This document shows positions 1-44,370 of a stretch of DNA of 44,370 nt, piece after piece; the stretch's first letter is position 1; each line of letters begins with the position of its first letter. The notes under the pieces are model-generated. The model did not search any database, was not told where the DNA came from, and saw only the letters and a list, made by a program, of their open reading frames with translations. The position numbers and the translations under genes were made by a program. Source of the stretch: a virus (Duplodnaviria; Caudoviricetes); IMG/VR virus record IMGVR_UViG_3300016466_000283, positions 1 through 44,370 of that record; one strand, written 5' to 3'.

Positions 1-49
1 GTAATAACCTTACTGTAGCAATCAGTACAAGCCCCACATCACAGGTAGA
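1..49. repeat. Terminal overlap identical to 44322-44370 (circular assembly)
   Basis: gtaataaccttactgtagcaatcagtacaagccccacatcacaggtaga is identical at both ends; the internal paralogous copy at 1742-1790 differs at 2 positions. Confidence 0.95.
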
Positions 50-845
50 CCCGACTGCTAGCAATCCTGTGTATGTATTTATTAATGGAGTTTTAAGAAG
101 TATAACTGGAGCATTGTCTTTAACTAGAAATGCAGGGACAAACTGGTTTAACTCTGGAAGTGCTGAATTAGCTACTAGAGAAATAGACTACTTTGTGTAT
201 TGTGGCTTTAATGCTACAGATGGTGTAGTACTCGGATATGCTCGTATCCCTTATGCTAGACTATACTCAGATTTTAACACTACAAATACAAATGAGAGAC
301 ACTGTGCAATCTCCACAATAACAAATGCAGCCGCTGGGGATAATTATATTGTAGTTGGTAGGTTTGCCGCCACTTTATCTGCTTCACCTAGCTTCAACTG
401 GTCTGTACCTACATTTACTAATGCAAATCTTATACAAGAGCCTATTTATGAGACGAGGTGGTTATTAGCCACATTGGCACCAGATGGAGATGGTGGCTCT
501 TTAGGAACTTTTGCACAAGATACTACTTCTCATAGATATATAATTAGGGGTAGAAATTGTTTATTACAAACTACTGGTAGAGTTACAAATAAAGGAAGTT
601 GGACAGGAATAGTAAGATTAAAAGCTCCTATATCTGCTGCTGCAAGCACACAAGATGTATATTCTCAATCAGGTTGGGTGGCAAATAATACTAATCCTAG
701 TAATGCAAGTAGAGCTGCAGCTAAAATATCAAGTACTGGAAATGGATATATAAATTATGTATCTAATATATATAATTCTAATTTATTGTGGTCTGCGGTT
801 GTAAATAATGATAGTTATTGGTTTAATGGAGAATACGAGATATAA
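1..845 (+). CDS. Tail fibre/spike protein 1, C-terminal part (gene starts at 43754 and crosses the junction, about 470 aa)
   Basis: Frame is continuous across the junction; paralogous to the C-terminal half of 856..2598; T/S/G/N-rich beta-strand composition. Confidence 0.75.
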   Translation, partial: NNLTVAISTSPTSQVDPTASNPVYVFINGVLRSITGALSLTRNAGTNWFNSGSAELATREIDYFVYCGFNATDGVVLGYARIPYARLYSDFNTTNTNERHCAISTITNAAAGDNYIVVGRFAATLSASPSFNWSVPTFTNANLIQEPIYETRWLLATLAPDGDGGSLGTFAQDTTSHRYIIRGRNCLLQTTGRVTNKGSWTGIVRLKAPISAAASTQDVYSQSGWVANNTNPSNASRAAAKISSTGNGYINYVSNIYNSNLLWSAVVNNDSYWFNGEYEI

Positions 846-855
846 CAACAAATCT

Positions 856-2598
856 ATGCCAAAACTAGAAGAACAATTAAATGAACAAGTATTAAATGGG
901 ACTGTATCTGTAAATAACCAAAATTTACAACAGGCTTTAATTGAAACTGCTGTGTTAGATGACTTAAATGATGTGGCTATTTCTAGTCCTATAAATGGAC
1001 AGATATTACAATATGATAGTGCAGATAGTACTTGGAAAAATGAAAACAATACTTTTTCAGGAGCTACACTAAATGGAGCGTCTATTATAAATAGCACACT
1101 TGAAAATAATACAGTAACTACTGGTACTTATTCATCACCAGTCAATGAAGCATTACTTATAAAAGCTAGAAAAGCTAGTGCTGGAACCATAACTAAAGGA
1201 CAAGTAGTATATATTACAGGTTCATCTGGAACTCACTTATTAGTAGAGTTGGCTCAAGCTAATACTGAAGCTACATCTGCTTATACTATTGGAATTGCAG
1301 CTACAAATATAACTAATACAGCTGATGGTTATATAATGCAAAATGGTAGGTTAACAGGATTGTCTACTTTACCAACTGCTAGTTTTATTGATGGAGATAC
1401 TTTATATTTATCTGAGACAACTGCTGGTGGATATAGAAAAACAATACCTACAGCTCCAAATCACGGTGTATTCTTAGGATTTGTTGTTAGAGCAAGCAAT
1501 GGAGCAACTGGTGAAATTGATGTTAGAATAGATAACTATCAAGAACTTGAAGAATTATCAGATGTTAATATAACTGGAGTTGCTGCTAATAATTTTTTAG
1601 TTAGAAATGCTACAAATACCAGATGGGAAAATAAAACAACTTCTGATGTTAAAACAACGTTAAATATAGACACTTTAGAATTGCAAACAAAGATTAGAAA
1701 TGCTGGGTTAATAAATGGATTTATAAGAGTAACAGTAGCAAGTAATAACCTTACTGTAGCAATTAGTACAAGCCCTACATCACAGGTAGACCCTACACCT
1801 GCTAATCCTGTGTATGTTTGGATAGATAATACATTAAGAACCATTACTTCTGCTTTGTCTACAACTAATAATGCTGGAACAAATTGGCTGAATTTAGGTA
1901 GTGCTGAAATAGCAGGATGGGAAACAGATTTATTTGTATATATAAGTTGGAATATAGTTGGAAATAACCCAGTAATTGGTGTTGCAAGAATACCTTTTGG
2001 TAGAAGGTTTGATAGTTTTGTTGCATCTGGATTTGATGAAAAAGGAGTATTAAGAGGAGGTAATTTAACAGGTACTGCAAACTCAGACCCTTATGTTAAT
2101 GTTGGTAGATTTGCTGCTACCCTATCTGCTGGAGCTGGGCATACTTGGACTGTACCTACTTTTACTAATACAAATCTAATACAAGCACCTATTTACGAAA
2201 CAAGATTATTAAGATATACTCCAGCATTAGGAACTTTAACTTTAGGAAATGGTGATAGATTAGCAGAATATTCAATACAAAACAATCAATTATTTTTCAA
2301 ATGTTCATTTAGATTTGGTAGTACATCTTCTTTATCTGCTGGACAATTTAGTTTTGGCTCAATACCTATGAAAATTAATCAAGACAATTCAAGCAGTGTT
2401 TTGCTAAATAGAGTTTCTTTCTCAGCACATTTTCACGATAGTGGTTCTCAATTATATGCTATAAATGTTATGCAACAAGCTACTGGAATAAATTTAGTTC
2501 AATGGCACGGCTCTACTGGGATTGTGGGAAACACATCACCAATTGCTACTTGGGCAACAGATGATGGTGCATTTGTGTCTGGAACATATATAATCTAA
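856..2598 (+). CDS. Tail fibre/spike protein 2
   Basis: ORF track 808..2598, but ATG 856 avoids overlap with the previous gene; LDDLNDV/LEELSDV fibre repeats, capsid-fibre-like segment, shared domain [25 protein letters not shown]. Confidence 0.75.
   Translation: MPKLEEQLNEQVLNGTVSVNNQNLQQALIETAVLDDLNDVAISSPINGQILQYDSADSTWKNENNTFSGATLNGASIINSTLENNTVTTGTYSSPVNEALLIKARKASAGTITKGQVVYITGSSGTHLLVELAQANTEATSAYTIGIAATNITNTADGYIMQNGRLTGLSTLPTASFIDGDTLYLSETTAGGYRKTIPTAPNHGVFLGFVVRASNGATGEIDVRIDNYQELEELSDVNITGVAANNFLVRNATNTRWENKTTSDVKTTLNIDTLELQTKIRNAGLINGFIRVTVASNNLTVAISTSPTSQVDPTPANPVYVWIDNTLRTITSALSTTNNAGTNWLNLGSAEIAGWETDLFVYISWNIVGNNPVIGVARIPFGRRFDSFVASGFDEKGVLRGGNLTGTANSDPYVNVGRFAATLSAGAGHTWTVPTFTNTNLIQAPIYETRLLRYTPALGTLTLGNGDRLAEYSIQNNQLFFKCSFRFGSTSSLSAGQFSFGSIPMKINQDNSSSVLLNRVSFSAHFHDSGSQLYAINVMQQATGINLVQWHGSTGIVGNTSPIATWATDDGAFVSGTYII
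1692..1818 (+). repeat. Near-identical DNA block shared by the two tail-fibre genes (other copy about 44272-44370 plus 50-77)
   Basis: attagaaa..ataaatggatttataagagtaacagtagcaagtaataaccttactgtagcaat..aatcctgtgtatgt present in both. Confidence 0.9.
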
Positions 2599-2648
2599 CA
2601 ACAAACATATGACTACAAACAAATGGAACTGGAAAAAATAACTAACCT

Positions 2649-2723
2649 ATGCTCCCAACCACACTAGACAACATAATGATGTTGCTCTTGACATTGTTTT
2701 TATTGTGGAATTTATTTAGGTAA
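2649..2723 (+). CDS. Putative 24-aa hydrophobic peptide
   Basis: Hand translation MLPTTLDNIMMLLLTLFLLWNLFR*. Confidence 0.35.
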   Translation: MLPTTLDNIMMLLLTLFLLWNLFR

Positions 2724-2743
2724 TTGAATTTTACTTTATAGCC

Positions 2744-2758
2744 TCAAAATGATATAAT
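2744..2758 (+). promoter_or_regulatory. Phage-specific (late-type) promoter TCAAAATGATATAAT driving sRNA-1
   Basis: Same motif found before the virion gene blocks. Confidence 0.75.
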
Positions 2759-2764
2759 TGTAGT

Positions 2765-2841
2765 GCCAGTTAGTAGTGTTGCTGGCTTTCTGCTTTGCAA
2801 TCCGTGTGTAGTTTATATGAGTTTTCTGCACGCGGATTTTT
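2765..2841 (+). ncRNA. sRNA-1: 5' hairpin with loop UAGUAGUGUU plus intrinsic terminator
   Basis: Stem GCCAGT 2765-2770 / GCTGGC 2781-2786; terminator stem 2799-2811 / 2826-2838 with two G.U pairs then a T-run; no ORF. Confidence 0.75.
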
Positions 2842-2844
2842 AGT

Positions 2845-2873
2845 TTGACAAAATGAAAAAAGTATGATAATAT
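2845..2873 (+). promoter_or_regulatory. Sigma70-type promoter of the replication operon
   Basis: TTGACA-17 nt-TAATAT with extended TG. Confidence 0.7.
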
Positions 2874-2936
2874 AAGGGTACACAAAGTAAGTGGAGTTAA
2901 GTCAGCTGAAGGACTATAAATTACAGGCGAAGTTAA

Positions 2937-3023
2937 TAACTCAAGAATATCTATACATTGTAATTGTAGAGCTTCTTGCGAGTTACCTGAGAGAAATCTC
3001 GGGCTCTTCGCAAGGAGTTTTTT
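2937..3023 (+). promoter_or_regulatory. Attenuator-like leader (alternative terminator/antiterminator)
   Basis: 2971-2981 pairs with 3008-3018 (followed by a T-run), or 2973-2985 pairs with 2937-2947. Confidence 0.6.
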
Positions 3024-3042
3024 AGTTTATAAAAATAATAAA

Positions 3043-3222
3043 ATGACATACAATCAAGCATTCCCAAAATTATATAGAAAGTTAAAACAACATAATATCA
3101 CTTATAATTCACTTACACTGATTGATAAATTAAAAAAAGTAGAAGAGAAGTATGGAGAGATAAAAGATATCTACCTAGATACTATAGTAAATCAAATATT
3201 GGCAAGTAAGAAAGAAATATGA
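3043..3222 (+). CDS. Hypothetical 59-aa protein
   Basis: Hand translation MTYNQAFPKLYRKLKQ...ASKKEI*; ATGA overlap with the next gene. Confidence 0.7.
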   Translation: MTYNQAFPKLYRKLKQHNITYNSLTLIDKLKKVEEKYGEIKDIYLDTIVNQILASKKEI

Positions 3223-3782
3223 AAAATGAATTAGAAGTATTATTTATACAATTACAAGATAAGCCAATTGCTTATCATAAAATATACTCAGATATTACAG
3301 GTAGTTTAACCTCAGGAGTATTATTATCTCAATTATTATATTGGTATAAAGCAATGGGAGGTAAACAATTTTATAAAACTGACAAAGATTTTATGGACGA
3401 ATTATCTATGGGACTTTGGGAATTAAAAGGAGCTAAGAAAAAATTATTAGATTTGGGATTAATATCTACTGAAAGAAAAGGAATACCAGCTAAAACATAT
3501 TATAATATTAATATAAATAGTATTATTGCACTAATAACTAGTTGTGGGAAAACCAATTCACCAGTTGTTGGAAAAACCAACAACTTGATAGATGAAAAAC
3601 CAACAACTACTACAGAGAATACTCAGAGAATAAACAGATATTATAAAAATTTTGAAAATAAAAAACAAAAACAACCATATTTTATGAACAAACCAATGAC
3701 TAAAGATTTAAAACAAGTTATATGGGGACAAAATGATTTTAGAACATTTGCAGGTAAGAAAGAAGACATAGAGTGGAAATGA
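3219..3782 (+). CDS. Phage replication initiator (lambda O-like winged helix)
   Basis: IAYHKIY..GSLTSGVLLSQLLYW..FYKT..ELSM pattern typical of phage initiators; internal iteron-like repeats. Confidence 0.75.
   Translation: MKNELEVLFIQLQDKPIAYHKIYSDITGSLTSGVLLSQLLYWYKAMGGKQFYKTDKDFMDELSMGLWELKGAKKKLLDLGLISTERKGIPAKTYYNININSIIALITSCGKTNSPVVGKTNNLIDEKPTTTTENTQRINRYYKNFENKKQKQPYFMNKPMTKDLKQVIWGQNDFRTFAGKKEDIEWK
3540..3608. repeat. Iteron-like repeats (probable replication origin)
   Basis: agttgtgggaaaaccaa, agttgttggaaaaaccaacaact, gatgaaaaaccaacaact at 23-24 bp spacing, followed by an A-rich tract. Confidence 0.65.
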
Positions 3783-3788
3783 TATTCA

Positions 3789-3818
3789 TTGACAAATTAT
3801 AATATTGTGTAGTATATT
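3789..3818 (+). promoter_or_regulatory. Sigma70-type promoter
   Basis: TTGACA 3789-3794 and TATATT 3813-3818. Confidence 0.55.
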
Positions 3819-3848
3819 AATTGCAAACAGATAATTACACAACACTAT

Positions 3849-4241
3849 ATGCCTAAAGCAAGAAGAATTATATTAAATATAAACTTTAAAAAAACCATAG
3901 CAGATAATATATTTAGCAGAAAATCAATTATAATTGAATTTAAATCAATTACAGAAGCAGAAGAAAAATTAGGAATAGACAAATCGTTATTACATAAATT
4001 ACTTGAAACAAACAAAGAACTAGAAGGAATATTAGCAATTGTAGAAGGAGATATGGGATTTATAGATAAAACTGAAAAGACTGAAACAGAGACAGCTAAA
4101 GTTAAACAACAAAAAATGAAAGAGCATTTAGAAAGAGTAGCTAATTACTGTAAAAAACATAAAGTTAATTATGTTAAAACTCTAACCAAATGCCCACTTT
4201 GTAAATTAGATGAAGCCAAAACTAAATTCAAAATGCTATAA
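3849..4241 (+). CDS. Putative DNA-binding protein (NUMOD1-like HTH plus C-terminal Cys/His motif)
   Basis: EFKSITEAEEKLGI helix-turn-helix pattern; CKKH..CPLC. Confidence 0.5.
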   Translation: MPKARRIILNINFKKTIADNIFSRKSIIIEFKSITEAEEKLGIDKSLLHKLLETNKELEGILAIVEGDMGFIDKTEKTETETAKVKQQKMKEHLERVANYCKKHKVNYVKTLTKCPLCKLDEAKTKFKML

Positions 4242-4242
4242 T
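4228..4242 (+). promoter_or_regulatory. Late-type promoter TCAAAATGCTATAAT
   Basis: Repeated motif, 25 nt before the tail block. Confidence 0.75.
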
Positions 4243-4266
4243 ATAAATAATTAATTTTTATTTATT

Positions 4267-5622
4267 ATGGCATTATTAAAATATCCAAACAAATTAATTG
4301 TTACAAACGCTCCGACTACTTTTCTTTCAAATGATTATTTAACTACTGGGCAAGCTAGTGTTGTTGTAGATAACGCTTCAACAGGTTCTGGTTATGCTTT
4401 TATTGCAATAGAAAATATTGCTAATGAAAAATGGGAAATTATAAATGTCAGCAGTATATCTGGAAATACAATTAACCTTGCTACTAATACCGTATATACT
4501 CATCAAGCAGGTGCTATAGTCTATTTCTTAAAATATAATCAAATTGAATTTTCTTATTCAACAACTTTAGGAGGTGTAAAATCTGTACTCTCTACAGTCA
4601 ATATTGCGGGGTCAGATGAATATACTCTTTATGAAGACACTGCACACGTATCTGGATATGCCCACACACGCCTTAAAAATTCCGTCTCTGCGACGTTTTC
4701 TGCCTATTCCTCTGCTATCCCCTATACTTACTCAAAAAAGAGTGCGAGAGAGCTAAAAACTCTTGCCTTGTTAGAACTTAATGAAGAGAACTCACCCTCC
4801 ATTACTGATGAGTTTGTATTTAGGTTGATTAATAAAGCTGAGTCTGAAATTGTAAACCTAAGAAAAAAAGGTAAATGGGCTTGGCTTAGAACTCATAACT
4901 ATGCTTTAGGTACTATGGCTGCTGGTGGTTGGAGATTAGCCTTACCTGCAGATATTCAAGATAGAGAGTCTGATGAAAGTATTGAAGAAGTTAAATTTGG
5001 AGCTGGTAATAATTTACAATACTTAGGTCTTAAAGACTGGAATACTATGCTTAATAATGTTAACTATACTGAGTTAACTGCTGATATATCTATCGGAGCT
5101 AGTACAATTTCTGGAGTATTATTTGCTAACTTCCCAGATGAAGGTACGGTTGAAATAGGAAGTAATGTAGTTAAATATACTGGTAAAACTAATACTACTT
5201 TAACTGGTTGTACTGGAGTTACTACTGCAGTTACTGCTGGAGCTACAATATTTCAATCTGTTTCTAGTGGTAAACCTACTTATTACACTATTCAAGATGG
5301 ATATATTTATGTCTATCCTATTGTAGGTGAGCAACAATCTAATAAAGCTCTAATTATGACTTATTATCATACTCCAAAAGTTATCAATACTGGCTATGAT
5401 GAAGTGTCTGTACCTGATGAAACCGCTATTGTAGATTATTTAGTTTGGAAAATAGACGCTAGACTTAATGCAGGTGGTTCAACTGTTGGTCAAATTGCTT
5501 ATCAGTCTTTTCTAACTAAAGCAGATAGAATGCGACGTCAAGAAAGTTCTGGTAGAATTACTGTGCTTAAACCTCATATTTTTAAATACAATACCATAAT
5601 CCAATTTAACGATGAATTATAA
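4267..5622 (+). CDS. Virion protein, probable head-tail adaptor/tail tube-like
   Basis: 451 aa; adaptor-like segments (LINKAESEI..W.WLR; PTYYTI..IYVYP); precedes the nozzle-like gene. Confidence 0.5.
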   Translation: MALLKYPNKLIVTNAPTTFLSNDYLTTGQASVVVDNASTGSGYAFIAIENIANEKWEIINVSSISGNTINLATNTVYTHQAGAIVYFLKYNQIEFSYSTTLGGVKSVLSTVNIAGSDEYTLYEDTAHVSGYAHTRLKNSVSATFSAYSSAIPYTYSKKSARELKTLALLELNEENSPSITDEFVFRLINKAESEIVNLRKKGKWAWLRTHNYALGTMAAGGWRLALPADIQDRESDESIEEVKFGAGNNLQYLGLKDWNTMLNNVNYTELTADISIGASTISGVLFANFPDEGTVEIGSNVVKYTGKTNTTLTGCTGVTTAVTAGATIFQSVSSGKPTYYTIQDGYIYVYPIVGEQQSNKALIMTYYHTPKVINTGYDEVSVPDETAIVDYLVWKIDARLNAGGSTVGQIAYQSFLTKADRMRRQESSGRITVLKPHIFKYNTIIQFNDEL

Positions 5623-5624
5623 CT

Positions 5625-7034
5625 ATGGCAACAGAATCTTATAGACAATTTGATGCAGGTATAATCTCACCTGAGTCTATTGCAAGAGACAAAATTAAAA
5701 GTACTAATCAAAATTCAGTAGCTTTTGCTTATAATGTAGACTTTGATAGTACTATGGGTTATGTTAAAGCTAGAAAAGGTAGTATTAAAATAGGTGCTAG
5801 TATTTCTGGAGTTGAAGATATTCAAGGTATTTCTGCACTTAGAACCTTCTCAAGTAACATACCAGTCGTTGCTACTAGTAATGGCACAAATTCTAATATG
5901 TACTACTGGAATGGGTCAGCTTGGACCGCAAGTACTGGTTGGACATCAAAAGGTCTAGGACAGCACAGATTTGCTCAATTAGGAGGTAGTATATTTGTAG
6001 TTAATGGGGTTAATGATATGATGAGCTCAACTAATGGAGCTAGTTGGGTTACTACTAATTGTCCAACTGCTTTAGTCTTATCTTATATTACAAGATACAG
6101 AGGTAGGCTAATTGCAATGAATACTAATGGCACGGTATATTTTTCATCTATTATAAATCCTGCTGTGTCTCCATTTATTACTTGGACTACTGCTACTAAC
6201 TTTTTTAGAGTTAATCCTGATGATGGTGGATATGCTAGTGGATTTGCTACTGTTGGTAATGTGCTTCTTATATTCAAAAATAATGGATTTTATAGAGCAG
6301 ATATTACTAATGAGTTTGTAGTGCCTGATGATTTGTATCAAGTTGGTGCTGTAAGTCAGGAAGCTATTACAGTTAGTCAAGGTCTATGTTATTTCTATTC
6401 TGGAACTTCTATTTATAAAACTGATGGGTCTGCTTATCCTGTAGATATTGGCAGAACAATTCAGTATTATATTGACTTAATTCCTAATAAGTCAGATGTA
6501 TATATGACATCTGATGAACATTATATCTATTTAGAAGTTGGAAACTTAACTATTAATGGAGTAACTTATAGTAATACAGTGTTTAGATATTCTATCCGTT
6601 CAGATAGTTGGACTATATTTGGGTATCCATATAGAGTAAAACAAGTCTTTTATAATGACAAAGATAATAAAATTTATGCAGGGTCAGTTAATAATATCTA
6701 CGAGATAGAAGGAGATTATCTTAATGACAATAATATTAAAATACCTTATGAAGTTGTATTCCAAGAACTAGATGGTGGTATGCGAGGTATGACTAAATCT
6801 ATAAATAATAATATAGCTATTTACAGTAAGTATGCTAATGGGTCTAGTATTACAATAACTAATGATGAAGGTAAACAGGATACAGTTGGTATAGTATCTG
6901 AGTATAAAGTTGCAAGACCATTTAACATACACGGTAATTGGTTTAATATAAAATGGAGTGGAGTTGTAAATAATAAACTACCAATCTTTGAAGGAGTAGA
7001 TATATTCTATGATAATAAAGGCATAAGAAAATAA
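5625..7034 (+). CDS. Tail nozzle/stabilisation protein (P22 gp10-like)
   Basis: 469 aa beta-propeller-like pattern (NVDFD..G.VKARKG; YRGRLI; LLIFK); position. Confidence 0.6.
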   Translation: MATESYRQFDAGIISPESIARDKIKSTNQNSVAFAYNVDFDSTMGYVKARKGSIKIGASISGVEDIQGISALRTFSSNIPVVATSNGTNSNMYYWNGSAWTASTGWTSKGLGQHRFAQLGGSIFVVNGVNDMMSSTNGASWVTTNCPTALVLSYITRYRGRLIAMNTNGTVYFSSIINPAVSPFITWTTATNFFRVNPDDGGYASGFATVGNVLLIFKNNGFYRADITNEFVVPDDLYQVGAVSQEAITVSQGLCYFYSGTSIYKTDGSAYPVDIGRTIQYYIDLIPNKSDVYMTSDEHYIYLEVGNLTINGVTYSNTVFRYSIRSDSWTIFGYPYRVKQVFYNDKDNKIYAGSVNNIYEIEGDYLNDNNIKIPYEVVFQELDGGMRGMTKSINNNIAIYSKYANGSSITITNDEGKQDTVGIVSEYKVARPFNIHGNWFNIKWSGVVNNKLPIFEGVDIFYDNKGIRK

Positions 7035-7035
7035 T

Positions 7036-7689
7036 ATGGCTAGATTTGTAAACACAAATAATGCTCAACTACTAAATCCAGATGTACAAAACAATCAGAC
7101 TTCACCGTTTGCTCAGAGTTTAGTATCTGAAATTGTACCACCATCAAGATTAGGTGGTGGTGTTATACGAGGTGATTTACAATCTGAAAACTATGTATCA
7201 GGAGCTACTGGGTGGAAATTAAGAAGAGATGGTGTAATAGAGGCTTTAGGTATCCAAATAGCTGGTAATTCTACAATAGCTGGCTGGAATATAGATAGTA
7301 CAACAATATATCAAACAGGGGCAGTTTTAAGCTCTACAGGCTATGTTTCATTTGGTGCTACACCTCCTACTACTTATGGAAATAATGTTGGTGCATATTT
7401 AGGTTATACAGGCAGTAAAGCTAAGTTTAGTTTATATAATAACTCTAATAACTATTTTCAATGGGACGGGGATAAACTGTTAATCAAAGCTGCTAATTTT
7501 ACACTAGATAGTTCTGGTAACATAACAGCTTCTAGTGCTAATATTACAGGAGCTATTACAGCTACATCTGGAAATATATCTGGAACATTAACTATTGGAG
7601 GAGATAATAGTGTTATTATAGACGGTACTAATGCTAGAATAACAGTTAAAAATGGTTCGCTTAATAGTATTATATTAGGTAATATATAA
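7036..7689 (+). CDS. Tail protein
   Basis: LQSENYVSGATGWKLRRDG motif common in tail/host-specificity proteins. Confidence 0.6.
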   Translation: MARFVNTNNAQLLNPDVQNNQTSPFAQSLVSEIVPPSRLGGGVIRGDLQSENYVSGATGWKLRRDGVIEALGIQIAGNSTIAGWNIDSTTIYQTGAVLSSTGYVSFGATPPTTYGNNVGAYLGYTGSKAKFSLYNNSNNYFQWDGDKLLIKAANFTLDSSGNITASSANITGAITATSGNISGTLTIGGDNSVIIDGTNARITVKNGSLNSIILGNI

Positions 7690-8432
7690 TGGCATACGGA
7701 ATACGAGTAGCTAGACCTGGATATAATGCAAGCACTTGTGCTGATTTTGAAACTGCTTTTGATAGTAGATACCCTAATCTAAAAATAGCTTTTCAAGGAG
7801 CTTTTACAACTACTAGTTCTACTTCATCACAAACTGTAGTTACACATAATTTAGGTTATGCACCTGTGTTTTGGTTATATGTAAAAGATAAATATGGGAC
7901 AAATAATATAACTTTAGCTACAACTGGATATAGTCAATTCTTTAGAATAAATGGCACAAATTTAATTTATGATGGTGGTTTAGCTGATGTAATAGAAATA
8001 TATTATTATATATTTCATCAAAAAATAGACCAGAATATTACTTATAATACAGTGAGCAATACACCTACTACACAAGGGACTACTACTGTTGATTATGGAA
8101 TAAGAGTTGCAAAATCAGGATTTGATGCTACAACTGCTAGCCCTAAAGATTTAGCTTGGAGCTCAGAATATCCTAGTCCTATAATACAAAAAATGGCTAC
8201 TGGAACAACTACAACTGCTTCTCAAACAACAATTTTACACGGATTAAATTATTATCCACAATACTTTTTATATTTTTATAATGTATTTGCAGATAGTAGA
8301 TGGCAAGTAGTATTTAACTCTTTTGATTTAGAGTCTTATGCTACAACTTCTGATATAAAATTTACATTTTATGGATTTAACCCTACTTATGATTATGGAC
8401 TATTAATATTAAAAGACCCTATTAAAGTATAA
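7689..8432 (+). CDS. Tail-associated protein (two internal repeats)
   Basis: YGIRVA..G.(D/N)A.T..HNLGY.P unit twice. Confidence 0.6.
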   Translation: MAYGIRVARPGYNASTCADFETAFDSRYPNLKIAFQGAFTTTSSTSSQTVVTHNLGYAPVFWLYVKDKYGTNNITLATTGYSQFFRINGTNLIYDGGLADVIEIYYYIFHQKIDQNITYNTVSNTPTTQGTTTVDYGIRVAKSGFDATTASPKDLAWSSEYPSPIIQKMATGTTTTASQTTILHGLNYYPQYFLYFYNVFADSRWQVVFNSFDLESYATTSDIKFTFYGFNPTYDYGLLILKDPIKV

Positions 8433-8434
8433 TT

Positions 8435-8839
8435 ATGGCTTACGGAATAAAAATTGCATTACCTACATTTGATGCTACAACTGCTACAACAGAGCAGTTA
8501 GCTATTACTTCTGAAAAGTCTATGTTAAAACAAGAAAGAAAAGGAAGTACGACTTATACATTTAGCGGTAGTCCTGCTAATGTTACAATATTAACAGTTA
8601 CTCATAACCTTAACTATGTACCTGCCGCTATTGTTAGTTGGTATAGAAGTTCAATTAATCAAGGAGCTATGCTACCATACTATGAAATAACTGGAGGTGG
8701 GTATGATGAACAAATATTTTTTGAAATGACTACAACTCAATTTTTTATTAAGTATGTATCAAATGACCCTACTCCTACAAATCGTAATGGACAGGTGTGG
8801 ACTTTTGATTATACTATATGGTATGACCCTGCACAATAA
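8435..8839 (+). CDS. Tail-associated protein (one repeat, paralog of the previous gene)
   Basis: MAYGIKIA..FDATTA..THNLNYVP. Confidence 0.6.
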   Translation: MAYGIKIALPTFDATTATTEQLAITSEKSMLKQERKGSTTYTFSGSPANVTILTVTHNLNYVPAAIVSWYRSSINQGAMLPYYEITGGGYDEQIFFEMTTTQFFIKYVSNDPTPTNRNGQVWTFDYTIWYDPAQ

Positions 8840-8841
8840 AT

Positions 8842-8856
8842 TCAAAATGTTATAAT
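8842..8856 (+). promoter_or_regulatory. Late-type promoter TCAAAATGTTATAAT
   Basis: Repeated motif before the portal gene. Confidence 0.8.
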
Positions 8857-8875
8857 AGGATAAATATATACGACT

Positions 8876-10768
8876 ATGAATCAACAAGACGACACAAGAG
8901 ATAAAGTACTTAGCTGGTATAATAAAGGTTTAGAAATTCAAAATACAGATTATAAATTGTTTGGTAATAGAAATTTAATTGACTATAAAGATGATATGAC
9001 CCGTAGACTTAATGGGGATATATCTCATCTTAATTTAGATATGGAAAATCCTGTATCTTTTCCTATTGTTAGAAAAATTCTAAAGTCGTATATCTCTAAA
9101 GTTGCTAGTAATCCTGTTGAAATGGTAGTAAAGAGCTATAATGTTAACTCTGGTATTTATAATAAGAATATTGCTGATGCTATTAAAACTTTATTAGAGT
9201 GGTCTAATGCAACTTCTAATCAGAAAAAAGCATTTACACTTAAAGCTTTTCAGGTAGCTGCTGAAGGTACTGTAATTGAATATGAAGGGTTTCACGATGT
9301 GAGAGTAAAACGAAAAGTATTTGACCATATTGATGACAAAGGTAATGTAGTTACTGTAGATAAAGAACATATTTTAGAAAGAGGTTGTTATACTTCTATT
9401 AAAAATTTAGAAGATATTCTTATCTCCAACCCATTTGAAGAAGATATTCAAAAACAATCTTGGATTATAGAACGAGAGTTAATGGAATATGAGGTTGCTA
9501 AAAAATATTATGAAACTAGATACCCTAAATTTAAAGATGTAGAACCTGGTAATTATTGGAGTTCATCTAGTGATATATCTTATTATCGTGAAGATTTATT
9601 GCCAACCGTAGAAGGTAATTATGTAGAGTTATTACATTGTTATACTATTGATGGTATGTACTATCTATTAGCTAATGGAGTAGTATTATATGAAAACGTA
9701 ATCCCATATAGGCATAATAAATATCCATATTCTAAAACTATCCACGATGTATTCTCAGGTACACCATTTTTCTATGGGCGTTCAATGGTAGAACAAATTG
9801 CAGGTATAACAGATTCATATCAGATACATTACAATTTGATGATACAAAAACAGCAAATGTCTGCCAATCAGTTTATTATGACAGAAAATGATGAAGACTT
9901 CTTAGAGATAGATAGTATTAAAATGGGAGGTGTTTATCAGGTTAAAGATATAAATAAAGTTAAAATTGAAAAGTTTAATGGAATAGACAACTCAGATATT
10001 GCTATGTTAGGTAGGATGGATGCAGATATTGAGGGTCTAGCAGGAAATCCAGCAGGAGGAGCTAATGCAATGACTCCAGGTGGAGGAAGAATATTGCTAC
10101 AACAAACATTGCAATTACAAGAAGAAGCAATGAAACAAATTGGATATTCTATTAAGTACTTAGAAGACGGTGAAAGAGAAAGAACAGAATTAAGATTGTC
10201 TAATTTAATTCAATATCTATCTATACCTGAAAAGAAAATAGAAAATGGTATTATACCTTTGGTCTATAACACTATAAGACAAGAAAACCAACGGTTAAAA
10301 GATGGTAATATGGGTATGAAAATAGTTAAAATCATTGACAATAGAGGGTCAAAACAATACAATGATATTGTGGAACAGTTAGATTTAGAAGAAGCATCTT
10401 TTGCACAAGCTGGAGTCAACACTGAAGCAACTGCAATTTCTGTAGAAGATTTGAACCAAGTTCAAAATATTGTAACAGTTATTCCAAAATCTAGTTATGA
10501 GGCAACTCAATCATTAGAAATGCAGAAGTGGATGCAGTATATGCAAACTAGATTAGCAGTAATGCCAGAGTCTAATAAACAGGAATTACTAGCTGAGCTA
10601 GATAAAATTATGGATGTAGATAGTGATAGATTTAATCCTCCACAACAACCTCTCACCGCACAAGGACTAGCTCCGTTGCAACAAGCTATGGCTCAACAAG
10701 GAGCAGAACCTACGCAACAAACCTCTCAACCAGTAGCACCAGCAGGAGGTATTAATACTAGTTTTTAA
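8876..10768 (+). CDS. Portal protein
   Basis: 630 aa; NPF..DIQ, IPY.H.KYPY..FYGRS.VE motifs and Q/P-rich C-terminus typical of podoviral portals. Confidence 0.8.
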   Translation: MNQQDDTRDKVLSWYNKGLEIQNTDYKLFGNRNLIDYKDDMTRRLNGDISHLNLDMENPVSFPIVRKILKSYISKVASNPVEMVVKSYNVNSGIYNKNIADAIKTLLEWSNATSNQKKAFTLKAFQVAAEGTVIEYEGFHDVRVKRKVFDHIDDKGNVVTVDKEHILERGCYTSIKNLEDILISNPFEEDIQKQSWIIERELMEYEVAKKYYETRYPKFKDVEPGNYWSSSSDISYYREDLLPTVEGNYVELLHCYTIDGMYYLLANGVVLYENVIPYRHNKYPYSKTIHDVFSGTPFFYGRSMVEQIAGITDSYQIHYNLMIQKQQMSANQFIMTENDEDFLEIDSIKMGGVYQVKDINKVKIEKFNGIDNSDIAMLGRMDADIEGLAGNPAGGANAMTPGGGRILLQQTLQLQEEAMKQIGYSIKYLEDGERERTELRLSNLIQYLSIPEKKIENGIIPLVYNTIRQENQRLKDGNMGMKIVKIIDNRGSKQYNDIVEQLDLEEASFAQAGVNTEATAISVEDLNQVQNIVTVIPKSSYEATQSLEMQKWMQYMQTRLAVMPESNKQELLAELDKIMDVDSDRFNPPQQPLTAQGLAPLQQAMAQQGAEPTQQTSQPVAPAGGINTSF

Positions 10769-10776
10769 TATATCCT

Positions 10777-11052
10777 ATGGCTAAATTACGGACATTTAAT
10801 GCAGAAGATTTAGAATATTTAAATTTAGAGGTAACTTATAAAGAAGAGATACAGTCTTTTCTGAAAAGTTTATACGCTAAAAAAGAATATATTAGATATT
10901 TGCATACCAAATTAAATGAATATCGCTCAGAAGTACTAAATAAACATACTCCTGAAACAGATAGATTCTATTATATTGGTAAAATGGAAGTAATTATAGA
11001 GCTACTAAAAGACATAGACTGGTCAATTAAGAAACCATTAATTAAGAAATAA
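10777..11052 (+). CDS. Hypothetical protein after the portal
   Basis: 91-aa ORF in a tight operon. Confidence 0.7.
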   Translation: MAKLRTFNAEDLEYLNLEVTYKEEIQSFLKSLYAKKEYIRYLHTKLNEYRSEVLNKHTPETDRFYYIGKMEVIIELLKDIDWSIKKPLIKK

Positions 11053-11056
11053 CATT

Positions 11057-11545
11057 ATGAGTACACCAAGTGGAACTAAATCAGGTTTTAACAAAGTACG
11101 AATTGCTGAGACGTTGGAGGTGGATGGACTTGCTACATTTGAAGGAGGAATTACTTCAACTGCTGGTATATCAGCACCAAGAAGTGTTGAAGCAAATTCA
11201 GGAGCAACTAAAGTATTAGCAACTTCAGAAAGTGGAAGTGTGTTTGTACAAACAGCTTCATCAGGAACTACAACTTATACTTTACCAGCAGCTGCCGCAG
11301 GACTAACATATACTTTTGTATGTGGAAATGCTGGTGGTGAAATCCTTATCACTCCAGCAACTGGAGATGCTATTGTCACCAAAATCCATTCTGCACAAGA
11401 TGGAACAGCATTAGCACCTGCAGCTGGAACTGGAATCAAGAATACAGCCGCAACAAACGTAGCTGGAGATAGTATTACATTAGTAGCACTAGATAATACA
11501 ACCTGGTACGGAACATCTATTATTGGATTATGGGCAAGTCAATAA
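11057..11545 (+). CDS. Virion (decoration-like) protein
   Basis: 162 aa G/A/T-rich; TYTLPAAAAGLTYTF motif. Confidence 0.55.
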   Translation: MSTPSGTKSGFNKVRIAETLEVDGLATFEGGITSTAGISAPRSVEANSGATKVLATSESGSVFVQTASSGTTTYTLPAAAAGLTYTFVCGNAGGEILITPATGDAIVTKIHSAQDGTALAPAAGTGIKNTAATNVAGDSITLVALDNTTWYGTSIIGLWASQ

Positions 11546-11564
11546 TTGACATAATTAAGTAAGT

Positions 11565-11590
11565 AAGAAAACACCTTCGGGTGTTTTTTT
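11565..11590 (+). terminator. Intrinsic terminator
   Basis: aaaacacc-TTCG-ggtgtttt plus T-run. Confidence 0.85.
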
Positions 11591-11606
11591 ATTTGCAAAT
11601 AAAAAA

Positions 11607-11622
11607 TCAAAATGTTAATAAT
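11607..11622 (+). promoter_or_regulatory. Late-type promoter TCAAAATGTTAATAAT
   Basis: Repeated motif before the scaffold/capsid block. Confidence 0.7.
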
Positions 11623-11657
11623 AGTATATCGAGAGAAGTCTCGTAATATCACTTAAT

Positions 11658-12389
11658 ATGACCAATATGTCAAATGATACTATCGCTAATGGAAGCGTCA
11701 ATCCACAAGGTAGCAACGAACCTAAAATCGAAGACCAGAATATTAACCAAGATTCAAACTTATCTGATGAAGAGTTGCAACTTCAAAAAGAACAAGAGAA
11801 ACTTCAAAATATTCAAAAAGCTTTAGAGCATACCACTCAGCAGTATGAAGCACTTAAATCGCAACTTCAAACTACAAGAGGTATGACCAAAGAGCTTAAA
11901 TCAGAGCTTAAAGAACTAGAACAGGATAAAGAACCTGAAAGCTCATCAACAAAAGATAGTGTACAGGCAATTGTTCAAGAACAGCTAGAGGCTTTGAAAA
12001 AAGAACCAAGACAAAAAGCCTTTTCAATATTTTTTAATAAATATCCTGATACTGTTCAAGATAGTGAATTACAGACTAAATTAATTCAAAGGTACAATCA
12101 AATTAAAGAATCTAATGAGATTGACCCAGATTTAATTGTTAGAGATTTAGAATCTGCATATTTTAGCTTGAGAGGTGCTGAAATACTAAAGAAACAAGTA
12201 GCTAATGATTTTTCAAATGAACAATTTAGTATAGGAGCTCGCTATACAGGAGCTACTCAAATGAATGTAATCAGTACGTCAGATAGTACATCTCTTGATA
12301 GAGATACCTATAAGGCGGCACAAGATTTATCTCATTTAGGAATAACTCCAGAAAAGATTAGGACATTAAAAAAGAAAGGCTATCTATAA
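11658..12389 (+). CDS. Capsid scaffolding protein
   Basis: Acidic coiled-coil upstream of the capsid genes. Confidence 0.65.
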   Translation: MTNMSNDTIANGSVNPQGSNEPKIEDQNINQDSNLSDEELQLQKEQEKLQNIQKALEHTTQQYEALKSQLQTTRGMTKELKSELKELEQDKEPESSSTKDSVQAIVQEQLEALKKEPRQKAFSIFFNKYPDTVQDSELQTKLIQRYNQIKESNEIDPDLIVRDLESAYFSLRGAEILKKQVANDFSNEQFSIGARYTGATQMNVISTSDSTSLDRDTYKAAQDLSHLGITPEKIRTLKKKGYL

Positions 12390-12410
12390 TATTAAGTATA
12401 AATTACATAT

Positions 12411-12839
12411 ATGGCTAGAGACATTATTAAAAGAAAGGGTGAAGGAGGACAATCTCATAAGAGATACCGATTAACCAACTCAACTGTAGTTGAAATTGGA
12501 AATCCTGTATATCTAACTTCAGGAAGACTTGATTTATCAACTACTTCATCAGCAGTACTAGGAATCTCAAGAGAAAATAAAACTGGAACAGGAAGCAATT
12601 ACTTATATATTCAAGAAATATATCCAGAATCTGAATATGAAATGACTACCAATGCAGATATTACAGCTGCAGACGAAGGAGTGTATTTCAAAATGGCTGC
12701 TTCAACCAATACTTTTACAGTAGATAAAACTTCTGGAGCTCAAACAACTACTAACAGACAATTAGTTATTACTAAATTTATTTCTGCTAGAAAGTGTTTA
12801 GTTAAATTTGTGAAACTACAAGCATTCCAGGACAATTAA
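12411..12839 (+). CDS. Capsid cement/decoration protein
   Basis: 142-aa beta-rich ORF between scaffold and capsid. Confidence 0.55.
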   Translation: MARDIIKRKGEGGQSHKRYRLTNSTVVEIGNPVYLTSGRLDLSTTSSAVLGISRENKTGTGSNYLYIQEIYPESEYEMTTNADITAADEGVYFKMAASTNTFTVDKTSGAQTTTNRQLVITKFISARKCLVKFVKLQAFQDN

Positions 12840-12866
12840 TATTTAATAGAAATTAAGTAAATATAT

Positions 12867-13787
12867 ATGATTAACATAACAGGTGAACATATCAGACTTG
12901 CAAAAGCTGAGTTACAAGCTGCATATCAAGACGGACTTGATGCACAAATGCCAAAAATACAACATCCTATATTAGGATACCAAACCAGAACATTGCAATT
13001 TATTAATGAACAACTTGCAATCTATTCTGGACTTAGTGAATCCGAAGCTACTGATGAAGGTGAAAACTACAGTGAGGATACTCCACAAGAACAGGGTGCT
13101 ATAACAATCACACCTATCAAGTATACTCGTTCTGTAAAAGTAACTGAGGAAGCTTTAAGATATGCTAATAGGTTTGAGATTGTAACTAATAGAACTGCTC
13201 AATTAGGAAAAGCTGCTATCCAGAATATGGAAGGAAAAGCTATTGATATTTTATCTTTAGGATTTGGTACAACTTACCGAACTGGAGTAGATGGATTAGC
13301 TCTATTCTCAGACAGCCACACTCTAACAGGAGGAGGAACTAACGACAACCTTCTAGGAACAGTACCTCTAACATTTGAAAACTTCAATGCTGCTAGAGTA
13401 CAACTAGAAAGAATGACCGACAACTTAGGAAATCCACTAGCACCTTCTACTAACTTACTATTAGTTGTAGGACCAGAAAACAGAACAGTTGCTGAGCAAC
13501 TAACAATGTCATCTGGAGTTTATTCAGCTGCTAACCTATCTACCAACCCATTCCAGGGAATTAGGTTCACAGTTAATAACTATCTATCTGCAGCTGAAGG
13601 TAAGTATTGGTTCTTAATTGACCTAGACCGTGCAAAAGATATGTTCTTCTTGAACGAAGGATGGATGCCACGATTCACTCAGGAGGATACTCCAGGACAA
13701 GGGCTATTCACCAACTACGTATCTGCTCAGTACAGCTTTGACTTTACTGGACATCAGTGGGTAGTAGGTTCAAATGCAACCACCTAA
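12867..13787 (+). CDS. Major capsid protein (HK97 fold, Mu gpT-like)
   Basis: DGLALFSDSH, LLVVGPE, YWFLID, W..VVGS motifs; biased codon usage; own terminator. Confidence 0.85.
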   Translation: MINITGEHIRLAKAELQAAYQDGLDAQMPKIQHPILGYQTRTLQFINEQLAIYSGLSESEATDEGENYSEDTPQEQGAITITPIKYTRSVKVTEEALRYANRFEIVTNRTAQLGKAAIQNMEGKAIDILSLGFGTTYRTGVDGLALFSDSHTLTGGGTNDNLLGTVPLTFENFNAARVQLERMTDNLGNPLAPSTNLLLVVGPENRTVAEQLTMSSGVYSAANLSTNPFQGIRFTVNNYLSAAEGKYWFLIDLDRAKDMFFLNEGWMPRFTQEDTPGQGLFTNYVSAQYSFDFTGHQWVVGSNATT

Positions 13788-13806
13788 TACTAATAACATA
13801 GTATAG

Positions 13807-13837
13807 ATAAAAGAGGGATTTAACCCTCTTTTATTTT
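13807..13837 (+). terminator. Intrinsic terminator
   Basis: ataaaagaggg..ccctcttttat plus T-run. Confidence 0.85.
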
Positions 13838-13882
13838 GTACTACAAAATGGTATAGTATAAATATAATTAATCATATACACT

Positions 13883-14218
13883 ATGGAAAAAAGACTCTAT
13901 GCTCATCAATACAGCGAAAAAGAATTACAAGCAATGACAGAAATCCAACTAATTAATTTGCGTTGTGAAAGTCCTTTAGATGTAAAAGCACTAAGTAAAG
14001 TATTACGTAATGGTAGAAAGTACACATACGAACCTAAAAAGATTACTAAAAATACTAAAGTAAAAACTGAAATAGATGAAGAAAAGTTAAAAGAAGATTT
14101 AGCTAGAATGAAAGAAATTAATAAATTTGATGAAGCTTTACAAGAAGAGATAGAGGAATTAGAAAGAAATTTTGACGCAGTTAAAGCTAAAAAATTGATA
14201 GAAGATATAATGACATAA
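13883..14218 (+). CDS. Hypothetical protein
   Basis: 111-aa ORF behind variant promoter ACAAAATGGTATAGT (13843-13857). Confidence 0.7.
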   Translation: MEKRLYAHQYSEKELQAMTEIQLINLRCESPLDVKALSKVLRNGRKYTYEPKKITKNTKVKTEIDEEKLKEDLARMKEINKFDEALQEEIEELERNFDAVKAKKLIEDIMT

Positions 14219-14223
14219 GAAAA

Positions 14224-14238
14224 TCAAAATGTTATATT
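14224..14238 (+). promoter_or_regulatory. Late-type promoter TCAAAATGTTATATT (lysis genes)
   Basis: Repeated motif. Confidence 0.7.
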
Positions 14239-14263
14239 GATAATGTAGTATTAATATAATTTT

Positions 14264-14563
14264 ATGAGCCTCAAAGAATTATTGACCAAGCCAATTAGTA
14301 AACAAATAGTAATAGATTATGTAAAACAGTATGTTTTTAATTTTCTATTTTTATTCTTAGTAGTATTTGCAGTAGATTTTGGACCTACATTAATGCAAGA
14401 ATTGCAAGCCGCAGGAATTGACCCTAATAATGTTGCACAAGGTGCAGAAGTACCAGCTATTATTGCTTTAATTTCAGCTACATTAAGAGCCATTGGACGA
14501 GCAATCTTTACTTCAGGAGCTAAAGTAGCAAAAGAAGGAGTAGGTTCAGTGTTGGCAAAATAA
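14264..14563 (+). CDS. Putative holin
   Basis: 99 aa with two hydrophobic segments, directly before the endolysin. Confidence 0.55.
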   Translation: MSLKELLTKPISKQIVIDYVKQYVFNFLFLFLVVFAVDFGPTLMQELQAAGIDPNNVAQGAEVPAIIALISATLRAIGRAIFTSGAKVAKEGVGSVLAK

Positions 14564-14567
14564 ACTT

Positions 14568-15347
14568 ATGTTGTTTTATGTAGATAGACCTACAATAGAA
14601 TATAAAGGAGTAAAATATGCTCAAGGTAGAGTATATGGTAGAGAAGACGCATTAAGAGCATTAGAAAAAGTTCCTGAAGCTATTGTAGTACCAAGAACAG
14701 GTAGCTTTAGAAGTCCAAAAGAACAAGAGGCTCTAGTACAACAAGGTACAAGTTGGACAACTAACTCTAATCATAGAAGGGGTTTAGCATTTGATATTCA
14801 AAACTTTAATGAAGTAAGAGACAAAATGATAGCTAATGGATTTACACATCCAGCTACACAAGAAAAATGGAATATGGATTATTACCATTTTGTATATGGA
14901 GGTAGTGAAAAAGAAGTTGCTAGAACTCAACCTATTTTAGAATTAGAAAAAAAAGATGCTAAACCATTACCAAATAAACTATCAGTATTTATTAATACAA
15001 TAACTATGAGTAAAAAATATCCACAAGGAAGTCCAGAATATATTATAAGAACGCAAGAAGTAGCATTTACATTATTAGTACAAGTTCCTGAAGCTTCTAT
15101 ATATATTCAAAATAGATACCCAGATATAGACTCATTTACAAAAGAATTTGTATGGTATTGTGAAAACAAAACTAATCAAGAAACAATAGAACACTGGTCT
15201 AAAGTAATACAAGACCACAAAAGAGAAAACCCTGATATGTATGTTACAAGCAATTCTAATAAATATCAGAATTTAGTAAACTTTGTACAAGTAAAATTAG
15301 ATGAGGTAAAGAAAAATATACAAAGTTTTGTAGACAGTAACAAATAA
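14568..15347 (+). CDS. Endolysin, M15-type peptidase
   Basis: FRS..EQ.AL, SNH..GLAFD, DYYH zinc-peptidase motifs. Confidence 0.75.
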   Translation: MLFYVDRPTIEYKGVKYAQGRVYGREDALRALEKVPEAIVVPRTGSFRSPKEQEALVQQGTSWTTNSNHRRGLAFDIQNFNEVRDKMIANGFTHPATQEKWNMDYYHFVYGGSEKEVARTQPILELEKKDAKPLPNKLSVFINTITMSKKYPQGSPEYIIRTQEVAFTLLVQVPEASIYIQNRYPDIDSFTKEFVWYCENKTNQETIEHWSKVIQDHKRENPDMYVTSNSNKYQNLVNFVQVKLDEVKKNIQSFVDSNK

Positions 15348-15350
15348 AAC

Positions 15351-15379
15351 TTGACAACTTATAACAAATAATATATATT
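15351..15379 (+). promoter_or_regulatory. Sigma70-type promoter
   Basis: TTGACA-17 nt-TATATT. Confidence 0.7.
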
Positions 15380-15430
15380 AGTATTACACTCTTCCTTTGC
15401 TCTTTTATAGTATACATTCTGTAATCATTC

Positions 15431-15594
15431 ACACAAACACTGTGTGTAGAGAATTTTATAGAGTTCTTGCCAATTTAGAGGTGTATTGAATTTGACAACT
15501 TAATACATAAGCTTGCCTCGCAGTCAAACTTTGGTCCACACTTTGTACCTTCTTAGCGGTTGGGTATAAAATTCTTTGCACACAGTGTTTGTGT
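15431..15594 (+). ncRNA. Structured RNA closed by a 30-bp stem
   Basis: 15431-15460 pairs with 15565-15594; both non-Watson-Crick positions are G.U on the + strand. Confidence 0.65.
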
Positions 15595-15610
15595 ATATAA
15601 TAATAACAAT

Positions 15611-16024
15611 ATGAGATATACTGAAGCAGAGTTAAAACGAATTCAAGATAAACAAAATGGTAAAAAAATTATACCTTTAGAAGATGAAGAGTATGATTTA
15701 ATTGTAAAATATTTAGATGATATGGGTTTTATTTATACTCATATACCAATGGAAACATATACAAGCTCTTGGAATGTTAAGAAAAGAAATAAAAGAATAG
15801 GGGTAAAAAGCGGTTTTCCAGACTATGTTATTATAATACCTTATTGGTGGGTAGGTAAAAGACATAATGTACTCTTATTTGCTGAAATTAAACGTCGTAA
15901 AGGGTCAACGTTAAGAGCTAACCAGAAGGAATGGTTGCATAATTTAAGAAGTTGCAATGAATTAGCAGAAGTATTTTATGGAGCTGATGAATTAAAAGCA
16001 TACATTGACGCATTAAGAACTTGA
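15611..16024 (+). CDS. VRR-NUC domain nuclease
   Basis: GVKSGFPD..LFAEIKR..Q.EW; ATG 15611 preferred over TTG 15560. Confidence 0.85.
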   Translation: MRYTEAELKRIQDKQNGKKIIPLEDEEYDLIVKYLDDMGFIYTHIPMETYTSSWNVKKRNKRIGVKSGFPDYVIIIPYWWVGKRHNVLLFAEIKRRKGSTLRANQKEWLHNLRSCNELAEVFYGADELKAYIDALRT

Positions 16025-16049
16025 CATAATTAAATAAATATGTTATAGT
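16021..16049 (+). promoter_or_regulatory. Sigma70-type promoter of sRNA-2
   Basis: TTGACA-17 nt-TATAGT with extended TG. Confidence 0.8.
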
Positions 16050-16053
16050 GCTA

Positions 16054-16136
16054 GTACCCTTTCTGATAATTTGGGTGCATCGGATACGCCTAAGACCAGA
16101 TATATCTAGCAATAGATTGTCTGGTCTTTTTCTTTT
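16054..16136 (+). ncRNA. sRNA-2: 5' hairpin plus intrinsic terminator, antisense to the leftward operon leader
   Basis: GTACCC/GGGTGC hairpin; terminator aagaccagata..tgtctggtctt plus T-run; shares 8+11 nt with the + strand at 25997-26018. Confidence 0.75.
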
Positions 16137-16147
16137 ACATAAAACTA

Positions 16148-16176
16148 TTGACAAATTTGACACTTTATGGTATATT
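16148..16176 (+). promoter_or_regulatory. Sigma70-type promoter of the recombination operon
   Basis: TTGACA-17 nt-TATATT with extended TG. Confidence 0.75.
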
Positions 16177-16204
16177 AAAAAAGTAATAACTAAACACTAC
16201 ATTT

Positions 16205-16525
16205 ATGTATAACATAAGTACAAATAGCAAAGAACACGCAGAAAAAATAAAGTCCAAATTAGAACTAGAACTTATTGACCTTCAATTACAAAAAGCTAAA
16301 ATTGAAAGTGATTTATATTACTATTCGCTATTAGAAAAAGATTTGCCACTATCTAAATCAGATAGATTAACAGTTAGTCAAGATAAGAAAAATCTATCTA
16401 TGTTAAGACAAGTTATTGATTTCTTTAGCACAAAAGTTAATACTATATTAGAAGATAATATTCAATCAGATGAAAAAACTACTATCAAATATACTAAAAG
16501 CAAGTCTACTAGTCGTAGGTCTTAG
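16205..16525 (+). CDS. Hypothetical coiled-coil protein
   Basis: 106-aa ORF after the promoter; AACACTAC just upstream. Confidence 0.7.
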   Translation: MYNISTNSKEHAEKIKSKLELELIDLQLQKAKIESDLYYYSLLEKDLPLSKSDRLTVSQDKKNLSMLRQVIDFFSTKVNTILEDNIQSDEKTTIKYTKSKSTSRRS

Positions 16526-16578
16526 CCTATGGTGGAAACTTTGTATGACAATATGGAATTTAATTTTAATGTAAATAT

Positions 16579-16884
16579 ATGATAAACGATGTAATGGAAC
16601 AAATAATAGATAGTCATTTACGAGATGAAGAAATGACTCAAGACCAGTTAGAGTTAGCATATAAAGAACTAGACCCAGTTCAATTTATTACTGATGACAC
16701 TTTAAATATACTAGCAGATATGGTTAGTTACTCAGCTCACAAGTTATTAGGAACAAAGATACAGAATATTGATTTAAGTAATATTACTAATAAATTTATT
16801 AATGTATTAACACTAGAAGAATTAGTATTATTAGGACTTGTATCTGAAGAAAGAGTATTAGAAGTATATAATGATTTAATGTAA
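16579..16884 (+). CDS. Hypothetical acidic protein
   Basis: 101-aa ORF in the operon. Confidence 0.7.
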   Translation: MINDVMEQIIDSHLRDEEMTQDQLELAYKELDPVQFITDDTLNILADMVSYSAHKLLGTKIQNIDLSNITNKFINVLTLEELVLLGLVSEERVLEVYNDLM

Positions 16885-16888
16885 ACAT

Positions 16889-17779
16889 ATGGCAAATATC
16901 ACAGTATCAAAGAAAGTAAAAAGTTATTTAGATAGTCCTGAATTAACAGAGAGATTGCAAAATGCAATGACTCCACAAAAGAAAGAGTTATTTAAGACTT
17001 CTCTTTTAGGAGTAATAAACTCTAATAGTTTATTTGAGAAAGCAGACCCACTCAGCATTATTCAATCTGCATTAGTAGCAACCACTTTGGATTTACCAAT
17101 TAACCCTAGTTTAGGATATGCTTATATTATTCCTTATGGAGTTAAAGCACAATTTCAATTAGGATATAAAGGACTTATTCAATTAGCACAAAGAACTGGA
17201 CAATATCAGACTATATCAGCTAGTGAAGTAAGAGAAGGACAGATTAAGGATTATGACCCTCTAAAAGGAGTGCAATTTGACTGGACTGTTACAGATGGTG
17301 AAGTTATAGGATATGTAGCATACTTTAAGTTAATCAATGGATTTGAAAAGTATTTATATATGACTATAAAAGAATTAAAATCTCACGGTAAAAAGTATTC
17401 TAAATCATATGATTCTAAAGATAAATATACCAAAGAATACAATGGTATCTGGAGGACTAACTTTGATGCAATGGCAAAGAAAACTGTATTAAAACAACTT
17501 ATATCTAAGTTTGGTATTATGTCTGTAGAAATGCAGGACGCCGTAGTAAAAGACCAGCAAGTAATAGACAAAGATGGTAATGGTGAATATGTAGATAACA
17601 ATAATATTATTATCAAAGCTGAACAAGATGATAGGTCAGAAGTATTAAAGTTTATCCAAGACGAAGCTATGACTGTTGAAGCATTACAACAAGTGCAAGA
17701 ACACTTAGAGACTGATGAGGAAAAAGAAGCTTATGATAGTAAACTATTTGAATTACAAGCAGATATACTAAAAGATTAA
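16889..17779 (+). CDS. recT: RecT-family single-strand annealing recombinase
   Basis: LDLPINPSLGYAYIIPY, AQFQLGYKGLIQLAQRTGQY, W.TNFDAMAKKTVLK. Confidence 0.95.
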   Translation: MANITVSKKVKSYLDSPELTERLQNAMTPQKKELFKTSLLGVINSNSLFEKADPLSIIQSALVATTLDLPINPSLGYAYIIPYGVKAQFQLGYKGLIQLAQRTGQYQTISASEVREGQIKDYDPLKGVQFDWTVTDGEVIGYVAYFKLINGFEKYLYMTIKELKSHGKKYSKSYDSKDKYTKEYNGIWRTNFDAMAKKTVLKQLISKFGIMSVEMQDAVVKDQQVIDKDGNGEYVDNNNIIIKAEQDDRSEVLKFIQDEAMTVEALQQVQEHLETDEEKEAYDSKLFELQADILKD

Positions 17780-17781
17780 AT

Positions 17782-17907
17782 ATGAATATGGTTTTATTTT
17801 ACATAGAAAGTTTTGTAAGAGGACTAGTATTTATGTTAATATTACCATTATCATTGGTAGTAATAGTTGCAATTTTATTAATAGCTATATTCGATAAAAA
17901 AGAATAA
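17782..17907 (+). CDS. 41-aa membrane peptide
   Basis: Hand translation MNMVLFYIESFVRGLVFMLILPLSLVVIVAILLIAIFDKKE*; fills the operon gap. Confidence 0.6.
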   Translation: MNMVLFYIESFVRGLVFMLILPLSLVVIVAILLIAIFDKKE

Positions 17908-17910
17908 ATT

Positions 17911-18000
17911 ATGAAAATACCAGACGAAATACTAGATTTAATAGCAAGGATATGTTTACTCATATTCATAGGAGGGACACTATACTTAATATTTAAATAA
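17911..18000 (+). CDS. 29-aa membrane peptide
   Basis: Hand translation MKIPDEILDLIARICLLIFIGGTLYLIFK*; abuts the next ATG. Confidence 0.55.
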   Translation: MKIPDEILDLIARICLLIFIGGTLYLIFK

Positions 18001-18001
18001 T

Positions 18002-18712
18002 ATGGACTTCAAACACTACAAAATAAGATGTTCTAGTTTACCTGATATAATAGGTTCAAGGAAACCTAAGGGTAAACTAACAGAAGTAAAAGCCAAACCA
18101 TATCTTTTAGATGTATTTATAGCTGAACAATATAATCGCAAGAGAAGCACATTTAACAAGTATATGACTAAAGGTAATGAGCAAGAAAATAACTCAATAT
18201 CTTTATACAGAAAAGTACATCAGACCTTTACCAAGAAAAATGAACTAAAGTATGCTAATAACTTTATAGAAGGAACTCCAGACTTAGTCTTAAACGGTAA
18301 GAAAAAATTAGTTATAGACATCAAGACTTGTTGGGATATATGGACTTATATCAAGAAGACAGAGAAAGTGGCTGAGACGGACTATTTTTGGCAGTTAGCA
18401 GGGTATTCTATGTTGACTGGTATACCAAATGTCAGGATAGCATATACTCTAGTTAATAATACAGAGTATGAGATATACAGAGAGTATGAAAGAACTAAGT
18501 GGAATCTACAGATTATAGAAGATGGAACCGAAGATACTGCTGAAGAGTTATTAGCACTGGAAGATAGTATCAGATATAACAATACTTATGATGACATTCC
18601 AGATAAAGAAAGAGTAAAAGTCTTTGACTTTACAGTTACGCAAAATGATTATGATACTATCAAACATTATGTGCAATTATCAAGAGAATTTTTAAATGAA
18701 CTAAAACTATGA
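18002..18712 (+). CDS. Lambda-exonuclease/YqaJ-like PD-(D/E)xK nuclease
   Basis: IRCSSL, KGNEQE, GTPD, IDIKT, YFWQL.GY; next to RecT. Confidence 0.8.
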   Translation: MDFKHYKIRCSSLPDIIGSRKPKGKLTEVKAKPYLLDVFIAEQYNRKRSTFNKYMTKGNEQENNSISLYRKVHQTFTKKNELKYANNFIEGTPDLVLNGKKKLVIDIKTCWDIWTYIKKTEKVAETDYFWQLAGYSMLTGIPNVRIAYTLVNNTEYEIYREYERTKWNLQIIEDGTEDTAEELLALEDSIRYNNTYDDIPDKERVKVFDFTVTQNDYDTIKHYVQLSREFLNELKL

Positions 18713-19122
18713 ACGATATAAAATTTGATTTAAAATATAACCATATTTGTAAAGTATTAGACTTGCCCTTTGAACAACCAATAAAGTTTGAATATCCTAG
18801 AAAACAAATGACTGATGCACAACTATCTATTAATTGCTATGCTTTTGTACAAGACTCAGTAGAACTTATTACTAAAGAATTAGCTAAACACTTAGAAAAA
18901 ATAGATTATATTAAAAACATAGAGGTAGTAGGTGGATATATAAATTTAACTATAGAGTCAGATTATTTAATATTTTTATTAGCAATACAAGAAATGGAGT
19001 TTGAAAGTAATTATGCTTTTCCAATACCTAGTCTACAGGTATGGAGAAGTATAAGATGGGAGTATCCTAAAAGGAAATTTACTTCTGACGAGTTAAAAAG
19101 ATTAATTAGAAAAATAATATGA
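18709..19122 (+). CDS. Protein resembling the arginyl-tRNA synthetase N-terminal domain
   Basis: FEYP..ELAKHL..IKNIEVVGGYINLTI resembles the IEKVEVAGPGFINF signature. Confidence 0.45.
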   Translation: MNDIKFDLKYNHICKVLDLPFEQPIKFEYPRKQMTDAQLSINCYAFVQDSVELITKELAKHLEKIDYIKNIEVVGGYINLTIESDYLIFLLAIQEMEFESNYAFPIPSLQVWRSIRWEYPKRKFTSDELKRLIRKII

Positions 19123-19391
19123 ACTTCAAAATGAAGCCACGAACTAAACGATTGAAACTGAATAAAGCTCAGAGAAATATAATGTATTATGTACTCAAAC
19201 CTCATCAGATAGAGATATTAAAACTTAAGATGAAGGGACATACATATAAAGAAATAGCAGATATGAAAGGAATTACAACAAGTGGAATGTATAGATTTAT
19301 AACTAGAGCAGTAAAGACTATTAATAAATCTTACTTAAGGTATAATATGAGTAAGAAAAAAAGAACTCCTAAAGATAAAAAAGATATATAA
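19119..19391 (+). CDS. HTH protein (sigma70 region 4/LuxR-like)
   Basis: L.PHQIEILKLKMKGHTYKEIADMKGIT. Confidence 0.75.
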   Translation: MNFKMKPRTKRLKLNKAQRNIMYYVLKPHQIEILKLKMKGHTYKEIADMKGITTSGMYRFITRAVKTINKSYLRYNMSKKKRTPKDKKDI

Positions 19392-19399
19392 CAATATAT

Positions 19400-19882
19400 A
19401 TGAAAGTATGTTTTAAATGTAAAGTTTTAAAGGAATTAGAAGAGTTTTATAAACAATCCAGAATGGCTGATGGGTATTTTAATAAATGCAAAGAGTGCTT
19501 TAAATTAGAACATAAAGAAAGGTACCATAAAAACCGTAAAGATTATATATTATATTACAAAGATAGAGCAAAAAATCGCTATCAGACTATATTCCTAAAT
19601 AGATATAGTAATATGAAAAGTATAACTTTAGGAAGTAATAGAAGATATAAAATTAATAGTAAAGAATTAGCTTCTAAAAGTTCTTTTTTAGATTGGTGTT
19701 GGGAAGAAACAAATTTTAATAAGTTTGAAAAGTTATATTTTGAGTGGATAAAATCTAATTATAAATATAATTTATGCCCATCTATAAGAAGAATTGATAC
19801 TAGCAAGGGTTACATATTAAACAATATAGAGTGGGTTGTTAGAAAGGAAGTATCAAAGAAAAAATATGAAGACTCTAATTAA
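19400..19882 (+). CDS. Zn-ribbon/HNH-like endonuclease-related protein
   Basis: MKVCFKC..CKEC; PSI.RID.SKGY..NNIEW. Confidence 0.65.
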   Translation: MKVCFKCKVLKELEEFYKQSRMADGYFNKCKECFKLEHKERYHKNRKDYILYYKDRAKNRYQTIFLNRYSNMKSITLGSNRRYKINSKELASKSSFLDWCWEETNFNKFEKLYFEWIKSNYKYNLCPSIRRIDTSKGYILNNIEWVVRKEVSKKKYEDSN

Positions 19883-19958
19883 ATTAATAGGAACAATTTG
19901 CATATTTCCTTTTATGATGATATTATTTATATACTACTTATTATTTATTAAAGAATAA
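19866..19958 (+). CDS. 30-aa membrane peptide
   Basis: Hand translation MKTLIKLIGTICIFPFMMILFIYYLLFIKE*. Confidence 0.5.
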   Translation: MKTLIKLIGTICIFPFMMILFIYYLLFIKE

Positions 19959-19962
19959 CACT

Positions 19963-20406
19963 ATGTCAGACACTTCTACTGAAAATTACCTTACAACAGC
20001 AGAAAACTTACAGGCACTTATAGACAGATGGGGTAAAGGAAATGTAATAAAACACCTTAAAACTAATCACAAGCAAGTTCAAGGAGTATTAGATGGAACA
20101 AAAAAAAGACTTACTCAAAAGTTTATAGATAAGATAGATAACTTTTATTTAGAAACATTTGAAGTAGAGCAAGTTTTAGATAAAGCTATTCTAGTAGCTG
20201 ATGAAGATATAAATAAATCAAGTGATGAAATATTTAAAAAGTATATTAAAAAAGCTGAAGATAAAATAAATAATTTTTATGCTAAAGAAGGATTCCAACA
20301 AAAAATAATAAAGCTACAAAAAAGAATAGACAGACTATGGACTGTAATATTCTTCTTATGTATGTTGCTAGTAATATTCTCAGGAATGGTAATAAATCTA
20401 GCATAA
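19963..20406 (+). CDS. Hypothetical protein with C-terminal membrane anchor
   Basis: 147 aa ending LWTVIFFLCMLLVIFSGMVINLA. Confidence 0.7.
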   Translation: MSDTSTENYLTTAENLQALIDRWGKGNVIKHLKTNHKQVQGVLDGTKKRLTQKFIDKIDNFYLETFEVEQVLDKAILVADEDINKSSDEIFKKYIKKAEDKINNFYAKEGFQQKIIKLQKRIDRLWTVIFFLCMLLVIFSGMVINLA

Positions 20407-20430
20407 GGTATATAAATGTATACTTAAAAT

Positions 20431-20458
20431 AAAAAGAGGGCTGTAATAGCCCTTTTTT
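20431..20458. terminator. Bidirectional terminator between convergent operons
   Basis: aaaaagagggct-gtaat-agccctttttt. Confidence 0.85.
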
Positions 20459-20475
20459 AAGTTATAATTATAAGT

Positions 20476-21795
20476 TTATTTCTTATATATAACCTCAAAT
20501 GTTTTAGGTGGTTTTATTAACCCTTGAATTATACCAATACTTTCTACAATAGGAACTATTTGCAACACTAATAATAAAAAAGTATTTATATATATATGTA
20601 AATTATTACCAGTCAATTTATAAGATTTTAAATTTACATATAAACCAACATAATATATTGCAAATGAGATACCAGTTATTAGTGATATTGGAATTACTAA
20701 AAGTGTTGGGATAAAAGATTTGCCTACAATAAGAGTTATTATAGTAATAATTGGAATAGTCCAAGATAATGACCAATTTATTAACATAAAACTTAGTATA
20801 TATTTACATTTTAAAGAGATAGTATTATCTAAGATAACTGTTTTAATACCTGTAAACCACCTTTTTCTTTGTTTAATAAGGTCTTGAATAGTATGAGGAG
20901 ACTGTTCTTCTAATACTCCATTAACCCAATTAAACTTAAACTTTTGTTCCATAGCTCTTAATGAAAACTCAGCATCTTCAGTTATAGATTTACCTTTTAA
21001 ATCCCAAGTAATAGTGTCTGATACAATTTTAGGAATCAACATAAATGAACCGTGCATACCAAAAACAGGGGTATTCATATTAGAATATTGAAATCTAAAT
21101 CTACCTAAATCATCACCACTTCTTACAGCATCTATAACTTCAATAGGAATAGTTTTAGATAGTAAATTATTTTGATAACTTGTAATATCTGAATTATAAG
21201 TTATTAACCCTTGACCTATAACATCTTTATTATTAGTTTTAAAGAACTCATTGATACCTAAATACAATTCATAAGTCATTGTAGATTCTTCATCGCAATG
21301 AAAAGTATAGTCTGTTTGAATAAACTGTCTAACATATTCTAATGCTCTGGCTTTATATAAAACATTATTAGAAGTTTTATAGTGTTTAGGAACTAATATA
21401 TAGTTAACATTATCAATCCTATATTTTTTAGGAATTTTAATGTCCGTAACTACAGCATAATTAACTGAATAAAAGTTAGGTTTCTGAGCAATAGAATTTT
21501 TAATTGCTGAATGCAGTGCATTTACATTATTGCCTCTTGATACCCATAATACAGTATACGAGGTTTTAGATGGAGGATATATTTTAGGAGATTGAGGTTT
21601 ACCTTTTATCAACCCTATAAAATTAGACACAGCATATATAAGAGGTGTAATCCATATTAACTGCCCAATCATTAACATATAATCAAGTGTAGAATTAGGA
21701 ATTGCAGGTTCAGTATATTGAATAATTAATATACCAAATATAATCCACATTAATATTGGTATAATAATATGGAGATAGTATGTAGTGTTTTTCAT
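20476..21795 (-). CDS. Membrane GT2 glycosyltransferase, egghead-like
   Basis: KARALEY, HCDEES, GDDLGRFR.QY, GMHGSF, ITED, EQSP..IKQRKRW (QxxRW); multiple TM helices. Confidence 0.85.
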   Translation of the reverse strand: MKNTTYYLHIIIPILMWIIFGILIIQYTEPAIPNSTLDYMLMIGQLIWITPLIYAVSNFIGLIKGKPQSPKIYPPSKTSYTVLWVSRGNNVNALHSAIKNSIAQKPNFYSVNYAVVTDIKIPKKYRIDNVNYILVPKHYKTSNNVLYKARALEYVRQFIQTDYTFHCDEESTMTYELYLGINEFFKTNNKDVIGQGLITYNSDITSYQNNLLSKTIPIEVIDAVRSGDDLGRFRFQYSNMNTPVFGMHGSFMLIPKIVSDTITWDLKGKSITEDAEFSLRAMEQKFKFNWVNGVLEEQSPHTIQDLIKQRKRWFTGIKTVILDNTISLKCKYILSFMLINWSLSWTIPIITIITLIVGKSFIPTLLVIPISLITGISFAIYYVGLYVNLKSYKLTGNNLHIYINTFLLLVLQIVPIVESIGIIQGLIKPPKTFEVIYKK

Positions 21796-21799
21796 AAAG

Positions 21800-22045
21800 T
21801 TATTTTAATATCATCTCTAGCCAATCTTCAAACAGAAGTATCTCATCATCATATTTTTTAGTGATAATAGTCTGTCTGTAGTCTTTATATCTATTGTACC
21901 AAATAAGAGCATTTTGAGTAGAGACAAGGTTTTGTAGTCGTTCTCTGTCTTTTGAATTGTATAGAAGAGCATCATACTCCTCTTGCAATCTATCTAACTC
22001 TTCGCATTTCTGAGTGTACAATTGTTTATAGTTTTCTCTAGCCAT
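21800..22045 (-). CDS. Hypothetical protein
   Basis: 81-aa ORF; start overlapped by AACACTAT. Confidence 0.75.
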   Translation of the reverse strand: MARENYKQLYTQKCEELDRLQEEYDALLYNSKDRERLQNLVSTQNALIWYNRYKDYRQTIITKKYDDEILLFEDWLEMILK

Positions 22046-22055
22046 AGTGTTTTAC

Positions 22056-22622
22056 TTATTTAATTATTGAATAATTTTCATTCAAGAACTGTAATTTATA
22101 TATATCTAATTTTCCTTTATCATTGAATTCTGCATAATAATAAATATATATATCTGGTTGAAATATATGTGCCTTCTCTTCTCCTGCAAACTTTTTAGTT
22201 CCACCATTTCCTCTTCCATATTCATCTCTTTCTATTACAGTATATGTAGTTAAAAAATCAGGAGCAAACTTTGTAAATTTATAATTTTCTATATAATATT
22301 GAATATAAATTTGTTTATCATCTTCTAAAAGTTCTTTTATTTCTGCTATAGCTTCATCTGTAAAATTTGTATATAAAATTCTTTTTATACAACACATTTT
22401 ACTCCAAACTATAGTTTCATTATTACTAATTTCATCTATTTTATTAAATTTATTTATATAATATTTTATGTGGTCTTTTGTATTATCTGATGTAATTATT
22501 ATTTTGGCATATACTGGACTCCAATAATCTTTACAATATTCAGGGGCTGATGAAAAAAAGCGAGCCATAAATCCCAATACATCAAGAGGATAACCGTTTG
22601 TATTCCATATATTCTTTTTCAT
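22056..22622 (-). CDS. Hypothetical protein
   Basis: 188-aa ORF; start overlapped by AACACTAT. Confidence 0.75.
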   Translation of the reverse strand: MKKNIWNTNGYPLDVLGFMARFFSSAPEYCKDYWSPVYAKIIITSDNTKDHIKYYINKFNKIDEISNNETIVWSKMCCIKRILYTNFTDEAIAEIKELLEDDKQIYIQYYIENYKFTKFAPDFLTTYTVIERDEYGRGNGGTKKFAGEEKAHIFQPDIYIYYYAEFNDKGKLDIYKLQFLNENYSIIK

Positions 22623-22631
22623 AGTGTTTTA

Positions 22632-22931
22632 CTTAATTATTATTTATTCCATTTAGATTTACTAGTATTCCAAGCTCTATAAAGTTTAATTTTTTAATAT
22701 TGTAGCAGCAATTAATAATAAACCAATTATTTGAATAATATAGAATATCTTACTAATTATTCTTTTAATTTTATCTTTCCTAGTATATAAATTACCAGTA
22801 TAAGTATAAAATATTGTATTAATTGTATCTATTATTGGGATAATTAATATAATTGTTATAATAAATATTGTTGTCATAGGTTTATCTTAATTATTATTTA
22901 CTCCATTTAGATTTACTAGCATTCCAAGCTC
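22632..22931. repeat. 46-bp direct repeats (22632-22677 and 22886-22931) flanking one gene
   Basis: cttaattattattta(t/c)tccatttagatttactag(t/c)attccaagctc, 2 mismatches. Confidence 0.9.
22686..22877 (-). CDS. Small two-TM membrane protein
   Basis: 63 aa, Ile-rich. Confidence 0.65.
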   Translation of the reverse strand: MTTIFIITIILIIPIIDTINTIFYTYTGNLYTRKDKIKRIISKIFYIIQIIGLLLIAATILKN

Positions 22932-23448
22932 CAATACCTCCTCTGGAGATTTTGAAAGCCATTGCCTCTACATTTGTCCTTGCATCAAACGGGCTTACAT
23001 ATTCTCTACCCATTTGTCTTAATGTACCAGCCCAAGTACCAGCAATGAATTGTCCACAACCTGAAGCACTTGAATTTCTATTCTTTGCATTTGCATTTCC
23101 GCCAGACTCTGCCTTGATAATTCTCCGCATAAGTCCAGCATCCACTCCATACTTTTGAGACATCTCGTCTACATAGGAGTAGCAGTCTCCCCCTGTATTG
23201 TACTCTATTTTAGGAGAAACTGCCTTTCTCGCAAGAGTTTTAGGTTTAGGTATATCTTTTATAACCTCTGCCTTCTTCTCTTCAATAGGAGGGATATTTT
23301 TAGGTACTATGATTGTCTCTGTACTCGCCACACTCTGAATCACTTTATCTGATTCCAGTGTGGTAAGGGATAAATCTCTAGCTATTACTGTATTATTTGC
23401 CTCAATACCAATAGCTATTGTCAGCAGTGCCAGTAGTACGTATTTTTT
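22894..23448 (-). CDS. Lytic transglycosylase (SLT-like) with N-terminal signal/anchor; start uncertain
   Basis: IIKAESGGN, ASGCGQFI..TW, NVEA; frame stays open upstream of GTG 23343 through KKYVLLALLTIAIGIEA to a stop at 23524-23526. Confidence 0.8.
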   Translation of the reverse strand, partial: KKYVLLALLTIAIGIEANNTVIARDLSLTTLESDKVIQSVASTETIIVPKNIPPIEEKKAEVIKDIPKPKTLARKAVSPKIEYNTGGDCYSYVDEMSQKYGVDAGLMRRIIKAESGGNANAKNRNSSASGCGQFIAGTWAGTLRQMGREYVSPFDARTNVEAMAFKISRGGIGAWNASKSKWSK

Positions 23449-23560
23449 ATAATGTGCTTTTGTTCCAGTATAGTGTTGATAAGGTCTGTAAAACTGTTTG
23501 ATATATGTATAATTAATTATAATCTAGTCAGAGACTAGTAACAGTCATAATCAGTGTGAG

Positions 23561-23725
23561 AATATAAAGTTCTCAAGAGAGGAGGCAAGGTTTGACTTGC
23601 AGACGTGGAATTCTTGCCAGTAAACATTATGTGCATTCCCCGACCCACGAATTTTTAGTCGGGATTATTCACCCTGTGCAATATCGGCTCACTGTCCGAC
23701 ACTCCTCTACTGAGAACTCTATATT
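23561..23725 (-). ncRNA. Structured RNA closed by a 24-nt inverted repeat
   Basis: Arms 23561-23584 / 23702-23725; GC-richer interior with hairpins; TGATATAAT on the - strand at 23750-23742. Confidence 0.65.
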
Positions 23726-23757
23726 GTAAATGTACAAGTTTATTATATCATAGGCAT

Positions 23758-24162
23758 TTATTTAATATTTAATAACTCTGGATTCTCGTAAATATTTCCT
23801 ATTATCTCACACTCAGAATTGTGCCAATATAAATTATCGTGTGCCTCAGTTTGCAAATATTTCATTCCTTTTTGCGAAACCCAAAAACAACCTTTTTCTT
23901 CTATTACTTTGCAAAATTCTTTTCCTGTGGCAAAAACACATTCAACAATATCTCCATCAAAAATATCTCTACCCGTTTTATCCTGAAGTCCAGTATATTG
24001 CATAAGCTGGATGTCGTCTATTTTTCGTTGTTCTAGGTGCCAGTCAACGCCTCCATTACCGTCATTTGTTGGTATTGGCACGGCGACCCATGATTTGTTT
24101 TGCCACTGCTCCACCGGGTGCATCCGCTCCCCGTCCCAAGCTCTGAATTTAATCTCTCTCAT
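23758..24162 (-). CDS. YopX family protein
   Basis: MREIKFRAWD..LMQYTGL.DK.G.DIFDGDIV..EIIGNIYENPELL. Confidence 0.95.
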   Translation of the reverse strand: MREIKFRAWDGERMHPVEQWQNKSWVAVPIPTNDGNGGVDWHLEQRKIDDIQLMQYTGLQDKTGRDIFDGDIVECVFATGKEFCKVIEEKGCFWVSQKGMKYLQTEAHDNLYWHNSECEIIGNIYENPELLNIK

Positions 24163-24166
24163 ATGT

Positions 24167-24313
24167 TTAATCTTTATCTTCTAATATTATATCATCTTGT
24201 TTAATTTTGTACTTATCTTTGAGTCTATCTTGAATAAACTTCTGTACTCGCTTCTCTGATTCTATTGCATTCACAAAAATGTTTTGAATTTCTTTTAGCT
24301 CATCTGTATACAT
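24167..24313 (-). CDS. Hypothetical 48-aa protein
   Basis: Hand translation MYTDELKEIQNIFVNAIESEK...EDKD*; fills the gap. Confidence 0.65.
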   Translation of the reverse strand: MYTDELKEIQNIFVNAIESEKRVQKFIQDRLKDKYKIKQDDIILEDKD

Positions 24314-24318
24314 AGTAT

Positions 24319-24501
24319 TTAATCTTTAATTCTAAATTGCTCCCGTAGTGATTCTATAACCTCCATCTTCTCATATATTGTTAATATGTTTGTGCGGTCT
24401 ATAATCTCTTTTGCCCTTGCAAAAGTTATCTCTCTTGAATATATTTTGCTTGCCAAGTGTTTGAATGTTCTCTCTTGCCAATATGTGTCTCTGCTTTCCA
24501 T
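24319..24501 (-). CDS. Hypothetical protein
   Basis: 60-aa ORF; start overlapped by AACACTAT. Confidence 0.7.
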   Translation of the reverse strand: MESRDTYWQERTFKHLASKIYSREITFARAKEIIDRTNILTIYEKMEVIESLREQFRIKD

Positions 24502-24513
24502 AGTGTTTATAAT

Positions 24514-24714
24514 TTAATTTAATAATTCTCCATCCCCCAAGTCTACAATATGCTTATATATAGCATAATAATCATCTGTATACTGGTTGTCATTGTGGTC
24601 TTCTTGCTCTTGCCTCTCTATTTCTGCTTCTGCTTCCTCTATTGTGTTATATATTCCTAATATATCCCCAGTCTCTCTTATTTCTACTGTGTATAATTCT
24701 GCTAATTTTTCCAT
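24514..24714 (-). CDS. Small acidic protein
   Basis: 66-aa ORF. Confidence 0.7.
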   Translation of the reverse strand: MEKLAELYTVEIRETGDILGIYNTIEEAEAEIERQEQEDHNDNQYTDDYYAIYKHIVDLGDGELLN

Positions 24715-24718
24715 ATAT

Positions 24719-24904
24719 TTATAATTTAATCTGATAATAACTCTGATAACTTTGTCTTAACTCATCTGCCATTGCTATACAATGGTCAATCAAGCTTTTG
24801 TCTTTTACCTCGTGCAATTCATAGTAGTATTCTATATCATCAAGAATACAATTTTCTATAAATTCATCCAGTATACTTTGAATTGCTTCTTCTGCTTTGC
24901 TCAT
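24719..24904 (-). CDS. Small acidic protein
   Basis: 61-aa ORF. Confidence 0.7.
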   Translation of the reverse strand: MSKAEEAIQSILDEFIENCILDDIEYYYELHEVKDKSLIDHCIAMADELRQSYQSYYQIKL

Positions 24905-24936
24905 ACCTTTGAATTTAAACTTATACTAATTGATAA

Positions 24937-25107
24937 TTATTTTAATATAGATGGATATATTTCTTTCAATTCCTTTTGTACCTCTTCTAGTTGTCTATAT
25001 AATACCTCTTGATATATGCTAGTCTCTCCTATATTCTGAATTATAGTATTTATATCTAAGAATATTTTGTTTAGTTGTACTTTGTTTAGTTCTTGTAGTG
25101 TTGACAT
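24937..25107 (-). CDS. Hypothetical protein
   Basis: Start moved to ATG 25107 (MSTLQELNK); the ATG at 25158 lies inside a hairpin. Confidence 0.65.
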   Translation of the reverse strand: MSTLQELNKVQLNKIFLDINTIIQNIGETSIYQEVLYRQLEEVQKELKEIYPSILK

Positions 25108-25183
25108 ACTTATAATATTAACTAATAATCCAAACCCCCGCCCCTTGCAATTATGCAAGAGGCTAGAAGTGTTTATAATTTAA

Positions 25184-25363
25184 CTATTTAATATATTCAA
25201 TTTTGATGCATTTTGCCATTAAGTCATTTTCACCATTTCCTAAGTTGAAATATCTATTTAAATAATAGTTTTCTATAGTTTTATTATCACCATTCACGGT
25301 ACTAATAAAATTGACCCCATTGTCAAAATATACTTTTACAGTTTGCCTTTGTAGTGTTTCCAT
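25184..25363 (-). CDS. Hypothetical 59-aa protein
   Basis: Hand translation METLQRQTVKVYFDNG...CIKIEYIK*. Confidence 0.7.
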   Translation of the reverse strand: METLQRQTVKVYFDNGVNFISTVNGDNKTIENYYLNRYFNLGNGENDLMAKCIKIEYIK

Positions 25364-25666
25364 ATGTTTAAAATTTAAAATAATTAATTATTTATTTAGC
25401 CACTCATTAAACCCAAACCTTGTGAAGGTTTTCCTAATGCATAAATCTTTTAGTTTATAACTAGATAGGGTATAAATTCTATAAACAAACCTTTTATTCT
25501 TCCATAGTGTTTTGTGGGCTAATAGTTTACAAATGAATTTTTGCATATATCTAAAATTAAAGTTTTAATAATAATTGTTTTATAGTTTCCTAAAGTTGGT
25601 ATATAAAAGACTCTATCTATAATATAGTTAGTACATTATCTTATAAAGTCTTTTATTTTTTAAATG

Positions 25667-25801
25667 TTAGCTTTGATTCAGTGTATTTTGTAAAAATATT
25701 ATCTTTTTATAGACTAAATCGGCTTTTTTATTGTTGGCATTGTATTTGAAAAATATGCGAAAATACTCTTTTGCAATACTAAGTTTAATATAGTTAATCA
25801 T
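25667..25801 (-). CDS. Hypothetical 44-aa protein
   Basis: Hand translation MINYIKLSIAKEYFRIFF...NQS*. Confidence 0.55.
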   Translation of the reverse strand: MINYIKLSIAKEYFRIFFKYNANNKKADLVYKKIIFLQNTLNQS

Positions 25802-25819
25802 TGTAGTGTTTTTAATTGT

Positions 25820-25978
25820 TTATAAAGTTTTAATTTGTTTTAATTGCTTGATTTCATTGTCAATTTGTTGTTTTAATGTATCCAAGCTACTTGATATTAA
25901 ATAAGGATATTCATTCAGCCAACTATTGGCAATATATAAGTTGTCATTTTTAACAATATCATATTTACGATATTTCAT
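25820..25978 (-). CDS. Hypothetical 52-aa protein, first gene of the leftward operon
   Basis: Hand translation MKYRKYDIVKNDNLYIANSWLNEYP...KTL*. Confidence 0.65.
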   Translation of the reverse strand: MKYRKYDIVKNDNLYIANSWLNEYPYLISSSLDTLKQQIDNEIKQLKQIKTL

Positions 25979-26092
25979 ATGTTGTAGTGTTTAACTTGAT
26001 AATTATTTGCATCGGATAAGAGATTGACAACTGTTGACGGCTACTTTATTACTTATGAGCTCGCGGTCGTTGTTCTCTCTCTCATCTGATAA
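25979..26092 (-). promoter_or_regulatory. Structured 5' leader of the leftward operon carrying both sRNA target sites
   Basis: atcagatgaga..tcttatccgat stem; sites at 25984-25991 and 25997-26018. Confidence 0.55.
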
Positions 26093-26096
26093 TAAT

Positions 26097-26125
26097 AGTA
26101 TAGCATATTTTCTTAAACTTGTCAA
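26097..26125 (-). promoter_or_regulatory. Sigma70-type promoter of the leftward (probably early) operon
   Basis: TTGACA-17 nt-TATACT with extended TG on the - strand. Confidence 0.85.
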
Positions 26126-26132
26126 ATATAAG

Positions 26133-26141
26133 TTATCCACA
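26133..26141 (+). promoter_or_regulatory. Consensus DnaA box
   Basis: TTATCCACA just upstream of the leftward -35. Confidence 0.4.
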
Positions 26142-26410
26142 AAATAGATATAACCTTTTATACAAGCGGTATTATAGCAATTTATACCATAATATTATTT
26201 ATGCAATAGATATAGAATAGACAAGATATATTTATATTTTGCTAGTTTATATTTTAAGGGTACTTTAGTATAGCTTTTGTAAAAAGTCTTGCGAGAGGGG
26301 GCATTTTTTAAGTATTCGCTAGTTTATGCGGTTTGTTTGTTATCAATAGTCTTTTTATTCAATGCAAGGGATATTTTGTTTATTTAGAGGCGGGCGATTC
26401 AATATTAAAA

Positions 26411-26570
26411 GGGGGTACACCTAGGGGGGCGGGGGGTACAAGGGGAGGGGTAGTGGTAGGTTCTACATACAAACAAAAAATAAAAACACAGACATACACA
26501 GAAAAAAAATATTTATACAAAAGAAAAAATAAAATACAAAAACAGAATAAAAAACCAAAACAAAAAAGAC
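26411..26570 (+). other. G-tract cluster followed by an A-rich tract
   Basis: GGGGG-tacaccta-GGGGGG-c-GGGGGG-tacaa-GGGG-a-GGGG, then about 100 nt dominated by A-runs. Confidence 0.8.
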
Positions 26571-26716
26571 AGCGGTGAAGCTATCTCTTTTGCCAATTAT
26601 TAAAACCAAGTATAGGAGATACCACAAACCTTTACTTGTAGATATATTATAGGGTATATGGTATATAATTGCAAGAATAAAAACAAAATGTTAAATTTGT
26701 TATTAATAAGTAATAA

Positions 26717-27262
26717 ATGTTATATATGGGGATGGTGAAGAACAAGTTAAAGGTGAAGGCAGGTAGACCGAAGAAGGGTACTAGGAAGTATAAGGTAAGT
26801 GGTAAGGTAACGGCAGAGAAGGGGTATAAGGCATTACCGCAGGATTGGAAAGAGGTTATATTGGGGATGTATAGTGAGGGGGCAAGTGATATAGAGGTAA
26901 TGAGGCAGATATGGGAGTGGAGGGGTAGTTTTAGTAAGGATTTATGGGAGAGGTGGATAAAGGAGGAGGCAAGTTTTAAGGAGGTAATAAGTACGGGGAA
27001 TGTATTAAGTCAGGCTTGGTGGGAGATGAATGGTAGGAAGAACATAGCGAATAAGGGGTTTAACAGTGTGTTATGGTATATGAATATGAAGAATAGGTTT
27101 GGGTGGGCGGATACGCAGAGTATAGAGCATAAGGGGAGTATAGAGCACGTGGGGGTGGTTAGGTTACCGCACAAGAAGGGGTTAGACTTACCTGAAAACA
27201 GTACTATTTCTGTTAATACAAGTGAACAAACTGTAATAGAGGGTGAATTTACTGAAAAATAG
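26717..27262 (+). CDS. terS: Terminase small subunit
   Basis: GRP, SQAWWE..GR, FNSVLWYMNMKNRFGW motifs; variant late promoter at 26683-26697. Confidence 0.75.
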   Translation: MLYMGMVKNKLKVKAGRPKKGTRKYKVSGKVTAEKGYKALPQDWKEVILGMYSEGASDIEVMRQIWEWRGSFSKDLWERWIKEEASFKEVISTGNVLSQAWWEMNGRKNIANKGFNSVLWYMNMKNRFGWADTQSIEHKGSIEHVGVVRLPHKKGLDLPENSTISVNTSEQTVIEGEFTEK

Positions 27263-27323
27263 GTATGTGTAGTTTAAGCCAAATTATTAAGATTATAACC
27301 TATATAGGATAGAAAAAATAAAT

Positions 27324-27473
27324 ATGTTAACAAGATATAACGAAGAAGAGGTAGAAGAGATGATTAAGGATAGTTATGAGTATTATATGGGTTTGATAGA
27401 GTTGATAGAGTTAAATGGGGTGATAAAGAATGAGATATTAGGTAGGATAATAGAGGAGAGTATAAATGGTTAG
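27324..27473 (+). CDS. Hypothetical 49-aa acidic protein
   Basis: Hand translation MLTRYNEEEVEEMIKDSYEYYMG...ING*. Confidence 0.5.
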   Translation: MLTRYNEEEVEEMIKDSYEYYMGLIELIELNGVIKNEILGRIIEESING

Positions 27474-27563
27474 GGTTAGAATATGGTATTTGTAGCATTT
27501 GTAATATTGATAATAATAATAGTAGTAGTAGCTACTGATAAAGATTTGTATTGAGAATATAAA

Positions 27564-27579
27564 TCAAAATTGATATAAT
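27564..27579 (+). promoter_or_regulatory. Late-type promoter TCAAAATTGATATAAT
   Basis: Repeated motif with one extra T. Confidence 0.65.
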
Positions 27580-27608
27580 TATATTGTAATAATTTAATTT
27601 TTAAACAT

Positions 27609-27713
27609 ATGCCTAAGGGTAAAGGGTACGGTAAAATGGTTAAGGGAATGGGAACAAAAATAAAGAAGATGCTTAAGAAGAAGATGGTTGGTAAGAAGAA
27701 GATGAAGAAGTAG
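27609..27713 (+). CDS. 34-aa Lys/Met-rich basic peptide
   Basis: MPKGKGYGKMVKGMGTKIKKMLKKKMVGKKKMKK*. Confidence 0.7.
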   Translation: MPKGKGYGKMVKGMGTKIKKMLKKKMVGKKKMKK

Positions 27714-27714
27714 T

Positions 27715-27993
27715 ATGGCTAAAGATAGTAGATTAGCTAGGGCAGGGGTAAGTGGGTATAATAAACCTAAACGTACCCCTTCACATCCTAAAAAGAGTCA
27801 TATAGTAGTGGCTAAGGTTGGTGATAAGGTTAAGACTATTAGATTTGGGCAGCAAGGGGTGAGTGGGGCTGGTAAGAACCCTAAAACTGCTAAAGAAAAG
27901 GCTCGTAGGAGGTCATTTAAAGCTAGACATAGTAAGAATATAGCTAAAGGTAAGATGAGTGCTGCTTATTGGGCTAATAAGGTTAAGTGGTAG
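27715..27993 (+). CDS. Small basic phage protein
   Basis: K.IRFGQQG..RRRSFKARH..SAAYWA pattern seen in aquatic phages. Confidence 0.75.
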   Translation: MAKDSRLARAGVSGYNKPKRTPSHPKKSHIVVAKVGDKVKTIRFGQQGVSGAGKNPKTAKEKARRRSFKARHSKNIAKGKMSAAYWANKVKW

Positions 27994-28021
27994 AAGTAAT
28001 AATAATTTAATAAACACTACA

Positions 28022-28948
28022 ATGGACCAAGAACAACATAAGTTAATATTAGGAAACTCATTAGAAAAATTAAAGGAATTAGAAGATAATTCTATAGATA
28101 GTATAGTTACAGACCCTCCGTATGAATTAGGATTTATGGGTAAGGGTTGGGATAAGTCTGGAATAGCAAATAATGTAGACTTATGGGCTGAGTGTTTAAG
28201 AGTATTAAAGCCAGGAGGACATTTACTTGCTTTCTCAGGAACACGAACATATCACAGAATGGCAAGTGCTATTGAAGATGCAGGATTTGAGGTAAGAGAT
28301 ATGATTGAGTGGGTATATGGGTCAGGATTTCCCAAAAGTTTGAATATCGGAAAAGTTACAGATAAGTTTCTAAAAACAGGCAATGCTTCTTGGAATGGAA
28401 CTGGCGACGGCAGTAATGGTGCTCTGGGATATTCTAAACTACAACATAAGCAGGATTATAGACCAAATGATTATTCAAATAGACATCAAAATAAAGAAAA
28501 GATAACAGAATCACAGGCAAAACATTGGGAAGGTTGGGGGACAGCTCTTAAACCAGCACACGAACCTATCTGTATGGCTAGAAAACCTTTAGCAGAGAAA
28601 AATGTAGCTCAAAATGTACTAAAATGGGGTACTGGTGGTATAAATGTGGATGAGAGTAGGGTGGATGTTGCTGATAGTGAAAAAATAAAACAAGAAGGTC
28701 ATATTAGAAAAAACAACGTAGTTGGTGATAATAGGACTTCTATTGCTGCTGGTCAATTTGGAGATGGTGCTTTCGTTGCAGGAACTGATTTAACTAATGG
28801 CCGCTTTCCAGCCAATTTAATCTTGTCTTGGAGTTCCGACGAATATATGCTAAAATTAGATGTATCAGTAGATGATTTAATCAAACTAAAAAAGCATTAT
28901 GAGAGACCACAGGTTTTACAGGAAAATATGGGAGAAGATGAACGGTAA
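28022..28948 (+). CDS. N6A/N4C DNA methyltransferase, N-terminal fragment (DPPY)
   Basis: IVTDPPY, RVLKPGG, GSGFPKS, GRFPANLI; ATG 28022 preferred. Confidence 0.9.
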   Translation: MDQEQHKLILGNSLEKLKELEDNSIDSIVTDPPYELGFMGKGWDKSGIANNVDLWAECLRVLKPGGHLLAFSGTRTYHRMASAIEDAGFEVRDMIEWVYGSGFPKSLNIGKVTDKFLKTGNASWNGTGDGSNGALGYSKLQHKQDYRPNDYSNRHQNKEKITESQAKHWEGWGTALKPAHEPICMARKPLAEKNVAQNVLKWGTGGINVDESRVDVADSEKIKQEGHIRKNNVVGDNRTSIAAGQFGDGAFVAGTDLTNGRFPANLILSWSSDEYMLKLDVSVDDLIKLKKHYERPQVLQENMGEDER

Positions 28949-29417
28949 GAAAATACCAAAAGGTTTTCATATCCACCATTTAGACGGAGATAAAACAAAT
29001 AATGATATTAAAAACCTAGTTTGTGTTTCACCCCAAGAACATTTTGAAATCCATCGCAAAAACTTTGAACTGTATGGCAATAAAAAAGATTACTTCTCAA
29101 TGACATATTTACAAAGATATTTAGACAAAAAAATAGACTTCTCAAAATATAAAAGACCAGAGATAAGTGAAAAACACAGACAAGCAATTATAAAAGCACA
29201 CAAAGGAAAGACCCACCCAAATTATCTTATAAGTCATTCAGAAGAAACAAAGAAAAAAATGTCAGAGTTTAGAAGTAAGTATGGGACTTGGAACGCTACA
29301 AAATGTAAAGATATAGAAACAGGAAAAATATATATCTCATATTCACAAGCAGAAAAAGATACTGGGTTAGTTAGGAAGACAAAAGTATTTAATCAAAGAA
29401 TAATATGTATAAAATAA
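28899..29417 (+). mobile_element. Free-standing HNH homing endonuclease (NUMOD-type C-terminus) splitting the methyltransferase
   Basis: IHHLDGDKTNNDIKNL..EH; HSEETKKKMS; overlaps both MTase fragments. Confidence 0.85.
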
Positions 29418-30388
29418 ATCAAGAACAATTTAATACCTTACCAGATGAATTAAAATCATTGTATATAAAACTTCCTAATCCTTCCAGTGATGAGGTGAAA
29501 GAGTGTTTTCCTGAAACAAAAACAGGTAAAGCAATTCGTAGTAATTCTGGTGGTAAAACATTTGGTGGAGAAAACATAAAACCTGCTATGGAAGATTTAG
29601 GCTATGAAGATGGTGGTGGCAACGTTTCTCGTTTTTTCAAATCAATACTTTATCAAGCAAAGAGTTCAAAATCTGAACGCAATAAAGGGCTTGACAAGTT
29701 AGTGTTAGTTGATATAATGGAAGTATTAAATAATAATACTACATTATGCGAAAAGAGTTTAATCAAAGAGGTCAAATTAGCACAGCTCCTGGTGGGTATG
29801 GAACAATCGGGCTTCACGGTCACCGCCGTGTCTGGGACACAGAACAAAAGCGTTACCGAATGGAGCATCGGGTTATTTGGGAAAGATACAACGGAAAAAT
29901 ACCAAGAGGACTACAAATCCATCATATTGATGGAAACCCACTCAATAATGCCATTGAAAATTTACAAATGGTTAATTCACTTACTCACAAACGGATACAT
30001 TCAGGATGTGAGTTTAGAGACGGCTACTGGTGGAAACCTTGTAGGAAGTGCGGAGAATTACAGCGAATTGACAATTACTATAAACGAAAAGATGGCATTA
30101 GCTCTTGGTGTAAAAAATGCTCAATCGCCAACGCGGTTGAAAATAAGCGTAAAAGAAGGTAAGTCAGGTCACCCAACCGTGAAACCAATAGCACTTATGG
30201 AATATCTAATTAAAATGGTAACTCCAAAAGGTGGGATAGTATTAGACCCTTTTATGGGTTCAGGAAGTACAGGTGTGGCTGCAAAGAAGAACGGATATGA
30301 CTTTATAGGGATAGATATGACCCCAGAATATGTAAAAATAGCTAAAGCAAGAATAAATGCTACTGAAATAGAAAATAGACTACTATAA
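29405..30388 (+). CDS. DNA methyltransferase, C-terminal fragment (SAM-binding)
   Basis: SDEVKECFP, SRFF, HPTVKPIALMEYLI, VLDPFMGSGSTG. Confidence 0.9.
   Translation: MYKINQEQFNTLPDELKSLYIKLPNPSSDEVKECFPETKTGKAIRSNSGGKTFGGENIKPAMEDLGYEDGGGNVSRFFKSILYQAKSSKSERNKGLDKLVLVDIMEVLNNNTTLCEKSLIKEVKLAQLLVGMEQSGFTVTAVSGTQNKSVTEWSIGLFGKDTTEKYQEDYKSIILMETHSIMPLKIYKWLIHLLTNGYIQDVSLETATGGNLVGSAENYSELTITINEKMALALGVKNAQSPTRLKISVKEGKSGHPTVKPIALMEYLIKMVTPKGGIVLDPFMGSGSTGVAAKKNGYDFIGIDMTPEYVKIAKARINATEIENRLL
29691..29718 (+). promoter_or_regulatory. Internal promoter for the nested HNH gene
   Basis: TTGACA-16 nt-TATAAT with extended TG, inside the MTase ORF. Confidence 0.7.
29746..30162 (+). mobile_element. 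HNH endonuclease fully nested out of frame inside the MTase C-fragment
   Basis: EHRVIWE..IP.GLQIHHIDGNPLNN.IENL..H; C-terminal CRKC..CKKC. Confidence 0.85.
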
Positions 30389-30389
30389 C

Positions 30390-30418
30390 TTGACAAAAAG
30401 TGTCAAATGTGTTATAAT
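30390..30418 (+). promoter_or_regulatory. Sigma70-type promoter overlapping a palindrome
   Basis: TTGACA-17 nt-TATAAT; TTGACA-aaaag-TGTCAA. Confidence 0.8.
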
Positions 30419-30472
30419 ATTTGTATAATTAAACACTACGAATTATGAAATTAAAATATAAACTTTAAAGGT

Positions 30473-30547
30473 ATGGAACTAATAATTAGCATTGTAGCTA
30501 TACTAGTATGGGGCTGGATAATAATTGAATTGATTAAGATGAAATAA
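30473..30547 (+). CDS. 24-aa membrane peptide
   Basis: MELIISIVAILVWGWIIIELIKMK*. Confidence 0.5.
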   Translation: MELIISIVAILVWGWIIIELIKMK

Positions 30548-30548
30548 T

Positions 30549-30845
30549 ATGAAGTTAAAAACTAAACTTAAAAAAGTAATTACAGAATACACAAAAGAGT
30601 TTTACACTATAATTACAGATGAGCCTTATGATAAAGATAATGTTTACTGGATAGGTGGAGACTATACTGGAGTATGTGGGATTGGAGACTATTATGTAGG
30701 TTTATCAGATATGGTGCTTGTAGTAGACAATAAGATAAGTGGTGAGGATTATATTGACTGGTATTGGACTTATGTGGCTGAAAATAACAAAGATTATATC
30801 AACCTTAGAAGCTATGCTATGAATAAAGGATATAAGATAAAATAA
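30549..30845 (+). CDS. Hypothetical protein
   Basis: 98-aa ORF. Confidence 0.75.
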   Translation: MKLKTKLKKVITEYTKEFYTIITDEPYDKDNVYWIGGDYTGVCGIGDYYVGLSDMVLVVDNKISGEDYIDWYWTYVAENNKDYINLRSYAMNKGYKIK

Positions 30846-31043
30846 GTGTGAAAATTCTTACAAAAACAATTAAAAAAAAAGATAAGGTTAAATATAAAGA
30901 ATATAATTATATTGTAGATGAAATTCGTTCAGATGGGACGGTAGATATAATCTCATATAATCATAATCAAGGAAATTGGGCTGGGGTTAATATAAAAGAA
31001 TTAGTACCAATTTTATATGAATAAAGGGTATAAGATTAAATAA
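30818..31043. repeat. 28-bp direct repeats (30818-30845 and 31016-31043) flanking one gene
   Basis: tatgaataaagg(a/g)tataagat(a/t)aaataa. Confidence 0.85.
30848..31024 (+). CDS. Hypothetical 58-aa protein
   Basis: GTG start; MKILTKTIKKKDKVKYKEYNYIVDEIRSDGTVD...LYE*. Confidence 0.6.
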   Translation: MKILTKTIKKKDKVKYKEYNYIVDEIRSDGTVDIISYNHNQGNWAGVNIKELVPILYE

Positions 31044-31044
31044 T

Positions 31045-31305
31045 ATGACAATCAAAGAATTTATAGAAGACGAAGAAAAGCATAAACAAGTTCTATTAAG
31101 AGCTAGTGTATTGGGTGCATTTGACCAAACAGTCAACCATATTCTCTATAAAATTAAGGCTATGGAGAAACTTTCTGATGATGAGATAGATGAAATAGAG
31201 TTAATGCTATATAGATACTTTGTACCTAAAGATTATAAGCTACCAGATGAACCTCCAATTGAAGCCAAATCACTAGAAGATATTGAGAATATAGAGAGCA
31301 TATAA
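31045..31305 (+). CDS. Hypothetical protein
   Basis: 86-aa ORF. Confidence 0.7.
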   Translation: MTIKEFIEDEEKHKQVLLRASVLGAFDQTVNHILYKIKAMEKLSDDEIDEIELMLYRYFVPKDYKLPDEPPIEAKSLEDIENIESI

Positions 31306-31421
31306 CCCAAAAAAGACCCTGTGAAGAGTCTTATTTGAGATACAAAAACAATAACTTGTTAGTTATTACTCTATTATTATTACATATTGTATTTATTTTG
31401 TCAAAATAGTATACTGTATAT

Positions 31422-31587
31422 ATATCGGTACAATTTGTACGAAGCCAAAAGCTTAGTATGGGTTCTCTGGTATACCGAGCTCAAGGCTAATGTGTTTAGT
31501 AAAGGTAGTGTGGCTAGCAATATTACTGATACAACAGTGCATTGGTACAGGTTCAACATTAAATCACTTCTGCAGGAGTGGTTTTTT
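31422..31587 (+). ncRNA. Putative stand-alone structured sRNA-3
   Basis: Promoter TTGTAT-17 nt-TATACT (31387-31415); several helices; terminator 31561-31587. Confidence 0.6.
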
Positions 31588-31595
31588 GTTTTATA

Positions 31596-31624
31596 TTGAC
31601 ACTTCATTATATCTGTTATAGTAT
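31596..31624 (+). promoter_or_regulatory. Sigma70-type promoter of TerL
   Basis: TTGACA plus TGTTATAGT/TAGTAT. Confidence 0.6.
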
Positions 31625-31645
31625 ATCAGTAATTAAAACAACACT

Positions 31646-33115
31646 ATGCCTAGACCTAAAAAAAATGTTGAGGAAAAAAAAGAACCTAAGTATATTTGGC
31701 AGCCTCATCCAGGTGCTCAAACTGAAGTTTTATTAAGGTCAGAGAAAGAAATATTGTTTGGTGGAGCTAGAGGAGGTGGCAAGACTGATGCTGGTATTGC
31801 TTGGATGATTGAACCTGAATATGTGTCTAATCCTGCTTATAGAGGGCTTGTTTTACGTCTTAATGCTACTGATTTAGGCGATTGGCTAGATAGAGCTAAT
31901 AGATTATATTCTCATTTAGGGGCTAAGATGACTGGTCAACCTTCTGAAATTATATTCCCTTCTGGTGCTAAAATTAGAACTGGTCATCTTGCTGATGAAG
32001 AAGCTTATAACAAGTATAAAGGACACGAATACCAAAAGATTTTGATTGAAGAGTTAACTCAGATACCTTCTGAAAGTCGTTATTTGAAACTATTAGGGTC
32101 TTGTAGGTCTACTATTCCTGGTCTGGAAGCTCAGATATTCTGTACTACTAACCCTGATGGTGTAGGTCATTTATGGGTTAAGAAAAGATTTATTGAAGGT
32201 AAACAAATGGGTAGAACTTTTTATGCTCAAGATGGTAGTACTAGAGTATTTATCCCCTCTTCTATTGAAGATAACCCTTCTTTGTTGTCTACTCCTGGTT
32301 ATATGCAGTATTTAGAGTCTATTAAAGAAACTGACCCTGAATTATATAAACAATGGCGTTATGGAGATTGGACTTCTTTTCAATTAAAAGGTAGTATTTA
32401 TGGCGATTTAATAGATAAAGCCTATGCAGATAATAGAATAATTAGATTTGCTATTGAACCTTCTATACCTGTTAATGGTCTATGGGATTTAGGTATGGAT
32501 GACGCTATGGCTATCTGGCTATATCAACAAGTTGGTAAAGAAGTTAGGTTTATTGGTTATTATGAAAATATGGATGAAGGATTTCAACATTATTATGATG
32601 TATTAAAAGAAATAGCTAAAGACAGAAACTTTACTTTAGGAGTACAATACATACCTCACGACGGTAGAATAAGAGAATTAGGTACTGGCGTGTCTCGTTT
32701 ATCTGTTTTAAGAGATTTATTTGGTGAGGAGAATGTAATGCTTAATATGTCTGAAAAATCACCTATTCCAGCTGTTCACGACGGTATAGAAGGTGTTAAA
32801 CGTATTATTAATACTTCTTATTTCCACGCTGACTATTGTGAAAAAGGTTTAGACCAATTAAAAATGTATCGCAGAAAATGGAATGAGAAAATGAATGTAT
32901 ATCTAAAAGACCCTGTTCACGATGAATTTTCTCACTGTGCTGACGCTTTAAGAACTGGAGCTACTATTATCACTCCAGGTACTTTAGGAGAATGGGGTAA
33001 GAAAGTTATTACACCAGCTCAACTTAATACTTTATCTAATATGACATATTATAGAAATAATCCTAGAGAATTAAGACGTTTATTAATTAGAAGTGTTAAA
33101 AATATTAGAAAATAA
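31646..33115 (+). CDS. terL: Terminase large subunit
   Basis: Walker A GGARGGGKT, Walker B ILIEELTQ, TTNP, WDLG, HD..SH.ADA. Confidence 0.95.
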   Translation: MPRPKKNVEEKKEPKYIWQPHPGAQTEVLLRSEKEILFGGARGGGKTDAGIAWMIEPEYVSNPAYRGLVLRLNATDLGDWLDRANRLYSHLGAKMTGQPSEIIFPSGAKIRTGHLADEEAYNKYKGHEYQKILIEELTQIPSESRYLKLLGSCRSTIPGLEAQIFCTTNPDGVGHLWVKKRFIEGKQMGRTFYAQDGSTRVFIPSSIEDNPSLLSTPGYMQYLESIKETDPELYKQWRYGDWTSFQLKGSIYGDLIDKAYADNRIIRFAIEPSIPVNGLWDLGMDDAMAIWLYQQVGKEVRFIGYYENMDEGFQHYYDVLKEIAKDRNFTLGVQYIPHDGRIRELGTGVSRLSVLRDLFGEENVMLNMSEKSPIPAVHDGIEGVKRIINTSYFHADYCEKGLDQLKMYRRKWNEKMNVYLKDPVHDEFSHCADALRTGATIITPGTLGEWGKKVITPAQLNTLSNMTYYRNNPRELRRLLIRSVKNIRK

Positions 33116-33119
33116 TTTA

Positions 33120-33134
33120 TCAAAATGTTATATT
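33120..33134 (+). promoter_or_regulatory. Late-type promoter TCAAAATGTTATATT
   Basis: Repeated motif before the ejection protein block. Confidence 0.7.
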
Positions 33135-33156
33135 TTAGTATATAATATATACTGAT

Positions 33157-33348
33157 ATGTCTAAAGTAAATAAAGCTAAACAGATTATTAATGCCGAAAG
33201 ACAAAAAAAACTTAATGAAGTAATTAATAGAGTTAACACTATTTTAGCTCAAAAACAGGCATATATAGAAGAATGTGATAAAAAAATACAAGAAATATTA
33301 GGTGATGAGTATATAATTACAAATATTATAGCTTATAAAGAATTATAA
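33157..33348 (+). CDS. Hypothetical protein
   Basis: 63-aa ORF. Confidence 0.7.
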   Translation: MSKVNKAKQIINAERQKKLNEVINRVNTILAQKQAYIEECDKKIQEILGDEYIITNIIAYKEL

Positions 33349-33350
33349 CT

Positions 33351-34445
33351 ATGGCATTACAAAGAGAAGATATTAATCAAGCATATCTAGCTGTATTTGG
33401 AGCTCCTCCTGCAGAGTCTGAAATTAGAGATATTATGGCTAATCCACAATATTGGGGTAATAGTCTTAATTCAGTAGCTCAAAGATTAACTGAGTCTGCT
33501 AGATTTGTTAATCAGCCTGTAAATGCAGAGACTATAACTAGAACTTGGCAAGTGTTTTTTGGTGGACCTCCAGAGAAATCTGAAATTGATGAAGTCTTAA
33601 GAACTCCTCAGTATTGGGGTCGTAATGTTGGTGTTATGAAAGAAAGAGTAATGGCTAGTAGTAGATATGCTCAAGACCCTAATATTAAAGTAGCTGCTAC
33701 TGTTACTAATGAAACTCTTAACCCTTTATTAAGACAAATTGGACTATCTGATGATATTATAAATAGACTAGACCCTGATACTAAAATGTTTTATGGGACT
33801 ATTGGTAAACAAATGATGGACAATATTGAAAAGTCTATCCCAGCTCCTACTACTTTTAATGCTGATACTTTTAAACAATTATATGAACAAGCTCGTAGCA
33901 ATCCTAAAATAAATCAATTTTATGAAGGTATTCAATCTCGTAAAGTAGAAGATATTCTTAATAATATTGCAATAGCACAGCAAGATTATGACTTTACTAA
34001 TAGACAAATGGCTACTCAGTTTACAGAACAAGTTAAGAACTTAGCTGCTCAAACTGAACAAGCTGGTATGTTGTATAGTGGTATTAGAGAAAGAAACCAA
34101 GCTAAATTAGCTGAACAACAAGGTCAAGTTATTGAGTCTACTCAAGCTCAAGCTAAGAGACAATTACAAGATATAGGAAGACAAGCTGAAGAATTGTTAG
34201 GAAGTAAAGCTGTACAAGACTTAAAATTAGTTTTAGCACAACCTACAAATCTTGGAGTAGGAATTGCACCAGAAGTACAACAAACTATGCAACAAGGACC
34301 AAATTTGGGCTATCAAGCCTATGGTACTGCTATTACCTCTGAGCAGTCTGCATTAGGACAACAAAAACAAGCTGAAATACAAGCTGAGTACGAAAGATTG
34401 AAAGCTGAAAGAACATTATTAACCAATCCACAACAATCTACTTAA
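33351..34445 (+). CDS. Putative internal virion/ejection protein
   Basis: 364 aa Q-rich; duplicated N-terminal unit FG.PP..SEI......PQYWG. Confidence 0.55.
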   Translation: MALQREDINQAYLAVFGAPPAESEIRDIMANPQYWGNSLNSVAQRLTESARFVNQPVNAETITRTWQVFFGGPPEKSEIDEVLRTPQYWGRNVGVMKERVMASSRYAQDPNIKVAATVTNETLNPLLRQIGLSDDIINRLDPDTKMFYGTIGKQMMDNIEKSIPAPTTFNADTFKQLYEQARSNPKINQFYEGIQSRKVEDILNNIAIAQQDYDFTNRQMATQFTEQVKNLAAQTEQAGMLYSGIRERNQAKLAEQQGQVIESTQAQAKRQLQDIGRQAEELLGSKAVQDLKLVLAQPTNLGVGIAPEVQQTMQQGPNLGYQAYGTAITSEQSALGQQKQAEIQAEYERLKAERTLLTNPQQST

Positions 34446-34446
34446 T

Positions 34447-35511
34447 ATGGCTGAACAAAACGCTTTACCACGAACACCATCAGGACAGATAGTCCAACCT
34501 ATTAATATGAATGCTCAGGCTAATCAACCTGCTCCTGTTAATATTCCACAGCAACAAGCTCAACCTCAAGCTCAACCTTATATACCTTCTAATCCTGATT
34601 TGCAAACTCCTGCTATGCTAGATATGCAGATTGTACAGCAATTACAGGAAAAAGCTAATACAAATAATAAGTTATTAGACCAAATTAATAGTTTAACAAC
34701 TGCTTTGTCTAAAGGTACTATTGCACCTGAAAATCAAGCTAATCTTACACCTCAACAACTAAGAGCTATCCAAGTTGGTGATATGAATAGTATTGCTCAG
34801 CAAATAGGTATGGTTAAATGGACTATGTCTGCTAGGGGGCAAGAGACTAAAGATAGTATTAACTATTTGCTTAATGGTATGCAGCAAATAAGACAAGAAC
34901 AGGAAGCTAAAAGAATTGCTGCTAGACAGAATATTATGGATGCCTTAAATATAATGGGGTCTGGTGCTTTTGAAGGTTTATCTGCTGATGAAAAGCGTAA
35001 ATTAGAAAAGAACTCTGGTCTTACAACTGGATATTTAGATAGAGCTACTGGTGCATTAAGAGAAACTGAAAGAAAAGCTGAAGAAGCTAGACAATTACAA
35101 ATGGAACAAGCTCGTCAATCTATGCGATTACAACAAGAGCAATTTGAGTTTAGCAAACAACAAGCTGCTGCTGATGAAAGATTTAGACAACAACAACTTG
35201 CTTTCCAAAAAGCTGAAGCTGCTGCAAGTAGAGCAGAAAGAAAAGCTGCTGCTAAAGCTCAACCAACTCCTCAACAACAAGCTATGGCTGCTTTAAGAGA
35301 CCAGTTAAATACAGGTAAAGTATCTGGTAGAGAAGTAGCTATTACTGAAAGTCCAACAGTACAACGAGAAAAAGGAATGATTAATAGAGAACAAGCTATT
35401 GCTGCATTGCAAAAACAATATGCTGGATTAATAGACCCTAAAGTTATAGAAACTGAAGTATATGATATTTTAATTGACCCTGCAGAATTAGCTAGAAGAC
35501 AAGGAAGATAA
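34447..35511 (+). CDS. Putative internal virion/ejection protein
   Basis: 354 aa Q/A-rich coiled-coil. Confidence 0.55.
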   Translation: MAEQNALPRTPSGQIVQPINMNAQANQPAPVNIPQQQAQPQAQPYIPSNPDLQTPAMLDMQIVQQLQEKANTNNKLLDQINSLTTALSKGTIAPENQANLTPQQLRAIQVGDMNSIAQQIGMVKWTMSARGQETKDSINYLLNGMQQIRQEQEAKRIAARQNIMDALNIMGSGAFEGLSADEKRKLEKNSGLTTGYLDRATGALRETERKAEEARQLQMEQARQSMRLQQEQFEFSKQQAAADERFRQQQLAFQKAEAAASRAERKAAAKAQPTPQQQAMAALRDQLNTGKVSGREVAITESPTVQREKGMINREQAIAALQKQYAGLIDPKVIETEVYDILIDPAELARRQGR

Positions 35512-35517
35512 TATAAT

Positions 35518-38500
35518 ATGGCAAAATCTAAATTTAACCCAGCATTTTATCAGAACTTTACTACTAATGATAAAGGTGAACTTACTTATGATGATAATAC
35601 TTGGAAGCAAATTGATGCAAGAAATGCTGCTATTAAAAAAATAGAAGAAGCTAATGCACTTAAACAAAAGATTGCTGATGAAAGCTATGCTATAATTTCT
35701 CAAGCTCAAAAAGAAAAAGCTGGATTTGAAAGAAAAGCTGCTATTGGTAAAGTTGCTCAAACAATAATTGACCCTCGTATATGGGCTAGAGGTGCTTGGG
35801 GATTGGGTAAAATGTTAGTTGAACCAGTTACAGATGTTGCTGTTACTGGTAGTAAAGCTATTGGTGAACAAAATGCTGCTACTAATTTATATAATCAGTC
35901 TAAAGATTTAGCTGACCAAGCTGCTAAAATAGTTAAAACAGACAGACCACAAGCTGAAGCATTATTAAGACAATCTCAAGCATTGGCTGAAGAGGCTAAT
36001 AAATTTGCACAAGGTAAAGCTACTAAAAAAATAGTGGGAGCTGATGATAAGCTAACTGGCACAGAAATATTTGCTAAGTCTGCTTTAGCTGGATTAACAG
36101 TAGGTTCTTTTTTACCTGTTGGTACTGTTGTAAAAGGTACTGGGGTATTAGCTAATGTAAGTACTAAAGTACCTGCTACATTACAAGCTTCTAAAACTGT
36201 AGCTGTTGGAAATATTATAACTAGAGGTTTAGGACTTGGAGATATTTATCAGGTTGGTAAAGTTGGAGCTCAAAAAGGATTTGGAAAAATAATGGAACAA
36301 ACTATATTTGGACAAGCTATAAAAGCCACACCTCAAGCTTTAACATATGCTGGATTAGGAGAATTAGCAGATGATGATGGAGTAAACAATTATTGGGGAA
36401 GTGTTGGAACTAATGCTATTGGTGCATTTGGAGTAACTTTAGGATTAGGTTATGGAGCTAAAGTATTAGGTTCTGTTGCTCAAGCTGGAGTTTCTGATAT
36501 TAGTAAAATAGTTAATAAAACAGGTGCTGGTGCAGTTACTGATTTAGCTGGTGCTTTGCCTATGCCTAAAGAACCTGCTCAAATTGGTACTACCCAAAGA
36601 TTAATGTTGCCAGAAGCTACACAAGCAACAACTACAATAGATGGAAAACAAGTAGGATTGCCTACAAGTTCATTTTCTAAACTAGGAGCTTTTGACCCAC
36701 AAGAGACTATTCCTATGGTAGATATTACTGAAACCATTAAAGGTAATAATATTGATTTTAATCCTGATAGTGTAATGAGTATCAATGCTACTCGTAAAGC
36801 TATTGATGATTTAGCTTTGTTAACTGGTAATGAAGTAGGTGGTAAAAAACTAAAAATAAATACTGAAGACCCTAAATATAAAGAGGTTTATAATAATATG
36901 ATTAAACCACTTGTAGATAGGATAAATGAGGTTGATACTAATGTTAAACCAGCTAATGTTAAAGTAGACCCACTTGTTGAAGAGGCTAGGAAGTATAAAA
37001 GTGCTGAGGAGTTTGTAAAGGCTAAAATTAATCTTTATCACGGTACAAGTAAAGATTTTAAAGATTTTGATATTACAAAACTTGGAAGTTATACAGGAGC
37101 AGAAGATGCTCAATTAGGTTTTCATTTTACTGATAATAAAGAAATTGCAGATTTATTTGGAATACCAGAAAAAACTAAACAAGTTAGTATTGATACAAAT
37201 AAATTTTTATCTTGGGAAAATATTGCAAAAAATGATAAAAAAACATTTAAAAATTTATATGAAATATTAACAGGTGAAAAATCTCCTGCAATAAATAGTC
37301 CAGAATTTGACGATATGATTGAAGAATTTGGATTTGATTTAGATTTTAATTGGAGAGATTTTAAAGATGAATTAACAAATCCTCAAGTAATGAAAAGATT
37401 ACAAAAAAAATATGAAGGTATAATATTGCCATTAACAGAAAGTGATGTGTTAATGGCATCATCTAAAAATATTAAACCTGAAGGTTCTGAATTTATTATA
37501 TTTAATCCATCAAAAATACAAACTGAAGAAAGTTTAAAACAAATTTATAATAAATCACAAACTCAACCAACAAAAGCAACCGAAATATCTGCAGAGCAAG
37601 TTGTACAAATAAAGTCTAAATTAGATACCTTTAAAACGGATGAACAAAAAATTGCAGTACAATTAGACCAAGATACAACATTATTACAAACTATTACTGA
37701 TGAATTAAAAACTCATCCTGGTAAAGTATTGCATAAATATGCTAATAAAAGAGAAGGTAAATTACCAGAAATAACTGGCAAAGGTAAAAGCAAATACGCA
37801 AGACAGGGAGACTCATTAATGACTGAATTAGGGTTTGAAAGTGATGATGAAGCTCAGGCAGCTTATGATGCTTTCTTAAAATTAAAAAATCAAAGAGAAA
37901 GTCTAAAAGCAGATATAAGAGAAAGCAAATCTTTCTTAAAAGATATTTCTATTGAACAAAAGACATTACAAAAACAATTGAAGGAAGTTGAGGTTCCAAC
38001 AAAAGCATTGGAACCACAATACATTTCATCAAAAGATGTACAAAAAGTACCTGTTGAAGATGTTGAAATGGAAGTTAATAAAATCTATTCTGAATTAGAA
38101 AATGCAGGTATAAACATAGTACCAGAGCAAGTTAGACTTACTCCAAACATACAAACAGTAGATGATAAATTAGCTAAAGGAGAAATTCCTACTCCAGAAG
38201 AGTTTGACAAAGGTATGAAAGAATATGTCAATTCAACTGGTAAAACTGAGGTTATAGATGGGGTGCAAGAAGAGTTAACAGGTCCAATGAAAAAGTCTGC
38301 TTATGCTGAAAGGTTAAGAAGAGAAAATCCTGACTTAAACTTAAGTTCAATAGATTATCAAGCTGCAGTTGTAAAAGATTTAGAAGAAAAAGCTAATAAA
38401 TTAATTGAAACTAACTTTGATGAAGCTGGTAGAATAGCTAGAAGTATAAATAAAAATTCTAGTTTACAAGATATTAAAATAGGTGAGTTATATATTAATA

Positions 38501-38772
38501 AACTAATAGAATTAGGTAAAAATGATGAGTTAGCACAAGTATATGGTTCATTTAGTGCAGAGGCAACTAGAAGTGGACAAAGAACTGGAATATTGCAACA
38601 AAAGAAAATAGGCACACCTCAATATGCACTTAAACAAGCTACTGACGCTAGATTAAATAAATTAAAGCCTCAAATAGATAAAGAAGTAGCTAAAGTAAAG
38701 CAAGAAATGTCATCAGTGGTAATTGACCAGACAGTGATATTTGATATATTAGATAATATAACCTGTAAATAA
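35518..38772 (+). CDS. Large ejection/polyvalent protein with ADP-ribosyltransferase-like domain
   Basis: 1084 aa; G/A-rich hydrophobic region; LYHGT..F.DFD, GFHFTDN, EFIIFNP. Confidence 0.6.
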   Translation: MAKSKFNPAFYQNFTTNDKGELTYDDNTWKQIDARNAAIKKIEEANALKQKIADESYAIISQAQKEKAGFERKAAIGKVAQTIIDPRIWARGAWGLGKMLVEPVTDVAVTGSKAIGEQNAATNLYNQSKDLADQAAKIVKTDRPQAEALLRQSQALAEEANKFAQGKATKKIVGADDKLTGTEIFAKSALAGLTVGSFLPVGTVVKGTGVLANVSTKVPATLQASKTVAVGNIITRGLGLGDIYQVGKVGAQKGFGKIMEQTIFGQAIKATPQALTYAGLGELADDDGVNNYWGSVGTNAIGAFGVTLGLGYGAKVLGSVAQAGVSDISKIVNKTGAGAVTDLAGALPMPKEPAQIGTTQRLMLPEATQATTTIDGKQVGLPTSSFSKLGAFDPQETIPMVDITETIKGNNIDFNPDSVMSINATRKAIDDLALLTGNEVGGKKLKINTEDPKYKEVYNNMIKPLVDRINEVDTNVKPANVKVDPLVEEARKYKSAEEFVKAKINLYHGTSKDFKDFDITKLGSYTGAEDAQLGFHFTDNKEIADLFGIPEKTKQVSIDTNKFLSWENIAKNDKKTFKNLYEILTGEKSPAINSPEFDDMIEEFGFDLDFNWRDFKDELTNPQVMKRLQKKYEGIILPLTESDVLMASSKNIKPEGSEFIIFNPSKIQTEESLKQIYNKSQTQPTKATEISAEQVVQIKSKLDTFKTDEQKIAVQLDQDTTLLQTITDELKTHPGKVLHKYANKREGKLPEITGKGKSKYARQGDSLMTELGFESDDEAQAAYDAFLKLKNQRESLKADIRESKSFLKDISIEQKTLQKQLKEVEVPTKALEPQYISSKDVQKVPVEDVEMEVNKIYSELENAGINIVPEQVRLTPNIQTVDDKLAKGEIPTPEEFDKGMKEYVNSTGKTEVIDGVQEELTGPMKKSAYAERLRRENPDLNLSSIDYQAAVVKDLEEKANKLIETNFDEAGRIARSINKNSSLQDIKIGELYINKLIELGKNDELAQVYGSFSAEATRSGQRTGILQQKKIGTPQYALKQATDARLNKLKPQIDKEVAKVKQEMSSVVIDQTVIFDILDNITCK

Positions 38773-38774
38773 AT

Positions 38775-41171
38775 ATGGCTAAAGTTTGTATCCCACAAGA
38801 AATAACAGATTTACTTAAAAATCAAATACCATCAAAAGCATTTAGAGAAATTGCTACTTTAGATGTAGAAAAACGAACTCAAGCTATTACAGAAATATTA
38901 GATGAATTTTCTAAAAATAATTTATTTAGTGATGAAGCAGATAGATTATTAATGCAAAAAGGTTTAGAAGAAAAGATTATAGATATACAAAAAGAAAGAT
39001 TGATTAAATCTGCTGAGTATAAACGAAAAGTAGAAGCTGTAGGAAGAGAACAGCCAGATACATTTTTAGATAAGTTAAATCAAATATCTAGTATAGATGA
39101 CTTTTCTGATGAGTTAATACAAGAAGGTGTAGAGATAAAATTAGGGGCTAGATTAACTGGTGAGGAAGTAAAAAAGTTAACAGAAGCTGCTAAGAATATA
39201 AATCAGTTTTTAGATAATGATGGTAATTTAACAACTAAAGCTTATTTAGAAGATGGTAAATATTCTCAAGAATTTGGAGAAGCATATAAACAATATAGGC
39301 AGACTTTAAACTCAGTTAACCCCAGTTCATTTGGAGAAAAGTTTGTATCTACATTAAATGCTAATTTGTTATTTAATACAAAATCTGGATTAACAAATAT
39401 TATATCTAATACAGGATTTGCTTTAACAGGTTCTGCAGATAGAACATTAGAGTTTGGAACTCCGTATAAAATGGATAGGGCTTTTAGAGAAGCCATAGAA
39501 GATGCTAAGTTTTTTAGTCAATATGGATTTGATGCTACTAGAAGTATGGACATAGACGCTGGTATCAATACATTGGGAGAGACTATGAACGCTTTTAATA
39601 TGGACGGTAATTTAGTAGAAAAAATAGCTGGTCAATATAATGATTTGGTATATAAACAGTTATTATCCACTCCAGACCAATTTTATGCTTCATTTGCTAA
39701 AAGAGATACTATATACAGAGAAGCTAGAAATGAAATTCTAAAAAGCAATCCTAACTTAAAAGTAGATAGCGACCAATTTAATCAAATATTTGAAGATACA
39801 GTAAAAGACGCATTTTCATTAAATCCTAGAACAGTAACTGGGATTAGATTAAAAGAAGTTGGAATAGCAGAAGCTAATCGTGTTACATTTCAACAACAAT
39901 CAGAACCAGCTAAATTTTCTATACAAGCCAGAAAAAGTTTAGATAATTTTGGAAAAAATATATTAGTAGGAATAGGAATACCAGAAGATATAGCTGATGG
40001 ATTTAAGTTAGGAACTTTTGCAGTACCATTTGCTATGACACCAGCTAATGTTATTAATGTTGGATTTGATTATTCTGGATTAAAGACAATACTTAAAATA
40101 CCACAAGGTACTATTAATGCTATAAAGAGTGCTAAAGATGGAGCGTCTAAAAATCAAATTATATTAGACTTTGCTAAAGATATAAAATTTTCTAGGGCAG
40201 CAGTAGGGGTTGGAACAGGAATAGCAATAGCCTCACTTATAAGTTCAAATGATTATATAGGTGAATATCCTACTGACCCAGATGAACAAAGGCTTATAGA
40301 GTTAGGAAGAGCTACTACAAATTCAATTAGAGTTAAAATTCCAGGAACTAATGAAGAAAAATGGGTATCATTAGATTATTTAGGACCTATTGCAGCACCA
40401 CTTATTGGAATGCTAGAACTAAAAAAGAAACCAGATTTAACAGTAGGACAAATAGCAATAGCTTATGCTGCAGGAGCTGCTGGTCAATTAACTAAATTAC
40501 CAGTTATAGAAGGTATTTCAGATTTATTACAAACTGGTTCTAAAATGATTTCACAAACTATTAATCAAGAATATTCACCGCAAGAATTTAGTAAAGACTT
40601 TTTTAATGGACTAACAGGATTTGTAGCAGCAAGGTCTGTACCATCTATAATAGGAGATGTTGGTGAAGCTGCTGATACAGTTAAAAGAGATGCTAAGACA
40701 GGAGTATATTCTATTGGTAATATAAACCTAGACCCATTTGTGTTAAAAATACCAGAAGTTAGAAAAGCATTGCCAGAGAAACTAGATGTATTTGGACAAG
40801 ACATTAAAACTGAAGGATTTTCACAAGTATTATTTGGTTCTAGGGTAAAGACACCTTCTGAAGATGAAGTCGTCTTAGAACTAGAAAAAATGAAGTCTGA
40901 AGGGGAAACTAAAACACCTACTGACTACATTGGAAAGAAAGCTCAACAATATTACAATATTCCAGACAATAAAATACCAAATGAAAAAAGAGAGTATGGT
41001 AATCAGGTATATGATGCTTATAAAGAAATTATTCAAAGTTCAGATTGGAATACATTAACATTAGAAGATAAAATAGATGCTTTATCTGATGCTGAAGCTA
41101 GTGTTAGAAAGTCATACAAAGATATACTTGAAGAAAGATACGGTAAGATTGCAGAAGAAAAAAATAAATAG
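38775..41171 (+). CDS. Large internal virion/ejection protein
   Basis: 798 aa; VPFA.TP.N, W.SLDYLGP, LP.K.DVFG patterns; position. Confidence 0.6.
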   Translation: MAKVCIPQEITDLLKNQIPSKAFREIATLDVEKRTQAITEILDEFSKNNLFSDEADRLLMQKGLEEKIIDIQKERLIKSAEYKRKVEAVGREQPDTFLDKLNQISSIDDFSDELIQEGVEIKLGARLTGEEVKKLTEAAKNINQFLDNDGNLTTKAYLEDGKYSQEFGEAYKQYRQTLNSVNPSSFGEKFVSTLNANLLFNTKSGLTNIISNTGFALTGSADRTLEFGTPYKMDRAFREAIEDAKFFSQYGFDATRSMDIDAGINTLGETMNAFNMDGNLVEKIAGQYNDLVYKQLLSTPDQFYASFAKRDTIYREARNEILKSNPNLKVDSDQFNQIFEDTVKDAFSLNPRTVTGIRLKEVGIAEANRVTFQQQSEPAKFSIQARKSLDNFGKNILVGIGIPEDIADGFKLGTFAVPFAMTPANVINVGFDYSGLKTILKIPQGTINAIKSAKDGASKNQIILDFAKDIKFSRAAVGVGTGIAIASLISSNDYIGEYPTDPDEQRLIELGRATTNSIRVKIPGTNEEKWVSLDYLGPIAAPLIGMLELKKKPDLTVGQIAIAYAAGAAGQLTKLPVIEGISDLLQTGSKMISQTINQEYSPQEFSKDFFNGLTGFVAARSVPSIIGDVGEAADTVKRDAKTGVYSIGNINLDPFVLKIPEVRKALPEKLDVFGQDIKTEGFSQVLFGSRVKTPSEDEVVLELEKMKSEGETKTPTDYIGKKAQQYYNIPDNKIPNEKREYGNQVYDAYKEIIQSSDWNTLTLEDKIDALSDAEASVRKSYKDILEERYGKIAEEKNK

Positions 41172-41182
41172 AATTTCAATTT

Positions 41183-41197
41183 TCAAAATGATATAAT
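41183..41197 (+). promoter_or_regulatory. Late-type promoter TCAAAATGATATAAT
   Basis: Repeated motif. Confidence 0.75.
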
Positions 41198-41205
41198 TTT
41201 AATAT

Positions 41206-43086
41206 ATGAATAACTTAAATAATCTAAATACATTAAACTATTTTTCCAAACAACCAATAGATAGTATTTATTATGCTGGGACAGGAGCTAGTTTAGACTT
41301 AAATTTTGCTAGAAATAAAAGTTTAATGGATAGAATAAGTGGAAATAATCTAGTTACATTTACAAGGGCTTCTAGTGGTACATATGTGGGCAGCGACGGG
41401 TTGCTGAAGACGGCAACGACGAACTTGCAACGTCATAGCGAAGACTTCACACAAGGTTTGACGCCAGACAATGCAACGCTGACTGCAAATCAAGGTACTG
41501 CGCCTAATGGAACCATAACGGCTGATCAGTTTTTAGAAACTACAACCAACGGTCTCCATAGCCAAGAGATTGCAGATCACGTTTTTATCGCTGGCGCAGC
41601 GTACACATTTTCTTGTTACGCAAAGTCTATTGGAGGACGCAACTTTGCCCCTGGGTTTCCGACGTTATTTAGTTCGGCTAGATTTGGATTTTTTAATTTG
41701 TCTGGTAGTGGCTCTGTAATCAATACAGACGCAGGCGTAACTGCTTTAATTCAAGCCGTAGGCGATGGCTGGTATCGCTGCTCAATCACCAGCACATGCG
41801 TCACTGGAGGAGGCGCAAGGGTTGGTGTATTTATTGCAAGTGGAACTTCTATCAGCTATGTCGGTGATGCCGCTAAAGGCTTGCTGCTCTGGGGCGCCCA
41901 ACTAGAGCAGTCCGCCACCGTTGGCGAGTACATTTCCACGACCAGCACGATCAACTCCGCGCCCCGATTTGACCACAATCCGACAACTGGCGAAAGTTTG
42001 GGGCTGCTGGTGGAGGAGCAGAGAACAAATCTGCTGCTGAGGAGTGAGGAGTTTGATAGTGCGAGTTGGATAGGTATTGGCTCGATCATATCCGCCAATG
42101 CGATTGCTTCTCCATCTGGAGCGGTTACATCCGACTTGCTCCGTGAAAACGCTTCCACTAGCATTCACGAGATTTATCAGGTCGGCACTAGTGGAGCTTC
42201 TACTTACACGCTGAGCGTATTCTTCAAAAATGGCTCTGGCACTAGGCATCTCAACCTTGGTGCTAGCCGTGGTTCATCAGACTGGATCTCCTGCCGATTC
42301 AACCCTGTCAATGGCACAGCTTCTGCTGTCAGCATTGAGGGAAATTCTTTCACAAGTGCTTCAGCTCAGATCGTTTCACGTGGCGATGGCTGGTATAGGG
42401 GCATATTGACATTCACAAGTGCTGGCTCTTTCTCAATTCAGACTGCTCTTTCTTCATCCAGTGCCGCCCCTGCATCAGGCAGTTTTGGGGTAGAGACTTA
42501 CCAAGGGGACAATTCAAGCGGCATCTACCTCTGGGGCGCCCAACTAGAAGCTGGCGCCTTCCCCACCAGCTACATTCCAACCACCACAGCCACCGCCACG
42601 CGTGCTGCTGATGTGGCGAGCATCACGGGGAGCAACTTCAGCTCCTGGTATCGGCAGGATGAGGGGACGGTGTATTGCAGCTTTTCTCGCTCGGCGCTGA
42701 TTTCAAGCACTGGCTTTGCAAACTTGTGGGCCATTTCAGATAACACTGCATCCGAACGATTCCTAGCTTACAACACTGGAAGCTCGCAAACAATCGATAC
42801 CGTGATCACGAATGGTAACGTGAACCAAGGCCTTCTGATACCGCCAGGCGTAATTACGGCAAACTCGACACAAGCGCATTCTTTTACATACAAAGCAAAC
42901 GACTTTGCCGCCACGCTAAACGCCGGAGCTGTTGAGGTTGATGTATCTGGTAATTGTCCGACTGTGAGCCGCCTTTATGTCAGGGCCAATCATGCAGGAG
43001 CCGGTCAGTTCAGCGGCACCATCCGCCGCCTCACCTATTTCCCACAAAGATTATCTAATGCAAATTTACAAAGAATAACACAATGA
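41206..43086 (+). CDS. Fibre/spike protein with tandem carbohydrate-binding-like domains, horizontally acquired core
   Basis: ASLDLNFA..TFTRASSGTY, PRFDH..LGLLVEEQRTNLL, two DGWYR..LWGAQLE units; GC-rich core about 41384-43042. Confidence 0.75.
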   Translation: MNNLNNLNTLNYFSKQPIDSIYYAGTGASLDLNFARNKSLMDRISGNNLVTFTRASSGTYVGSDGLLKTATTNLQRHSEDFTQGLTPDNATLTANQGTAPNGTITADQFLETTTNGLHSQEIADHVFIAGAAYTFSCYAKSIGGRNFAPGFPTLFSSARFGFFNLSGSGSVINTDAGVTALIQAVGDGWYRCSITSTCVTGGGARVGVFIASGTSISYVGDAAKGLLLWGAQLEQSATVGEYISTTSTINSAPRFDHNPTTGESLGLLVEEQRTNLLLRSEEFDSASWIGIGSIISANAIASPSGAVTSDLLRENASTSIHEIYQVGTSGASTYTLSVFFKNGSGTRHLNLGASRGSSDWISCRFNPVNGTASAVSIEGNSFTSASAQIVSRGDGWYRGILTFTSAGSFSIQTALSSSSAAPASGSFGVETYQGDNSSGIYLWGAQLEAGAFPTSYIPTTTATATRAADVASITGSNFSSWYRQDEGTVYCSFSRSALISSTGFANLWAISDNTASERFLAYNTGSSQTIDTVITNGNVNQGLLIPPGVITANSTQAHSFTYKANDFAATLNAGAVEVDVSGNCPTVSRLYVRANHAGAGQFSGTIRRLTYFPQRLSNANLQRITQ

Positions 43087-43364
43087 CATATTATCTAAGA
43101 TTTCCAAATAAAAAGACCGCTATACAACTTTTAGAAAAAGCTGGGTTTTTGGATGAAGATAAAAATATTATATCTTGTACTCACGATTATGCTATTGATA
43201 TAGTAGGAATAATTACTAAAGGTGGAGAGTATGATGAGGAAGGCAATGTAATTACTCAACCTACTACATTACCTGGTTGGCATATAAATTATGTTGGTGA
43301 ATTGCCTAGTGACTGGGAACAGTATTTAGTAAGCCCTGAGGAACCTGTTAGAGTATTTTTCTAA
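43083..43364 (+). CDS. Small partner of the fibre gene (assembly/chaperone-like)
   Basis: 93 aa; ATGA overlap; YLRF..AIDIVG.I..GWHIN. Confidence 0.6.
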   Translation: MTYYLRFPNKKTAIQLLEKAGFLDEDKNIISCTHDYAIDIVGIITKGGEYDEEGNVITQPTTLPGWHINYVGELPSDWEQYLVSPEEPVRVFF

Positions 43365-43375
43365 ACAAAATAAAT

Positions 43376-43390
43376 TCAAAATGTTAATAT
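43376..43390 (+). promoter_or_regulatory. Late-type promoter TCAAAATGTTAATAT
   Basis: Repeated motif before the tail-fibre block. Confidence 0.7.
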
Positions 43391-43416
43391 AATTATATAT
43401 TAATTAACATAACAGT

Positions 43417-43740
43417 ATGGCATATAATTCATTATCTGATAATTTAGGTAATATAGCACAATTACCACCTAGTAGAACTAGAATAGATCCAGAAGCTGCT
43501 TTTAACGTAACATCTTCTTCATCAGTACAAAAAACAGCTAAACAAGGAGAATTTATAGAAATACAATCTTCAGGAGTAGATGTGTTATTTAAGTGGGGTA
43601 CAACAGCTTGTACAACTAGTAATTTTGATGGAATTGTAAAAGCCGAGACTAATCGTCATTACGTAGCTCCAAATGGGACAACTGCTATTAATTTTATTAC
43701 TGTATCAGGAACTGCTTCAGTTATACTTATTAGACAATAA
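43417..43740 (+). CDS. Small virion protein
   Basis: 107-aa beta-rich ORF. Confidence 0.6.
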   Translation: MAYNSLSDNLGNIAQLPPSRTRIDPEAAFNVTSSSSVQKTAKQGEFIEIQSSGVDVLFKWGTTACTTSNFDGIVKAETNRHYVAPNGTTAINFITVSGTASVILIRQ

Positions 43741-43753
43741 TATAATATAGACT

Positions 43754-44370
43754 ATGCCTATAGGACCAACTTTAGAAGTACAGGAAGACTTGCAGGTTAT
43801 ATTGACTGAAGTTGAAGATAATACTCAAGAGATACTTGATGGTGAAAGAGGTGATATTACAGTAAGTAGTTCTGGAAATGTATGGACACTAAATAAAAAT
43901 GCAATTCTAAATAAAACTACTGCTTCAGCAGTTGGTACTGATTATATTTTAATTTCAGATACTTCAGACAGTGGTAATGTAAAAAAGGCATTAGCATCAG
44001 ATTTAATTATTGGAGTTAGTGATGGAGATAAAGGTGATATAACTGTTAGTTCTGCTGGTACGGTATGGAGTATAGATAATGATGTAGTTACTAATGCAAA
44101 GTTAGCTAATATGGCAACAGCTACTGTAAAGGGACGAGCAACTGCAGGAACTGGAGACCCTGAAGATTTAGCAATAGATAATGATTTAGCTTCAGTATCA
44201 GCAAATGATGACACAATCCCTAGTGCTAAAGCTGTAAAGGCTTATGTAGATTTATTAGAGTTAAAAACTAGAATTAGAAACGCTGGATTAATAAATGGAT
44301 TTATAAGAGTAACAGTAGCAAGTAATAACCTTACTGTAGCAATCAGTACAAGCCCCACATCACAGGTAGA
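43754..44370 (+). CDS. Tail fibre/spike protein 1, N-terminal part (continues at 1..845)
   Basis: MPIGPTLEV..; DG(E/D)(R/K)GDITVSS repeats; [10 protein letters not shown]; no stop before the window end. Confidence 0.8.

What the first reader, a model, noticed from the sequence alone, without database searches (positions are those of the whole stretch)
2744..2841. Late-promoter sRNA whose loop is antisense to a motif at 16 start codons: a phage multi-target translational switch
Seen: a ~77-nt non-coding unit (promoter, hairpin, terminator) exposes 5'-GUAGUGUU-3' (2773-2780) in its loop. The complement AACACTAY lies on the sense strand within -13..+18 of ATGs at 3849, 16205, 18002, 19963, 28022, 30445, 31646 (+) and 21795, 22045, 22622, 24501, 25107, 25363, 25505, 25801, 25978 (-); two of these (25505, 30445) are mini-ORFs. 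Only about 5 other copies were seen by eye. The variable base (C/T) faces a G, as G-C/G.U pairing predicts, and 24313 carries another wobble variant (AATACTAT). Sites lie upstream of, across or inside the first codons, which does not fit Shine-Dalgarno spacing but fits ribosome occlusion. No virion structural gene has the full motif at its start. Established: bacterial sRNAs use loop seeds to block initiation. Inference: one late sRNA silences the early/middle regulon (accessory operon, recombination genes, MTase, TerL) through sites built into the genome. I know of no described phage system of this breadth.
Basis: partly seen in the sequence, partly recalled or inferred. Interest (0 to 1): 0.95.

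Follow-up and report, generated by a model that had tools for sequence, protein, structure and literature searches.

The report
Phage small RNA masking early starts
An uncultured phage carries a predicted 77-base RNA whose conserved loop is the exact mirror of an 8-base tag at 16 of its own non-structural start codons, so one small RNA likely damps translation of many early genes, although no transcript has been seen.

Summary
AACACTAY occurs 23 times (5.5 expected). Sixteen copies lie at -13..+10 of a start codon, all on the sense strand: 16 of 34 non-structural starts, 0 of 26 late starts (p=1.7e-5). Its complement fills the unpaired loop of a promoter-hairpin-terminator unit at 2765-2841 (z -4.8). 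A relative with 74% capsid identity (G005) keeps the unit at the same place with the same seed, a changed but still paired stem and an unrelated terminator, and has the tag at 9 starts; sites were gained, lost and moved between lineages but stay at starts. Best reading: a trans-acting phage sRNA that likely blocks initiation on early/middle mRNAs (0.65). Corrections: 'late' is not conserved, since the relative's promoter is host-type; RecT and the replication initiator have no site while TerL has one; six of seven T variants are just the T of ATG. No transcript, no relative with a changed seed, host unknown. It works like P1 c4 or GcvB but belongs to neither family. I found no published phage regulon of this breadth; this scan's own unchecked notes list about 30 look-alikes.

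The parts
2730..2758 (+). Predicted promoter of the RNA: TTTACT, 17-nt spacer, TG-extended TATAAT; includes the late-type CAAAATG box at 2745-2751
   Evidence: G005 homolog has TTGACT-17-TACTAT with the hairpin's first G 7 nt behind the -10 hexamer, as here
2765..2841 (+). Predicted 77-nt small RNA: seed hairpin, linker, terminator hairpin, U tract
   Evidence: fold z -4.78; + strand -27.8 against - strand -16 kcal/mol; no Rfam match; kept in G002 (5' end cut off), G003, G005
2765..2786 (+). Seed hairpin, 6 pairs, 10-nt loop 2771-2780
   Evidence: in G005 the closing U.G is A-U, the basal G-C is G.U and the loop has 8 nt
2773..2780 (+). Seed GUAGUGUU, complement of AACACUAY
   Evidence: unchanged in G002, G003, G005
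2799..2841 (+). Predicted intrinsic terminator: 13-pair stem, 14-nt loop, five U; would also end the tail-operon transcript
   Evidence: two one-sided changes keep pairing in G002/G003; unrelated sequence with the same layout in G005
3841..3848 (+). Site at -8 of 3849 (130 aa, first gene after TTGACA promoter 3789)
   Evidence: absent from the G005 orthologue
16193..16200 (+). Site at -12 of 16205 (first gene after promoter 16148)
   Evidence: kept in G003, G005, L013, L061-L064
18012..18019 (+). Site at +10 inside the exonuclease gene 18002
   Evidence: kept in G003; 7 of 8 bases in G005 and L064; TAT form in L062
19957..19964 (+). Site at -6 of 19963
21782..21789 (-). Site at +6 inside the glycosyltransferase gene 21795
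22044..22051 (-). Site at -6 of 22045
22621..22628 (-). Site at -6 of 22622
24500..24507 (-). Site at -6 of 24501
25095..25102 (-). Site at +5 inside 25107
25351..25358 (-). Site at +5 inside 25363
25504..25511 (-). Site at -6 of the 3-codon mini-ORF 25505
25803..25810 (-). Site at -9 of 25801
   Evidence: at -12 in G003
25984..25991 (-). Site at -13 of 25978 (first gene after promoter 26125, - strand)
28013..28020 (+). Site at -9 of the DNA methyltransferase gene 28022
30432..30439 (+). Site at -13 of the 7-codon mini-ORF 30445 (first ATG after promoter 30390)
   Evidence: same in G003
31640..31647 (+). Site at -6 of the large terminase gene 31646 (after promoter 31596)
   Evidence: lies at -11 in G005 and G172
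24312..24319 (-). Wobble variant AATACTAT at -6 of 24313
29735..29742 (+). Wobble variant AATACTAC at -11 of the HNH gene 29746
13877..13884 (+). 7-of-8 variant at -6 of late-class gene 13883: a partial exception
   Evidence: kept in G002, G003, L060-L063, not in G005

Best explanation
The locus at 2765-2841 likely makes a 77-nt trans-acting RNA whose exposed loop would pair over 8 bases with the AACACUAY tag that sits at 16 of the phage's non-structural start codons, likely blocking ribosome entry and damping those genes as the RNA builds up. Shown: the unit's layout, the exact complementarity, the tag's confinement to the sense strand of non-structural starts, and conservation of both in a relative. 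Inferred: transcription from the promoter at 2730-2758 (and as the 3' end of tail-operon transcripts), pairing in the cell, and repression. Repression is favoured because 6 sites cover the A and U of AUG and 4 lie in the first six codons. The likely logic is a delayed brake: targets and RNA are both transcribed by host-type promoters, the structured RNA accumulates and is boosted late, and early proteins are made as a pulse. An incoming related phage would be damped the same way.
For: Enrichment: 23 against 5.5; 16 against 1.3 in column-permuted start regions; 16 of 34 against 0 of 26. In-gene sites use all three reading frames, so the tag is not a protein motif. Of 1082 non-coding hairpins in 41 genomes or fragments, only 5 had a loop complementary to a start-enriched 7-mer at log10 p below -5: this hairpin in G000, G003 and G005, and one side hit at 15441 in G000 and G003 that is an arm of a longer stem; the rest reached -4.1 at best. 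G005 (MCP 74%, TerL 85%) keeps the unit between the tail-fibre and replication genes with the seed unchanged, the stem altered but paired and a different terminator; 10 of its 11 ACACTAC copies are 8 start sites, the loop and one leader site. Sites turn over: TerL -6 to -11, 25801 -9 to -12, gain at the 16579 orthologue, absence at the 3849, 19963, 22045 and 24501 orthologues. In G005 the early-operon leader holds a 16-nt exact complement of that RNA's linker beside a seed site (duplex -35.2, next -27.1; 0 of 300 shuffles reach 16 nt with the 5' 36 nt, 6 of 300 with all 82 nt). G.U pairs, the U tract and the promoter point to the + strand; no - strand promoter-like site lies between 2790 and 3230. 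Pairing at the start codon or in the first five codons is a documented repression route (PMC9486967, passages).
Against: No transcript seen. No relative with a changed seed and matching changed sites, so true co-variation is not shown; only three other genomes hold the locus and two are about 95% identical. The one-base register shift between lineages is not significant (first base not A in 3 of 9 G005 starts against 1 of 17 here, p=0.10; p=0.02 only after adding two G172 sites whose RNA is unseen). The seed duplex is short (-8.7 to -12.6 kcal/mol), and over all starts duplex energy separates early from late only weakly (p=0.06). The base after the tag is A in 8 of 9 free sites and never U, though the window's loop has A facing it (p about 0.01); this fits the G005 loop better and is unexplained here. 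TerL is a target; RecT and the initiator are not. The extended leader match is not in the window's leader, and G172 keeps only 11 nt of it; it could be an old inverted duplication.
Confidence: 0.65

Rival explanations
1. The RNA pairs with the tags but raises translation or stabilises the mRNAs, acting as an adaptor in a phage whose starts lack Shine-Dalgarno sequences.
For: 0 of 60 curated starts have an AGGA, GGAG or GAGG at -15..-4; ACA motifs enhance translation in GcvB targets (PMC3879156, abstract); several unchecked notes of this scan report such loops matching late structural genes.
Against: Six sites would bury the AU of AUG and four lie in the first codons; offsets span 23 nt, unlike a positioning signal; late genes, which need most protein, lack the tag.
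Confidence: 0.1
2. A phage protein (RegA-like repressor or RegB-like nuclease) reads AACACUAYR on early mRNAs; the RNA loop shields those sites or matches them as a by-product.
For: T4 shuts early mRNAs at start regions with proteins (PMC3014915, passages); the purine after the tag is not explained by the window's loop; most early proteins have no family.
Against: No RegA or RegB label among the families shown for 58 proteins in PHROGs or 46 in Pfam (best 5 shown per protein); a decoy would carry the tag in sense, yet strand evidence favours the antisense loop; the seed alone is conserved in a diverged RNA.
Confidence: 0.1
3. Same pairing and repression, but its main job is immunity: holding a persistent infection quiet or excluding related phages, as c4 and CI RNAs do, and not timing the lytic cycle.
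For: Host-type promoter in G005 and in one contig of a relative; the first start after 5 of the 12 TTGACA promoter matches carries the exact tag; the G005 leader site recalls P4 CI acting on leader sequences (PMC4825925, passage).
Against: No integrase, repressor or partition family among the hits shown; the record is a complete genome with direct terminal repeats; the window's promoter has the late box.
Confidence: 0.08
4. The tag is a host initiation signal or a DNA site, and the hairpin is only part of the tail-operon terminator; the match is chance.
For: ACT before ATG is common at all starts here; the host is unknown; some Parcubacteria lack the anti-SD motif (PMC9297842, passages).
Against: Late genes lack it; relatives at about 35% MCP identity show no enrichment; AACACTAY before ATG is about as rare as its control in 151 genomes of the phylum of the Saccharibacteria genome G020; none of 20 16S 3' ends from that phylum carries the seed; 16 of 16 sites are sense-strand; the loop is the part conserved.
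Confidence: 0.07

Closest known systems
c4 antisense RNA of phages P1/P7 (PMC5320573, passages read)
   Same: About 77 nt, phage-encoded, acts in trans through loop sequences on phage mRNA at the ribosome-binding region.
   Different: c4 has three stem-loops, two pairing loops, is cut from a precursor by RNase P and serves lysogeny and immunity; this unit has one seed loop, its own promoter and terminator, 16 dispersed targets and no Rfam match.
GcvB of enterobacteria (PMC3879156, abstract read)
   Same: One RNA, many targets; pairs with ACA-containing elements at flexible distance from the start. The G/U-rich seed is recalled, not read.
   Different: GcvB is a host gene acting on amino-acid uptake and metabolism genes beside SD motifs, with Hfq; here RNA and targets are in one phage genome without SD motifs, and the tag is one exact 8-mer.
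CI RNA of satellite phage P4 (PMC4825925, one passage read)
   Same: Small phage RNA that silences phage genes by pairing; the G005 early leader has an extended complement away from any start codon.
   Different: CI is processed from the transcript it controls, pairs with flanking seqA and seqC and causes termination; here targets lie up to 29 kb away and at start codons.
T4 RegA and RegB (PMC3014915, passages read)
   Same: One factor shuts many early or middle mRNAs at their start regions (RegA about 30 mRNAs), easing the shift to late expression.
   Different: These are proteins; RegA sites lack a clear consensus and RegB cuts GGAG. Here the predicted factor is an RNA and the site an exact complement.
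Other phage sRNAs: sar, OOP, aQ, sas, PreS, VpdS, 24B_1 (PMC12197685, parts 1-2 of 6 and term passages read)
   Same: Phage-encoded base-pairing regulators.
   Different: In the parts read they are cis-antisense to one gene, act on host genes or compete for Hfq; none is described as pairing with a shared tag on many phage start codons.

Membership tests
P1/P7 c4 antisense RNA | Match to the Rfam model | tested here: not met
   0 matches at gathering score; 4 unrelated weak matches at E<=5, none at this locus
P1/P7 c4 antisense RNA | Three stem-loops with two target-pairing loops | tested here: not met
   two hairpins; only the first loop has start-site complements
P1/P7 c4 antisense RNA | Released from a precursor by RNase P | not testable with these tools
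   no RNA ends available; the hairpin begins at a predicted +1
P1/P7 c4 antisense RNA | Loop complementary to the initiation region of phage mRNA | tested here: met
   16 starts, by sequence only
P4 CI RNA | Processed from the target transcript, with target sites flanking it | tested here: not met
   targets are dispersed over both strands
P4 CI RNA | Causes premature transcription termination | not testable with these tools
   needs transcript mapping; the G005 leader site is a candidate
GcvB-type multi-target sRNA | Single-stranded seed complementary to ACA-containing elements near many starts | tested here: met
   seed unpaired at 0.72-0.99; 16 of 34 non-structural starts
GcvB-type multi-target sRNA | Sequence homology to GcvB and an amino-acid regulon in the host chromosome | tested here: not met
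   no Rfam match; the matched sites are phage genes; host targets could not be examined
GcvB-type multi-target sRNA | Hfq dependence | not testable with these tools
   host unknown
T4 RegA/RegB control | Phage encodes a RegA or RegB protein | tested here: inconclusive
   no such label among hits shown for 58 (PHROGs) and 46 (Pfam) proteins; many have no family
Shine-Dalgarno-type signal | Complementary to the host 16S 3' end | tested here: inconclusive
   none of 20 3' ends from the candidate host phylum carries the seed; the true host is not known
Shine-Dalgarno-type signal | Fixed spacing upstream of the start, also at highly expressed genes | tested here: not met
   offsets -13..+10; 0 of 26 late starts

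The most novel reading that the evidence does not exclude
A phage runs a genome-wide, RNA-only translational brake: one 77-nt RNA controls about a quarter of its start codons through a private 8-base tag that genes gain and lose by point change, timing early expression in a phage without Shine-Dalgarno motifs. It would be the RNA counterpart of T4 RegA/RegB and one of the clearest cases of an undescribed class of phage anti-start RNAs.
Probability: 0.55. Interest if true: 0.87.

Novelty: new variant of a known kind. Interest (0 to 1): 0.74.

Why it matters
How phages turn down early proteins after transcription is known mainly from T4 proteins, and the phage antisense RNAs in the review passages I read have one or two phage targets. 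A single RNA with a built-in tag on 16 starts would add an RNA regulon to the phage developmental programme. It is directly testable with a 77-nt RNA and short reporters, with compensatory mutations obvious from the sequence. It also offers a compact, possibly chaperone-free knock-down design for bacteria that start translation without SD pairing, and a testable rule for screening phage genomes (one search is such a screen).

Tried and rejected
Expression: 4 RNA runs were laid on 2200-8199, all as contigs. X15 has one contig of a relative over 2592-2787 (19 other letters, 8 gaps; the 13 listed lie at or before 2755, 6 are not shown). It spans non-coding DNA upstream of the predicted start and the run holds a 41.5-kb record, so DNA is likely: no evidence either way. 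X16 and X19 gave short pieces elsewhere, X17 none. More homologs: pattern scans of viral contigs gave 1 locus and 23 loci, of which 2 are real (G003, G005) and 21 chance by layout; scans with the replication protein, MCP, the 4267 protein and TerL added no further copy of the locus; the metagenome scan gave clade contigs too short to reach it; genome scans gave nothing and one Saccharibacteria contig at 33% MCP identity; blastn against GenBank phages hit only the AT-rich downstream promoter in the 15 rows shown of 157. Changed-seed analogue: G006 (MCP 35%) has a loop complementary to AAACTAY at 8 of 31 starts (expected 1.4, log10 p -4.0), but half overlap ATG, the targets are mainly late genes, and the hairpin was not found in G007 (MCP 81% to G006) or other loci: not accepted as co-variation. 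The 15441 hit is one arm of a long stem whose matching base changes in relatives. A second copy of the RNA in G005 (L123 1085-1040, - strand) was rejected: no stable fold (z 0.56); it reads better as a target on the other strand. A 19-nt G.U-allowed complement at about 31510-31528 is reached by 4 of 60 shuffles: not significant. An 11-nt linker match at start 24904 is lost in G003. No covariance model was built: three sequences, and the alignment misplaced the 3' arm. Screens ran on 20-kb pieces; the last 669 nt of G003 and 218 nt of G007 were left out, and automatic gene calls miss ORFs under 40 aa. Literature: 9 searches returned listings; none showed such a phage system. The library lacks most subscription papers. 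In PMC10690425 six supplementary files gave no match, but three files, two of them very large, could not be searched, so the RNA may be listed there as a candidate structure.

Full report
Setting. The window is a complete 44,370-base phage genome with direct terminal repeats, 32% G+C. PHROGs and Pfam place the major capsid protein at 12867, endolysin at 14568, RecT at 16889, an exonuclease at 18002, a glycosyltransferase at 21795 (-), a split methyltransferase at 28022-30388, TerL at 31646, tail proteins at 41206 and a replication initiator at 3219. None of 60 curated starts has an SD 4-mer at -15..-4. Two promoter types stand out as pattern matches: TTGACA with a -10 hexamer before non-structural genes, and CAAAATG-N-TA before nine structural, lysis or packaging genes. 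The host is not known. Leads point to Patescibacteria: an MCP relative at 33% in a Saccharibacteria MAG and TerL at 37% in a TM7 phage. Both are weak.

The observation. The unit and the 16 sites are as described. The tag occurs 23 times against 5.5 expected. With a null that keeps ATG and the A-rich start context, 16 of 60 start regions carry it against a mean of 1.3, and the C form, which cannot overlap ATG, 9 against 0.04. It is sense-strand only, at 16 of 34 non-structural and 0 of 26 late starts (p=1.7e-5; the classes are mine). The four sites inside genes use all three frames. The six copies away from starts match the chance number.

The RNA. The hairpin starts 7 nt behind the -10 hexamer, the loop is open, and a 13-pair hairpin with five U follows; z -4.78. 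The opposite strand folds less well (-16 against -27.8) and has no promoter-like site close upstream, which argues against a sense-strand decoy. Rfam has no match.

Relatives. G002 and G003 (MCP 100%) keep the unit, with two one-sided changes in the terminator stem that keep pairing. G005 (complete, MCP 74%, TerL 85%) has the homolog between its tail-fibre and replication genes, though its replication gene is a different one. The seed is unchanged, the closing pair is A-U for U.G, the basal pair G.U for G-C, the loop has 8 nt, and the terminator is unrelated in sequence; z -4.61. ACACTAY lies at 9 of its starts; of 11 ACACTAC copies (shuffle mean 4.7, 2 of 200 reach 11), 8 are at starts, one is the loop and one is in a leader. 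Sites move, appear and vanish between orthologues but stay at starts. In a screen of 1082 non-coding hairpins from 41 genomes or fragments, this hairpin was the best hit in all three full genomes that hold it (log10 p -9.3, -9.9, -10.7), and no hairpin outside the clade passed -4.1. Phages at about 35% MCP identity show no enrichment of the tag.

A second line in G005. Its early-operon leader, about 55 nt behind a TTGACA-17-TATAAT promoter, has a 16-nt exact complement of the RNA's linker next to a seed site. The 5' 36-nt query was chosen after seeing the match; with the whole RNA 6 of 300 shuffles reach 16 nt, before counting the adjacent seed site. The window has no such leader match and G172 keeps 11 nt. 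It supports pairing but could be a relic duplication.

What is not shown. No transcript. No seed change with matching site change; the one-base shift in site register that follows the shorter G005 loop is suggestive only (p=0.10), and the G006 analogue did not replicate. The duplex is 8 pairs, -8.7 to -12.6 kcal/mol. The purine after the tag does not fit the window's loop.

Timing. The window's promoter has the late box, but the G005 promoter is TTGACT-17-TACTAT, and one contig of another relative also reads TTGACT and has lost the TG (single contig, depth 11). In both phages the unit also closes the tail operon, so late read-through would add to it. I therefore read it as a brake that builds up through infection, not as a purely late switch. 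TerL as a target, and RecT and the initiator as non-targets, fit damping of selected genes. The first start after five TTGACA promoter matches carries the exact tag, so repression might also act on downstream genes by polarity (inference).

Rivals. A host signal is unlikely: spacing varies over 23 nt, late genes lack it, the tag-plus-ATG pattern is about as rare as its control in 151 genomes of the candidate host phylum, and none of 20 16S ends there carries the seed (61 genomes searched, 20 with a match). Some Parcubacteria lack the anti-SD motif (PMC9297842), and the real host may be outside the sample. A protein reader in the manner of T4 RegA or RegB (PMC3014915) cannot be excluded but leaves the conserved antisense loop unexplained. 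Activation is possible but sits badly with sites over AUG and in the first codons (PMC9486967).

Known systems. It works like c4 (PMC5320573), CI (PMC4825925) and GcvB (PMC3879156) but fails their defining features where testable. Nine literature searches and two of six parts of a 2025 review (PMC12197685) showed no phage RNA with a shared tag on many phage starts; this is limited by the library and by unsearched supplements. This scan's notes hold about 30 similar, mostly unchecked candidates in other phages. They are not support, but they mean the idea is not unique to this window, while hinting at a wider class.

Verdict. Observation confirmed; interpretation partly supported. A predicted multi-target phage sRNA, repressing at start codons with probability about 0.65; new variant of a known kind; interest 0.74.

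Noticed in passing
window 15430-15594 (+): Long branched hairpin leader between a TTGACA promoter (15351) and gene 15611; 5 of 54 predicted pairs show two-sided changes among 3 sequences; no Rfam match.
   Followed up: partly
window 31402-31590 (+): Second structured non-coding unit before TerL: late-type promoter, two long hairpins, terminator-like end; kept in G003 and G005 with conserved internal-loop blocks (z -1.9 to -4.1). Holds a non-significant 19-nt wobble complement of the sRNA.
   Followed up: partly
window 2609-2723 (+): A 10-codon ORF and a 24-residue hydrophobic ORF just upstream of the sRNA promoter; G003 has both, and G005 has a 17-codon ORF carrying the tag and a 30-residue hydrophobic ORF at the same place.
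   Followed up: partly
window 28022-30388 (+): DNA methyltransferase in two or more pieces with two HNH genes (28899, 29746) between them, suggesting mobile introns; G003 has an unbroken 421-aa gene.
   Followed up: no
window 19119-19391 (+): 90-aa protein with a weak sigma-70 region 4 match (E 1.3e-5, below the cut-off), kept in G005 at 46%: candidate activator of the CAAAATG promoters.
   Followed up: no
window 35518-38772 (+): 1084-aa late protein with a weak polyvalent ADP-ribosyltransferase match (E 1.2e-6, below the cut-off), possibly an injected protein acting on the bacterial host.
   Followed up: no
L123 1049-1074 (+), G005: Extended complement of the G005 RNA in the early-operon leader: a strong target or a sponge.
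   Followed up: partly
L134 about 7260-7340 (-), G006: Intergenic hairpin whose loop is complementary to AAACTAY, found at 8 of 31 starts and on both sides of the hairpin; not seen in relatives.
   Followed up: partly
window 2870-3040 and 16040-16140 (+): Leaders behind TTGACA promoters 2845 and 16021 contain hairpins followed by T runs, possible attenuators or further small RNAs (seen by eye).
   Followed up: no
L201 416-3898 (-), G174: TerL relative of 1160 aa in an otherwise unrelated, SD-using phage, with the match interrupted, possibly by inteins.
   Followed up: no

Follow-up and report, generated by a model that had tools for sequence, protein, structure and literature searches.

A probable free-standing small RNA in a phage of likely Patescibacteria hosts is predicted to pair with the leader of its own early operon

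Introduction

The c4 RNA of phages P1 and P7 recognizes its target through two short complementary blocks, and the matched letters of RNA and target set the immunity type. According to the literature excerpts cited here, c4 is a phage-encoded, trans-acting RNA of ~77 nt that represses genes of its own phage (PMC8546580); it is processed from an operon under its own control, and its Rfam family is found in Proteobacteria and their phages (PMC2864571). In phage-plasmid P4 the antisense CI RNA pairs with two sequences of the early-operon leader and control proceeds without a protein repressor, and P22 sar, lambda OOP and aQ are small phage RNAs with promoters of their own that repress a phage regulatory gene (excerpts of PMC4825925 and PMC12197685, respectively). 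Short imperfect pairing in trans is a feature of IsrK of Gifsy-1, 24B_1 of an Stx phage, PreS and VpdS, of which IsrK and 24B_1 regulate genes of the phage itself.

Here we describe a small RNA cassette in a complete 44.4-kb phage record with terminal repeats (the whole stretch of 44,370 nucleotides is hereafter called the window). Its predicted RNA and others of the same design resemble c4 in that they would pair by two short blocks (8+11, 10+11, 8+16, 7+10 and 7+13 nt), and resemble P4 CI in that the pairing concerns two sequences in an early-operon leader. Unlike c4, which lies inside the operon that it controls, the window RNA has its own promoter and terminator and is encoded 10 kb from its predicted target on the other strand; RNAs of the same design occupy three different loci in three lineages. 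CI is cut out of the transcript that it targets, is located between its target sequences and brings about termination, whereas the window gene is unlinked and its target blocks are adjacent to each other, 10 kb from the RNA gene. Similarly, sar, OOP and aQ are encoded opposite their targets and have long complementarity, whereas the window RNA (16050-16136) is trans-encoded relative to its predicted target (25997-26018) and matches it in two short blocks. The prophage RNAs mentioned above, whose likeness of sequence was compared through Rfam only, come from enteric bacteria or Vibrio and mostly involve Hfq; in addition, IsrK differs in activating translation and PreS in targeting a host gene.

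Rfam revealed no relevant family in the window at the gathering score and no c4 (RF01695) at the cassette and leader loci with E values up to 5. TIGR-Tas systems consist of a tandem array, a Tas (Nop-domain) protein and two spacers that read opposite DNA strands. A guide RNA of this kind was ruled out, as the cassette is a single unit, its blocks match one strand, and the Nop family is found in none of the 54 window proteins. Judged from its sequence, the window RNA likely represses in trans as an antisense RNA, in the manner of P1 c4 or P4 CI, and belongs to neither family. Repression of phage early genes by RNA has precedents in P1 and P4, which makes the surprise a moderate one. The available portion of a 2025 review of phage sRNAs (PMC12197685) lists no such case, and in the open-access literature we found no report of such RNAs for phages of Patescibacteria.

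Results

A promoter-hairpin-terminator cassette lies directly behind a nuclease gene

A first-pass annotation, made from the letters of the window, had described an sRNA gene with a consensus promoter, a hairpin and a terminator and with no ORF. All three elements lie where that annotation had placed them, as do the three matches it reported to the leader of the leftward operon (Table 1). The -35 box occupies 16021-16026 and shares bases with the TGA stop codon at the end of the VRR-NUC gene, the TG-n-TATAGT element ends at 16049, and the promoter as a whole is among the six best of 121 sites in the 11-28 kb region. The cassette folds with z = -4.4, a stability reached by none of 200 shuffles, and ends in a long stem followed by a U tail, which a simple terminator scan missed. 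The absence of an ORF had to be qualified: a mechanical 54-codon GTG frame (16048-16212) does run across the cassette, but it begins inside the -10 box and its GTG is missing in three diverged homologues. By sequence and conservation, the cassette has what defines a trans-encoded sRNA gene, namely a short, independent, noncoding unit with a promoter and a terminator of its own. The first three bases of the 11-mer fall in the RNA's own stem; if transcription starts at 16056, the 5′ domain of the RNA is predicted to be mostly open.

Table 1. Positions of the cassette, its predicted target and related features (window coordinates unless a record is named)
Feature	Position	Strand	Remarks
VRR-NUC nuclease gene	15611-16024	+	PF08774; directly upstream of cassette
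Sigma-70-type promoter, TTGACA-17-TATAGT with extended TG	16021-16049	+	11/12 consensus; boxes kept in L096, L129, L134
5′ hairpin with 13-nt U-rich loop (16060-16072)	16054-16078	+	fold; stem pairs conserved
Pairing block 1, inside loop	16064-16071	+	8-nt match to leader
Pairing block 2, stem end and linker	16076-16086	+	11 nt, complementary to 3′ arm of leader stem
Intrinsic terminator, stem 16092-16128 and U tail	16092-16136	+	fold
Second cassette, presumed sRNA-1	2745-2845	+	same design; CAAAATG-type promoter; loop matches 25984-25991
First early gene, 52 aa	25820-25978	-	no Pfam or PHROG family
Structured 5′ leader of leftward early operon	25979-26091	-	hairpin 26010-26091, z = -4.1; start site inferred
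Predicted target site	25997-26018	-	-40 to -19 from first start codon
Early promoter, TTGACA-17-TATACT	26097-26141	-	DnaA-box-like 9-mer 26133-26141 just upstream
Leaders with shared motifs	window 25979-26091; L207 998-1190; L106 upstream of terS; L399 6641-6751; L407 ~480-590	- (window, L399)	

The RNA data consisted of assembled contigs only, and four of the 24 listed runs were compared, a set that leaves X16-X18 aside. In run X15 one assembled contig spans 16040-16260 and extends past both predicted ends of the RNA, which means that it covers the locus while ends, strand and level are not readable from contigs; none of the X15 contigs lies over the early leader.

The stretch behind the VRR-NUC gene is present in six relatives, four of which keep the cassette (G002, L096, L129 and L134), and the cassette is cleanly missing in G001 and L132. 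In G002, a 95%-identical relative, the cassette is identical to that of the window. Among the cassette-keeping relatives neither the promoter boxes nor the C-G stem varies, and most of the loop is likewise constant: three C-G pairs of the hairpin are unchanged in all four aligned homologues, and the fourth pair is U-A or U-G in three of them. The terminator of L129 and L134, on the other hand, has been replaced by an unrelated hairpin with a U tail (in L129 with a weak folding z of -1.3). L096 and RNA run X12 have a variant in common in which two loop bases are swapped and one linker base is changed, and the 11-mer of block 2, identical in G002, is altered in L096, X12, L129 and L134. Conservation of this kind is in keeping with a small RNA in which the 5′ loop is important. 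In L096, L129 and L134, whose 11-mer is changed, the leader lies off the contig, so that direct covariation within this one cassette is at best conjectural. The cassette is likely a stand-alone gene, and a real small RNA of ~80 nt is very probable.

No homologue of the VRR-NUC gene or of the cassette was found in G006. In G001 (~11435, reverse) and L132 (8258), both without the downstream cassette, a third promoter-hairpin-terminator cassette is located upstream of the VRR-NUC gene; its loop words resemble those of the window RNA and its target matches are at background.

The predicted target is the structured leader of the leftward early operon

The rightward genes of the window encode virion, replication and recombination functions, and the small genes form a single leftward block (20476-25978). 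The 9-mer at 26133-26141, upstream of the early -35 box, is one that we take to be DnaA-box-like; this box together with TTGACA is present in 34 of the 401 genomes from the class to which G006 belongs, and a reversed control gave 0. The leader stem is longer in G002 owing to a 2-nt insertion.

Several further observations concern the leader region. The leader carries two short AUG frames on the - strand, one at 26034-26083 (10 codons) and one from 26013 downwards (15 codons), the second of which starts in the 11-mer and overlaps the start of the first gene out of frame. The five related early leaders in Table 1 share a purine-rich 5′ arm and paired CGAGC/GCCG motifs, and two such hairpins stand in tandem in G001 and L106; an Rfam match was absent for the shared-motif leader, which is possibly an undescribed structured leader, such as an antitermination or protein-binding element. 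Between the early promoter and terS a block of G/C runs (26400-26470), possibly a packaging or genome-end signal, is kept in G001, G002, L106 and G006:C86.

The window RNA matches the early leader in two blocks

The sequence at 16064-16071 recurs at 25997-26004 and that at 16076-16086 recurs at 26008-26018 (8+11 nt), an arrangement that would let a + strand RNA from the cassette anneal to the - strand leader between -40 and -19 relative to the ATG at 25978. The 8+11 bp pairing proposed in the first pass holds up: it is the best two-block exact match of the RNA 5′ domain on both genome strands, its 8-mer lies in the loop, and its 11-mer coincides in part with the 3′ arm of the stem formed by the leader (26010-26091). 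Among dinucleotide shuffles, 19 nt were reached once in 2000 trials with gaps of at most 6, and twice in 1000 with gaps of at most 12. With accessibility counted, the net predicted energy at the leader site is -9.5 kcal/mol (10th of 141 sites and fourth on transcribed strands), a modest value because both RNAs must open a stem. In a crude duplex scan of the genome with 60-nt windows, which is dominated by long loose duplexes, the leader fell outside the top 15.

These values bear on the possibility that the cassette is a mere 3′ end, or terminator, of the VRR-NUC transcript and that the leader match is due to chance. The overlap of the -35 box with the stop codon would suit such a reading, as would the finding that 34 native 38-mers of the genome reach at least 19 nt, several of them known repeats or A/T-rich words. 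Moreover, the second-best match (8+9 nt) lies at a non-target place, in terS (27098-27116); its energy is better than that of the leader, and 17 nt are reached by 22 of 2000 shuffles. The terS match has an orientation unable to pair with terS mRNA and is nevertheless found at the ~1% level of shuffles, and therefore the shuffle null may understate chance. Against this, the promoter boxes and the hairpin are conserved even though the terminator sequence has been replaced, and equivalent RNAs of G001 and G006:C2 at other loci match their own leaders (see below). We consider a chance match improbable, and pairing of the cassette RNA with the early leader at 25997-26018, as predicted from sequence, probable.

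Searches for the matched words returned few relatives. The shared two-block pattern occurs in 86 stretches of viral contigs, among which G002 (both loci) and L001 are the only related ones; the leader core pattern occurs at 43 loci, the homologous ones being from the same two records only; and the loop-variant pattern, searched in 10 of 64 parts of the collection, gave 120 loci with no leader homologue among them. Fifteen contigs of a group unrelated to the window (L014, L015, L024, L032, L036, L037, L040, L045, L049, L052, L059, L060, L063, L065 and L085) share a conserved, apparently non-coding element around the searched motif.

The loop alone has other matches. Two sites stand in tandem at 24730-24749 (-), ~16-36 nt before the start at 24714, and form a possible secondary target, and another loop 8-mer is found at 24931-24938, before the start at 24904. 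One might suppose from such sites that the main targets are other mRNAs, for example of host genes or at loop-only sites such as 24730-24749, with the leader being one of several targets or incidental. Indeed, three sites on transcribed strands outscore the leader (including 24741-24752 at -10.1 kcal/mol), the loop is more conserved than the 11-mer, and loop matches of at least 8 nt precede three of 11 leftward genes as compared to one of 43 rightward genes. This enrichment is borderline, however, as 85 of 1500 loop shuffles also reach three of 11 leaders, and the sites lie in coding ends where they are explained by conserved Tyr-Gln codons. Judged from the sites within the phage genome, it is doubtful that other mRNAs are the main targets, and we give this reading little weight. 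As for a further loop match within the leader itself (26085-26093), which the first pass had pointed out, the match is real but is not conserved as a second site: its last two bases, which may fall upstream of the start site, differ in G002, L001 and all three runs covering them.

A second cassette uses a different promoter class

The first-pass annotation had further referred to an sRNA-1 with a site 5 nt from that of the cassette RNA, and had proposed that two sRNAs from different promoter classes converge on one leader in a temporal cascade. We infer that sRNA-1 is the cassette at 2759-2845, whose loop indeed matches the leader at the neighbouring position. The two promoter classes are borne out, the cassette RNA being preceded by a TTGACA-type promoter and the presumed sRNA-1 by a CAAAATG-n-TATAAT-type promoter; the latter motif occurs at eight + strand places, several of which precede packaging and virion genes. 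Convergence of both RNAs as a fixed design is not supported by comparison with G002, which keeps sRNA-1 almost unchanged while its leader has lost the corresponding block (leader score 6 vs 8). In G001 one RNA covers both kinds of block, and in the window a single task may thus have been divided between two RNAs. The promoter class that the cassette RNA shares with its target fits feedback shut-off or immunity at least as well as a cascade. In a separate observation, an ACACT/AACAC word complementary to the loop of the second cassette is found within 20 nt of 10 of the 54 window starts.

Matched RNA-leader pairs recur in other lineages

In the records G002 and L001 the first early gene has been swapped, with the junction exactly at the edge of the target site. 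The new flank adds two pairs, extending the loop match to 10 nt and the total to 10+11 = 21 nt, which none of 2000 shuffles reached; with accessibility counted, no other site on a transcribed strand surpasses that of G002 (-13.7 kcal/mol). G002 and the window are not independent cases, and the two count together as one of three lineages.

The second lineage is represented by G001, a complete relative that is ~78% identical and whose leader differs from that of the window. Searching this genome with its own leader revealed, at another place, a cassette of the same design behind a similar promoter; its loop and linker agree with the leader over 8+16 nt (none of 2000 shuffles, the maximum being 20). 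The leader site is predicted at -21.0 kcal/mol, as compared to -12.0 kcal/mol for the next of 50 sites. This anti-leader RNA is positioned equivalently to sRNA-1, before a replication gene, and has a hairpin in common with it. Its target site lies 119-144 nt upstream of the first ATG, and simple occlusion of the start site therefore cannot be the whole mechanism.

In the third lineage, the more distant phage contig G006:C2, a third cassette matches the early leader over 7+10 nt, a score reached by one of 10000 leader-only shuffles but by 58 of 1000 whole-contig shuffles (17 nt), and the early leader is outside the top six by energy. The same cassette matches a second promoter-proximal leader over 7+13 nt (one of 1000 whole-contig shuffles), and both sites are located at -30 to -5 from the start codon.

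When six RNAs were scored against six leaders, own pairs reached 19, 21, 24 and 17, the G001 RNA scored 19 on the closely related L106 leader, and the other cross-lineage cells were at most 13. Covariation in relatives, which the first pass had named as a check, is in this sense seen between lineages (own pairs 17-24, cross pairs at most 13), with the complementarity changing together with the target. Likewise, its central proposal of a trans-encoded RNA complementary to the early leader gains from the comparison, as the complementarity is kept and extended in the close relative and recurs, in other letters, in two further lineages. The pairs have one geometry in common: the linker would pair with the first leader hairpin at its 3′ base, and the loop with the block that follows downstream. 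An automatic cassette finder returned eight cassettes in the four records with early leaders, of which one per record best matches the early leader and the remaining four are at background (14-15); its rules were written after the cases were known, making this a consistency check rather than a blind test. On 39 further loci beyond the five main records the finder returned six cassettes, all without an assessable early-leader match. A pairing of the L129-type RNA with the L106 leader was dropped (-21.2 vs -19.8 kcal/mol for the window RNA, with a score of 8).

Run X12, which carries the loop variant, offers a comparison at finer scale, although its RNA and leader loci are not phased. Base 25999, one of the places predicted beforehand, is missing from one of the two X12 leader contigs; the loss breaks the 8-mer of the window, and at least 6 nt still match the variant loop. 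Among the substitutions listed for the other X12 leader contig, none is at the site. Similarly, among those listed for X1 and X7, which have the usual loop, none is in the two blocks, and a minor X7 contig lacks 26006 in the spacer.

The shared words might alternatively be DNA operator sites for a protein, given that a palindrome ATC-n-GAT is found at both loci near TTGACA promoters. This word occurs 19 times in the genome, however, and is missing from block 2 of L129 and L134; the spacing of the blocks differs between the loci (4 vs 3 nt), and the matched words are wholly different between lineages. The copies, moreover, are direct repeats in the window and inverted in G006:C2, with RNA pairing fitting both arrangements, and a cI-like repressor family is absent among the 54 proteins. 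We consider operator sites highly improbable.

Phage and likely host

The host of the phage is likely a Patescibacterium. This assignment is based on a terminase 91% identical to that of the window phage in a genome bin titled Minisyncoccia, on a contig of that bin whose transglycosylase gene has 82% DNA identity over 274 nt to that of the phage, and on the early-promoter motif in Minisyncoccia-class genomes. The same contig carries genes that, going by their translations, are presumably cellular housekeeping genes. Comparison of the window with an annotated phage collection gave short RecT matches only, and an alignment of the major capsid against genome contigs gave no match. Scans of the 54 window proteins against Pfam and PHROG found neither an integrase nor a repressor family of the cI-like kind, and nothing resembling Ant was recognised among these proteins. 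Only one of 54 genes has a Shine-Dalgarno-like word.

Three other regions of the window merit mention. A DNA methyltransferase (27959-30388) is divided in two by an HNH/NUMOD3 endonuclease gene, possibly an intron or a mobile insertion; Rfam found no intron there at the gathering score. A large virion-type protein (35518-38772) has an ART-PolyVal domain under the Pfam cut-off. Finally, the VRR-NUC gene is preceded by a long structured leader (15380-15610), closed by a 37-nt inverted repeat (15424-15460/15565-15601) and identical in G002.

Discussion

The data are best read as an RNA that base-pairs with the leader of its own phage's early operon and lowers early-gene expression, a whole explanation to which we assign a probability of roughly 0.65. 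In this proposal, host sigma-70 RNA polymerase would make the ~80-nt RNA from the start of infection, from a promoter of the same class as that of the target. Pairing would begin between the U-rich loop and the A/U-rich block, mostly open, that comes immediately after the leader stem, and the linker would next invade the 3′ base of the stem to give ~19-21 bp. The duplex would cover an unstructured region that is likely needed for ribosome loading without a Shine-Dalgarno sequence, and the first gene would be silenced, with the rest of the operon affected via polarity or decay. Build-up of the RNA would lead to a delayed shut-off of the early genes, and an incoming phage with the same leader sequence would also be blocked. 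Indeed, the RNA has a promoter of the target's class and would for this reason serve as a delayed shut-off or an immunity factor. We lean, if only somewhat, towards repression that takes effect in translation or through decay.

The same pairing site could instead act on transcription: the conserved leader hairpin would be a signal for antitermination or processing, and invasion of its 3′ base would cause early termination or changed cleavage, perhaps with an activating outcome. Precedent exists in P4, where CI RNA terminates transcription by pairing with two sequences (excerpt of PMC4825925). Irrespective of how far away the start codon is, the longer of the two blocks falls on or beside the 3′ base of the first leader hairpin in the window, in G002, in G001 and in the early leader of G006:C2, and the common internal motifs of the leaders suggest a function of their own. 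In particular, the site in G001, far from the ATG, keeps an action through leader structure, as in P4, in contention. By contrast, no intrinsic terminator was seen in the window early leader, which shows no U-rich terminator either free or with the site blocked, and the second target in G006:C2 has a 5-bp hairpin only, directly before the start codon. On this evidence we consider an effect on transcription rather unlikely, and retain pairing that lowers early-gene expression at translation or decay as the preferred reading.

A broader idea, which we offer only tentatively, is that repression in these phages of Patescibacteria is of an RNA-only, lock-and-key type. A movable promoter-hairpin-terminator cassette, with loop and linker letters fitted to the early leader of each lineage, would replace a protein repressor and create immunity groups. 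If this were true, the phage would be kept quiet or superinfecting kin excluded, and the loop variants of L096 and X12 would represent diversification.

Next to nothing has been described of gene control in phages of Patescibacteria, and the mRNAs here are without Shine-Dalgarno sequences. Free-standing antisense RNAs matched to their own early leaders would constitute a concrete, testable control switch in these phages. They may reveal a mode of antisense repression on leaders that lack a Shine-Dalgarno sequence, for which the pairs of the three lineages would be ready specificity controls.
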